Shown one piece after another: positions 1 to 64,000 of a DNA stretch of 64,000 nucleotides. The first letter of the stretch is position 1; the number at the start of each line of letters is the position of its first letter. This DNA comes from Euglena gracilis (lineage: Eukaryota), in assembly GCA_039621445.1 (NCBI GenBank), contig CP154954.1, forward strand, positions 9,939,521-10,003,520, in the 5' to 3' direction. The notes under the pieces are model-generated. The model was given only the letters and a program-made list of their open reading frames with translations. It did no database searches and was not told where the DNA came from. Both the position numbers and the translations under genes were made by a program.

Positions 1-3000
1 TTTTGGGGTCCGTCGAACAGTTGGGCAACAAAAGGGATTTGCCACCCCAAAACGGGTGGGTAACACAAGGGATTTTGTTATTTTGGGGCCCTCGAACAGT
101 TGGGCAACAAAAGGGATTTGCCCCCCAAAACGGTTGGGTAACACAAGGGATTTTGTTATTTTGGGGCCCTCGAACAGTTTGGCAAAAAAAAGGGATTTGC
201 CCCCCAAATCCAGTTTGGGTTAAACACAAGGGATTTTGTTATTTTGGGGCCCTCGAACAGTTGGGCAACAAAAGGGATTTGCACCCCAGATCAGTTGGGT
301 TACACAAGGGATTTGCCCCGCAAAATGGGTGGGTAACACAAGGGATTTTGATATTTTGGGGCCCTCGAACAGTTGGGCAACAAAAGGGATTTGCCCCGCA
401 AAACGGGTGGGTAACACAAGGGATTGTGTTATTTTGGGGCCCTCGAACAGTTGGGCAACAAAAGGGATTTGCCCCGCAAAACGGGTGGGTAACACAAGGG
501 ATTTTGTTATTTTGGGGCCCTCGAACAGTTGGGCAACAAAAGGGATTTGCCCCCCAAAACAGGTGGGTAACACAAGGGATTTTGTTCTTTTGGGGCCCTC
601 GAACAGTTGGGCAACAAAAGGGATTTGCCCGCCAAATCAGTTGGTTTACACAAGGGATTTGCCCCCCAAAACGGGTGGGTAACACAAGGGATTGTGTTAT
701 TTTGGGGCCCTAGAAAAGAAGGGCAACAAAAGGGATTTGCCCCCCAAAACGGTGTGGGTAACACAAGGGATTTTGTTATTTTGGGGCCCTCGAACAGTTG
801 GGCAACAAAAGGGATTTGCCCCCAAAACGGGTGGGTAACACAAGGGATTTTGTTATTTTGGGGCCCTCGAACAGTTGGGCAACAAAAGGGATTTGCCCCC
901 CAAAACGGATGGGTAACACAAGGGATTTTGTTATTTTGGGGCCCTCGAACAGTTGGGCAACAAAAGGGATTTGCCCCACAAAACGGGTGGGTAACACAAG
1001 GGATTTTGTTATTTTGGGGCCCTCGAACAGTTGGGCAACAAAAGGGATTTGCCCCCCAAAACAGGTGGGTAACACAAGGGATTTTGTTCTTTTGGGGCCC
1101 TCGAACAGTTGGGCAACAAAAGGGATTTGCCCCGCAAAACGGGTGGGTAACACAAGGGATTTTGTTATTTTGGGGCCCTCGAACAGTTGGGCAACAAAAG
1201 GGATTTGCCCCCCAAAACAGGTGGGTAACACAAGGGATTTTGTTCTTTTGGGGCCCTCGAACAGTTGGGCAACAAAAGGGATTTGCCCGCCAAATCAGTT
1301 GGTTTACACAAGGGATTTGCCCCCCAAAACGGGTGGGTAACACAAGGGATTGTGTTATTTTGGGGCCCTAGAAAAGAAGGGCAACAAAAGGGATTTGCCC
1401 CCCAAAACGGTGTGGGTAACACAAGGGATTTTGTTATTTTGGGGCCCTCGAACCGTTGAGCAACAAAAGGGATTTGCCCGCCCCCAAAACGAATGGGTAA
1501 CACAAGGGATTTTGTTATTTTTGGGGCCCTCGAACAGTTGGGCAACACAAGGGATATGCCCCCCAAAACGAATGGGTAACACAAGGGATTTTGTTATTTT
1601 AGGACCCTCGAACAGTTCGGCAACCAAAGGGATTTGCCCCCCAAAACGGGTGGGTAACACAAGGGATTTTGTTATTTTGGGGCCCTCGAACAGTTGGGCA
1701 ACAAAAGGGATTTGCCCCCCAAAACAGGTGGGTAACACAAGGGATTTTGTTCTTTTGGGGCCCTCGAACAGTTGGGCAACAAAAGGGATTTGCCCCGCAA
1801 AACGGGTGGGTAACACAAGGGATTTTGTTATTTTGGGGCCCTCGAACAGTTGGGCAACAAAAGGGATTTGCCCCCCAAAACAGGTGGGTAACACAAGGGA
1901 TTTTGTTCTTTTGGGGCCCTCGAACAGTTGGGCAACAAAAGGGATTTGCCCGCCAAATCAGTTGGTTTACACAAGGGATTTGCCCCCCAAAACGGGTGGG
2001 TAACACAAGGGATTGTGTTATTTTGGGGCCCTAGAAAAGAAGGGCAACAAAAGGGATTTGCCCCCCAAAACGGGTGGGTAACACAAGGGATTTTGTCATT
2101 TTGGGGTCCTCGAACAGTTGGGCAACAAAAGGGATTTGCCCCCCCAAAACGGGTGGGTAACAGAAGGGATTTTGTTATTTTGGGGCCCTCGAACAGTTGG
2201 GCAACAAAAGGGATTTGCCCCACAAAACGGGTGGGTAACACAAGGGAATTTGATATTTAGGGGCCCTCGAACAGTTGGGCAACAAAAGGGATTTGCCCCC
2301 CAAAACGGATGGGTAACACAAGGGATTTTGTTATTTTGGGGCCCTCGAACAGTTGGGCAACAAAAGGGATTTGCCCCGCAAAACGGGTGGGTAACACAAG
2401 GGATTGTGTTATTTTGGGGCCCTAGAAAAGAAGGGCAACAAAAGGGATTTGCCCCCCAAAACGGTGTGGGTAACACAAGGGATTTTGCTATTTTGGGGCC
2501 CTCGAACAGTTGGGCAACAAAAGGGATTTGCCGCCAAAACGGGTGGGTAACACAAGGGATTTTGTTATTTTGGGGTCCTCGAACAGTTGGGCAACAAAAG
2601 GGATTTGCCCCCCCAAAACGGGTGGGTAACAGAAGGGATTTTGTTATTTTGGGGCCCTCGAACAGTTGGGCAACAAAAGGGATTTGCCCCACAAAACGGG
2701 TGGGTAACACAAGGGATTTTGTTATTTAGGGGCCCTCGAACAGTTGGGCAACAAAAGGGATTTGCCCCCCAAAACGGATGGGTAACACAAGGGATTTTGT
2801 TATTTTGGGGCCCTCGAACAGTTGGGCAACAAAAGGGATTTGCCCCTCAAAACGGGTGGGTAACACAAGGGATTTTGTTATTTTGGGGCCCTCGAACAGT
2901 TGGGCAACAAAAGGGATTTGCCCCCCAAAACAGGTGGGTAACACAAGGGATTTTGTTATTTTGGGGCCCTCGAACAGTTGGGCAACAAAAGGGATTTGCC

Positions 3001-6000
3001 CGCCAAATCAGTTGGTTTACACAAGGGATTTGCCCCCCAAAACGGGTGGGTAACACAAGGGATTGTGTTATTATGGGGCCCTAGAAAAGAGGGGCAACAA
3101 AAGGGATTTGCCCCCGAAAACGGTGTGGGTAACACAAGGGATTTTGTTATTTTGGGGCCCTCGAACAGTTGGGCAACAAAAGGGATTTGCCCCCAAAACG
3201 GGTGGGTAACACAAGGGATTTTGTTATTTTGGGGTCCTCGAACAGTTGGGCAACAAAAGGGATTTGCCACCCCAAAACGGGTGGGTAACAGAAGGGATTT
3301 TGTTATTTTGGGGCCCTCGAACAGTTGGGCAACAAAAGGGATTTGCCCCCCAAAACGGGTGGGTAACACAAGGGATTTTGTTATTTTGGGGCCCTGGAAC
3401 AGTTGGGCAACAAAAGGGATTTGCCCCCCAAATCAGTTGGGTTACACAAGGGATTTTGTTATTTTGGGGCCCTCGAACAGTTGGGCAACAAAAGGGATTT
3501 GCACCCCAGATCAGTTGGGTTACACAAGGGATTTGCCCCGCAAAATGGGTGGGTAACACAAGGGATTTTGTTATTTTGGGGCCCTCGAACAGTTGGGCAA
3601 CAAAAGGGATTTGCCGCGCAAAACGGGTGGGTAACACAAGGGATTGTGTTATTTTGGGGCCCTAGAAAAGAAGGGCAACAAAAGGGATTTGCCCCGGGTG
3701 TGTGGGTAACACAAGGGATTTTGTTATTTAGGGGCCCTCGAACAGTTGGGCAACAAAAGGGATTTGCCCCCCAAAACGGATGGGTAACACAAGGGATTTT
3801 GTTATTTTGGGGCCCTCGAACAGTTGGGCAACAAAAGGGATTTGCCCCGCAAAACGGGTGGGTAACACAAGGGATTTTGTTATTTTGGGGCCCTCGAACA
3901 GTTGGGCAACAAAAGGGATTTGCCCCCCAAAACAGGTGGGTAACACAAGGGATTTTGTTATTTTGGGGCCCTCGAACAGTTGGGCAACAAAAGGGATTTG
4001 CCCGCCAAATCAGTTGGTTTGCACAAGGGATTTGCCCCCCAAAACGGGTGGGTAACACAAGGGATTGTGTTATTTTGGGGCCCTAGAAAAGAAGGGCAAC
4101 AAAAGGGATTTGCCCCCCAAAACGGTGTGGGTAACACAAGGGATTTTGCTATTTTGGGGCCCTCGAACAGTTGGGCAACAAAAGGGATTTGCCGCCAAAA
4201 CGGGTGGGTAACACAAGGGATTTTGTTATTTTGGGGTCCTCGAACAGTTGGGCAACAAAAGGGATTTGCCCCCCCAAAACGGGTGGGTAACAGAAGGGAT
4301 TTTGTTATTTTGGGGCCCTCGAACAGTTGGGCAACAAAAGGGATTTGCCCCACAAAACGGGTGGGTAACACAAGGGATTTTGTTATTTAGGGGCCCTCGA
4401 ACAGTTGGGCAACAAAAGGGATTTGCCCCCCAAAACGGATGGGTAACACAAGGGATTTTGTTATTTTGGGGCCCTCGAACAGTTGGGCAACAAAAGGGAT
4501 TTGCCCCTCAAAACGGGTGGGTAACACAAGGGATTTTGTTATTTTGGGGCCCTCGAACAGTTGGGCAACAAAAGGGATTTGCCCCCCAAAACAGGTGGGT
4601 AACACAAGGGATTTTGTTATTTTGGGGCCCTCGAACAGTTGGGCAACAAAAGGGATTTGCCCGCCAAATCAGTTGGTTTACACAAGGGATTTGCCCCCCA
4701 AAACGGGTGGGTAACACAAGGGGTTTTTGTATTTTGGGGGCCTAGAAAAGAAGGGCAACAAAAGGGATTTGCCCCCGAAAACGGTGTGGGTAACACAAGG
4801 GATTTTGTTATTTTGGGGCCCTCGAACAGTTGGGCAACAAAAGGGATTTGCCCCCAAAACGGGTGGGTAACACAAGGGATTTTGTTATTTTGGGGTCCTC
4901 GAACAGTTGGGCAACAAAAGGGATTTGCCACCCCAAAACGGGTGGGTAACAGAAGGGATTTTGTTATTTTGGGGCCCTCGAACAGTTGGGCAACAAAAGG
5001 GATTTGCCCCCCAAAACGGGTGGGTAACACAAGGGATTTTGTTATTTTGGGGCCCTGGAACAGTTGGGCAACAAAAGGGATTTGCCCCCCAAATCAGTTG
5101 GGTTACACAAGGGATTTTGTTATTTTGGGGCCCTCGAACAGTTGGGCAACAAAAGGGATTTGCACCCCAGATCAGTTGGGTTACACAAGGGATTTGCCCC
5201 GCAAAATGGGTGGGTAACACAAGGGATTTTGTTATTTTGGGGCCCTCGAACAGTTGGGCAACAAAAGGGATTTGCCGCGCAAAACGGGTGGGTAACACAA
5301 GGGATTGTGTTATTTTGGGGCCCTAGAAAAGAAGGGCAACAAAAGGGATTTGCCCCCCAAAACGGTGTGGGTAACACAAGGGATTTTGTTATTTAGGGGC
5401 CCTCGAACAGTTGGGCAACAAAAGGGATTTGCCCCCCAAAACGGATGGGTAACACAAGGGATTTTGTTATTTTGGGGCCCTCGAACAGTTGGGCAACAAA
5501 AGGGATTTGCCCCGCAAAACGGGTGGGTAACACAAGGGATTTTGTTATTTTGGGGCCCTCGAACAGTTGGGCAACAAAAGGGATTTGCCCCCCAAAACAG
5601 GTGGGTAACACAAGGGATTTTGTTATTTTGGGGCCCTCGAACAGTTGGGCAACAAAAGGGATTTGCCCGCCAAATCAGTTGGTTTGCACAAGGGATTTGC
5701 CCCCCAAAACGGGTGGGTAACACAAGGGATTGTGTTATTTTGGGGCCCTAGAAAAGACCGGCAACAAAAGGGATTTGCCCCCCAAAACGGTGTGGGTAAC
5801 ACAAGGGATTTTGTTATTTTGGGGCGGCAACAAAAGGGATTTGCCCCCAAAACGGGTGGGTAACACAAGGGATTTTGTTATTTTGGGGTCCTCGAACAGT
5901 TGGGCAACAAAAGGGATTTGCCCCCCAAAACGGGTGGGTAACAGAAGGGATTTTGTTATTTTGGGGCCCTCGAACAGTTGGGCAACAAAAGGGATTTGCC

Positions 6001-9000
6001 CCCCAAAACGGGTGGGTAACACAAGGGATTTTGTTATTTTGGGGCCCTCGAACATTTGGGCAACAAAAGGGATTTGCCCCCCAAATCAGTTGGGTTACAC
6101 AAGGGATTTTGTTATTTTGGGGCCTTCGAACAGTTGGGCAACAAAAGGGATTTGCACCCCAGATCAGTTGGGTTACACAAGGGATTTGCCCCACAAAATG
6201 GGTGGGTAACACAAGGGATTTTGTTATTTTGGGGCCCTCGAACAGTTGGGCAACAAAAGGGATTTGCCCCGCAAAACGGGTGGGTAACACAAGGGATTTT
6301 GTTATTTTGGGGCCCTCGAACAGTTGGGCAACAAAAGGGATTTGCCCCCCAAAACAGGTGGGTAACACAAGGGATTTTGTTCTTTTGGGGCCCTCGAACA
6401 GTTGGGCAACAAAAGGGATTTGCCCGCCAAATCAGTTGGTTTACACAAGGGATTTGCCCCCCAAAACGGGTGGGTAACACAAGGGATTGTGTTATTTTGG
6501 GGCCCTAGAAAAGAAGGGCAACAAAAGGGATTTGCCCCCCAAAACGGTGTGGGTAACACAAGGGATTTTGTTATTTTGGGGCCCTCGAACAGTTGGGCAA
6601 CAAAAGGGATTTGCCCCCAAAACGGGTGGGTAACACAAGGGATTTTGTTATTTTGGGGCCCTCGAACAGTTGGGCAACAAAAGGGATTTGCCCCCCAAAA
6701 CGGATGGGTAACACAAGGGATTTTGTTATTTTGGGGCCCTCGAACAGTTGGGCAACAAAAGGGATTTGCCCCCCAAAACAGGTGGGTAACACAAGGGATT
6801 TTGTTCTTTTGGGGCCCTCGAACAGTTGGGCAACAAAAGGTTTTTTCCCCCCAAAACGGGTGGGTAACACAAGGGATTTTGTTATTTTGGGGCCCTCGAA
6901 CAGTTGGGCAACAAAAGGGATTTGCCCCCCAAAACAGGTGGGTAACACAAGGGATTTTGTTCTTTTGGGGCCCTCGAACAGTTGGGCAACAAAAGGGATT
7001 TGCCCGCCAAATCAGTTGGTTTACACAAGGGATTTGCCCCCCAAAACGGGTGGGTAACACAAGGGATTGTGTTATTTTGGGGCCCTAGAAAAGAAGGGCA
7101 ACAAAAGGGATTTGCCCCCCAAAACGGTGTGGGTAACACAAGGGATTTTGTTATTTTGGGGCCCTCGAACAGTTGGGCAACAAAAGGGATTTGCCCCCAA
7201 AACGGGTGGGTAACACAAGGGATTTTGTCATTTTGGGGTCCTCGAACAGTTGGGCAACAAAAGGGATTTGCCCCCCAAAACGGGTGGGTAACAGAAGGGA
7301 TTTTGTTATTTTGGGGCCCTCGAACAGTTGGGCAACAAAAGGGATTTGCCCCACAAAACGGGTGGGTAACACAAGGGAATTTGATATTTAGGGGCCCTCG
7401 AACAGTTGGGCAACAAAAGGGATTTGCCCCCCAAAACGGATGGGTAACACAAGGGATTTTGTTATTTTGGGGCCCTCGAACAGTTGGGCAACAAAAGGGA
7501 TTTGCCCCGCAAAACGGGTGGGTAACACAAGGGATTGTGTTATTTTGGGGCCCTAGAAAAGAAGGGCAACAAAAGGGATTTGCCCCCCAAAACGGTGTGG
7601 GTAACACAAGGGATTTTGCTATTTTGGGGCCCTCGAACAGTTGGGCAACAAAAGGGATTTGCCGCCAAAACGGGTGGGTAACACAAGGGATTTTGTTATT
7701 TTGGGGTCCTCGAACAGTTGGGCAACAAAAGGGATTTGCCCCCCCAAAACGGGTGGGTAACAGAAGGGATTTTGTTATTTTGGGGCCCTCGAACAGTTGG
7801 GCAACAAAAGGGATTTGCCCCACAAAACGGGTGGGTAACACAAGGGATTTTGTTATTTAGGGGCCCTCGAACAGTTGGGCAACAAAAGGGATTTGCCCCC
7901 CAAAACGGATGGGTAACACAAGGGATTTTGTTATTTTGGGGCCCTCGAACAGTTGGGCAACAAAAGGGATTTGCCCCCCAAAACGGGTGGGTAACACAAG
8001 GGATTTTGTTATTTTGGGGCCCTCGAACAGTTGGGCAACAAAAGGGATTTGCCCCCCAAAACAGGTGGGTAACACAAGGGATTTTGTTATTTTGGGGCCC
8101 TCGAACAGTTGGGCAACAAAAGGGATTTGCCCGCCAAATCAGTTGGTTTACACAAGGGATTTGCCCCCCAAAACGGGTGGGTAACACAAGGGATTGTGTT
8201 ATTTTGGGGCCCTAGAAAAGAAGGGCAACAAAAGGGATTTGCCCCCGAAAACGGTGTGGGTAACACAAGGGATTTTGTTATTTTGGGGCCCTCGAACAGT
8301 TGGGCAACAAAAGGGATTTGCCCCCAAAACGGGTGGGTAACACAAGGGATTTTGTTATTTTGGGGTCCTCGAACAGTTGGGCAACAAAAGGGATTTGCCA
8401 CCCCAAAACGGGTGGGTAACAGAAGGGATTTTGTTATTTTGGGGCCCTCGAACAGTTGGGCAACAAAAGGGATTTGCCCCCCAAAACGGGTGGGTAACAC
8501 AAGGGATTTTGTTATTTTGGGGCCCTGGAACAGTTGGGCAACAAAAGGGATTTGCCCCCCAAATCAGTTGGGTTACACAAGGGATTTTGTTATTTTGGGG
8601 CCCTCGAACAGTTGGGCAACAAAAGGGATTTGCACCCCAGATCAGTTGGGTTACACAAGGGATTTGCCCCCCAAAACGGGTGGGTAACACAAGGGATTTT
8701 GTTATTTTGGGGCCCTCGAACAGTTGGGCAACAAAAGGGATTTGCCCCGCAAAACGGGTGGGTAACACAAGGGATTGTGTTATTTTGGGGCCCTAGAAAA
8801 GAAGGGCAACAAAAGGGATTTGCCCCCCAAAACGGTGTGGGTAACACAAGGGATTTTGTTATTTAGGGGCCCTCGAACAGTTGGGCAACAAAAGGGATTT
8901 GCCCCCCAAAACGGATGGGTAACACAAGGGATTTTGTTATTTTGGGGCCCTCGAACAGTTGGGCAACAAAAGGGATTTGCCCCGCAAAACGGGTGGGTAA

Positions 9001-12000
9001 CACAAGGGATTTTGTTATTTTGGGGCCCTCGAACAGTTGGGCAACAAAAGGGATTTGCCCCCCAAAACAGGTGGGTAACACAAGGGATTTTGTTATTTTG
9101 GGGCCCTCGAACAGTTGGGCAACAAAAAGGATTTGCCCGCCAAATCAGTTGGTTTGCACAAGGGATTTGCCCCCCAAAACGGGTGGGTAACACAAGGGAT
9201 TGTGTTATTTTGGGGCCCTAGAAAAGAAGGGCAACAAAAGGGATTTGCCCCCCAAAACGGTGTGGGTAACACAAGGGATTTTGTTATTTTGGGGCGGCAA
9301 CAAAAGGGATTTGCCCCCAAAACGGGTGGGTAACACAAGGGATTTTGTTATTTTGGGGCCCTCGAACAGTTGGGCAACAAAAGGGATTTGCCCCCCAAAA
9401 CGGGTGGGTAACACAAGGGATTTTGTTATTTTGGGGCCCTCGAACATTTGGGCAACAAAAGGGATTTGCCCCCCAAATCAGTTGGGTTACACAAGGGATT
9501 TTGTTATTTTGGGGCCTTCGAACAGTTGGGCAACAAAAGGGATTTGCACCCCAGATCAGTTGGGTTACACAAGGGATTTGCCCCACAAAATGGGTGGGTA
9601 ACACAAGGGATTTTGTTATTTTGGGGCCCTCGAACAGTTGGGCAACAAAAGGGATTTGCCCCGCAAAACGGGTGGGTAACACAAGGGATTTTGTTATTTT
9701 GGGGCCCTCGAACAGTTGGGCAACAAAAGGGATTTGCCCCCCAAAACAGGTGGGTAACACAAGGGATTTTGTTCTTTTGGGGCCCTCGAACAGTTGGGCA
9801 ACAAAAGGGATTTGCCCGCCAAATCAGTTGGTTTACACAAGGGATTTGCCCCCCAAAACGGGTGGGTAACACAAGGGATTGTGTTATTTTGGGGCCCTAG
9901 AAAAGAAGGGCAACAAAAGGGATTTGCCCCCCAAAACGGTGTGGGTAACAGAAGGGATTTTGTTATTTTGGGGCCCTCGAACAGTTGGGCAACAAAAGGG
10001 ATTTGCCCCACAAAACGGGTGGGTAACACAAGGGAATTTGATATTTAGGGGCCCTCGAACAGTTGGGCAACAAAAGGGATTTGCCCCCCAAAACGGATGG
10101 GTAACACAAGGGATTTTGTTATTTTGGGGCCCTCGAACAGTTGGGCAACAAAAGGGATTTGCCCCGCAAAACGGGTGGGTAACACAAGGGATTGTGTTAT
10201 TTTGGGGCCCTAGAAAAGAAGGGCAACAAAAGGGATTTGCCCCCAAAACGGGTGGGTAACACAAGGGATTTTGCTATTTTGGGGCCCTCGAACAGTTGGG
10301 CAACAAAAGGGATTTTCCCCCCAAAAAGGCGGTGTAACAAAAAGGATTTTGTCAGTTTGGGGGCCTCGAACAGGTGGGCAACAAAAGGGATTTGCCCCCC
10401 CAAAACGGGTGGGTAACAGAAGGGATTTTGTTATTTTGGGGCCCTCGAACAGTTGGGCAACAAAAGGGATTTGCCCCACAAAACGGGTGGGTAACACAAG
10501 GGATTTTGTTATTTAGGGGCCCTCGAACAGTTGGGCAACAAAAGGGATTTGCCCCCCAAAACGGATGGGTAACACAAGGGATTTTGTTATTTTGGGGCCC
10601 TCGAACAGTTGGGCAACAAAAGGGATTAGCCCCGCAAAACGGGTGGGTAACACAAGGGATTTTGTTATTTTGGGGCCCTCGAACAGTTGGGCAACAAAAG
10701 GGATTTGCCCCCCAAAACAGGTGGGTAACACAAGGGATTTTGTTATTTTGGGGCCCTCGAACAGTTGGGCAACAAAAGGGATTTGCCCGCCAAAACAGTG
10801 GGTTTAAACAAGGGATTTGCCCGCCAAAAGGGTGGGTGGGTAACACAAGGGATTGTGTTATTTTGGGGCCCTAGAAAAGAAGGGCAACAAAAGGGATTTG
10901 CCCCCCAAAACGGGTGGGTAACACAAGGGATTTTGTTATTTTGGGGCCCTCGAACAGTTGGGCAACAAAAGGGATTTGCCCCCAAAACGGGTGGGTAACA
11001 CAAGGGATTTTGTTATTTTGGGGTCCTCGAACAGTTGGGCAACAAAAGGGATTTGCCCCCCCAAAACGGGTGGGTAACAGAAGGGATTTTTGTTATTTTG
11101 GGGCCCTCGAACAGTTGGGCAACAAAAGGGATTTGCCCCCCAAAACGGGTGGGTAACACAAGGGATTTTGTTATTTTGGGGCCCTCGAACATTTGGGCAA
11201 CAAAAGGGATTTGCCCCCCAAATCAGTTGGGTTACACAAGGGATTTTGTTATTTTGGGGCCCTCGAACAGTTGGGCAACAAAAGGGATTTGCCCCCCAGA
11301 TCAGTGGTGTTACACAAGGGATTTGCCCCGCAAAATGGGTGGGTAACACAAGGGATTTTGTTATTTTGGGGCCCTCGAACAGTTGGGCAACAAAAGGGAT
11401 TTGCCCCGCAAAACGGGTGGGTAACACAAGGGATTGTGTTATTTTGGGGCCCTGGAAAAGAAGGGCAACAAAAGGGATTTGCCCCCCAAAACGGTGTGGG
11501 TAACACAAGGGATTTTGTTATTTTGGGGCCCTCGAACAGTTGGGCAACAAAAGGGATTTGCCCCCCAAAACGGGTGGGTAACACAAGGGATTTTGTTATT
11601 TTGGGGCCCTCGAACATTTGGGCAACAAAAGGGATTTGCCCCCCAAATCAGTTGGGTTACACAAGGGATTTTGTTATTTTGGGGCCCTCGAACAGTTGGG
11701 CAACAAAAGGGATTTGCACCCCAGATCAGTTGGGTTACACAAGGGATTTGCCCCGCAAAATGGGTGGGTAACACAAGGGATTTTGTTATTTTGGGGCCCT
11801 CGAACAGTTGGGCAACAAAAGGGATTTGCCCCCAAAACGGGGTGGGTAACACAAGGGATTTTGTTATTTTGGGGCCCTCGAACAGTTGGGCAACAAAAGG
11901 GATTTGCCCCCCAAAACGGGTGGGTAACACAAGGGATTTTGTTATTTTGGGGCCCTCGAACAGTTGGGCAACAAAAGGGATTTGCCCCCCAAAACGGGTG

Positions 12001-15000
12001 GGTAACACAAGGGATTTTGTTATTTTGGGGCCCTCGAACAGTTGGGCAACAAAAGGGATTTGCCCCGCAAAATGGGGTGGGAACACAAGGGAATGTATTA
12101 TTTTGGGGCCCTAGAAAAGGTGGGGAACAAAAGGGATTTGCCCCCCAAAACGGGTGGGTAACACAAGGGATTTTGTTATTTTGGGGCCCTCGAACAGTTG
12201 GGCAACAAAAGGGATTTGCCCCCAAAACGGGTGGGTAACACAAGGGATTTTGTTATTTTGGGGCCTCGAACAGTTGGGCAACAAAAGGGATTTGCCCCCC
12301 CAAAACGAATGGGTAACAGAACAAGGGATTTTGTTATTTTGGGGCCCTCGAACAGTTGGGCAACAAAAGGGATTTGCCCCACAAAACGGGTGGGTAACAC
12401 AAGGGATTTTGTTATTTAGGGGCCCTCGAACAGTTGGGCAACAAAAGGGATTTGCCCCCCAAAACGGATGGGTAACACAAGGGATTTTGTTATTTTGGGG
12501 CCCTCGAACAGTTGGGCAACAAAAGGGATTTGCCCCCCCAAAACGGGTGGGTAACACAAGGGATTTTGTTATTTTGGGGCCCTCGAACAGTTGGGCAACA
12601 AAAGGGATTTGCCCCCCAAAACAGGTGGGTAACACAAGGGATTTTGTTATTTTGGGGCCCTCGAACAGTTGGGCAACAAAAGGGATTTGCCCCCCAAAAC
12701 GGGTGGGTAACACAAGGGATTTTGTTATTTTGGGGCCCTCGAACAGTTGGGCAACAAAAAGGGATTTGCCCGCCAAATCAGTTGGTTTACACAAGGGATT
12801 TGCCCCCCAAAACGGGTGGGTAACACAAGGGATTGTGTTATTTTGGGGCCCTAGAAAAGAAGGGCAACAAAAGGGATTTGCCCCCGAAAACGGTTGGGTA
12901 ACACAAGGGATTTTGTTATTTAGGGGCCCTCGAACAGTTGGGCAACAAAAGGGATTTGCCCCCCAAAACGGGTGGGTAACACAAGGGATTTTGTAATTTT
13001 GGGGCCCTCGAACAGTTGGGCAACAAAAGGGATTTGCCCCCCAAAACGGGTGGGTAACACAAGGGATTTTGTTATTTTGGGGCCCTCGAACAGTTGGGCA
13101 ACAAAAGGGATTTGCCCCCCAAAACGGGTGGGTAACACAAGGGATTTTGTTATTTTGGGGCCCTCGAACATTTGGGCAACAAAAGGGATTTGCCCCCCAA
13201 ATCAGTTGGGTTACACAAGGGATTTTGTTATTTTGGGGCCCTCGAACAGTTGGGCAACAAAAGGGATTTGCACCCCAGATCAGTTGGGTTACACAAGGGA
13301 TTTGCCCCGCAAAATGGGTGGGTAACACAAGGGATTTTGTTATTTTGGGGCCCTCGAACAGTTGGGCAACAAAAGGGATTTGCCCCGCAAAACGGGTGGG
13401 TAACACAAGGGATTGTGTTATTTTGGGGCCCTGGAAAAGAAGGGCAACAAAAGGGATTTGCCCCCCAAAACGGTGTGGGTAACACAAGGGATTTTGTTAT
13501 TTTGGGGTCCGCGAACAGTTGGGCAACAAAAGGGATTTGCCCCCCAAAACGGGTGGGTAACACAAGGGACTTTTTTATTTTGGGGCCCTCGAACATTTGG
13601 GCAACAAAAGGGATTTGCCCCCCAAATCAGTTGGGTTACACAAGGGATTTTGTTATTTTGGGGCCCTCGAACAGTTGGGCAACAAAAGGGATTTGCACCC
13701 CAGATCAGTTGGGTTACACAAGGGATTTGCCCCGCAAAATGGGTGGGTAACACAAGGGATTTTGTTATTTTGGGGCCCTCGAACAGTTGGGCAACAAAAG
13801 GGATTTGTCCCCCAAAACGGGTGGGTAACACAAGGGATTTTGTTATTTAGGGGCCCTCGAACAGTTGGGCAACAAAAGGGATTTGCCCCACAAAACGGGT
13901 GGGTAACACAAGGGATTTTGTTATTTTGGGGCCCTCGAACAGTTGGGCAACAAAAGGGATTTGCCCCCCAAAACGGGTGGGTAACACAAGGGATTTTGTT
14001 ATTTTGGGGCCCTCGAACAGTTGGGCAACAAAAGGGATTTGCCCCGCAAAACGGGTGGGTAACACAAGGGATTGTGTTATTTTGGGGCCCTAGAAAAGAA
14101 GGGCAACAAAAGGGATTTGCCCCCCAAAACGGGTGGGTAACACAAGGGATTTTGTTATTTTGGGGCCCTCGAACAGTTGGGCAACAAAAGGGATTTGCCC
14201 CCAAAACGGGTGGGTAACACAAGGGATTTTGTTATTTTGGGGTCCTCGAACAGTTGGGCAACAAAAGGGATTTGCCCCCCCAAAACGGGTGGGTAACAGA
14301 AGGGATTTTGTTATTTTGGGGCCCTCGAACAGTTGGGCAACAAAAGGGATTTGCCCCACAAAACGGATGGGTAACACAAGGGATTTTGTTATTTAGGGGC
14401 CCTCGAACAGTTGGGCAACAAAAGGGATTTGCCCCCCAAAACGGATGGGTAACACAAGGGATTTTGTTATTTTGGGGCCCTCGAACAGTTGGGCAACAAA
14501 AGGGATTTGCCCCCCCAAAACGGGTGGGTAACACAAGGGATTTTGTTATTTTGGGGCCCTCGAACAGTTGGGCAACAAAAGGGATTTGCCCCCCAAAACA
14601 GGTGGGTAACACAAGGGATTTTGTTATTTTGGGGCCCTCGAACAGTTGGGCAACAAAAGGGATTTGCCCCCCAAAACGGGTGGGTAACACAAGGGATTTT
14701 GTTATTTTGGGGCCCTCGAACAGTTGGGCAACAAAAGGGATTTGCCCGCCAAATCAGTTGGTTTACACAAGGGATTTGCCCCCCAAAACGGGTGGGTAAC
14801 ACAAGGGATTGTGTTATTTTGGGGCCCTAGAAAAGAAGGGCAACAAAAGGGATTTGCCGCGGAAAACGGTTGGGTAACACAAGGGATTTTGGTATTTAGG
14901 GGCCCTCGAACAGTTGGGCAACAAAAAGGATTTGCCCCCCAAAACGGGTAACACAAGGGATTTTGTTATTTTGGGGCCCTCGAACAGTTGGGCAACAAAA

Positions 15001-18000
15001 GGGATTTGCCCCCCAAAACGGGTGGGTAACACAAGGGATTTTGTTATTTTGGGGCCCTCGAACAGTTGGGCAACAAAAGGGATTTGCCCCCCAAAACGGG
15101 TGGGTAACACAAGGGATTTTGTTATTTTGGGGCCCTCGAACAGTTGGGCAACAAAAGGGATTTGCCCCGCAAAACGGGTGGGTAACACAAGGGATTGTGT
15201 TATTTTGGGGCCCTAGAAAAGAAGGGCAACAAAAGGGATTTGCCCCCCAAAACGGTGTGGGTAACACAAGGGATTTTGTTATTTTGGGGCCCTCGAACAG
15301 TTGGGCAACAAAAGGGATTTGCCCCCAAAACGGGTGGGTAACACAAGGGATTTTGTTATTTTGGGGTCCTCGAACAGTTGGGCAACAAAAGGGATTTGCC
15401 CCCCCAAAACGGGTGGGTAACAGAAGGGATTTTGTTATTTTGGGGCCCTCGAACAGTTGGGCAACAAAAGGGATTTGCCCCACAAAACGGGTGGGTAACA
15501 CAAGGGATTTTGTTATTTAGGGGCCCTCGAACAGTTGGGCAACAAAAGGGATTTGCCCCCCAAAACGGATGGGTAACACAAGGGATTTTGTTATTTTGGG
15601 GTCCTCGAACAGTTGGGCAACAAAAGGGATTTGCCCCCCCAAAACGGGTGGGTAACACAAGGGATTTTGTTATTTTGGGGCCCTCGAACAGTTGGGCAAC
15701 AAAAGGGATTTGCCCCCCAAAACAGGTGGGTAACACAAGGGATTTTGTTATTTTGGGGCCCTCGAACAGTTGGGCAACAAAAGGGATTTGCCCCCCAAAA
15801 CGGGTGGGTAACACAAGGGATTTTGTTATTTTGGGGCCCTCGAACAGTTGGGCAACAAAAGGGATTTGCCCGCCAAATCAGTGGGTTAAAAAAGGGATTT
15901 GCCCCCCAAAACGGGTGGGTAACACAAGGGATTGTGTTATTTTGGGGCCCTAGAAAAGAAGGGCAACAAAAGGGATTTGCCCCCGAAAACGGTTGGGTAA
16001 CACAAGGGATTTTGTTATTTAGGGGCCCTCGAACAGTTGGGCAACAAAAGGGATTTGCCCCCCAAAACGGGTGGGTAACAAGGGATTTTGTTATTTTGGG
16101 GCCCTCGAACAGTTGGGCAACAAAAGGGATTTGCCCCCCAAAACGGGTGGGTAACACAAGGGATTTTGTTATTTTGGGGCCCTCGAACAGTTGGGCAAAA
16201 AAAGGGTTTTGCCCCCCAAATCAGTTGGTTTACACAAGGGATTTGCCCCCCAAAACGGGTGGGTAACACAAGGGATTTTGTTATTTTGGGGCCCTCGAAC
16301 AGTTGGGCAACAAAAGGGATTTGCCCCCAAAACGGGTGGGTAACACAAGGGATTTTGTTATTTTGGGGTCCTCGAACAGTTGGGCAACAAAAGGGATTTG
16401 CCCCCCAAAACGGGTGGGTAACACAAGGGATTTTGTTATTTTGGGGCCCTCGAACAGTTGGGCAACAAAAGGGATTTGCCCCCCAAAACGGGTGGGTAAC
16501 ACAAGGGATTTTGTTATTTTGGGGCCCTCGGACATTTGGGCAACAAAAGGGATTTGCCCCCCAAATCAGTTGGGTTACACAAGGGATTTTGTTATTTTGG
16601 GGCCCTCGAACAGTTGGGCAACAAAAGGGATTTGCACCCCAGATCAGTTGGGTTACACAAGGGATTTGCCCCGCAAAATGGGTGGGTAACACAAGGGATT
16701 TTGTTATTTTGGGGCCCTCGAACAGTTGGGCAACAAAAGGGATTTGCCCCCAAAACGGGTGGGTAACACAAGGGATTTTGTTATTTAGGGGCCCTCGAAC
16801 AGTTGGGCAACAAAAGGGATTTGCCCCCCAAAACGGGTGGGTAACACAAGGGATTTTGTTATTTTGGGGCCCTCGAACAGTTGGGCAACAAAAAGGGTTT
16901 GCCCCCCAAATCAGTTGGTTTACACAAGGGATTTGCCCCCCAAAACGGGTGGGTAACACAAGGGATTGTGTTATTTTGGGGCCCTAGAAAAGAAGGGCAA
17001 CAAAAGGGATTTGCCCCCGAAAACGGTTGGGTAACACAAGGGATTTTGTTATTTAGGGGCCCTCGAACAGTTGGGCAACAAAAGGGATTTGCCCCCCAAA
17101 ACGGGTGGGTAACACAAGGGATTTTGTAATTTTGGGGCCCTCGAACAGTTGGGCAACAAAAGGGATTTGCCCCCCAAAACGGGTGGGTAACACAAGGGAT
17201 TTTGTTATTTTGGGGCCCTCGAACAGTTGGGCAACAAAAGGGATTTGCCCCCCAAAACGGGTGGGTAACACAAGGGATTTTGTTATTTTGGGGCCCTCGA
17301 ACAGTTGGGCAACAAAAGGGATTTGCCCCGCAAAACGGGTGGGTAACACAAGGGATTGTGTTATTTTGGGGCCCTAGAAAAGAAGGGCAACAAAAGGGAT
17401 TTGCCCCCCAAAACGGTGTGGGTAACACAAGGGATTTTGTTATTTTGGGGCCCTCGAACAGTTGGGCAACAAAAGGGATTTGCCCCCCAAAACGGGTGGG
17501 TAACACAAGGGATTTTGTTATTTTGGGGTCCTCGAACAGTTGGGCAACAAAAGGGATTTGCCCCCCCAAAACGGGTGGGTAACAGAAGGGATTTTGTTAT
17601 TTTGGGGCCCTCGAACAGTTGGGCAACAAAAGGGATTTGCCCCACAAAACGGGTGGGTAACACAAGGGATTTTGTTATTTAGGGGCCCTCGAACAGTTGG
17701 GCAACAAAAGGGATTTGCCCCCCAAAACGGATGGGTAACACAAGGGATTTTGTTATTTTGGGGTCCTCGAACAGTTGGGCAACAAAAGGGATTTGCCCCC
17801 CAAAACGGGTGGGTAACACAAGGGATTTTGTTATTTTGGGGCCCTCGAACAGTTGGGCAACAAAAGGGATTTGCCCCCCAAAACAGGTGGGTAACACAAG
17901 GGATTTTGTTATTTTGGGGGCCCCGAACAGTTGGGCAACAAAAGGGATTTGCCCCCCAAAACGGGTGGGTAACACAAGGGATTTTGTTATTTTGGGGCCC

Positions 18001-21000
18001 TCGAACAGTTGGGCAACAAAAGGGATTTGCCCGCCAAATCAGTTGGTTTACACAAGGGATTTGCCCCCCAAAACGGGTGGGTAACACAAGGGATTGTGTT
18101 ATTTTGGGGCCCTAGAAAAGAAGGGCAACAAAAGGGATTTGCCCCCGAAAACGGTTGGGTAACACAAGGGATTTTGTTATTTAGGGGCCCTCGAACAGTT
18201 GGGCAACAAAAGGGATTTGCCCCCCAAAACGGGTGGGTAACACAAGGGATTTTGTAATTTTGGGGCCCTCGAACAGTTGGGCAACAAAAGGGATTTGCCC
18301 CCCAAAACGGGTGGGTAACACAAGGGATTTTGTTATTTTGGGGCCCTCGAACAGTTGGGCAACAAAAAGGGTTTGCCCCCCAAATCAGTTGGTTTACACA
18401 AGGGATTTGCCCCCCAAAACGGGTGGGTAACACAAGGGATTTTGTTATTTTGGGGCCCTCGAACAGTTGGGCAACAAAAGGGATTTGCCCCCAAAACGGG
18501 TGGGTAACACAAGGGATTTTGTTATTTTGGGGTCCTCGAACAGTTGGGCAACAAAAGGGATTTGCCCCCCCAAAACGGGTGGGTAACACAAGGGATTTTG
18601 TTATTTTGGGGCCCTCGAACAGTTGGGCAACAAAAGGGATTTGCCCCCCAAAACGGGTGGGTAACACAAGGGATTTTGTTATTTTGGGGCCCTCGGACAT
18701 TTGGGCAACAAAAGGGATTTGCCCCCCAAATCAGTTGGGTTACACAAGGGATTTTGTTATTTTGGGGCCCTCGAACAGTTGGGCAACAAAAGGGATTTGC
18801 ACCCCAGATCAGTTGGGTTACACAAGGGATTTGCCCCGCAAAATGGGTGGGTAACACAAGGGATTTTGTTATTTTGGGGCCCTCGAACAGTTGGGCAACA
18901 AAAGGGATTTGCCCCCCAAAACGGGTGGGTAACACAAGGGATTTTGTTATTTAGGGGCCCTCGAACAGTTGGGCAACAAAAGGGATTTGCCCCCCAAAAC
19001 GGGTGGGTAACACAAGGGATTTTGTTATTTTGGGGCCCTCGAACAGTTGGGCAACAAAAAGGGTTTGCCCCCCAAATCAGTTGGTTTACACAAGGGATTT
19101 GCCCCCCAAAACGGGTGGGTAACACAAGGGATTGTGTTATTTTGGGGCCCTAGAAAAGTAGGGCAACAAAAGGGATTTGCCCCCCAAAACGGTGTGGGTA
19201 ACACAAGGGATTTTGTTATTTAGGGGCCCTCGAACAGTTGGGCAACAAAAGGGATTTGCACCCCAGATCAGTTGGGCAACAAAAGGGATTTGCCCCCCAA
19301 AACGGGTGGGTAACAGAAGGGATTTTGTTATTTTGGGGCCCTCGAACAGTTGGGCAACAAAAGGGATTTGCCCCACAAAACGGGTGGGTAACACAAGGGA
19401 TTTTGTTATTTAGGGGCCCTCGAACAGTTGGGCAACAAAAGGGATTTGCCCCACAAAACGGGTGGGTAACACAAGGGATTTTGTTATTTAGGGGCCCTCG
19501 AACAGTTGGTTAACAAAAGGGATTTGCCCCCCAAAACGGGTGGGTAACACAAGGGATTTTGTTATTTTGGGGCCCTCGAACAGTTGGGCAACAAAAGGGA
19601 TTTGCCCCCCCAAAACGGGTGGGTAACACAAGGGATTTTGTTATTTTGGGGCCCTCGAACAGTTGGGCAACAAAAGGGATTTGCCCCCAAAACGGGTGGG
19701 TAACACAAGGGATTTTGTTATTTTGGGGTCCTCGAACAGTTGGGCAACAAAAGGGATTTGCCCCCCCAAAACGGGTGGGTAACAGAAGGGATTTTGTTAT
19801 TTTGGGGCCCTCGAACAGTTGGGCAACAAAAGGGATTTGCCCCACAAAACGGGTGGGTAACACAAGGGATTTTGTTATTTAGGGGCCCTCGAACAGTTGG
19901 GCAACAAAAGGGATTTGCCCCCCAAAACGGATGGGTAACACAAGGGATTTTGTTATTTTGGGGCCCTCGAACAGTTGGGCAACAAAAGGGATTTGCCCCC
20001 CCAAAACGGGTGGGTAACACAAGGGATTTTGTTATTTTGGGGCCCTCGAACAGTTGGGCAACAAAAGGGATTTGCCCCCCAAAACAGGTGGGTAACACAA
20101 GGGATTTTGTTATTTTGGGGCCCTCGAACAGTTGGGCAACAAAAGGGATTTGCCCCCCAAAACGGGTGGGTAACACAAGGGATTTTGTTATTTTGGGGCC
20201 CTCGAACAGTTGGGCAACAAAAAGGGATTTGCCCGCCAAATCAGTTGGTTTACACAAGGGATTTGCCCCCCAAAACGGGTGGGTAACACAAGGGATTGTG
20301 TTATTTTGGGGCCCTAGAAAAGAAGGGCAACAAAAGGGATTTGCCCCCGAAAACGGGTGGGTAACACAAGGGATTTTGTAATTTTGGGGCCCTCGAACAG
20401 TTGGGCAACAAAAGGGATTTGCCCCCCAAAACGGGTGGGTAACACAAGGGATTTTGTTATTTTGGGGCCCTCGAACAGTTGGGCAACAAAAAGGGTTTGC
20501 CCCCCAAATCAGTTGGTTTACACAAGGGATTTGCCCCCCAAAACGGGTGGGTAACACAAGGGATTTTGTTATTTTGGGGCCCTCGAACAGTTGGGCAACA
20601 AAAGGGATTTGCCCCCAAAACGGGTGGGTAACACAAGGGATTTTGTTATTTTGGGGTCCTCGAACAGTTGGGCAACAAAAGGGATTTGCCCCCCCAAAAC
20701 GGGTGGGTAACACAAGGGATTTTGTTATTTTGGGGCCCTCGAACAGTTGGGCAACAAAAGGGATTTGCCCCCCAAAACGGGTGGGTAACACAAGGGATTT
20801 TGTTATTTTGGGGCCCTCGGACATTTGGGCAACAAAAGGGATTTGCCCCCCAAATCAGTTGGGTTACACAAGGGATTTTGTTATTTTGGGGCCCTCGAAC
20901 AGTTGGGCAACAAAAGGGATTTGCACCCCAGATCAGTTGGGTTACACAAGGGATTTGCCCCGCAAAATGGGTGGGTAACACAAGGGATTTTGTTATTTTG

Positions 21001-23294
21001 GGGCCCTCGAACAGTTGGGCAACAAAAGGGATTTGCCCCCCAAAACGGGTGGGTAACACAAGGGATTTTGTTATTTAGGGGCCCTCGAACAGTTGGGCAA
21101 CAAAAGGGATTTGCCCCCCAAAACGGGTGGGTAACACAAGGGATTTTGTTATTTTGGGGCCCTCGAACAGTTGGGCAACAAAAAGGGTTTGCCCCCCAAA
21201 TCAGTTGGTTTACACAAGGGATTTGCCCCCCAAAACGGGTGGGTAACACAAGGGATTGTGTTATTTTGGGGCCCTAGAAAAGTAGGGCAACAAAAGGGAT
21301 TTGCCCCCCAAAACGGTGTGGGTAACACAAGGGATTTTGTTATTTAGGGGCCCTCGAACAGTTGGGCAACAAAAGGGATTTGCACCCCAGATCAGTTGGG
21401 CAACAAAAGGGATTTGCCCCCCAAAACGGGTGGGTAACAGAAGGGATTTTGTTATTTTGGGGCCCTCGAACAGTTGGGCAACAAAAGGGATTTGCCCCAC
21501 AAAACGGGTGGGTAACACAAGGGATTTTGTTATTTAGGGGCCCTCGAACAGTTGGGCAACAAAAGGGATTTGCCCCACAAAACGGGTGGGTAACACAAGG
21601 GATTTTGTTATTTAGGGGCCCTCGAACAGTTGGTTAACAAAAGGGATTTGCCCCCCCAAAACGGGTGGGTAACACAAGGGATTTTGTTATTTTGGGGCCC
21701 TCGAACAGTTGGGCAACAAAAGGGATTTGCCCCCCCAAAACGGGTGGGTAACACAAGGGATTTTGTTATTTTGGGGCCCTCGAACAGTTGGGCAACAAAA
21801 GGGATTTGCCCCCCCAAAACGGGTGGGTAACACAAGGGATTTTGTTATTTTGGGGGCCTCGAACAGTTGGGCAACAAAAGGGATTTGCCCCCCAAAACAG
21901 GTGGGTAACACAAGGGATTTTGTTATTTTGGGGCCCTCGAACAGTTGGGCAACAAAAAGGGATTTGCCCCCCCCAAAACGGGTGGGTAACACAAGGGATT
22001 TTGTTATTTTGGGGCCCTCGAACAGTTGGGCAACAAAAGGGATTTGCCCGCCAAATCAGTTGGTTTACACAAGGGATTTGCCCCGCAAAACGGGTGGGTA
22101 ACACAAGGGATTGTGTTATTTTGGGGCCCTAGAAAAGAAGGGCAACAAAAGGGATTTGCCCCCGAAAACGGTTGGGTAACACAAGGGATTTTGTTATTTT
22201 GGGGCCCTCGAACAGTTGGGCAACAAAAGGGATTTGCCCCCAAAACGGGTGGGTAACACAAGGGATTTTGTTATTTTGGGGCCCTCGGACATTTGGGCAA
22301 CAAAAGGGATTTGCCCCCCAAATCAGTTGGGTTACACAAGGGATTTTGTTATTTTGGGGCCCTCGAACAGTTGGGCAACAAAAGGGATTTGCACCCCAGA
22401 TCAGTTGGGTTACACAAGGGATTTGCCCCGCAAAATGGGTGGGTAACACAAGGGATTTTGTTATTTTGGGGCCCTCGAACAGTTGGGCAACAAAAGGGAT
22501 TTGCCCCCCAAAACGGGTGGGTAACACAAGGGATTTTGTTATTTAGGGGCCCTCGAACAGTTGGGCAACAAAAGGGATTTGCCCCCCAAAACGGGTGGGT
22601 AACACAAGGGATTTTGTAATTTTGGGGCCCTCGAACAGTTGGGCAACAAAAGGGATTTGCCCCCCAAAACGGGTGGGTAACACAAGGGATTTTGTTATTT
22701 TGGGGCCCTCGAACAGTTGGGCAACAAAGGGATTTGCCCCCCAAAACAGTTGGTTTACACAAGGGATTTGCCCCCCAAAACGGGTGGGTAACACAAGGGA
22801 TTGTGTTATTTTGGGGCCCTAGAAAAGTAGGGCAACAAAAGGGATTTGCCCCCCAAAACGGTGTGGGTAACACAAGGGATTTTGTTATTTAGGGGCCCTC
22901 GAACAGTTGGGCAACAAAAGGGATTTGCACCCCAGATCAGTTGGGCAACAAAAGGGATTTGCCCCCCAAAACGGGTGGGTAACACAAGGGATTTTGTTAT
23001 TTTGGGGCCCTCGAACAGTTGGGCAACAAAAGGGATTTGCCCCCCAAAACGGGTCGGTAACACAAGGGATTTTGTTATTTTGGGGCCCTCGAACAGTTGG
23101 GCAACAAAAGGGATTCGCCCCCCAAAACGGGTGGGTAACACAAGGGATTTTGTTATTTTGGGGCCCTCGAACAGTTGGGCAACAAAAAGGATTTGCCCCC
23201 CAAAACAGTAACACAAGGGATTTTGTAATTTTGGGGCCCTCGAACAGTTGGGCAACAAAAGGGATTTGCCCCCCAAATCAGTTGGGTTACACAA
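1..23294 (+). repeat. 78-bp tandem satellite array (open at left edge)
   Basis: Consensus ttttggggccctcgaacagttgggcaacaaaagggatttgccccccaaaacgggtgggtaacacaagggattttgtta repeats head-to-tail. 112-bp variants carry an extra 34-bp subunit. The array ends at acacaa|gggggagcac. Confidence 0.98.
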
Positions 23295-23400
23295 GGGGGA
23301 GCACGCGGCTGGCCGACGGCTGGCCGACGGCGTGACGGAAGCCGGGTCTTTTGTTAAGCTAACTTTGGGTGGCAAATGCCTAATTTGGTGTGCCAGCTTA
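23295..23400. mobile_element. End 'B' of GGGGGAGCA-TIR DNA element inserted in the satellite
   Basis: gggggagcacgcggctggccgacggc...gtgacggaa matches the reverse complement of the terminus at 49817-49851. It is preceded by CAA (23292-23294). Confidence 0.7.
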
Positions 23401-24007
23401 TAAAATATACATTATATATTATTTTATGTTATATTATATAGGGGGTGTGATCCCCGTGTCCCCCCCCCCGTGTCCCCCCCGTGTCCCGCACTTCAGGGGG
23501 GTCCCTAGAAGGCGGCCAAGGCAACATACAGCATGAATTTTTAGCTGTTTGGCATCATTTTCCACAGTTTTTCATGGATTCTCAAGGCCATTTGACTTTC
23601 CCCCACCCACAATCCCTTTTTTTTTCACCTAGGATGGCCTGGAGCTTGGCTCGGGGTCAATGTGAAATGATTTTTTGGTCCCTCAAAAAGTCGCAAATTT
23701 CGTCCCGGAAGGTCCCGAAAAGAGGCATGTTTCCCCCGTGTCCCCCCCCGTGTCCCCCCCCCGTGTCCCCCCCATGTCCCGCCCCACCCCATACATTAAT
23801 TAATAATTATTTTAATATTTTTGTTTGAATTTTTTGACACATTAATATTAATAGAATACCATACATTATTATTAGGACCAATTCGGCAGTCTTTTTTGAT
23901 AATATTAATTAATAATTATAAAAAATATAATAATATAAGTAATGATAAATATGTAAATATATTTCATTCATATCAATACCTTTGTTATTAGTAGGTGTAA
24001 ATCTATT

Positions 24008-24282
24008 AACGTGACCCCCCCCCTATTTGTCCCCCCCCCCCCTAATTGGCCAGAGCCCAGGTGGCCAATTAGGGGGGGGGGTTACTCATTTTAAGGGAAA
24101 ATGCCTTTATTCGGGTGTTTTTTGGGGGTTCGCGACTTTGAAGGACGGGGCCCAGGTGGCCAATTAGGGGGGGGGTTAGGGGTAACCCCCCCCCCCCCTA
24201 ATTGTCCCCCACCCCTAATTGGCCAGAAGGGGGGTCCGGCCCGCCCGAAGGGCGGCCAAATAGAGGGGGGGGGGGTCACGTT
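24008..24282. mobile_element. MITE-like element, about 275 bp
   Basis: TIRs aacgtgacccccccc / ggggggggtcacgtt, flanked on both sides by aatctatt (6-8 bp TSD depending on where the terminus is placed). Confidence 0.7.
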
Positions 24283-24399
24283 AATCTATTATTTTGCTTA
24301 TTACTATTTATATGTAAATGATAAACATAATACGACCCGGTATAGCATTTAATGAATAATATTTATTCACCATTTACACTACGGTATTTAATATCCTGT

Positions 24400-24530
24400 G
24401 TTACTTGAAAAAGGTGGAATGGAGCAAAGAAAACTCTAAGGGTGAAAATAGTCGACTATTCGTCGGATATAGGAGATTAATCGGTTTTATTCGTTCACGA
24501 GGTTGAACGAACACTATTCTACCAACCTTA
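24400..24530. mobile_element. One end of a TAAGGTTGG-TIR element (partner end at about 26540-26636)
   Basis: ccaacctta at 24522-24530 and 26628-26636, each abutting the satellite 7-mer cctcgaa (ttcgagg at 24531-24537; cctcgaa at 26637-26643). Both have gtcgacta/ttcg subterminal motifs. Confidence 0.6.
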
Positions 24531-24822
24531 TTCGAGGGCCCCAAAATAACAAAATCCCTTGTGTTACCCACCCGTTTTGGGGGGCAAATTTCTTGTGTAA
24601 CCCAACTGATCTGGGGTGCAAATCCCTTTTGTTGCCCAATTGTTCGAGGGCCCCTAAATAACAAAATCCCTTGTGTTACCCACCCGTTTTGGGGGGCAAA
24701 TCCCTTGTGTAACCCAACTGATTTGGGGGGCAAATCCCTTTTGTTGCCCAACCGTTCGAGGGCCCCAAAATAGCAAAATCCCTTGTGTTACCCACCCGTT
24801 TTGGGGGGGGGCAAATCCCTTG
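24531..24822 (-). repeat. Inverted block of the 78-bp satellite
   Basis: Reverse complement of the monomer (gagggccccaaaataacaaaatcccttgtgttacccacccg...). Confidence 0.95.
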
Positions 24823-25620
24823 GGGGGAGCACGCTGTCGGCCAGCCGTCGGCCAGCCGTGTGACTCACAGGAAAATGACCCGAGCCACAACCTTCCAATG
24901 CAGAAACAATTTCGCCGTCAATCTCCCTTCAAGGTCATGTTCATCGTTGGTGGAGGCCGCATTTTTACCCATTTAAATTAATTTTCAGCCAATTTTTGTC
25001 AATTTTGCCAATTTTAGACTTTTTTTTGACAAATTCTCGCCATTTAGGCCTATTTTTGGGTCATTCTCTAGTCATTGTGAGGATTTTTGTCTACAAATTA
25101 TTCGAATAACTGAAAATTGCTCAACGGGTGTCCCATTTTCAACCATTGTGGAATTTGAAAGATAATTCAAAATGCCGCTGTAATTGAGCAAATTTCTCCC
25201 CAAAATATGCATTTTGCCACTGATGCCATCCAAAATTGTGTATTATCCACTCGAAAATAGGAGTTTACACCAAATTTACCCAGAATTAGGCATATGCCAA
25301 CCCAAATTTGGACATTGCCCCCCGGATTAGGCATTTGTCTTCTCAAAAAAGGAGGAATTTGGCACACATAATTAGGCATTGGCACCCCGGATTAGGCATT
25401 TGTCTTCTCAAAAAAGTAGGAATTTGTCACACACAATTAGGCATTGGCACACCTAAATAGGGATTACCACTCAAATTTCGGTGTTTTACACCCTAAAATA
25501 GGTATTTGCCACTCAAAATTAGGAATTTACACATGAAATCCGGAAATTGGTCCTCAATATTAGGAATTGGCACACAAAATTAGGAATTTGCCTCTCAAAA
25601 TTCTGATAGGTTATAAATGA
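24823..25620. mobile_element. End 'A' and internal aattagg-repeat region of the GGGGGAGCA-TIR element
   Basis: gggggagcacgctgtcggccagccgtcggccagccgtgtgactc resembles 37135-37180. It shares aatctcccttcaaggtcatg and aattagg repeats with 39029-39300. Confidence 0.65.
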
Positions 25621-25727
25621 TGGATCTATACCCTAGCCGGTTTATTATAGTAATAGATCAACTAACAAATAAAGGTATTTTTGACCAAATACCTTTATTT
25701 GTTAGTTGATCTATTACAAAAAAGGAT

Positions 25728-26130
25728 TAACGGGACCCCCCCCCTATATGGCACCCCCCGGGAGCGTTTTGACCCCCCCTGGCGACAATTAGGGGGGGGG
25801 GTGACAATTAGGGGGGGGTACTCAATTTACCCTACATGTCCATGGGTATATCGTAGTATATATATTATATAGTAAAAATATAGTATGTATATTAGCTGAT
25901 ATAATTACCATCTGGGTATTAACGTGACCCCCCCCCTATATTTTACCCACCCCTAATTGTCGCCCCCCCCCCTTTGGGGGGCGACAATTAGGGGTGGGGG
26001 TGCCCATGGACCCATGGACATGTAGGGTGAATTGAGTACCCCCACCCCTAATTGTCACCCACCCCTAATTGTCGCCAGGGGGGGTCAAAACGCTCTCTGG
26101 GGGGTGCCATTTAGGGGGGGGGTCACGTTA
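25728..26130. repeat. About 120-bp imperfect inverted repeat (25728-25848 vs 26010-26130) of the taacgtgaccc MITE family
   Basis: ctacatgtccatgggt / acccatggacatgtag and agcgttttgacccccc / ggggggtcaaaacgct arms. Confidence 0.75.
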
Positions 26131-26636
26131 TGTACCCCCTGGGGGGAGGTACATAATGGGGGGTGGACGGTATTGTACAATTAATAAACCTACTTTTCCT
26201 GCAAATTATAATAGAAATTTACTTGCATTACTTGCACCAACTTCTAAAAAAATTAATCTTTTCAATAATTATGTACCACCCAATCCTCTGGGTATTAATA
26301 TAATAGGACCTAATCCAATACGTACTTTACCATGCCCCCCATTATGCACCCTCTGGGGGGGAGGCACATAATGGGGGGCAGCATGCACTTGCTCCCATGA
26401 GGACATCTTAAAAAAAACAAAAACTTCAAAATTTTTTAAAAAACCCTTGTGGCAGCCTTTTTTTTGCATGAAATTTGGCTTCTGTGCCCCCCAGAATTAC
26501 CCCTGAATGTTGTGCACCAGTCCAATTTTGTAAGAGGCAAATTCGTTCACGACTATTCTTTTTGGGCATGAACGATTAATCCTGTTCGGGGGTCCCGAAC
26601 GAATAATCGACTAGTCGACTAGTCGTCCCAACCTTA

Positions 26637-27430
26637 CCTCGAACAGTTGGGCAACAAAACGGATTTGCCCCCCAAATCAGTTGGGTTAGACAAGGGATTT
26701 GCCCCGCAAAACGGGTGGGTAACACAAGGGATTTTGTTATTTTGGGGCCCTCGAACAGTTGGGCAACAAAAGGGATTTGCCCCCCAAAACGGGTGGGTAA
26801 CACAAGGGATTTTGTTATTTAGGGGCCCTCGAATAGTTGGGCAACAAAAGGGATTTGCCCCCCAAAACGGGTGGGTAACACAAGGGATTTTGTTATTTTG
26901 GGGCCCTCGAACAGTTGGGCAACAAAGGGGTTTGCCATCCAAAACGGGTGGGCAGCACAAGGGATTTTGTTGTTTTGGGGCCCTCGAACAGTTGGGCAAC
27001 AAAGGGGTTTTCCATCCAAAACGGTTGGGCAGCACAAGGTTATTTGTTATTTTGCGGCCCTGAAACAGGTGGGAAACAAAGGGGTTTGCCATCCAAAACG
27101 GTTGGGCAGCACAAGGGAATTTGTTATTTTGTCAAAATTTCGCACAAAAAGGACTTAGCCCTCCAATTATGTGGCCAACATAGAAGGGATTTTGATTTGA
27201 GGGGGGGGGTGCGGGGGGGGGGGACGGAGCCCGGTATTTTGGGGCAACAAAGGGGTTTGCCATCCAAAACTGTTGGGCAGCACAAGGATATTTGTTATTT
27301 TGGGGCCCTGAAACAGTTGGGCAACAAAGGGGTTTGCCATCCAAAACGGTTGGGCAGCACAAGGGAATTTGTTATTTTGTCAAAATTTCGCACAAAAAGG
27401 ACTTAGCCCTCCAATTATGTTGCCAACATA
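26637..27430 (+). repeat. Distal, progressively diverged satellite monomers
   Basis: Same monomer, decaying to ccatccaaaacggttgggcagcacaagg variants. Includes a tandem duplication of about 240 bp containing gtcaaaatttcgcacaaaaaggacttagccc. Confidence 0.9.
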
Positions 27431-27569
27431 GAAGGGATTTTGATTTGAGGGGGGAGTTGCGGGGGGGGGGGACGGAGCCCCCCCCGCCGCCTATGCCAAT
27501 GTGATCCACAAAAACAACTTAGCCCCCAAGAAAGTTGCCAACATGTTCCGAAAATTTCCTTTTTTTTCT

Positions 27570-27863
27570 TTGGAGGGGGGGGAGGTCGTGGGGTGGGCCG
27601 ACCCTAAGTCGACCCTGAGGTGGCAGGGGGGGGGGGAGGTCGTGGGGTGGGCCGACCCTAGGGTTGTGGGGGGGGGGGGAGGGCGGGGGGGGGGCCGACC
27701 CTAAGTCGACCCTAGGGTCGGCCCACAAGGGTTTCTAGGGTCGCCACCCACTCCACAGCCTGGGGGGGGGTCGACCATAGCGACCTTTGGCGACCTTTGG
27801 CGACCGTGGGCCGACCCCAGGGTCGGCCCACAACCCCCCCCCCCAGGCCAGATCCGGGAGCCC
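27570..27863. mobile_element. Terminal region (ggccgaccctagggtcgg motifs) of a dispersed element
   Basis: Ends cccccaggccagatccgggagccc. A near-identical terminus ends at 50418. Confidence 0.55.
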
Positions 27864-28319
27864 CCCTTTGGTGACCCGAGATCACCAAGCCCGTCTCTCC
27901 GTAATCCCGTGGGAGCTGGGGGCAACCCTTGGGTAGGCACAGAGTGCTATCCGCTCGTGAGAGGAAGTCGAGGACCTTGGCTTGCTTTTTCGATTATTCG
28001 ATTATTATAAATTGACCCCCCCACCGATTGAGCGATTAATCAACCCCCCATCCATGGAGGGGTCCATCAACCCATTTGAAGGATAGGGAATGCATTGCAA
28101 ATATTTTTTCACAACATACAGGTGGCCGTTTAAATGCGGAGGAGAGTTAATTCATTTTGACATTTAAATCACTAGGCATTAAATCCCGGGAGGTTGGACC
28201 CCTCGGTGGATTTAATCCCGGCGAGGTTATTCTACTTAGGAATTGCGCAATAAGGAAGCTCCTAATTCCCCACACTTTCTGAGTGTCTACTTTTTTTTCG
28301 ACTTCTGGCATATCCGCCA

Positions 28320-29484
28320 TGACGGGGCCTCCGGGCCCAGAAGCTGTTGCCACTGCCGAAGACCAAACCATTGAAGAAATTTTTGAGGATAAGAGATGGC
28401 CCTCAAGAAAAAATTTGGTTCCGGATACATACCTTACACCGTCCGGGGAAAGCTCACAGCCGACGACATCAAAAGTCTGAACCGGCAGACCCCGACCCAG
28501 CCCAAGATTTCATCGATCACATTGCCAATGCCAATGCCAATGCCAGCCCCATTGCCAAGCCCATCGCCACCACAGCCCAGCATTGAACATCTACAATTGC
28601 AACTTGGACAGTTACAATGATTGTGGTCGTCGCAGCAGCAGCAGATCATGAACATCCAGAACAGCCAAAATGCCCTACAGCATTTGCACCCACATTTGCC
28701 TCCATTCCAACCCCTCTTGGGCACAAGCCCCCCCCCCCCCCAACAGGCCCTCAGGGCCTTGGCCTGCAAGGCCCCTCCCCCCCATTCCCCCACATTTACT
28801 CCAACCCCTACCCCCATGGGCCGAAATGGGGCCTCCCAGGACCAGGTTTTGAGGGACCCAGCCCCAACCCATTTCACGCATCTCCCCCCCTTTGTCCAAG
28901 AAAGGGCTGCAGGCCCCATCTTCGACCTGGCCCTGGATCCCAGTAAGCCCAGAACATTTCCCACACCATTCCTCACTGCATTTGTGCCAGCGTCCTTTTC
29001 ATCTTTGAGGGGGGGCCTACGCCAAACAGCACCCCCCAATTCCAATTCCAACAGCACCCAGCGGACCAACCAAGGCCCGACTCCCCTATCGACTCCTTCT
29101 CCCTGGGTGCCCCCCCCCGGGGCCACCGTGGACCCCCCTGCGCCAAAAAAAATGGCCAAAATGCCCCTACTCTCCCTGCTCCAAAAAATCAGAGGGGCAG
29201 CAACCTCAGGGGGGGGGGGACCCCCCGAAAGACGTCCAAGGCCTCAGCCAGACATAGCCGCCATCCTGAAAAGCCTCACGGGAAATCCGGACGAAAAACC
29301 TCGTCCCGGTGAGGACACCCCACCTCCTGGGAACCGGATGGAGGCCGTGACACGGAGAAATGACCGCACCGAAGCATGGGTTCGGGGGGTTCCACTGCTC
29401 CCCGCCTCCCTCCTCCCCACCCTAGTACCCACTTTCCCTCCTTGCGAGGCCCCTCTCACCAGGGCCCCCCCCCCCCCCAGTTAG
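28320..29484 (+). other. Pro/Gln-rich open frames of unknown origin, possibly a decayed ORF
   Basis: Overlapping frames, the longest 287 aa. Low complexity, no recognisable motif. Confidence 0.2.
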
Positions 29485-30278
29485 TCACCCCCTTGGGAGG
29501 GGAATTTGGTCAAGGGTGACTACCCCCCCCCCTTTATTTGACCCCCCCCCTTAATTGAGCATTTGGGTCCGGGGAATTTTTTTTTTCATATGCGCCGAAG
29601 GCGCCGAAAATTTTTTTTGCCCTTTTTCTAAAGGAATTTTTGACCCCCCCCTTATTTGACCCCCCCCCTTATTTGAGCATTTGGGGGGTCCGTTGGCCCG
29701 TGGGTGTGCTCAAATAAAGGGGGGGGGGTGGTAACAGGGGGGGGGTGACTAACTCGGGGGGGGTCAATTTATGCCCAAATTTTGCCCCCTGCCCCAATTC
29801 TTGGGGGTTTCAAGGTTGTTTTTGGGCATTCCAGGGCACTTTTCATGGATGGCAACCATCAAAAAAATTCCGATGGCCAAATTCGGTGTTTTTTTAAAGA
29901 AAAATATTTCCCTTCGAAAAAAAAATTTGCCTGGGGCCCAAGGGTGACTAATAGGGGGGGGTGAATAACTAGGGGGGGGGCATGGTATACACATTTCTGC
30001 TTGGGGGGACTTAGAAAATTTTCAATTGTGAGGTTTAGAACACCGCAACACCCACGCCGATGCAGGCGAGCACAAATCAACACGCCTGATGTTCTTTGCA
30101 CAGGTGGGACGCACCCAATCCTGTGACCAGTGGTGCACCTGTGACAAAAATTGGTAAACTGGGGGGGGGACAACAAAACACAATAGCACACCTGTTGATC
30201 CATTTGAAGAATGGCTTGAACTCATTGCATCTTCCATCTTCGGTGGTGGGGAAAAAATTCTTCAAAAAAATGGTGAAA

Positions 30279-30378
30279 AATTGCAGAAAATTTGCGGAAA
30301 TTGCGGAAAAATTGTGGAAAATTGCGGAATATTGCGGAAATTGCGGAAAATTGCGGAAATTGCGGAAAAATTGCGGAT
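30279..30378 (+). repeat. (aaattgcgg)n minisatellite
   Basis: About 10 copies of a 9-10 bp unit. Confidence 0.9.
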
Positions 30379-32899
30379 ATCAATTTCCCCCCCCCTGAAA
30401 TTGGCCGAAAATGGGGGGGGGGATTATTCGGGGGGGGGGGAAGATCGGGGTGACGCTGTATACCACCTCCCCCCCCCCCTAATTGACCGTGGGACCTCTC
30501 CACGGGACCCCCCTTTTGGTCAATTAGGGGGGGGGGGTTCAATTAGGGGGGGGTACCGTCAATTATGGGGTGCTTCAGCACGGAATCCCCCCGGGCAGTC
30601 AATTGGGGGGGTTGAAAAAATTCTCCCCGGGGCGTTTGGTCAATTAGGGGGGGGGGAGGTGGTACCGGGCGCATGGAGCCCACCTCCTACCCCACCCCAA
30701 ATGGCGGTCTTGGGCCTTTTACATCGCCCACAAGCCACCCCGGAAGCTTTCCACCAGTCATCACTCGCCGCGGGTCCTCGGAGCCCACCATCCCCTACAT
30801 ACTCCTACGCGACCTTAACAACAGCCCGAAGGGGCGACGGCAGTACAGTTGGGGTTTGTGGGGGGCCCCCCCCTCCCCCCCCCCTGTACAGTTGGGATTT
30901 TTGGGACCCCCCCCCCTAGTGGCGACCCCCCCCCGAGACAGATGAAAATTTTGACACCAAAAATGGCCTTTTAGGCCAAAAAAAGGCCCTAAAAAAAATT
31001 TTCCGGCGCCTTCGGCGCCGGGTTTTGGCCAATTTTTGAGGGGGGGTTGGCAGTACAGTTGGGACCCCAGGACCCTCCCCCCCCCTGTGTTGAGACAGTA
31101 CCAGGGGTATCCAAATGTAGACCGTACTAAACTCAAGAAATTCTAAAGCCGAACCACTCTCTTGTCGATATTTCTCTGTTCGAGCTCGCACAGTATTCGA
31201 AATAAGTATTCACATCTTTGGTACAGATGACCGCGACTGGGAACGCGGCGGGATATTACTAATTGGACTTTGGGCAAGCTGCTGTTGCCAAAGGTACTCA
31301 ACCGCACATGTTTTCACATCCTGAACTTTGTCTTCAGAGGAATGGACAAGTTTGTGGTCAGGAAATCTTGGTCACAATAGGATGTTTGATGCTGTGATGA
31401 GTTACAAGACTGGACGGCAGAAGTGGCTGAGAGGGGCTGTTGAGTTGACTGGTTTCTCTCGGCATCAAGCTCTCACGATGACAAAGGTTTGCCAAACTAT
31501 GATGTCAGGGAGTTCCTCCTTCTCTGCTGCAGAGCACAGGCAAGAATATTTTCTGAAGTGTATCGTGCAGAAGTTGGTGCGGAGCTGTTGCAGATGATTG
31601 TCACGCAAAGCTCAAGAATATGGTGCTGAGACCATGTACACAGGTGGCTTGAGCTGAAATGAACTTATTGGAATGAGTTTGTTACTAATCTGGACCTGAG
31701 CATGTCCGCGCCAAACTGCTCCATGTTGGGAATACGACCAGGAAATCGTTTGTATTTGTATTTTCTGTTGCTGTGCTTGAAAACCAAAAGTTTTTTTAAT
31801 ATGTTTTGTTTGCAAGGGTGTTTTCTGGGGCTTCGTGATTCTCAATAGTATGGCCCCAGGATGTGACATGTTGGATCTGCAATCTGGGTTTTTTTGAGTC
31901 AATGTGCCATCTGGCCTGTTTTGGGGGGCCTTTTTGGGTCTGCGGGTGGGGCTGTTTTGGGCAACGGGGGGGGGGAATGGGTGTTGTGGCAGATTGGTCG
32001 CCAGCTTTGGGGACAGTGGGCCATTTTTTTTGGCCACGGGTGGGGCCACCGGTCTCACATTTTTGGTCCAATTTCTGGCCACGGGGGGGCAGCTGGGTGC
32101 CACAGTTTTGGAGGATTTTTTTGCCCACGGGTCAAACAACTTCGGGCCAATTCTGTCGTGTCATCGGGACCAGGCTTCTTTTTAAGACCCCCGGGGGGGG
32201 GACCGGGCCCCATCCACGCAGGGTGGCGGGACCCTCCCCCCGGGGGGCGGGGACCCCCCAAAATTGGGCCCATTAAAGGCAATTTCCAAAAGTTTTCGGC
32301 GCTTCGCGCCGAAAAGGTATACCCAGCGCCTGTGGCGCCCGGCGGGGGGTGGCCGGCCCAGACCCACCCCCCCTCCCCTGGGAGACTCTGCAGCTTAAAA
32401 AGAAGCTTCATCGGGAAAGGTAAGTTACATATTTACTGGCGGGAAGCAGCGCGGCGACCTATGGGGAAACTCATGCCAAAAACCAACCTTCGACAAAAGT
32501 CTGTTCGACCGGAGCCGGCTGTCGGCATTTTATTGGCCGAGAAATTACTTGCCGACATTCATGCCAGTCGAGATTCCATGGGGGGAGGTACGGGGGTGGG
32601 CCGGGTCACGGGGGGGTCACGGGGGGGGGGCACGGGGGGGGGCACGGGGGGGATATGGCCTCCTCTTCAATGTTTCCGGCTTCCGCGACATTTGAAAAAA
32701 AAATACTGAAAGCAGTTGTGTTTGAAGCACGTGCGTTTGCGGACCCCAAAATCGGGGGGTGTTCAAATCCGGGTCACGGGGGGGTCACGGGGGGGGTCAC
32801 GGGGGGGGGTCACGGGGACGACACCCCCTACAGCAAAAAGTGCCAAAAAATGCAAAAAAACTGACCTCGGGACCCCCCCTCCCCCCTGCCAAAGTTCCG

Positions 32900-35440
32900 A
32901 AGCAGGTGCTCCTCCTCCGGGGCTTCGGGTCACCCTCGTCCACTTCGCTGGTCGGACATTCTCCTGGTATCATCAAGGCCTGTGGGACGTCCGCTTCCCG
33001 GCCCCTCGCCTGTGCCGAACATGCAAAGAGCACCACTGGCCATGGGATTGCTGGACCTTGCTGCCCACTGCTCACGTTACAAACTGACCCCGGCCCCTGC
33101 ATCCCACATTCATCGTCCGGACTTCCCCCTCAAGCATCCTCCCAGGAATCCGGCACGTAGGGAGAGGCTCCTTGATGACCTGGGAGACGTCGAGTCCAAC
33201 CCCGGGCCGGCCAAGAGGAATATGTCACCGCACCGTCGCCCAGACGTCCCAACGGACCACCACATGATCGACCTGGCACACGGCGCGTCCCACCGCGACA
33301 CCGCGTCGGTCATCGACCCAGCAGGTCATGAGGTCAACCTGCGCCTCATCCCCCAAGATTCCATCATCATCGGCCCCCCCCCCCGTTGCCTAGGATGTCC
33401 TCGAGGGCGGAGATGATGACCTCGGAGCATCTGTCCACGCTGTGTTGGTTGGCGTAAGTGTCGTCTGCCCGGAGGAGGTGATTGACCTTGCAGCCATCCA
33501 AGCAAGACCGAAGAAGGTGGTGAGCCACTTGAGCGTCTGGAATGTGTGTTATGGCGTCTGCTGCGCTGTCCAGCCGCTGGGTGGCCTCCTCCCACGCAGC
33601 GATGCTCTGGGCCGCGGAGCCTGGGTGGTTGATGGGGACGCCGAACACGGTGATACCGACCGATTCGTTCTAGGGTATTGTCCTTACTTTGGCGTGACTT
33701 GGGACCAAGGTGGCTGCTGGGCCCCAAAGTACGCATTTTGGAGGTTCAGGTTTTGGCCAACGCGTGGCGGTGTTGGAAGGTAAAGCTTTGCCTCCGCAGA
33801 AGAGTGGGACCGGTGTGCTGTAAGCGAAGTGTAAGTAGTTGTGGAGGGTCGGGGTCCGAGCCTACGCTTGCGTGAGGAGAGCTGAGCGATCCAACGTGTT
33901 GAATGCGTTGGAGAAGTCAACTTGCAAGGAGGCCCATGTCGCGGTGCCCCCCAGGCGGTTTGTTAGGTGCTGCATGCCCATGGCAATAAACTCAGCCGCA
34001 TTGGGGATGCCCACTCCGACTTGGATTGGTGACAGGCTACTGACCTGGGCCTTGGCTGCGCCCGTTTTCAGCAGGGCTTTCCCTACCAGTTGGCGGAGGG
34101 TTTCGCCCACTGCGACAGGCCGTACGCCGTCGTCCTTTTTGCGCAGCGGTGTGAGATTGGCGCAGCACCAGGCGCGGGCGTGGTCCAGGGGGAGCTTCCC
34201 ATGAATCCACGCGTGTGTCAGGAGGGCGATGGCTGTGATGAGGCGCGCCCCCCGGCCCGGCCGTCGAATAGCATCCTGGAGGTGGGCGGGTCTGAGACCC
34301 GAGGGGCCAGGCCCTGATCCCCGTGGGAAATGTTGTATACCTAGCCTCACGTATGCGATCCTCCCATGCAGGGGTCTGCCCATCTGGGAAAGGCGGGACT
34401 GCGGTGGGTAGTGCGGCGTGGTTCACCTGGTTGCCAAGCGGGTGAAGGGTTTCCAACTTGGCCCAGACCGCTGGGTCCTGAGCGTGGTGTGAGGGAGGAG
34501 CTGTACGGCTTTGGCGCTTGTGCCTTCGCCCGTGAGAGTCCGGATCCGGCGGAGTGTTTTGTCGCTGATCGTGTTTGGTTCGGTGCCGGCCTAGCTCTTG
34601 TTTTGATGGTGGTCCCCTGGGGGTTCCTGCGGACTTCGAGCAGGAGTTCGCGATACGCCCCCGTTCTGAATTGACGTACCCTACATGTTATGGTCGTCTC
34701 TAAGTCTTCGTAGGCGGTGGCACCAGAGGAAAGGATTGGCCTCAGGACCAGTTTGGGGAATGCGAGAATCGCGAAGAGGTTGGAGTCGTTCGGAGTTGTG
34801 GCGTAGTGCGTGATCACGTCGGCCAGAGTGTCCGATACCCCTTGCTGACATTTGGCAGGAACATGGCGCACTGTGGGAATGCGGTCTTGCCGAATGTCCC
34901 AAATAGGGCATGGGCTTGAGCCCCGAACAACGTTCACAAGCCGCCATGTCACTGTCCAATGACGGCCTGGGACTGAAGATCCCGTCGGTGACACAACCCG
35001 CAGCACGGATCGCCTCGCTTGTCTCTTTCTACACATCCGGTGCACAGCGGGTCGGCACCCCCGCCTACGCCACAGCGGTTGACGCGGCAACCACGCGACC
35101 CGTAATTGCGGACCTCCTCAACAAGCTGGGCCCAAACCACACCACCACCAACGCCCTTCACGCCAACCTCTCCAAATTCAGCCAGGGCGACACCAAAACC
35201 TCGAAGCAACAATGGTGGTCAAGGGAGCTTGGAAAAGAGGCCATGGTCCGCCTGATCGGTGCTTCTGCTCCGCGTGATCAAAACAGACTGTTGGAGCAAG
35301 CCAAAGGCATCGGGCATGGTTGGATGGCCGTACCCCCAAGCACCAACCCATCTACCACCATCCCAAGCGGTCAGTACCTGCTAGGCCTACGTTGTTGGTG
35401 GCTGGGCCTGCCAATCATGGATGACACGAGCTCCCCCTGC
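32900..35440 (+). mobile_element. Decayed CRE-like (RLE-type) non-LTR retrotransposon with internal inversion
   Basis: + strand CCHC knuckle and 2A-like motif; - strand RT motifs (33392-34904); + strand post-RT region (QAAMSLSNDGLGL...GWMAVPPS...WLGLPI). Confidence 0.8.
33392..34904 (-). pseudogene. Reverse transcriptase remnant, CRE-like
   Basis: LTPLRKKDDGVRPVAVGETLRQLVGK, QVGVG and VDFSNAFNTLDR are present. The QGDP and YxDD segments are missing (deletion near 33765), and there are stops and frameshifts. Confidence 0.85.
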
Positions 35441-35720
35441 GCCGCCGACCCACGACCTAGGATGGGCGACCCTGGGGGGCTCCACTCAGGGGGGGGGGTC
35501 CGGGACCCCCCTTCCCCCCCCTCCCATGCGAGGCCCCTGCGCGGTCGCTTGCCCCCCCCACGACCCCCCCTCCCCCCACTGCGCCTAACATGCCCGGGGA
35601 AATAAATTGCGAAAAATTGCGACTTTTTTGAGGCCCCAAAATGGTCAAAAATGACCATTTTTGGACAAAATGGCAAATTTGGGGGTTTCGTGCTCCGCGG
35701 GCAACCCAAAGACCCTAGGG

Positions 35721-36433
35721 TTACCATCCCCCCCCCATTACCCTCACCCCCCCCAATTGCCCCCCCCCTAATTGGCTAATTGGGGGGTCCTTAAGGGAGG
35801 TCCATTAGCCAATTACGGGGGGGGGGGTTAGCCTAATTGGCCAATGGACGTTCCCTTGGCCAACTTTGGCCAATTTCGGCAAGGGCTCAGAAAACCTCCA
35901 AAAACGTCCGTTTCGAAAATGTTAAAAATTGCCGGATAAGAAAAAGTCATGACCAATCCAAAAATGCACAAAAAATCGCCCAATTTTGCACACGTCAAAA
36001 ATTATGGGGTCGGGGTCCTCGAGCCCCCCCCCCCTAATTGTCCCCCCCCCTAATTGGCTAATTGAGGGTCTGAAGGAGCCCGGCCATTAGCCAAATAGGG
36101 GGGGGGGTGAGGGTATGTACCTCCCCCCCGGGAGGCCGAAATTGGGGGGGAGGTACACAATGGGGGGGGTACCCAAGTCCCGACCCTCGAACAGCCCAAA
36201 AGGGGTCGTTTTTGGCAACTTTTTGGATGTTCGTAATAAATGGTCAATTTTTAAGCACATTTGCCAAATATCACTTTTTGAAAACGTCCCAAAAACGTCG
36301 ATTTTTGAGCACTTTTTTTGGAAGTTCTTTAAAAAAATTGTTATGACAGTGAGCTACCATCCCCCCCCCCAATTATGTACCTCCCCCCCAGGGGGTGCAT
36401 AATGGGGGGGGTACATAATGGGGGGGGATGGTA
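35721..36433. mobile_element. TIR element (taccatcccccc termini) with nested repeats
   Basis: ttaccatcccccccatta ... taatggggggggatggtaa, with ccctagg near both flanks. Confidence 0.5.
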
Positions 36434-37582
36434 ACCCTAGGAGGCTAGGCGCGCCGCTCGGGGGGGTCCGGGACCCCCCCTCCCCCCCCTGCACAGCCCC
36501 TGCGCGGCCGCTCGCCCCCCCCCCCTCATAGCCAAGAAAAAAACTTTCGTGAAAAAATCGCGACTTTTTTGAGGTCCAAATATGACCAAAAATGACCATT
36601 TGCGGACATAAAATGGCAAAATTGGGGGCCGCACGCTCTGCGCGCGGCCAAAAAAGCACTTTTTCGGTCAAAAATGCCCAAAAATGGCAAAAAATGGACC
36701 CGAATATTTGGACCCGAATATCACCGATTTTAGGATGCGCACTGCCCGCGCGGCCGCCCTCAGACCCCCCTCCCCCCCCTCCCCCCCGGCGCGCGCCCGC
36801 GCGGCCGCTCGCCCCCCCCCTCAGCCCCCCCCCCCCGCTGTGCCTAGCCTCCCTAGGGGGGTTGGTACGCCGTGGCGAGGGGGTCCGAATAGGGGGGGAA
36901 TGGCCGGAAAATGGCGTGGCGAGGGGGTCTCGGATGGGGGGGAGGGGTGTACCATGGTTGCACAATGAAAAATGTGTTGGGTGGCGTGGCGAGGGGGTCC
37001 GGCTGGGGGGGGGGAGGGGGGGTAAATGGCGTGGCGAGGCCCTCGGAGAGGGGGGGGGAGGGGTGTACCAACCCCCCCTAGGATCGGCCGACCCCACGAC
37101 CTCGACCCCCCTGTCAAAAAAATTAGAATTTTTTGGGGGAGCATGCCATCAGCCAGCCGTCGGCCAGCCGTGTGACTCAGGAAAATGAGGTTGGCCACAT
37201 CCTTGGAGGCGGACGGACGGACGGACGGACGGCTGGTGAAAAAAGCGAAGGTCCGGACGGACGGCTGACCTTGTGGGCTTGGTCCAGACGGCTGAAGAAA
37301 ATGCACTTGGTCCAGCTAGCCGGCTAGCCGGCTGGCCGGCTGGCCGGCTAGCCGGCCGGGTCTTTGGAAGCGCAGGCGTCTCAGTGCACGCGACTCTGGA
37401 GCTTGGGTGGCTGCCGCGGCTAGCCACCCATCTGGCTAGCCGCGGCCAGCCGCGGCTGGCTGGCTGGCAAAAAAAAGGAGGAGGTCTGGCCAGCCAAGAT
37501 TCGGTGTTCTGTCCCGAAACTTTCTTCCGCTTCATTTTGTTGGACTAGTCCTTTTCCTCTTTTGATATTGGAAGTGTATCGT

Positions 37583-37653
37583 GCACACAGTGTAGTTGGT
37601 GCAGCATGCAGTTCGGAACTGTCAGGTCGCGGGTTCAAACCCCGCTGTGTGCA
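37583..37653 (+). tRNA. tRNA-like sequence or pseudogene (CGG at anticodon position, Pro-like)
   Basis: Acceptor stem gcacaca/tgtgtgc, T arm gcggg-ttcaaac-cccgc, anticodon loop ttCGGaa, followed by a T4 tract. The D-arm region is defective. Confidence 0.55.
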
Positions 37654-39441
37654 AGTTTTCCTCACTGGAAACTCTCGTTTTTTTGAAGAAATTATGAATC
37701 ACCCTCACGCAAAAAAAAACTTGCATCCCCAATTCTTCTCCTTCAGTGTCACAATGCCGTTTCGGGTGGAAGCGGTGTGGGATAGTTATGATGAAAGTAC
37801 AGGGTGCTGAAATGTAGTGAAAATACAGGAACTTATTGCTTTATGGAAAGAGGGCCAACATCACCACATGCAGGCCACTCAGGCCTTTGCTCTGAACAAA
37901 TCCACATTCGATCGAGCAGAGGCCTGCCTGCAACACGGTGACAGGCCCTTGGTGGGTCTACTTGTTTTCTGCTTGGTACTTGCTACTTGCATCACAAGTT
38001 TCAAGTCTGAAGACAGATTTCACAGACATTTTGTCCTTAGATGCTGGTTTTCTTCTGAAACTTCCATTTTTGTTTCTTGCGTTCTTTATTTGCTGTTCGA
38101 CAAATGTTCTTGGAAACCAAAAAATTGGGGGAGAAGTTTTTCAATCTGGCAAACGGCCCAAAATTTTGCATTTCACATTTTTTGCGATGTCATGGTTTTT
38201 TTTTTGGGCCAGATGTGGTGGCCAGTTTTGGGCCAGATGTTCCATCCAGTTTTGGGCTAGATGTGGTGGCCAGTTTTGGGCCACAGGATACTCTCAGGAA
38301 GGAGTTGTTTGGGTGCCATTCTCTTGGAAAGGGGGGGCAGAAAAGCGTTTTGTTTCCTTTTTTTTTGGCAAAATATGTGTTGTTCAACGAGAAAAATGTC
38401 AGTAAAATTTGACTGTGCCAAAAGTTTGTTTACTTTATTGACCTTCGTTTTTTTCACCTCCTCAAAAGTATGAGTTTTTAGGACGGAAAATTTTGAGGTT
38501 TTTTGTGAAAAAAGTTTTTTTCCATCAAAAATCACGTGTTTTTGGGTTTTATTTTTCAAAAAACTTTTCTGGGCAAAATCCCCGTTTTCCCGAAAACGGT
38601 GAAAATGTTGTGGTGGGTGTGGGGGGGGCCCCCTTCCGGTTCTTCCGGCGCAGTCTTTTGGTGCTGCCGTCAAATATGTTGAAGAAATGTTCATCCACCC
38701 GAAAAATAAATAGCATTGGACTCCCTGCAGGCGCACTCACGGCAATGCTGGAGCGTGCACACCAGGAAAAACCGAAGGGCAGGGCCGATTTCTTGATTTG
38801 ACGCGACGAGTGGAGGGAAGCCGTGACTGCTTTTCGGAAGGAAGGAAATTTTTTTTTTTGGTCCGGCCGGCTGGCAAGACAGACATTGGTCCGGCTTGAC
38901 GGACGGCTGGCGAAAAAATGCTTCGTCCGGACGGACGGTTGGGCGTCCAGCATTGGTCCGGCTGAAGAGGTCCGGACGGCTCGGACGGCTAGCCGGCCAG
39001 CCGCCCCCCTTGTGGTGGTGGAGCTCAATAATCTCCCTTCAAGGTCATGTTTATCATTGGGGGTGGTTTGGGTCACGGGGAGGTCACGGGGGGGGGGTCA
39101 CAGGGGGAACACCACATTTTTGGTGGCAAAATTAGGAATCACCGAGCCGGATTTTTTGTGGAAAAATTCCACAAATTAGGAATCCCCACACCTGAAATTA
39201 GGAATTTGACACCAAATTAGGAATCACCAAGCCCAAATTTGAAAATTTTACACCTCAAAATTAGGAATCTGCATGAGAATTTTATCAAATTAGGCATCAC
39301 CGGCCAAAAATTTTCCCAACAAAATTTCGCCGAAAAGGGTCCTTGTTCGGGTCACGGGGGGGTCACGGGGGGGGGTCACGGGGGGGTCACGGGAGTAACA
39401 CCCCCATTGGTGGGGGTTGCATTTTCAGGTTGCATTTGGGT

Positions 39442-41013
39442 TGAAGCTTTTCTCCTTGAACTGGAACTTCTCCAAACAACTTGATAGTTCCAAACTTGAA
39501 ATGTCCTACCTCTTGTTATAATCGTGTCCAAGACACAGCCACAGGCAAAGCACGTAATGTGCACTGCCAAACAACGAGAAAACCAAAACTGTGAAGAGGA
39601 GGTGAGAGGAATGTATTGCATTAGAAGAAATACGGTGGTGGGGCGAACCGAATCCACCGACCAGTGGCACAGCCTACTGGATTTGAAGAGTTCAGGGGAG
39701 TAAGGCTATGTACAGAGGCACGCTGGTGAAGGGAGGGAAGGTAAAAGGGGCCAGCTTAGAGGATAGTATAAGGCGCGAGGTGCGGGGGCAGGTAAGAGGG
39801 GTGAGCTTAGCGAAATGATCTCGTCGTGCTGCGGGTGCACAGGCGATTTGTAATCCTGTTCTCGATCTCCGCAATTCTGATTGGTCATTGTGATCTGGAT
39901 TGGGTGGACGGGCCCTTCGTTTCCTACTGCACCAGGTTCGGGTCACGAGGTGCGCTTGAAGAGGTTGTATGGTGGACCCGGCTGGCACATGGCTTTAGGT
40001 CCCTCACGGGGGTTCAGCCCCCCTTCAGTTGTGTGCGACTTCTGCACCTCCATGGTGGACATCCGGAGAGAGTTCTCGGCTTTTGGTATTCCATTTCAGG
40101 TGTTTGGAGCTCAGCCTCGGGGCTGTGAAGTACAGTAGGGTTTATGAGCTTCAGGGAGGCTATGGTCAGCGAGCTCTTCGGGGCATTGTCCCCAAACCAA
40201 TTGTCGTCCAACCTCCCGGGCCAGAGTCATGCTTATTCCTTGCCAGCAGGTCCCCTCGACGCCCCTCCTCTCCCAGGCGTCGTGTTGTCCTGCTAGCAGC
40301 TTGATGCAATTACCAACAAAGGTGAGCGCACCATCCCCCATGCCACCATAACAGTCCAAGACAAAGGGTATGAATGTCCAGCCTCTGCGTTGGCAACCAT
40401 CTCCATACTTCTTTATCTTGTCCTGCTCTTGTTCCTCATGCCACTTGCCAATGTCCTGCAAGCCATCGCGATTTCGCGAAGGCGCAAGTGGGTGACGAAT
40501 GGTGACGTCGATGGCTGCCGGGCCGTTTGCATCGTACCTCATGACGAATACGGCGCCTGGTCGTGAGCCACCTGGGCAACTTTCTTCCCTTCTGGCTGGG
40601 AAGCCTGCACGCTGCGCGAGCCCGAGGATGTGCGATTGCACCGCATTGTGCCGCCGGACTATGTTGTTTTTGTGGCAGCAGACAAGGTGGTGGCCTCTAA
40701 CACTTGTGGGGTTGTGGCACCTTGAGCAGACAGGTGGGCTGTCCGTAGCGCTGACCACCGGGGCACCCAGACACCACTGGACGATCGCCTGAAATTCTCT
40801 GGTGGGAATCAGTGTTTTGGTCGAGGCACACGGTGTCACTGAGGCCCATGCCATGGCAGAGGAATGTACAATTACAGTAGCGAAACTGTCCGCGAAGCAG
40901 TTGACAGTGAATTCCTGAGCAGCAGGGAGCTGCCAGGAAGGAGACATCGCAAAGCGACGCCTGGGTGAGAGGAAAGTGATCTGTGCACTGGTAAATCAGG
41001 CTACGGCGTTACA
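39442..41013 (-). repeat. 3' LTR of copy 1, interrupted by a non-LTR insertion
   Basis: 1572 bp minus 1253 bp (insert plus TSD) gives 319 bp matching the other LTRs. Confidence 0.95.
39616..40857 (-). mobile_element. 5'-truncated CRE-like non-LTR retrotransposon (CCHC plus restriction-like endonuclease)
   Basis: 11-bp TSD agaggaatgta (39605-39615 and 40858-40868). CSRC..HLVCC..RHN..RPG..IDVTIRHP..KIKKY..FIPFVLDCYGGMG. Confidence 0.9.
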
Positions 41014-41026
41014 ATCTCCCCCTCGC
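41014..41026 (-). promoter_or_regulatory. Polypurine tract (copy 2 at 55455-55467)
   Basis: gcgagggggagat lies immediately before the TGTAAC start of the 3' LTR on the minus strand. Confidence 0.8.
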
Positions 41027-41340
41027 AAACAGGCAGGGCAGGTTTGCGACAAATGACGCCGTTTCTCAATGGGTTGCCGAATGAAATTCAGCATCCTCAG
41101 CAGAGACTTTGGGTCTGGATTGGGGTCAAAGATCAGAAAACCTTGAAGGTACTCACCTCAGGCTTCCATGGGCTCCTACTTGGTTCGGATCCTCTTGCGG
41201 AAAAGCCAGGCAGGCACTCAAAGTTGAAGAGTTTGGTTTGCTAACTCATCAGAGAAGCAAAACAGGGTAGCCATGCGGACAGGAATTCGGGAGGCAAGGT
41301 CTTGAGCGTTTTTCAGCGGGACATTCAAGTTCTTGGACTC

Positions 41341-41500
41341 GCAATAATCCACAAAAGCTTTGGTCAGACAACCATCATTGTGGATGAACGCTTTAATTGG
41401 TTCCCAAGTTGCGTCTTGGAGACCATAGCCTTTCAACACAGTCAGGAACCTCCAACCTTGTTTGTACTTGTGAGTCTGGATGGATTCAACTTCAAAAAAT
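41341..41500 (-). other. Chromodomain at integrase C-terminus (copy 2 about 55782-55941)
   Basis: FFEVESIQTHKYKQGWRFLTV(W/L)KGYGLQD(A/E)TWEPIKAF matches the chromo pattern V-W-K-G-Y...T-W-E-P. Confidence 0.9.
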
Positions 41501-44500
41501 CCGTCTTCTTCAGTGTTGGGTTCCTCACGTGGGGCTTCAGGTTGATTTGCCTCATCCCGAACGGAAATTTCTGCTTCGTCTTCATTGTCGCTCAGTTCTT
41601 CAGGCTGGTTTGGAAAATGCTTCAGGAACTCGAAGGCGACTTCAACTTCACCTCCCAGTTTCGGGGATGCTCTCAGCAAAACAGCGGAGTGCTTGACTTG
41701 GATGGTCCAAACCATTGAGATCCCAGTTTTACAGTTGGCCATTGGGGAAACCGATTGCGATGGACCAGGACATAGTCATTGACTTGATAGACAGCGCTTG
41801 ACCTTCCACGGTTGTTTCTCTGAAGCGCCTTTTCTCTGAGAGCTTTCAGCAGTTGGACAGCGGACTCTTGAAGAGAAATTTGGTTGGTGATCCAGGTTTG
41901 GACATTCGGGTTGGCATCAGGCTCAGGGACAAGGTCAGGTTGCCAGGCGGGTCGACCGAAGAAAAGTTCAGCGGGGCACAGTTGGGTTGATGAGTGAACT
42001 TGGTTGTTCATCATCCAGGTGCACAGGGGAACAAGGCGAATCCAGTCCTTTGATTTTTGGCTTGCCATCAAACACCGCATGTTTTGTACAAAACTCCGAT
42101 TCATCCTTTCGCACAAACCATTGTTCTCAGGCCTTCGGGGGGTTGAGAAATTTACTTTCACTTTCATGGCCTTCAGGGCGGATTGCCAAAATCCTCTTTC
42201 TGAAACGAAACGCACATCGTTGTCACTGAATATTTCTTTGGGGCGACCGAACTTCTGAATCCATTCTCTGATCACAAGTTCCAGAACACCTTCTGCATCG
42301 ATCCGTTTGCGGCAGGGGATGAACTGGGCAAAGCGGGACAAACCACAGACAATTGTCAAAATGTAGTCCTTGCCAGCATATTCATCCATCGAGATGAAAT
42401 CAACATACAAAATTTCATTCACCATCGAAGGGATCGGCAACGCACCAACCAATCCTCGGTCTTTGGCTGAGTTCGGTTTTGCTTCAGCACAGATTCTGCA
42501 AGACAAAATGGTTTACCGAACTTCTTCCATCAGGTCTTTCAGAGTCAAGTCAACGTGGAAATTGCTTTTCAGGAACCAGGTTGTCCTTTCGATTCCAGGA
42601 TGTCCATTGATCGTGTGACACCAGACAATTGTGTCAGGCAATTTTCCTTTCGGTAGGGCAAGCTTCTTTTCATTCCACAATTTGTTCTCGTCGCGGTAAA
42701 ACATGGTTCCGTCAATCAGGGTTGCAGTGTGAGGTTGGATTCTCCCCCAAACTTGTGCATTCTCCTCTTGATAGTCCTGGGCGCAAAGGTCCTTCATTTG
42801 TTCCAAAGCCTCCATTCTCAGATCAAGCTGGATGTCCATTCTTTGGAAAGCTTGTCGGGCAAGGTCCTCACTGTCAGCTTGGAAAAGTTCACAAAACTTT
42901 TCACGGGAGAGCATATCACAGAGTTCATTCTTGGCACCAGGGATGTGATGGATGTGGAGTCGGAACTGGGACAGGAAAACCCACCAGCGTTTCAGTCGGG
43001 CATTCTCAGGGGGGTTCCCGCGAACAAAGTACGAAACGGCAGCTTGGTCGCACAGCCAGACAATGGGCAGGTGTGAGAGGATTCGGCGTTGAGACGCAAT
43101 GCCCAACACCCCACCCAGCAATTCTTGTTCGTAGGTAGCGTAATTTTGGCGTGCGGGCGACCATTTCCAATTAAAATGGCCGAGCGGCACGAGAACTTCG
43201 CTTTCAGTGTGGGTGTGTTTCAGGGTTCCATCACGGTTGACTCCGATCACAGCACCAAACGACTCAGTTTTGTCTTTGCTCAACTTTTGCCATTGGTAGA
43301 GGCTTGCACCGCCACCAACATCATAGGCGTCAGTGACAATCAGAATTTCTCCATCACTGTTGGGGACTCCCAAATTTCTGGCATCGGCAAGTTTGGCTTT
43401 CAAGGTCTCAAAAGCAGATTGATGTTCATCGGTCCATTTGAACGGAACACCCTTTTTGGTCAGGTCAGTCAGAATGGCTGATGTGAAAGAGAACCTTGGG
43501 ATGTGGCGGCGATAGAAGTTGAGGGCTCCGAGAAAACGTTGAAGGGACTTGAGATCTTTCACTTGGACACGCTGCAAAGCCTCAATTTTCTTTGTCGAGG
43601 GTTTCCACCAGCCATTTTCCAGTTGATATCCGAGGTACTCCAGACTTTCTTTCATGAACTCACACTTGCTAAGTTTTATTCTGAGGTGATCTTGTCGGGC
43701 GACTTCGAAAACTCTCTCAAAATCTCATGGTGTTGTTCCAACGTGTGGGTTCCAATTCCAACGTCATCAAAGAAGGCGGCAACAACACATCCTTGCCCCA
43801 GGAGTTCCTTGGCTCTGGGTCTGCGTCGAAAATCATCGATGACTTTGTTCATTAGCTCTTGGAACACTCCAGGGGCATTGCTCAGACAAAAAGGCATCAC
43901 CCTCCACTTGTACACGCGTCCATTTGGCAAAATAAAGGCAGTCAACTCCTGGGCTCGGAGAGTCAACTCCACCTGCCAAAATCCAGAGCGCATGTCCAGT
44001 TTTGACTTGAAACGCAGGGCGGCCAGGCCTTCAACAGTGGCTTCAAGGTCCGGCAGAAAACCAACGTGGGGAACAGTCTTGCAATTCAACTTGCTGTAAT
44101 CACCAACAAGTCGTTTGGTTTTCGCAATTTTGGTCTCTTTGCCTTTGTCCTTCTCCACCAGGAATGAGCGAGAACAGAATCTGGGAAAATCTGAACCCTT
44201 GAATTCTTCCACCAATCCAGTACTGACAAGTTCCTCAACCTGTCTTTCCATCTCCAAAACATCAGGCTTCGGCATGGAAAAGCATTTCTCGCGAACAGTC
44301 GAACCTTGAAATTCAGGTTTTAGCTCCAGATCCATGGATACCAGTTTCTTGCAGGTACCAGGGGGTGGCAATTCTCCAAAAACATCGGAAAATTCTTGTA
44401 GGATCGATTTGATTGTGGGCTCTGCGTCCAGCTTTTCCAATTCTTGATTGAACTCGCCATGCAAAATGTCCGATTCCTTCCACTGCTTTTGGGTTGCTTG

Positions 44501-44965
44501 CATTTGAAGATGTGTGTGCTCCTTTGGGTTGAACAGGGATGCAATTTGTTGGAAATCACTTCGGCAGGCGGGAAAAAACGGGGAAGACGGTTTGGCCTTG
44601 GTGGACCACTCTCCCCCATTGGCGAATTGTCGAACAACGGTTGAAACATCTTGGAGCAATTCGGAAATCTGAAAAATTTGTGAGTCCACTTCACGGGTCA
44701 GTTCAGCCATGAACAAGTCCAAATCCCAGGTTGAATCAAGCTCAAAATCGTCTTTCAGGGAAACTGGCGAGAGATCAGGCAGTTTGGGCTCACAGGGCTT
44801 TGATGGTGTGCAGGGAACACGCGATTTTGGCTCTTGGGCATCAACTTCCACAAAGACCTCCTTTGGTTTGTGAATGGCTTTCAGATCAGACAGACCAAGA
44901 TTTTTGCATCTGCGATGGAGGTGTGCCAAAAGTCTTGGGTCAAGCTCAGACACACGAACTCGGGT

Positions 44966-45403
44966 GCCGTCCACCACAGAAATCAGAGTCCCCCATTAGG
45001 GTTTTGGCAGGACCCTTTGATCTTTTTCGCGCATGAATATCTTTTCATCAGGCACACTGATCTGATCCACAGTCATTCTGTCCAACAGTCTTCTCCAATT
45101 TGTGCTCGAACCTCCAGTCCAGTCAGGGGTCACAAGAACCACTTTGGCCCTGTCCATCCCAATTTTGGTCAATGTCTTTTCCAGTTTGGACCACGGCGGA
45201 TTTGCCCACAGAAACTCAGACTCATTGGCCATCAATTTTGACCAGTCATATTTCCATGCGCTGTTTTCCTTCGAACAGTGGAGCAATTCATGGGCATTGC
45301 CTTGTGAAGCAAACAGGTCCACTCGGATTTTGGTTGGTTCAATTCCAAGATCATTCAGCGCTTTGTCTCGCAAAGTGGGTAGCAACTGATAGCTTTCAGT
45401 GGC
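44966..45403 (-). other. N6-adenine DNA methyltransferase-like domain, copy 1
   Basis: VDLFAS..N, AWKYDW, LWANPPW (NPPW at 45191-45202), VVLVTPDW. Premature stop at 44996. Confidence 0.85.
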
Positions 45404-47803
45404 AAACATTCGATACATGGAGTAAATGTGTCCTTTTTCCTCACGCAGGGGAATTGCCTCATCACCAATGACGAGACGGGCAGGACGAAACAGGATTCCA
45501 GAAACTTTGGGGTGGTTCAGGAAATCCATACCAAGAACAGCATCGAACGCGGTTGTGTTCAGGACAAGCAGCTTTTGGTGAAAGTCGTTGTTCCCCAGAT
45601 GCAGGGTGGTTTCAGCACACCTTCCGAATACACAACAGTTCCATCGCCCATCTTGACAGGGACTGCCTTTTCTCTTTGGACAGGAAGCCCTTGGGAGAAA
45701 CGGGTTGAAATGGCAGACGTGGTGGTCTTGGTATCGAGAACAACCGACACATTTCTTCCACCAATGTTGGTTTCCAAATACAACGTGGTGCTTGGTTTTC
45801 CCAGATATGAAATGGATTCGAATTTGCGCTTCTTTCCAGGGTCTTCCCCAGAATTGGGGGGCGAATTTGCAAGCAAGTTTGACTGTGTGGAAGGACGGGG
45901 CGGCTGAGGCGACGATTGATTCAGACGCTTCTTGTCCTCGCGTTTTTTCGTCCAACAGGCATCCTCATAATGGCCGACACGCTTGCAGTATTTGCAGGTT
46001 ATTTTCGCCTTGAAATTTGGCTCGTTGCTGCGGTCCGCGGGGGGTCCACGGCCAGAGGGTTTGTGTTGGTTGAAACCTTTGCCTTTGCCTTTGCCCTTGG
46101 ACTTGCCTTTGCCAGGGTTGGTCGAACTTGGCTCATCACTTTCCCCAATCAAGTGGATTTTTGCGGACTTCTCACCACCGAAGGCTTTGGCTTGGGAATA
46201 CAGATAACGTTCCAGGGCATCGTCGGTGACTTTCTTTCGCCAAAATTCTTTCAGGGAATCAAAGGTCGAACATTTGTCACGGTTGCGTTCATCAGCTCTC
46301 ATGTCTTTCCATTGCAGGGGGTGAATTTTGGACACAAGCAGTTAGAAGCTTTTCCTGCTCACCCAGGGCATCAGGGGACATCCGGGACAAAATGTCAGAC
46401 ATTTCCACAAACAGCGCTTCAAGTTCACCGGGCGAAGGTTCTTTGGATAATTGGGGAAGCTTGGAAAGTTGGGCTCGCAGTGAAATGTCATTTTCAACCT
46501 TCGGATAAACTTGCATCAGGCGGGGGACAAATTCAGAAAATTCATCCACTTCTTCGGCAAGCCATTCGACGACTCTCAAAACTTTGGGGGTTGAAGCGGC
46601 GATAGCCCAGTCAAGTTGAATGTTGTCGGGCTGGCTTTCCACACCGGTCAGGCGCATCCATCTTGAAAAGGAGCGAAGCCAAATTTCTGCATCCGAACCG
46701 TCAAACTTCGGTAATTCTAGTCCAGGCACACGAGACACAAGACCAGGCTTTCGTTCAGTGTCGGCAGTGTCAGCAGACTTCCTGGCGATCAATTTTGGAG
46801 GCCGGGGGGCGAAGGGAGATTTTGCTGTTGCTGGAAGTGAAACATTTGGGCTGCTTAACTCGAGTCCAGCGAGGCGGGCTTCAAGCTCAGCAATTTTCTG
46901 GGCAAACGATTCTTCACCAACTTCAGACATTTTTTTCGTTTTGGTTCGATCAGTTTCTGAGTAGGTGGGCTGTGTAACAGGTTGGCAGACAAAGGCTCAA
47001 AATCTGGGTCAGGCTTGCACTCAAAATCAGGGGGGTCACTCAAAATCTGGGACAGGCTGCGCTCAAAATCAGGGGGGGAGCAGGCTGTCAGTTGGACCTC
47101 CAAACTGGCAAACAAACTTTCAGACTTTTGAGCTGAACAGTTGAAAATCAACTGGCAAACCACTTTGGTACAAACAGTTGAATGGAACTTTGACAAACGA
47201 GCTGGCAAACAAACTTGCAGAAATTTGCCAACAATTCTGATCAAACAGTCTGGCAGACAGACTTCCAAAACAGAATCACAGATCAGACTTGCAGACATTC
47301 TGTCAACCAACTGCTTGCCAAAACAGCTGTTGTCACTCAAAATCCTGGGGGTTGGCTGGTCAATGGGGGGATTTTGGCAAGCAGCTGGTCCAGGGGGGGC
47401 TGGTTGGCACTCAAAATCCGTTTGTGTTGGTGTGGCAATCTTCCAAACAGACTTCCAACAATCAAACAGCAAACAATCAAACCAACAAACTTCAAGTTTT
47501 CTGTCAGACAGACTTCCAAAGTCCAGAAACACAGTTTCAAACAAACAAACTTGCAAGAAACAAGAATCTTTCTGGGGGGTGGGTCGCTATGTACAACAGT
47601 GTAACAGTGAAGTACAGAAAACGTTCTACCTCCTCCGACGACTCTGCACCCAGAACTTGTTGTCCTCAAACTTGAAAACTTGAAAGATAAGGCCCCAGTG
47701 GCCACGGCAAATGCCAAAACCAGCTTCAGCCAAAACTGCTCTGCACGAAGTCGAGATTCCCCAGCAGCTGACGACTGTCGACAGCACGTAGGATCGTAGT
47801 ACT

Positions 47804-47816
47804 CCTCTTGCTACCA
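47804..47816 (-). promoter_or_regulatory. Primer-binding site TGGTAGCAAGAGG, probably for initiator tRNA-Met (copy 2 at 62162-62174)
   Basis: 1 nt from the 5' LTR. Its complement ends GCTACCA like many eukaryotic tRNAi-Met, and the nearby ggatcg resembles the iMet T loop. Confidence 0.7.
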
Positions 47817-47817
47817 A

Positions 47818-48136
47818 TGAAGCTTTTCTCCTTGAACTGGAACTTCTCCAAACAACTTGATAGTTCCAAACTTGAAATGTCCTACCTCTTGTTATAATCG
47901 TGTCCAAGACACAGCCACAGGCAAAGCACGTAATGTGCACTGCCAAACAACGAGAAAACCAAAACTGTGAAGAGGAGGTGAGAGGAATGTACAATTACAG
48001 TAGCGAAACTGTCCGCGAAGCAGTTGATAGTGAATTCCTGAGCAGCAGGGAGCTGCCAGGAAGGAGACATCGCAAAGCGACGCCTGGGTAAGAGGAAAGT
48101 GATCTGTGCACTGGTAAATCAGGCTACGGCGTTACA
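47818..48136 (-). repeat. 5' LTR of copy 1
   Basis: tgaagcttttc...ctacggcgttaca, 319 bp. Confidence 0.97.
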
Positions 48137-48234
48137 TGGGTCTTTTTGCATTTTTTTGGCAGATTTGTGATTCCTTGGCCTCTATATCAAGAACTGTGTT
48201 GCTAACCCAACCTCTTTCCTGAGGCCTGGGTTGC

Positions 48235-48912
48235 TTGGATCAGGCCCAAAATCCAGCACGTCCACCCCCGGCAGACACTGTATTGTTTGGCGACACGTTT
48301 GCCGAACAAGCGGGACTCCCAACGGGAACGGAAAAGAACCAAAAACTTTCCTTCCATGCGGCGATGGATTTTGCCAAAGTTCTGGCCCATCAAAATTGCG
48401 TTTTGTCCAATTTGGATGATTGGATGACCGCCTTTGCAAAATGGACTTTGTCTGTGGGCTGCCTTTTTGATGATGTCACTCAAAGAGATGTTGCCTTGGC
48501 GCAACGAAAAGATCTATGTGCCGCTGCTGGTGTTCCTGTTCGATATTGGAGTCCCCCAACACTGAAGACCAACGTGAATGCGTTGGCCCTCATGTACAAG
48601 CAAACAGGTCCGGCGTCTGGCATCGTCCTGAGTGCAAATTTCAGTTTCCGAATTTTTGTCGGTTTTTAAACGCAGCCTATGACCGTGCTCGGACAACTTC
48701 GGCCACCAAAGATTCAGTCGCAGTGCTGACGGACGAAGAAATGGTCACATTGCATGACCACAAATTTTCAGTCATGCTACGAGTTGCAACGCATGAGCTT
48801 GCTTCTCATCGCCTTCCAACTTGGCTACCGGCCCGATTCCTTAATTGACCTCCGTGTCCGCAATTTTCAACTACAGACACAGGACGTGTTGTGTTTGCTA
48901 CTGCAATCTTAG
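48235..48912 (+). pseudogene. Frameshifted tyrosine-recombinase-like (Crypton-like) ORF, copy 1
   Basis: Same sequence as 62593-63273 with indels. Confidence 0.5.
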
Positions 48913-49954
48913 CCTGCAATGTCCATCCATCATATTTCTGTATTCTTCAATGTCTTTTTTCGTTGGTATGACGGAGGGTGTGTTAGCAACCCATGCCTCA
49001 GGACAAAGGCTGTGCACAGCCTTTGTCAAGCCCTGAGGCCTGCGTTACTAACACAGCCTCTGTCCTGAGGCCTGGTGCTGGTAACACGGCCTCAACCATT
49101 TTGGTCAAATTTTGGTCAATTTCATGGTCACCTTGCTTGTATCTGGAGTTCTAATGTGGACAAACAACTAATTCCAAGAGGGACAAACAAACCATTTTCT
49201 TGGCAGGGAATTTCCTTATTGTTCAAAATCAGTGAATGCGTAAACTCGGTGGTTTACATCTGCCAGAGGGAGAAGGAACCTCATCGCGATTAAAACGGAT
49301 TTTTTCCGACGAGTTAAATACCATACCGACTCCCCAGTATTTTGGTGTCCTAATTCCTAACTTTGAGTGACAAACACTACCATGCAGCATTGGGTATCTT
49401 TCGAAAGATTGGTGGAATCTTGCCTTTCAGAACATTTCAGAAATATTTCAGAAATATTTCGAAAAAAGAAAAATATTTCCTTCAGTTTTTGCAACGATGA
49501 AGGATCCACCAGGACCTGGGGACCTTGGAAGATCAGCTAGCGGGAAAGGTTAAGCGGGGAAAATTTTTTTTTGCAAGAGGCCAGAAACGGAATCGAACCA
49601 ACGAGGTTTTGAATCAAAACGGAATTAAACCGCGCGCTTTTAATGCCCTTTTATTAACTAACTGCTTTGCACTTTGAAACACCCCTCTTTAGGCAATTGC
49701 TCCTCAAAATTATGAATGTTTTCATTAAGGAATTTGCCAATCAATATTTGGCATTGGAACACCAGATTTGGGATTAGGCATTGCTGCACAAAATAAGATC
49801 AACAACATGAGCTGGTTTCCGTCACGCCGTCGGCCAGCCGTGTGCTCCCCCTTTGATGTTTTAGGCCTTGAAATAGAAAGAAAACAAAAAGAAGGAACAC
49901 TGATATTGGTTCCTCATGCTGAAATTCACCCCAAAATCACTTGTTGATGTGAGG

Positions 49955-50418
49955 TATTTTGAGATTTTGGGGCCCTTAGACAGTTGAGCTACAAAATATT
50001 TGCCCCCCCCAAAACGATTTGGTAACACAGGGGATTTTGTTATTTTGGGTCCCTCGAAGAGTTTGGCCATAAATGGGATTTGCCCCCAAAACGCTTTGGT
50101 AACACAAGGTATTTTGTTAATTTGGGTCCTCGAACAGGTTGAGCAACAAAAAGGGATTTTGTCATTTGGGGGGTGGTTGATATCGGCCTGGGGGGGGGGG
50201 CAGTGGGCCGACCCCAGGGTCGGCCCAACATGACCCTAGGGTCGCTAGGGGCGGCCCACCCCACGACCTCGACCCCCCTCCAAATCCATGGGTCGGCCCA
50301 CCACAGATCTTGGGGGGGGGGTCGACCTTGGCGACTTTAGCAACCATAACGACCCCAGGGTCGTAGTGGCAAACCCTAGGGTTGGCACACTACCCCCCCA
50401 GGCTAGATCCGGGAGCCC
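49955..50418 (+). repeat. Diverged satellite monomers followed by ggccgacccc/gggagccc terminus
   Basis: ttttggggcccttagacagttgagc...ccccaaaacgatttggtaacacag. Same layout as 26637-27863. Confidence 0.75.
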
Positions 50419-51196
50419 TCTCTCACACTGTATACTTTTTTTTCTTGGCGTCTGGTCAATGGAGAGTATCCTTGGCACATGGGGATGAAGAAAGAAAAGC
50501 GAAGGGGTATGGGACACTATTGAGCGCATGGATGGTGCATTTTTTAAAAAAAAACAACATCTTTTTTTTTTATTTAAAAAAACACCTAAAAACATCATCA
50601 AAAGAAACAAAAGGAAAATTTCATTGAAAACCTCATTATGAAACACCCAAACCCCACTTCGAATCCTGCTAAAATTCAAATGCTGCAAAAAATGGACAAA
50701 AACATCCAAAAAAAGCAAAAAAAATGCATTTTTAGGACTTTTTTCGCAGGAATGGCGTGGAAGCTGCCAAAAATGATTGAAAACATGTGTTCAAATTTTT
50801 TTCGGTGCAAAACCTGGTGGGTGTCTTTTTTAAAAAAATGTGAAAATTTAAATAAACAAAAAACAGCGTCCAAAAAAAACAACAAGTTGCCAACTATGAT
50901 TAAGAGGGGGACACCATCGGGTGGGGGGTACCTTGTTTGGCAACGGCACAAACACTGTGCGTAAGATTGGTACGACTAGTCAACTATTGATTATTTGTTC
51001 GTCCAACCATCATGTCGATAAAGGTTCACGGAGGGGATCCAGAATTGACATGTGGCGGTTGCCTGCCATCGCGGCGAAATGTGAGATTAAGATTGATTTT
51101 CTCAGTAAGACTTGCCAGGTTGAATTAAGGCTTGCCTTTTTGGGTTTGTTTTGACACACAGATCGAAGGGAAAAAATAGCCGATTATTCGTTCAAA

Positions 51197-52126
51197 TACC
51201 CCCCCCCCCTTATTATCCCACCGACCTCCCCCCGGAAGGCCCGACCGGACAATAAGGGGAGGGGACAATAAGACCGTACCAAAAGAAATGTTCCCAAACG
51301 CGGGACACTTCTTCTTCCGGCAACGAAAAAGAAGCGATTAACCGGGGGGGTCACAAGCGATTAACCGTTTTTTGATTAACCATGGTTAATTGTACCCCCC
51401 CCCCCCAAACGAACGATTAACTGGGGGGTCATAACCGATTAACCGTTTTTCGATTAACCATCCAACCTTGCCGTCCCCAGCCGTCCACTAGCCGTTTTTG
51501 GGACATTTTGGGGTCAAAAAGTCGAAAATTTGAAGCAGGCTTGTGCTTAGTCGGGTGCCTGCCCCACGGGGGGGTGCTAGGTGAGGAATGTATCACAACG
51601 CTGCCTCCCGAAGTCCAAATGGATGTGATGATGAATGTGTCTATCGCCGAGTTACAGGGGCGAAGCAATTTCTGCCCAGCGACTACACCACCCGGGTGAA
51701 CAACTTCAAAGCCTTGCTGCGTTCCATGTACCTGGAGAAACGGTACACCGTGTTCATATGCGGGGAGTTTGAGGAAGTGACCCCCATGACAACGGCCCGC
51801 AAAAACTCCCGCAAAGTTACCATCAGAACAACGGGTAAATACAAAAATATGTTGACGGTGTATCTTCTATCCAGTTCCGTACATTTGGATGAAGGCACCT
51901 AAATGATTAGGTGCCTCTGCTGTGGAATTTCGTTCCACAGTGGCTGCATGGCTGTGAGTTCTTTCGGTCAGTGCAGCTTCTGCCCTTAGGCCACCATGAC
52001 CTGGCGTGTGGTTTTTGCTGCCCCCTGTCTTATTGTCCCTACCGTACCCCCTTATTGCCCCCCTCCCTTATTGTTTGTTTGGGGTCCCAGTGGGAAGGTG
52101 GTTGGGACAATAAGGGGGGGGGGGTA
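51197..52126. mobile_element. TIR element (tacccccc..ttat..ccca) with unidentified internal open frames
   Basis: Imperfect inverted ends with caataag/cttattg motifs. No clear TSD. Confidence 0.45.
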
Positions 52127-52502
52127 CTTGTTCACTTTCACTTCTGGAAAAAACCGAAAAACGGAACGACGGGCGAACACGACGGGCGAAAAAAGAGCTT
52201 CTTTCAAAAAAAAAATCGGCGCTTTCGGCGCCATACCCCCCCCCCCTCTCTGGGAAGTCAACATGTCCAGTTTAGTTCGGAAGTGAACAGGGGGAGTCAC
52301 AGCCCCCCCTCCCACTCCCCCCCTGTAACTAGGATCCGTTAGGTGGACCGACCTTGGTCGCCCAACCCATCGGAGGCGCGGACGGACGGACGGACGGACG
52401 GACGGACGGACGGCTAGAGAAAACTCCTTTCACCTGGACGGACGGCTGGACAGGGTGCAATTTGGCTGGACGGACGGACGGCTAGGTTGGGGACCGATTT
52501 GC

Positions 52503-53079
52503 ACGGTGGTGGGGCGAACCGAATCCACCGACCAGTGGCGCAGCCTACTGGCTTTGAGGGTCCACAGGCGGTTATGGTAATTTACAGATGGGGCAAACTA
52601 CGGCGTGCAAAGTACGGCGGGAGGAAAATGGGCTAGGCCCACCTTCAATACGCTGCGCGGGGAAAGGGAAGGGGCACGTGGGGGTACTGGAGTTCGTGAG
52701 GAGGAGGGTAAGGGGCAGGACGGTGCGAGGCGTGGAAGGGAGTGTGGCGTCTGGTCGTGTTGTGTGTGTGTGTGTGTGTTGTGGCTGCCTCGCTCTCTCT
52801 TTTTTTTTAACGGAGTATGTGTTTGGGCTGTAGGAGATGGAAGACTTCTCGTAGTAGGGCAATAGCGACGTTCTGGTAAATCTCCGCCTCCTTTAGTTCT
52901 CGTTCGGCTCCCTGTTGCCAGGAGGAGGCGCGTCTCGCCACCCTGCTCAGAGTTTTGGCCGTCTCGGGTCCCATGCCCCCCCTCGTCCCGAGGGCGAAGG
53001 GCGTAAAGCCCCAGCCTGCTTGCTGGCATGGGATGTTGTATTTCTGCCTCTTGGCCTCCTCCCTTCTCTTCAGGAAGGA
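52503..53079 (-). mobile_element. 3' fragment of another CRE-like non-LTR family
   Basis: EEAKRQKY..C..AGWGFTPFALGTRGGMG (RLE C-terminus). The 3'-terminal about 48 nt are shared with the element at 39616. Confidence 0.8.
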
Positions 53080-53273
53080 TCTCAGTGCACGCGACTCTGG
53101 AGCTTGGGTGGCTGCCGCGGCTAGCCCTAGCCGCGGCCAGCCGCGGCTGGCTGGCTGGCAAAAAAAAGGAGGAGGTCTGGCCAGCCAAGATTCGGTGTTC
53201 TGTCCCGAAACTTTCTTCCGCTTCATTTTGTTGGACTAGTCCTTTTCCTCTTTTGATATTGGAAGTGTATCGT

Positions 53274-53347
53274 GCACATAGTGTAGTTGGTGCAGCAGCA
53301 TGCAGTTCGGAACTGTCAGGTCGCGGGTTCAAACCCCGCTGTGTGCA
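53274..53347 (+). tRNA. tRNA-like sequence, duplicate copy
   Basis: A-box-like tagtgtagttgg, B-box ggttcaaaccc, same arms as 37583. Confidence 0.5.
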
Positions 53348-55658
53348 AGTTTTCCTCACTGGAAACTCTCGTTTTTTTTGAAGAAATTATGAATCACCCT
53401 CACGCAAAAAAAACTTGCATCCCCAATTCTTCTCCTTCAGTGTCACAATGCCGTTTCGGGTGGAAGCGGTGTGGGATAGTTATGGTGAAAGTACAGGGTG
53501 CTGAAATGTAGTGAAAATACAGGAACTTATTGCTTTATGGAAAGAGGGCCAACATCACCACATGCAGGCCACTCAGGCCTTTGCTCTGAACAAATCCACA
53601 TTCGATCGAGCAGAGGCCTGCCTGCAACACGGTGACAGGCCCTTGGTGGGTCTACTTGTTTTCTGCTTGGTACTTGCTACTTGCATCACAAGTTTCAAGT
53701 CTGAAGACAGATTTTACAGACATTTTGTCCTTAGATGCTGGTTTTCTTCTGAAACTTCCATTTTTGTTTCTTGCGTTCTTTATTTGCTGTTCGACAAATG
53801 TTCTTGGAAACCAAAAAATTGGGGGAGAAGTTTTTCAATCTGGCAAACGGCCCAAAATTTTGCATTTCACATTTTTTGCGATGTCATGGTTTTTTTTTCG
53901 GGCCAGATGTGGTGGCCAGTTTTGGGCCAGATGTTCCATCCAGTTTTGGGCTAGATGTGGTGGCCAGTTTTGGGCCACAGGATACTCTCAGGAAGGAGTT
54001 GTTTGGGTGCCATTCTCTTGGAAAGGGGGGCAGAAAAGCGTTTTGTTTCCATTTTTTTTTGGCAAAATATGTGTTGTTCAACGAGAAAAATGTCAGTAAA
54101 ATTTGACTGTGCCAAAAGTTTGTTTACTTTATTGACCTTCGTTTTTTTCACCTCCTCAAAAGTATGAGTTTTTAGGACGGAAAATGTTGAGGTTTTTTGT
54201 GAAAAAAGTTTTTTTCCATCAAAAATCACGTGTTTTTGGGTTTTATTTTTCAAAAAACTTTTCTGGGCAAAATCCCCGTTTTCCCGAAAACGGTGAAAAT
54301 GTTGTGGTGGGTGTGGGGGGGGCCCCCTTCCGGTTCTTCCGGCGCAGTCTTTTGGTGCTGCCGTCAAATATGTTGAAGAAATGTTCATCCACCCGAAAAA
54401 TAAATAGCATTGGACTCCCTGCAGGCGCACTCACGGCAATGCTGGAGCGTGCACACCAGGAAAAACCGAAGGGCAGGGCCGATTTCTTGATTTGACGCGA
54501 CGAGTGGAGGGAAGCCGTGACTGCTTTTCGGAAGGAAGGAAATTTTTTTTTTGGGTCCGGCCGGCTGGCAAGACAGACATTGGTCCGGCTTGACGGACGG
54601 CTGGCGAAAAAATGCTTCTTCCGGACGGACGGCTGGGCGTCCAGCATTGGTCCGGCTGAAGAGGTCCGGACGGCTCGGACGGCTAGCCGGCCAGCCACCC
54701 CCCTTGTGGTGGTGGAGCTCAATAATCTCCCTTCAAGGTCATGTTTATCATTGGGGGTGGTTTGGGTCACGGGGAGGTCACGGGGGGGGGTCACAGGGGG
54801 AACACCACATTTTTGGTGGCAAAATTAGGAATCACCGAGCCGGATTTTTTGTGGAAAAATTCCACAAATTAGGAATCCCCACACCTGAAATTAGGAATTT
54901 GACACCAAATTAGGAATCACCAAGCCCAAATTTGAAAATTTTACACCTCAAAATTAGGAATCTGCATGAGAATTTTATCAAATTAGGCATCACCGGCCAA
55001 AAATTTTCCCAACAAAATTTCGCCGAAAAGGGTCCTTGTTCGGGTCACGGGGGGGGTCACGGGGGGGGGTCACGGGAGGGTCACGGGAGTAACACCCCCA
55101 TTGGTGGAGGTTGCATTTTCAGGTTGCATTTGTGTTGAAGCTTTTCTCCTTGAACTGGAACTTCTCCAAACAACTTGATAGTTCCAAACTTGAAATGTCC
55201 TACCTCTTGTTATTATCGTGTCCAAGACACAGCCACAGGCAAAGCACGTAATGTGCACTGCCAAACAACGAGAAAACCAAAACTGTGAAGAGGAGGTGAG
55301 AGGAATGTACAATTACAGTAGCGAAACTGTCCGCGAAGCAGTTGATAGTGAATTCCTGAGCAGCAGGGAGCTGCCAGGAAGGAGACATCGCAAAGCGACG
55401 CCTGGGTAAGAGGAAAGTGATCTGTGCACTGGTAAATCAGGCTACGGCGTTACAGTCTCCCCCTCGCAAACAGGCAGGGCAGGTTTGCGACAAATGACGC
55501 CGTTTCTCAATGGGTTGCCTACTAAAATTCAGCATCCTCAGCAGAGACTTTGGGTCTGGATTGGGGTCAAAGATCAGAAAACCTTGAAGGTACTCACCTC
55601 AGGCTTCCATGGGCTCCTACTGGGTTCGGATCCTCTTGCGGAAAAGCCAGGCAGGCAC

Positions 55659-58600
55659 TCAAAGTTGAAGAGTTTGGTTTGCTAACTCATCAGAGAAGCA
55701 AAACAGGGTAGCCATGCGGACAGGAATTCGGGAGGCAAGGTCTTGAGCGTTTTTCAGCGGGACATTCCAGTTCTTGGACTCGCAATAATCCACAAAAGCT
55801 TTGGTCAGACAACCATCACTGTGGATGAACGCTTTAATTGGTTCCCAAGTTTCGTCTTGGAGACCATAGCCTTTCCACACAGTCAGGAACCTCCAACCTT
55901 GTTTGTACTTGTGGGTCTGGATGGATTCAACTTCAAAAAATCCGTCTTCTTCAGTGTTGGGTTCCTCACGTGGGGCTTCAGGTGGATTTGCCTCATCCCG
56001 AACGGAAATTTCTGCTTCGTCTTCATTGTCGCTCAGTTCTTCAGGCTGGTTTGGAAAATGCTTCAGGAACTCGAAAGCGACTTCAACTTCACCTCCCAGT
56101 TTCGGGGACGCTCTCAGCAAAACAGCGGAGTGCTTGACTTGGATGGTCCAAACCATTGAGATCCCAGTTTTACAGTTGGCCATTGGGGAAACCGATGGCG
56201 ATGGACCAGGACATAGTCATTGACTTGATAGACAGCGGTTGACCTTTCACGGTCGTTTCTCTGAAGCGCCTTTTCTCTGAGAGCTTTCAGCCGTTGGACA
56301 GCGGACTCTTGAAGAGAAATTTGGTTGGTGATCCAGGTTTGGACATTCGGGTTGGCATCAGGCTCAGGGACAAGGTCAGGTTGCCAGGCGGGTCGACCGA
56401 AAGAAAAGTTCAGCGGGGCACAGTTGGGTTGATGAGTGAACTTGGTTGTTCATCATCCAGGTGCACAGGGGAACAAGGCGAATCCAGTCCTTTGATTTTT
56501 GGCTTGCCATCAAACACCGCATGTTTTGTACAAAACTCCGATTCATCCTTTCGCACAAACCATTGTTCTCAGGCCTTCGGGGGGTTGAGAAATTTACTTT
56601 CACTTTCATGGCCTTCAGGGCGGATTGCCAAAATCCTCTTTCTGAAACGAAACGCACATCGTTGTCACTGAATATTTCTTTGGGGCGACCGAACTTCTGA
56701 ATCCATTCTCTGATCACAAGTTCCAGAACACCTTCTGCATCGATCCGTTTGCGGCAGGGGATGAACTGGGTAAAAGCGGGACAAACCACAGACAATTGGC
56801 AAAATGTAGTCCTTGCCAGCATATTCATCCATCGAGATGAAATCAACATACAAATTTCATTCACCATCGAAGGGATCGGCAACGCACCAACCAATCCTCG
56901 GTCTTTGGCTGAGTTCGGTTTTGCTTCAGCACAGATTCTGCAAGACAAAATGGTTTTCCGAACTTCTTCCATCAGGTCTTTCAGAGTCAAGTCAACGTGG
57001 AAATTGCTTTTCAGGAACCAGGTTGTCCTTTCGATTCCAGGATGTCCATTGATCGTGTGACACCAGACAATTGTGTCAGGCAATTTTCCTTTCGGTAGAA
57101 CAAGCTTCTTTTCATTCCACAATTTGTTCTCGTCGCGGTAAAACATGGTTCCGTCAATCAGGGTTGCACTGTGAGGTTGGATTCTCCCCCAAACTTGTGC
57201 ATACTCCTCTTGATAGTCCTGGGCGCAAAGGTCCTTCATTTGTTCCAAAGCCTCCATTCTGAGATCAAGTTGGATGTCCATTCCTTTGGAAAGCTTGTCG
57301 GGCAAGGTCCTCACTGTCACCACACCACAGAAAAACCCACCACCGTTTCAGTCGGGCATTCTCAGGGGGGTTCCCGCGAACAAAGTACGAAACGGCAGCT
57401 TGGTCGCACAGCCAGACAATGGGCAGGTGTGAGAGGATTCGGCGTTGAGACGCAATGCCGAACACCCCACCCAGCAATTCTTGTTCGTAGGTAGCGTAAT
57501 TTTGGCGTGCGGGCGACCATTTCCAATTAAAATGGCCGAGCGGCACGAGAACTTCGCTTTCAGTGTGGGTGTGTTTCAGGGTTCCATCACGGTTGACTCC
57601 GATCACAGCACCAAACGACTCAGTTTTGTCTTTGCTCAACTTTTGCCATTGGTAGAGGCTTGCACGGCCACCAACATCATAGGCGTCAGTGACAATCAGA
57701 ATTTCTCCATCACTGTTGGGGACTCCCAAATTTCTGACATCGGCAAGTTTGGCTTTCAAGGTCTCAAAAGCAGATTGATGTTCATCGGTCCATTTGAACG
57801 GAACACCCTTTTTGGTCAGGTCAGTCAGAATGGCTGATGTGAAAGAGAACCTTGGGATGTGGCGGCGATAGAAGTTGAGGGCTCCGAGAAAACGTTGAAG
57901 GGACTTGAGATCTTTCACTTGGACACGCTGCAAAGCCTCAATTTTCTTTGTCGAGGGTTTCCACCAGCCATTTTCCAGTTGATATCCGAGGTACTCCAGA
58001 CTTTCTTTCATGAACTCACACTTGCTAAGTTTTATTCTGAGGTGATCTTGTCGGGCGACTTCGAAAACTCTCTCAAAATCTCATGGTGTTGTTCCAACGT
58101 GTGGGTTCCAATTCCAACGTCATCAAAGAAGGCGGCAACAACACATCCTTGCTCCAGGAGTTCCTTGGCTTTGGGTCTGCGTCGAAAATCATCGATGACT
58201 TTGTTCATTAGCTCTTGGAACACTCCAGGGGCATTGCTCAGACCAAAGGCATCACCCTCCACTTGTACACGCGTCCATTTGGCAAAATAAAGGCAGTCAA
58301 CTCCTGGGCTCGGAGAGTCAACTCCACCTGCCAAAATCCAGAGCGCATGTCCAGTTTTGACTTGAAACGCAGGGCGGCCAGGCCTTCAACAGTGGCTTCA
58401 AGGTCCGGCAGAAAACCAACGTGGGGAACAGTCTTGCAATTCAACTTGCTGTAATCACCAACAAGTCGTTTGTTTTTCGCAATTTTGGTCTCTTTGCCTT
58501 TGTCCATCTCCACCAGGAATGAGCGAGAACAGAATCTGGGAAAATCTGAACCCTTGAATTCTTCCACCAATCCAGTACCGACAAGTTCCTCAACCTGTCT

Positions 58601-61290
58601 TTCCATCTCCAAAACATCAGGCTTCGGCATGGGAAAGCATTTCTCGCGAACAGTCGAACCTTGAAATTCAGGTTTTAGCTCCAGATCCATGGATACCAGT
58701 TTCTTGCAGGTACCAGGGGGTGGCAATTCTCCAAAAACATCGGAAAATTCTTGTAGGATCGATTTGATTGTGGGCTCTGCGTCCAGCTTTTCCAATTCTT
58801 GATTGAACTCGCCATGCAAAATGTCCGATTCCTTCCACTGCTTTTGGGCTGCTTGCATTTGAAGATGTGTGTGCTCCTTTGGGTTGAACAGGGATGCAAT
58901 TTGTTGGAAATCACTTCGGCAGGCGGGAAACGGGGAAGACGGTTTGGCCTTGGTGGACCACTCTCCCCCATTGGCGAATTGTCGAACAACGGTTGAAACA
59001 TCTTGGAGCAATTCGGAAATCTGAAAAATTTGTGAGTCCACTTCACGGGTCAGTTCAGCCATGAACAAGTCCAAATCCCAGGTTGAATCAAGCTCAAAAT
59101 CGTCTTTCAGGGAAACTGGCGAGAGATCAGGCAGTTTGGGCTCACAGGGCTTTGATGGTGTGCAGGGAACAGGCGGTTTTGGCTCTGGGGCATCAACTTC
59201 CACAAAGACCTCCTTTGGTTTGTGAATGGCTTTCAGATCAGACAGACCAAGATTTTTGCATCTGCGATGGAGGTGTGCCAAAAGTCTTGGGTCAAGCTCA
59301 GACACACGAACTCGGGTGCCGTCCACCACAGAAATCAGAGTCCCCCATTGGGGTTTTGGCAGGACCCTTTGATCTTTTTCGCGCATGAATATCTTTTCAT
59401 CAGGCACACTGATCTGATCCACAGTCATTCTGTCCAACAGTCTTCTCCAATTTGTGCTCGAACCTCCACTCCAGTCAGGGGTCACAAGAACCACTTTGGC
59501 CCTGTCCATCCCAATTTTGGTCAATGTCTTTTCCAGTTTGGACCACGGCGGATTTGCCCACAGAAACTCAGACTCATTGGCCATCAATTTTGACCAGTCA
59601 TATTTCCATGCGCTGTTTTCCTTCGAACAGTGGAGCAATTCATGGGCATTGCCTTGTGAAGCAAACATGTCCACTCGGATTTTGGTTGGTTCAATTCCAA
59701 GATCATTCAGCGCTTTGTCTCGCAAAGTGGGTAGCAACTGATAGCTTTCAGTGGCAAACATTCGATACATGGAGTAAATGTGTCCTTTTTCCTCACGCAG
59801 GGGAATTGCCTCATCACCAATGACGAGATGGGCAGGACGAAACAGGATTCCAGAAACTTTGGGGTGGTTCAGGAAATCCATACCAAGAACAGCATCGAAC
59901 GCGGTTGTGTTCAGGACAAGCAGCTTTTGGTGAAAGTCGTTGTTCCCCAGATGCAGGGTGGTTTCAGCAACACCTTCCGAATACACAACAGTTCCATCGC
60001 CCATCTTGACAGGGACTGCCTTTTCTCTTTGGACAGGAAGCCCTTGGGAGAAACGGGTTGAAATGGCAGACGTGGTGGTCCCGGTATCGAGAACAACCGA
60101 CACATTTCTTCCACCAATGTTGGTTTCCAAATACAACGCGGTGCTTGGTTTTCCAGATATGAAATGGATTCGAATTTGCGCTTCTTTCCAGGGTCTTCCC
60201 CAGAATTGGGGGGCGAATTTGCAAGCAAGTTTGACTGTGTGGCGGGACGGGGCGGCTGAGGCGACGATTGATTCAGACGCTTCTTGTCCTCGCGTTTTTT
60301 CGTCCAACAGGCATCCTCATAATGGCCGACACGCTTGCAGTATTTGCAGGTTATTTTCGCCTTGAAATTTGGCTCGTTGCTGCGGTCCGCGGGGGGTCCA
60401 CGGCCAGAGGGTTTGTGTTGGTTGAAATCTTTGCCTTTGCCTTTGCTCTTGGACTTGCCTTTGCCAGGGTTGGTGGAACTTGGCTCATCACCTTCCCCAA
60501 TCAAGTGGATTTTTGCGGACTTCTCACCACCGAAGGCTTTGGCTTGGGAATACAGATAACGTTCCAGGGCATCGTCGGTGACTTTCTTTCGCCAAAATTC
60601 TTTCAGGGAATCAAAGGTCGAACATTTGTCACGGTTGCGTTCATCAGCTCTCATGTCTTTCCATTGCAGGGGGTGAATTTTGGACACAAGCATTAGAAGC
60701 TTTTCCTGCTCACCCAGGGCATCAGGGGACATCCGGGACAAAATGTCAGACATTTCCACAAACAGCGCTTCAAGTTCACCGGGCGAAGGTTCTTTGGATA
60801 ATTGGGGAAGCTTGGAAAGTTGGGCTCGCAGTGAAATGTCATTTTCAACCTTCGGATAAACTTGCATCAGGCGGGGGACAAATTCAGAAAATTCATCCAC
60901 TTCTTCGGCAAGCCATTCGACGACTCTCAAAACTTTGGGGGTTGAAGCGGCGATAGCCCAGTCAAGTTGAATGTTGTCGGGCTGGCTTTCCACACCGGTC
61001 AGGCGCATCCATCTTGAAAAGGAGCGAAGCCAAATTTCTGCATCCGAACCGTCAAACTTCGGTAATTCTAGTCCAGGCACACGAGACACAAGACCAGGCT
61101 TTCGTTCAGTGTCGGCAGTGTCAGCAGACTTCCTGGCGATCAATTTTGGAGGCCGGGGGGCGAAGGGAGATTTTGCTGTTGCTGGAAGTGAAACATTTGG
61201 GCTGCTTAACTCGAGTCCAGCGAGGCGGGCTTCAAGCTCAGCAATTTTCTGGGCAAACGATTCTTCACCAACTTCAGACCTTTTTTTTCG
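55659..61290 (-). pseudogene. Disrupted gag-pol polyprotein, copy 2
   Basis: ORF 58238-60307 reads PR (LDTG at 60080-60091), MT and RT N-half without a break. A different set of private frameshifts from copy 1, and a deletion near 57325. Confidence 0.93.
59318..59755 (-). other. N6-adenine DNA methyltransferase-like domain, copy 2 (open frame)
   Basis: TESYQL..VDMFASQGNA..SAWKYDW..LWANPPW (NPPW at 59543-59554)..VVLVTPDW..WRRLL. Confidence 0.87.
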
Positions 61291-62592
61291 TTTTGGTTCG
61301 ATCAGTTTCTGAGTAGGTGGGCTGTGTAACAGGTTGGCAGACAAAGGCTCAAAATCTGGGTCAGGCTTGCACTCAAAATCAGGGGGGTCACTCAAAATCT
61401 GGGACAGGCTGCGCTCAAAATCAGGGGGGGAGCAGGCTGTCAGTTGGACCTCCAAACTGGCAAACAAACTTTCAGACTTTTGAGCTGAACAGTTGAAAAT
61501 CAACTGGCAAACCACTTTGGTACAAACAGTTGAATGGAACTTTGACAAACGAGCTGGCAAACAAACTTGCAGAAATTTGCCAACAATTCTGATCAAACAA
61601 TCTGGCAGACAGACTTCCAAAACAGAATCACAGATCAGACTTGCAGACAATCTGTCAACCAACTGCTTGCCAAAACAGCTGTTGTCACTCAAAATCCTGG
61701 GGGTTGGCTGGTCAATGGGGGGATTTTGGCAAGCAGCTGGTCCAGGGGGGGTTGGTTGGCACTCAAAATCCGTTTGTGTTGGTGTGGCAATCTTCCAAAC
61801 AGACTTCCAACAATCAAACAGCAAACAATCAAACCAACAAACTTCAAGTTTTCTGTCAGATAGACTTCCAAAGTCCAGAAACACAGTTTCAAACAAACAA
61901 ACTTGCAAGAAACAAGAATCTTTCTGGGGGGGTCGCTATGTACAACAGTGTAACAGTGAAGTACAGAAAACGTTCTACCTCCTCCGACGACTCTGCACCC
62001 AGAACTTGTTGTCCTCAAACTTGAAAACTTGAAAGATAAGGCCCCAGTGGCCACAGTGGCCACAGCAAATGCCAAAACCAGCTTCAGCCAAAACTGCTCT
62101 GCACGAAGTCGAGATTCCCCAGCAGCTGACGACTGTCGACAGCAGGTAGGATCGTAGTACTCCTCTTGCTACCAATGAAGCTTTTCTCCTTGAACTGGAA
62201 CTTCTCCAAACAACTTGATAGTTCCAAACTTGAAATGTCCTACCTCTTGTTATAATCGTGTCCAAGACACAGCCACAGGCAAAGCACGTAATGTGCACTG
62301 CCAAACAACGAGAAAACCAAAACTGTGAAGAGGAGGTGAGAGGAATGTACAATTACAGTAGCGAAACTGTCCGCGAAGCAGTTGATAGTGAATTCCTGAG
62401 CAGCAGGGAGCTGCCAGGAAGGAGACATCGCAAAGCGACGCCTGGGTAAGAGGAAAGTGATCTGTGCACTGGTAAATCAGGCTACGGCGTTACATGGGTC
62501 TTTTTGCATTTTTTTGGCAGATTTGTGATTCCTTGGCCTCTATATCAAGAACTGTGTTGCTAACCCAACCTCTTTCCTGAGGCCTGGGTTGC

Positions 62593-63273
62593 TTGGATCA
62601 GGCCCAAAATCCAGCACGTCCACCCCCGGCAGACACTGTATTGTTTGGCGACACGTTTGCCGAACAAGCGGGACTCCCAACGGGAACGGAAAAGAACCAA
62701 AAACTTTCCTTCCATGCGGCGATGGATTTTGCCAAAGTTCTGGCCCATCAAAATTGCGTTTTGTCCAATTTGGATGATTGGATGACCGCCTTTGCAAAAT
62801 GGACTTTGTCTGTGGGCTGCCTTTTTGATGATGTCACTCAAAGAGATGTTGCCTTGGCGCAACGAAAAGATCTATGTGCCGCTGCTGGTGTTCCTGTTCG
62901 ATATTGGAGTCCCCCAACACTGAAGACCAACGTGAATGCGTTGGCCCTCATGTACAAGCAAACAGGTCCGGCGTCTGGCATCGTCCCGAGTGCACAATTT
63001 CAGTTTCCGAATTTTTGTCGGTTTTTAAACGCAGCCTATGACCGTGCTCGGACAACTTCGGCCACCAAAGAGTCAGTCGCAGTGCTGACGGACGAAGAAA
63101 TGGTCACATTGCATGACAAAACAAATTTTCAGTCATGCTACGAGTTGCAACGCATGAGCTTGCTTCTCATCGCCTTCCAACTTGGCTACCGGCCCGATTC
63201 CTTAATTGACCTCCGTGTCCGCAATTTTCAACTACAGACACAGGACGTGTTGTGTTTGCTACTGCAATCTTAG
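62593..63273 (+). pseudogene. Tyrosine-recombinase-like (Crypton-like) ORF, truncated after box I
   Basis: YWSPPTLKTNVNAL..FPNFCRFL..LTDEEMVTL..LLLIAFQLGYRPDSLIDLRVRNF resembles YR box I (G-x-R, R at 63190-63192). No HxxR or catalytic Tyr is seen. Confidence 0.55.
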
Positions 63274-64000
63274 CCTGCAATGTCTATGCATCATATTTCA
63301 GTATTCTTCAATGTCTTTTTTCGTTGGTATGACGGAGGCTGTGTTAGCAACCCATGCCTCAGGACAAAGGCTGTGTTATATAACACAGCCTTTGTCAAGC
63401 CCTGAGGCCTGCGTTACTAACACAGCCTCTGTCCTGAGTCCTGGTGCTGGTAACACGGCCTCAACCATTTTGGTCAAATTTTGGTCAATTTCATGGTCAC
63501 CTTGCTTGTATCTGGAGTTCTAATGAGGACAAACAACTAATTCCAAGAGGGACAAACAAACCATTTTCTTGGCAGGGAATTTCCTTATTGTTCAAAATCA
63601 GTGAATGCGTAAACTCGGTGGTTTACATCTGCCAAGGGAGAAGGAACCTCATCGCGATTAAAACGGATTTTTTCCGACGAGTTAAATACCATACCGACTC
63701 CCCAGTATTTTGGTGTCCTAATTCCTAACTTTGAGTGACAAACACTACCATGCAGCATTGGGTATCTTTCGAAAGATTGGTGGAATATGTTGCCTTTCAG
63801 AACATTTCAGAAATATTTCAGAAATATTTCGAAAAAAGAAAAATATTTCCTTCAGTTTTTGCAACGATGAAGGATCCACCAGGACCTGGGGACCTTGGAA
63901 GATCAGCTAGCGGGAAAGGTTAAGCAAGGAAAATTTTTTTTGCAAGAGGCCAGAAACGGAATCAAACCAACGAGGTTTTGAATCAAAACGGAATTAAACC

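Follow-up and report, generated by a model that had tools for sequence, protein, structure and literature searches.

Does the 2A-like peptide encoded at this locus of Euglena gracilis belong to the non-LTR element beside it, and what type of element is this? The window considered here is the whole analyzed stretch of 64,000 nt (contig CP154954.1, positions 9,939,521 to 10,003,520), in which the initial annotation had placed a perfect D(V/I)ExNPGP motif at the front of a CRE-like, RLE-type element. With a probability of roughly 0.78, the motif is what remains of a genuine 2A site once located in the N-terminal part of a non-LTR element, the family of which is multi-copy and has an R2-like RT-CCHC-RLE arrangement and no APE.

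The 2A motif in the window

Translation of 33183-33209 (plus strand, frame 3) yields G-D-V-E-S-N-P-G-P, reproducing both the coordinates and the sequence reported initially. The 14-mer LLDDLGDVESNPGP spans 33168-33209 within a stop-to-stop ORF at 32865-33416; the frame is open over this interval, beyond which the element is interrupted at either side. A six-frame scan of the 64 kb found the D[VI]ExNPGP pattern once, and NPGP likewise once. Chance formation of an NPGP string with no 2A history, for which nothing speaks except the short length of the motif, has a negligible probability: the strict motif appeared in none of 200 mononucleotide shuffles of the window, the back-translated IUPAC pattern gave one match in the window versus none in 100 dinucleotide-preserving shuffles, and homologues carry the same motif at the same position. 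GDVESNPGP is confirmed as real, unique within the window and not due to chance.

The motif conforms to the class A 2A definition D(V/I)ExNPG/P (10.64898/2026.09.24.754024; PMC3708506), and the leucine stretch preceding GDVE is also present (ERLLDDLGDVE in the window, GRG.LL.CGD[VI]E in relatives). In terms of the distinction between class A (leucine stretch) and Trp-bearing class B, as described in PMC12338488, one relative, P0049, with a Trp 17 residues before the 2A end, may be closer to class B. The window 2A aligns with the last 2A of the relatives P0001, P0004, P0005, P0006, P0007, and P0018. Since its upstream half, RRERLLDDL, deviates from the consensus GRG.LL.CG of the relatives, the window variant is perhaps weak.

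Layout and decay of the window copy

The following parts of the element have been identified:

32888..33111, plus strand: 5'-truncated pre-2A region, frame 1, with a stop at 33088-33090
33013..33051, plus strand: Cys/His motif CRTCKEHHWPWDC, CX2CX3HX4C, within LWD...P.P.LC..C...HWPWDC..LLPT
33156..33209, plus strand: 2A/StopGo peptide RRERLLDDLGDVESNPGP, core GDVESNPGP at 33183-33209
33210..33383, plus strand: N-terminal segment of the RT-RLE protein after the 2A, with DLAH (33270-33281) and AGHEVNL
33385..34913, minus strand: inverted block with the conserved pre-RT region, RT and thumb, by tblastn mapping of P0006
34907..35445, plus strand: post-RT linker region, ending where the CCHC motif begins, by homology to P0006 and P0004
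35446..35492, strand not assigned: filler from the end of element homology to the high-copy G/C-run flanking repeat, with loose ends at 35445

The pre-2A region matches P0007 aa 123-172 with 54% identity over 50 aa (E 7e-19) and P0006 aa 178-237 with 40% identity. Its left edge, 32887/32888, is set by a contig joint linking the flanking repeat across the element block (32887 to 35493, the two sides being separated by 9 other letters). The Cys/His motif is common to the window, P0007 (CPSCRADHWPWDC) and P0006 (CPACQDWKWPWNC, with Lys for His). As had been noted initially, it is off-frame from the 2A (frame 1 versus frame 3); given the 158 nt from the end of the motif to the end of NPGP, a frameshift separates the two. 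Further downstream, P0006 aa 266-344 map by tblastn onto 33159-33383, DLAH occurs in the window and is shared by five of six close relatives (P0005 is without it), and the sequence across and downstream of the 2A is 35% identical over 85 aa to P0001 (E 2e-8).

The next portion of P0006 maps onto the minus strand, with aa 354-468 at 34913-34575, aa 460-753 at 34653-33739, and aa 814-930 at 33738-33388. The RT pieces of this block are 45% identical to the RT of P0004-6; the block has at least one frameshift and, at 33738/33739, an in-frame loss of approximately 60-65 aa that takes out the QG.PLGP and YLDD motifs. The post-RT region is 39-42% identical to P0006 aa 930-1106 and P0004 aa 662-846. 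A homologue search with this piece yielded two proteins only; P0151 and P0152, 49-50% identical to the region, extend into a full CCHC-RLE. The window copy itself ends at about 35445, without RLE and 3' UTR, its truncated 5' part has lost the Dam-like module carried by fuller relatives, and Pfam gave no match on the window's own fragments of the 2A element. Truncated at both the 5' and the 3' end, deprived of the RLE, frameshifted, inverted and with YLDD lost, this copy is dead.

Two further candidates were rejected. The 19-nt CGGGACCCCCCCTCCCCCC, found at 32868 and 35501, is not a target-site duplication, as contigs without the block retain both copies; and a tblastn match of P0005 aa 110-172 at 30672-30878 (30%, E 1e-4) is proline-rich low-complexity sequence rather than a part of the element.

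In the window as assembled, the minus strand encodes the RT-like ORFs and the plus strand the post-RT ORF. The inversion near the 2A that the initial annotation had assumed is borne out by the tblastn strand switch and by contigs of three to four independent runs, in which ~33351-33385 is joined to ~34911-34917 of the opposite strand. These contigs have the non-inverted order, the 2A part being directly followed by the pre-RT part. None of the contigs listed is collinear with the window across 33384 or 34907, and the 1.5-kb inversion in this particular copy may be genomic or may stem from the assembly. With the inversion undone, the 2A is upstream of the RT ORF, as had been proposed, P0006 being otherwise collinear with the window by tblastn. 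Only one of three non-inverted joints is in frame, as reckoned on window coordinates, the copies concerned differing by indels. The read depth is that of a multi-copy family, and other copies continue past 35445 (loose ends) into a C...D..GD pattern.

Conservation of the 2A site in relatives

A full HMMER search, queried with the RT piece at 33865-34422 (minus strand), found 4,322 relatives, all gene predictions from metagenomes, with the best ones 58-63% identical. Among the 150 relatives listed of these 4,322, 29 are informative, as they extend upstream of the query by 230 aa or more. Eight of the 29 (P0001, P0004, P0005, P0006, P0007, P0018, P0042, and P0049) carry a 2A ahead of the RT within one protein, and in all eight it lies in a longer ORF running past the proline; the consensus, GRG.LL.CGD[VI]E.NPGP, is in one ORF with the RT. 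In close relatives, 229-251 aa lie between the end of the last 2A and the query start; for the window, an estimate from coordinates gives approximately 222 aa. Mean pairwise identity equals 0.88 for the last nine residues, compared to 0.20 in the upstream flank and 0.28 in the downstream flank, a pattern indicating that selection acts on the 2A motif. The check suggested with the initial annotation has given a positive result, as in intact relatives a single frame comprises the upstream module, 2A and RT-RLE, and the motif is conserved.

In the other 21 of the 29 informative relatives among the 150 listed, a 2A was not found, and among 80 more distant loci (25-41% identity, superfamily-alignment search) not one showed a 2A-like motif, whichever frame was read. 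Related-locus searches with P0006 against metagenome contigs and with the close-clade alignment against viral contigs yielded no relative. In a quick IQ-TREE tree the window falls inside a 13-row clade (SH-aLRT 93), and all six rows of this clade with a known N-terminus, the window included, carry a 2A; the 2A label requires three changes on this tree, and none of 500 shuffles is as low. As judged from these comparisons, the 2A is restricted to one subclade and is no general feature of RLE elements.

Upstream of the 2A, five of the eight 2A-bearing relatives encode a Dam-like adenine methyltransferase. PF05869 bit scores are 28.3 for P0006, 31.3 for P0018 and 31.5 for P0042 (cut-off 28.1), P0005 is just below with 27.3, and P0007 begins at the NPPF of the Dam-like domain. 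The modules of the LINE copies are 34-47% identical to each other and retain NPPF. In some relatives separate modules are enclosed by 2A sites, of which there are two or three: tandem sites are found in P0005, P0007, and P0042, and in P0018 the upstream modules are each bracketed by 2A sites. The upstream product had been described as a small zinc-knuckle protein, and of this the presence of a Cys/His motif stands, with CX2CX3HX4C spacing and with Lys substituted for His in P0006. The product is more than a small CCHC knuckle, as fuller relatives also encode the methyltransferase.

It is very improbable that the 2A, together with the sequence preceding it, stems from another element or a virus and abuts the RT fragment through nested insertion or an assembly chimera. 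The region is indeed heavily rearranged by inversion and truncations, the block is no clean target-primed insertion, and the Cys motif is in another frame. However, eight independent relatives have the same order, contigs of other runs join the 2A part straight to the pre-RT part, and the Dam modules of the LINE relatives cluster together, apart from the Dam borne by an LTR element in the window. Since there is homology to intact relatives on both sides of the motif, the 2A and the RT belong to the same element, as the initial annotation had it, and the 2A is no part of an adjacent one.

RLE type and absence of APE

The C-termini of P0004, P0005, P0006, P0151, and P0152 contain CCHC, RH, E, PAD, D.T, K..KY, and R.GW, a motif series reported for R2 (PMC4838377). 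The RT is of the non-LTR type, with relatives matching RVT_1 of Pfam, and after it the family has a CCHC and a PD-(D/E)XK RLE, both absent from the 2A-bearing window copy. The family profile is aligned with R2Tg from the RT to the C-terminus (E 5.7e-37) and with L1 ORF2p over the RT only; among RLE clades this comparison covers R2. A phmmer search of P0006 against PDB sequences gave no match. In the AF2 model of the 2A-bearing P0004 (pLDDT 86) the top seven PDB matches are R2 (E 6e-21 to 1e-17), with R2 ahead of L1, and the region before the RT is modelled as helices, save isolated single-residue strands.

An overlooked APE, making the family APE-type or Dualen-type (APE plus RLE), is highly improbable. 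LINEs for which a 2A has been published are of APE type (Odon et al., 2013, PMC3708506) or include Dualen/RandI, and the window copy itself has lost both ends. Against this, neither Exo_endo_phos nor RNase H is matched by Pfam in any of the 23 long relatives, the profile is unaligned to the APE of L1 ORF2p, the stretch of ~257 aa between the 2A and the RT match of P0004 is modelled with high confidence as helical, and R2 outranks L1 in the fold search. The family is RLE-type without APE; for the window copy the type is inferred from its relatives and a short loose-end consensus. The RLE type assigned initially holds for the family by its motifs, alignment to R2, folds and absence of APE; the window copy itself, truncated at about 35445, has no RLE.

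Other RLE fragments in the window

Two more fragments with RLE homology have been found:

39616..40857, minus strand: separate, more distant RLE-type element with CCHC and RLE, a 5'-truncated 1,242-bp insertion
52813..53265, minus strand: third RLE C-terminal fragment, 44% identical to P0005 aa 1184-1271 and 32% to P0006 aa 1148-1291

The first has an 11-bp target-site duplication, AGAGGAATGTA (39605-39615 and 40858-40868), and no poly(A) tail; its empty site is at 55299-55309, in a duplicate with 98.4-98.6% identity. Its product is 27-30% identical to the C-termini of P0004-6, and all top seven Foldseek matches of its AF2 model (pLDDT 79.5) are R2. With the insertion in an LTR and an 11-bp duplication, targeting looks non-specific. 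The other fragment is truncated by the border of the segmental duplication (boundary 53080).

Proposed expression strategy

In intact members, a single long ORF begins with an accessory part, which contains a Cys/His motif and, in fuller relatives, a Dam-like N6-adenine methyltransferase, and continues through one to three 2A sites into the RT-RLE protein. The ribosome, on reaching NPG/P, would free the upstream product and resume from the proline, the skipped bond being predicted in the window between Gly 33204-33206 and Pro 33207-33209. One mRNA, with no ORF1, could yield the accessory protein or proteins and the RT-RLE as separate polypeptides. Both the skipping activity and the roles of the upstream products are putative.

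A broader and more tentative version of this proposal is possible, although we lean slightly against it: an RLE LINE lineage would use a picornavirus-style polyprotein, in which up to three StopGo sites free a Dam-type methyltransferase, a Cys/His protein and the RT-RLE, and 6mA would mark the element's own copies, keeping them in chromatin that permits transcription. If so, the "ancient" RLE branch of non-LTR elements would have its first known use of a 2A, and LINEs their first Dam-carrying member.

Alternatively, the 2A-like site might be chiefly a translational brake, stalling or drop-off of the ribosome reducing the amount of RT-RLE per mRNA, with no release of a useful upstream protein. 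Such an effect has a precedent, as most retrotransposon 2A-like peptides tested in one study reduced protein abundance instead of giving a clean skip, namely, 59% of the ORF2p-associated and 70% of the ORF1p-associated ones (10.64898/2026.06.17.732966), and the tandem sites described above would compound the drop. However, the upstream modules are conserved domains, as seen from the Dam-like sequences, and the individually bracketed modules of P0018 are what separate release predicts. We consider a brake as the main function unlikely. Braking and release are not mutually exclusive.

Novelty and implications

In a literature search, no description of a 2A site paired with an RT-RLE was found. 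Preprints of 2026 (e.g., 10.64898/2026.06.17.732966) report 2A-like peptides in many non-LTR-like elements, Dualen/RandI included. The initial expectation that a 2A would be unusual in an RLE-clade element is weakened by these reports.

The 2A of retrotransposons has been treated as a trait of "young" APE-type LINEs, thought to permit the loss of ORF1 (Odon et al., 2013, PMC3708506). The present R2-like RLE lineage, with its conserved 2A, shows that the device was adopted in the "ancient" single-ORF branch as well, and here it appears to do the opposite job, adding accessory proteins to a one-protein element. The window copy is only a fossil, and the family offers a testable system, namely, whether an active adenine methyltransferase is released from these LINEs and, if so, methylates the element's own copies. 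It is also a collection of natural class A 2A variants, often in tandem, that may be useful for recoding studies.

Comparison with known systems

The 2A-bearing APE-type LINEs described by Odon et al. (2013, PMC3708506) are L1Tc/ingi of trypanosomes and Rex1, Crack, L2, L2A, and CR1 of metazoans. The family studied here shares with them a class A-type GD(V/I)ExNPGP at the N-terminus of a long RT ORF; they mostly have no separate ORF1, and the same N-terminal release has been proposed for them. Unlike these elements, in which the APE immediately follows the 2A, the present family has a C-terminal RLE and no APE was found; it also differs in the upstream Dam-like methyltransferase and Cys/His motif and in having up to three 2A sites per ORF.

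R2 (9dou, 9nl3, 9nl2, 8gh6) has the same succession of RT, linker, CCHC, and RLE with RH, PD, D, K..KY, and R.GW, and is the best match of the family by both sequence profile and fold, at ~14% identity in the fold alignment. Unlike in R2, no Myb/C2H2 N-terminal DNA-binding domain was detected in the close clade and no rDNA targeting was seen; a 2A site in R2 was not met in our literature search, which was a general one.

The CRE clade (CRE1/2, SLACS, CZAR) consists of single-ORF RLE-type elements with Cys/His motifs N-terminal to the RT. The CRE affinity proposed initially is one candidate, no more probable than affinity to NeSL, HERO, R4 or R2. Compared to it, the flanks of the window copy contain no spliced-leader gene or other recognised target: Rfam gave two tRNA-like matches only over the window, and the 2A copy sits in a high-copy G/C-run repeat, with copy ends that are not native.

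Dualen/RandI and other algal and dinoflagellate ORF2p have 2A-like peptides and N-terminal deubiquitinase domains (10.64898/2026.06.17.732966). Like Dualen/RandI, the present family is a protist LINE with RLE and with a 2A-like site between an accessory enzymatic domain and the RT. It differs from Dualen, which has an APE and, by the listing in PMC4640811, an RNase H, neither of them found in any of the 23 long relatives, and from the protist ORF2p with a deubiquitinase in that the accessory domain is Dam-like.

DAM-DIRS and DAM-LTR are retrotransposons with a small prokaryote-like adenine methyltransferase (10.64898/2026.05.21.726589), sharing with our family PF05869 and the NPPF/W motif encoded by a retrotransposon. 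In the available text of that report, DAM is assigned to DIRS and Ty3/gypsy, and LINE-like RTs appear only as a Euglena oddity. Unlike in DAM-DIRS and DAM-LTR, the domain is here within a non-LTR RT-RLE ORF and is set off by 2A sites. Two DAM-LTR copies are also present in the window.

Finally, NeSL/Utopia have an N-terminal Ulp1-like protease (PMC4640811), and thus are, like the family described here, RLE-type LINEs with an acquired N-terminal accessory enzyme domain. In those elements the enzyme is a protease, implying proteolytic release, whereas the elements of the present family would separate their products by translational recoding at the 2A site.

The 2A motif and the anatomy of the window copy

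The ribosome-skipping (2A, StopGo) motif GDVESNPGP is present at 33183–33209 (+), as proposed in the initial annotation, within the stop-to-stop ORF 32865–33416 and the surrounding context NPARRERLLDDLGDVESNPGPAKRNMSPH. Both D[VI]ExNPGP and NPGP occur only once across six frames of the 64-kb window; the strict D[VI]ExNPGP pattern was absent from 200 mononucleotide shuffles, and the back-translated motif pattern, from 100 dinucleotide-preserving shuffles. The motif is of class A, following the definitions of classes A and B in PMC12338488. Reading of ORFs also confirmed the Cys motif CRTCKEHHWPWDC (33013–33051) in a frame other than that of the 2A, and the neighboring RT-like ORFs on the minus strand.

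Intact relatives were placed on the window by tblastn.

Segments of P0006, a predicted metagenomic protein relative, aligned to the window
Residues 178–237: 32935–33111, +, frame 1, Cys motif
Residues 266–344: 33159–33383, +, frame 3, 2A and the sequence after it
Residues 354–753: 34913–33739, –, pre-RT region and RT
Residues 814–930: 33738–33388, –, remaining RT and thumb
Residues 930–1106: 34907–35440, +, post-RT linker

The order and strands of these segments imply that the block 33385–34913 is inverted relative to its flanks. The previously suggested inversion next to the 2A is hence corroborated by both these strands and contigs carrying the non-inverted junction: among Logan contigs from four DNA runs aligned to 32700–35700, those from three to four runs link approximately 33351–33385 with 34911–34917 on the opposite strand. 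These joints represent the non-inverted order, so that the 2A part is directly continuous with the pre-RT part. One of three joints is frame-preserving, by arithmetic on window coordinates alone. Loose contig ends supply the other junction and demonstrate that other copies extend beyond 35445. The summed contig depth of the element is hundreds to thousands (~10^3), compared to ~10^5 for the flanking repeat, indicating a multi-copy family. In one run, a contig connects position 34905 with 32929 through two additional letters, which suggests at least one further rearranged family copy with a different breakpoint.

The window copy is a fossil, a dead relic lacking the restriction-like endonuclease (RLE). 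It starts at approximately residue 178 of P0006, ends at the start of the CCHC motif, contains frameshifts relative to intact relatives (tblastn), and lacks about 60–65 residues at 33738/33739, including QG.PLGP and YLDD. Pfam yielded no match on the element's own window fragments.

The 2A is part of the same element as the RT. Upstream of the 2A, the window and the relative P0007 are 54% identical over 50 aa (E 7e-19), sharing the stretch LWD...P.P.LC..C...HWPWDC..LLPT; across and downstream of it, the identity to the relative P0001 is 35% over 85 aa (E 2e-8). DLAH and AG[HN]EV are shared downstream of the 2A, DLAH being present in the window and five of six close relatives (the exception is P0005). 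The origin of the 2A from a different adjacent element is contradicted by this homology on both sides of the motif, together with the contigs joining the 2A and pre-RT parts.

Conservation of the 2A among relatives

A HMMER search with the RT piece 33865–34422 (–) against 1.84 billion representative proteins (E ≤ 0.001) yielded 4,322 relatives, the best of which are 58–63% identical and reach 1,294 aa. Among the 150 matches listed, the canonical 2A, GRG.LL.CGD[VI]E.NPGP, is observed in eight (P0001, P0004, P0005, P0006, P0007, P0018, P0042, P0049), in each case N-terminal to the RT within one protein, with tandem arrangements in several. Only 29 of the 150 extend at least 230 aa upstream of the query and hence are informative, 8 with and 21 without the 2A. 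In close relatives the last 2A ends 229–251 aa ahead of the query start; from the coordinates, this distance in the window is estimated at about 222 aa. The last nine residues of the 2A have a mean pairwise identity of 0.88, compared to 0.20 and 0.28 for the flanks. Thus, conservation of the 2A in frame with the RT in intact relatives is borne out in these eight proteins, and the motif conservation suggests that the 2A of this family may be active in StopGo skipping.

A quick IQ-TREE search on 110 RT segments (P0018 was omitted, as its RT match is partial) places the window within a clade of 13 sequences (SH-aLRT 93), where all six with a known N-terminus have the 2A; the sister group includes P0015, without the 2A, while P0042 and P0049 are placed in a neighboring group. 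The 2A label requires three changes on this tree, and none of 500 shuffles scored that low. No 2A-like motif was found in any frame of 80 more distant metagenome loci (25–41% identity; 34 with more than 1 kb upstream), and hence conservation of the 2A characterizes a subclade rather than the superfamily as a whole.

P0018, P0042, and P0049 also carry variant 2A-like sites, DIQPNPGP, DVEQHPGP, NVHPHPGP, and the Trp-bearing W.RDLT.DGDVE.NPGP, which look intermediate between published classes A and B.

The region upstream of the 2A

The window and P0007 share the conserved CX2CX3HX4C motif; in P0006 its His is replaced by Lys, and the C..C...H.C motifs of other relatives are longer. Fuller relatives contain a Dam-like (adenine methyltransferase) domain, PF05869, with Pfam scores of 28.3 (P0006), 31.3 (P0018), and 31.5 (P0042) bits at the cut-off of 28.1; P0005 scores 27.3 against the same cut-off, and the P0007 sequence starts at its NPPF. 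Hence, of the small zinc-knuckle upstream product proposed initially, the conserved Cys motif stands, but the product is larger. The Dam-like modules of relatives are 34–47% identical among themselves and 22–33% identical to those of two Ty3/gypsy elements in the window, NPPF/W being retained in all modules compared. The layouts of two relatives are polyprotein-like:

P0018: 2A-like, Dam, 2A, Cys motif, 2A, RT
P0042: Dam, two His-variant 2A-like sites and one canonical, C2H2, RT, RLE

Endonuclease type

The family is RLE-type; as R2 is the sole RLE-type reference compared, this assignment is to RLE in general, and each of the clades listed in PMC4640811 (CRE, R2, R4, NeSL, HERO), including the CRE-like affinity proposed initially, is a candidate. 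The C-termini of P0004, P0005, P0006, and of P0151 and P0152, to which the window post-RT part is most closely related (49–50% identity), share C..C...GDH...C, RH, E, RPAD, A.DVT, K..KY, and R.GW, the same series as described for the R2 endonuclease (PMC4838377). A profile built from 20 long relatives aligns with R2Tg from the RT through the C-terminus (E 5.7e-37), whereas with L1 ORF2p the alignment is limited to the RT; none of 23 long relatives matches Exo_endo_phos or RNase H. The model of P0004, which starts at its own 2A (pLDDT 86), retrieves R2 at ranks 1–7 (E 6e-21 to 1e-17), above L1 ORF2p. The window C-terminal fragment 40114–40995 (–), folded using the family alignment (pLDDT 79.5), also has R2 proteins at PDB ranks 1–7, with archaeal Hjc resolvases, Prp8, and restriction enzymes at the next ranks. 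The initial reading as an RLE-type element with a 2A applies to the family, given its motifs, profile, and folds; the window copy itself has no RLE.

Repeat surroundings

The window consists of repeat DNA.

Other features of the window
1–23300, also 24531–24822 (inverted) and 26692–27480: 78-bp satellite array, higher-order periods 156, 234, and ~268
32700–32887 and 35493–35700: flanks of the element block, extremely high-copy repeat with G and C runs and GGTCACGGGGGGG units
37379–49631 vs. 53080–64000: segmental duplication, ~11 kb, three collinear blocks, 98.4–98.7% identity
37581–37653 and 53272–53347: tRNA-Pro(CGG)-like sequence within the duplication
39605–40868 (–), including target-site duplications: more distant RLE-type insertion, 1,242 bp, 5'-truncated, inside a Ty3/gypsy LTR
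40.9–49.6 kb and 55.3–64.0 kb (–): two Ty3/gypsy elements inside the duplication
~44984–45322 and 59336–59674 (–): their Dam-like parts, weak PF05869 matches, NPPW
47818, 55136, and 62176: their 319-bp LTRs

GC skew of the satellite array is strongly positive. Some contigs connect both flanks of the element, with 9 other letters replacing the 2.6-kb block. The RLE-type insertion lacks a poly(A) tail and is bracketed by a perfect 11-bp target-site duplication, AGAGGAATGTA; as its empty site is retained in the duplicate copy (55299–55309), it is younger than the duplication.

Comparison with known elements

The Dam-like domain of the two Ty3/gypsy elements is localized between the protease and RT, and these elements correspond to the DAM-LTR type of a 2026 preprint (10.64898/2026.05.21.726589), where Dam is reported for DIRS and LTR elements but not for LINEs. 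According to Odon 2013 (PMC3708506) and its commentary (PMC3894237), the 2A is confined to clades with the other, APE-type endonuclease, and RLE elements are described as single-ORF. Our literature search, covering sources other than the supplements of the 2026 preprints, revealed no mention of an RLE-only element with a 2A or of a Dam-carrying LINE. The core of the initial interpretation holds, with corrections, one of them being that the 2A in non-LTR elements, judging by recent surveys, is not as rare as had been assumed. One preprint (10.64898/2026.06.17.732966) reports ORF2p 2A-like peptides in 16 species, most with APE, including Dualen/RandI elements of Haematococcus that have N-terminal deubiquitinases, and frequent "reduction" instead of skipping; another (10.64898/2026.09.24.754024) reports 330 class-A contigs that encode RTs, the majority of them non-LTR-like, their endonucleases being untyped.
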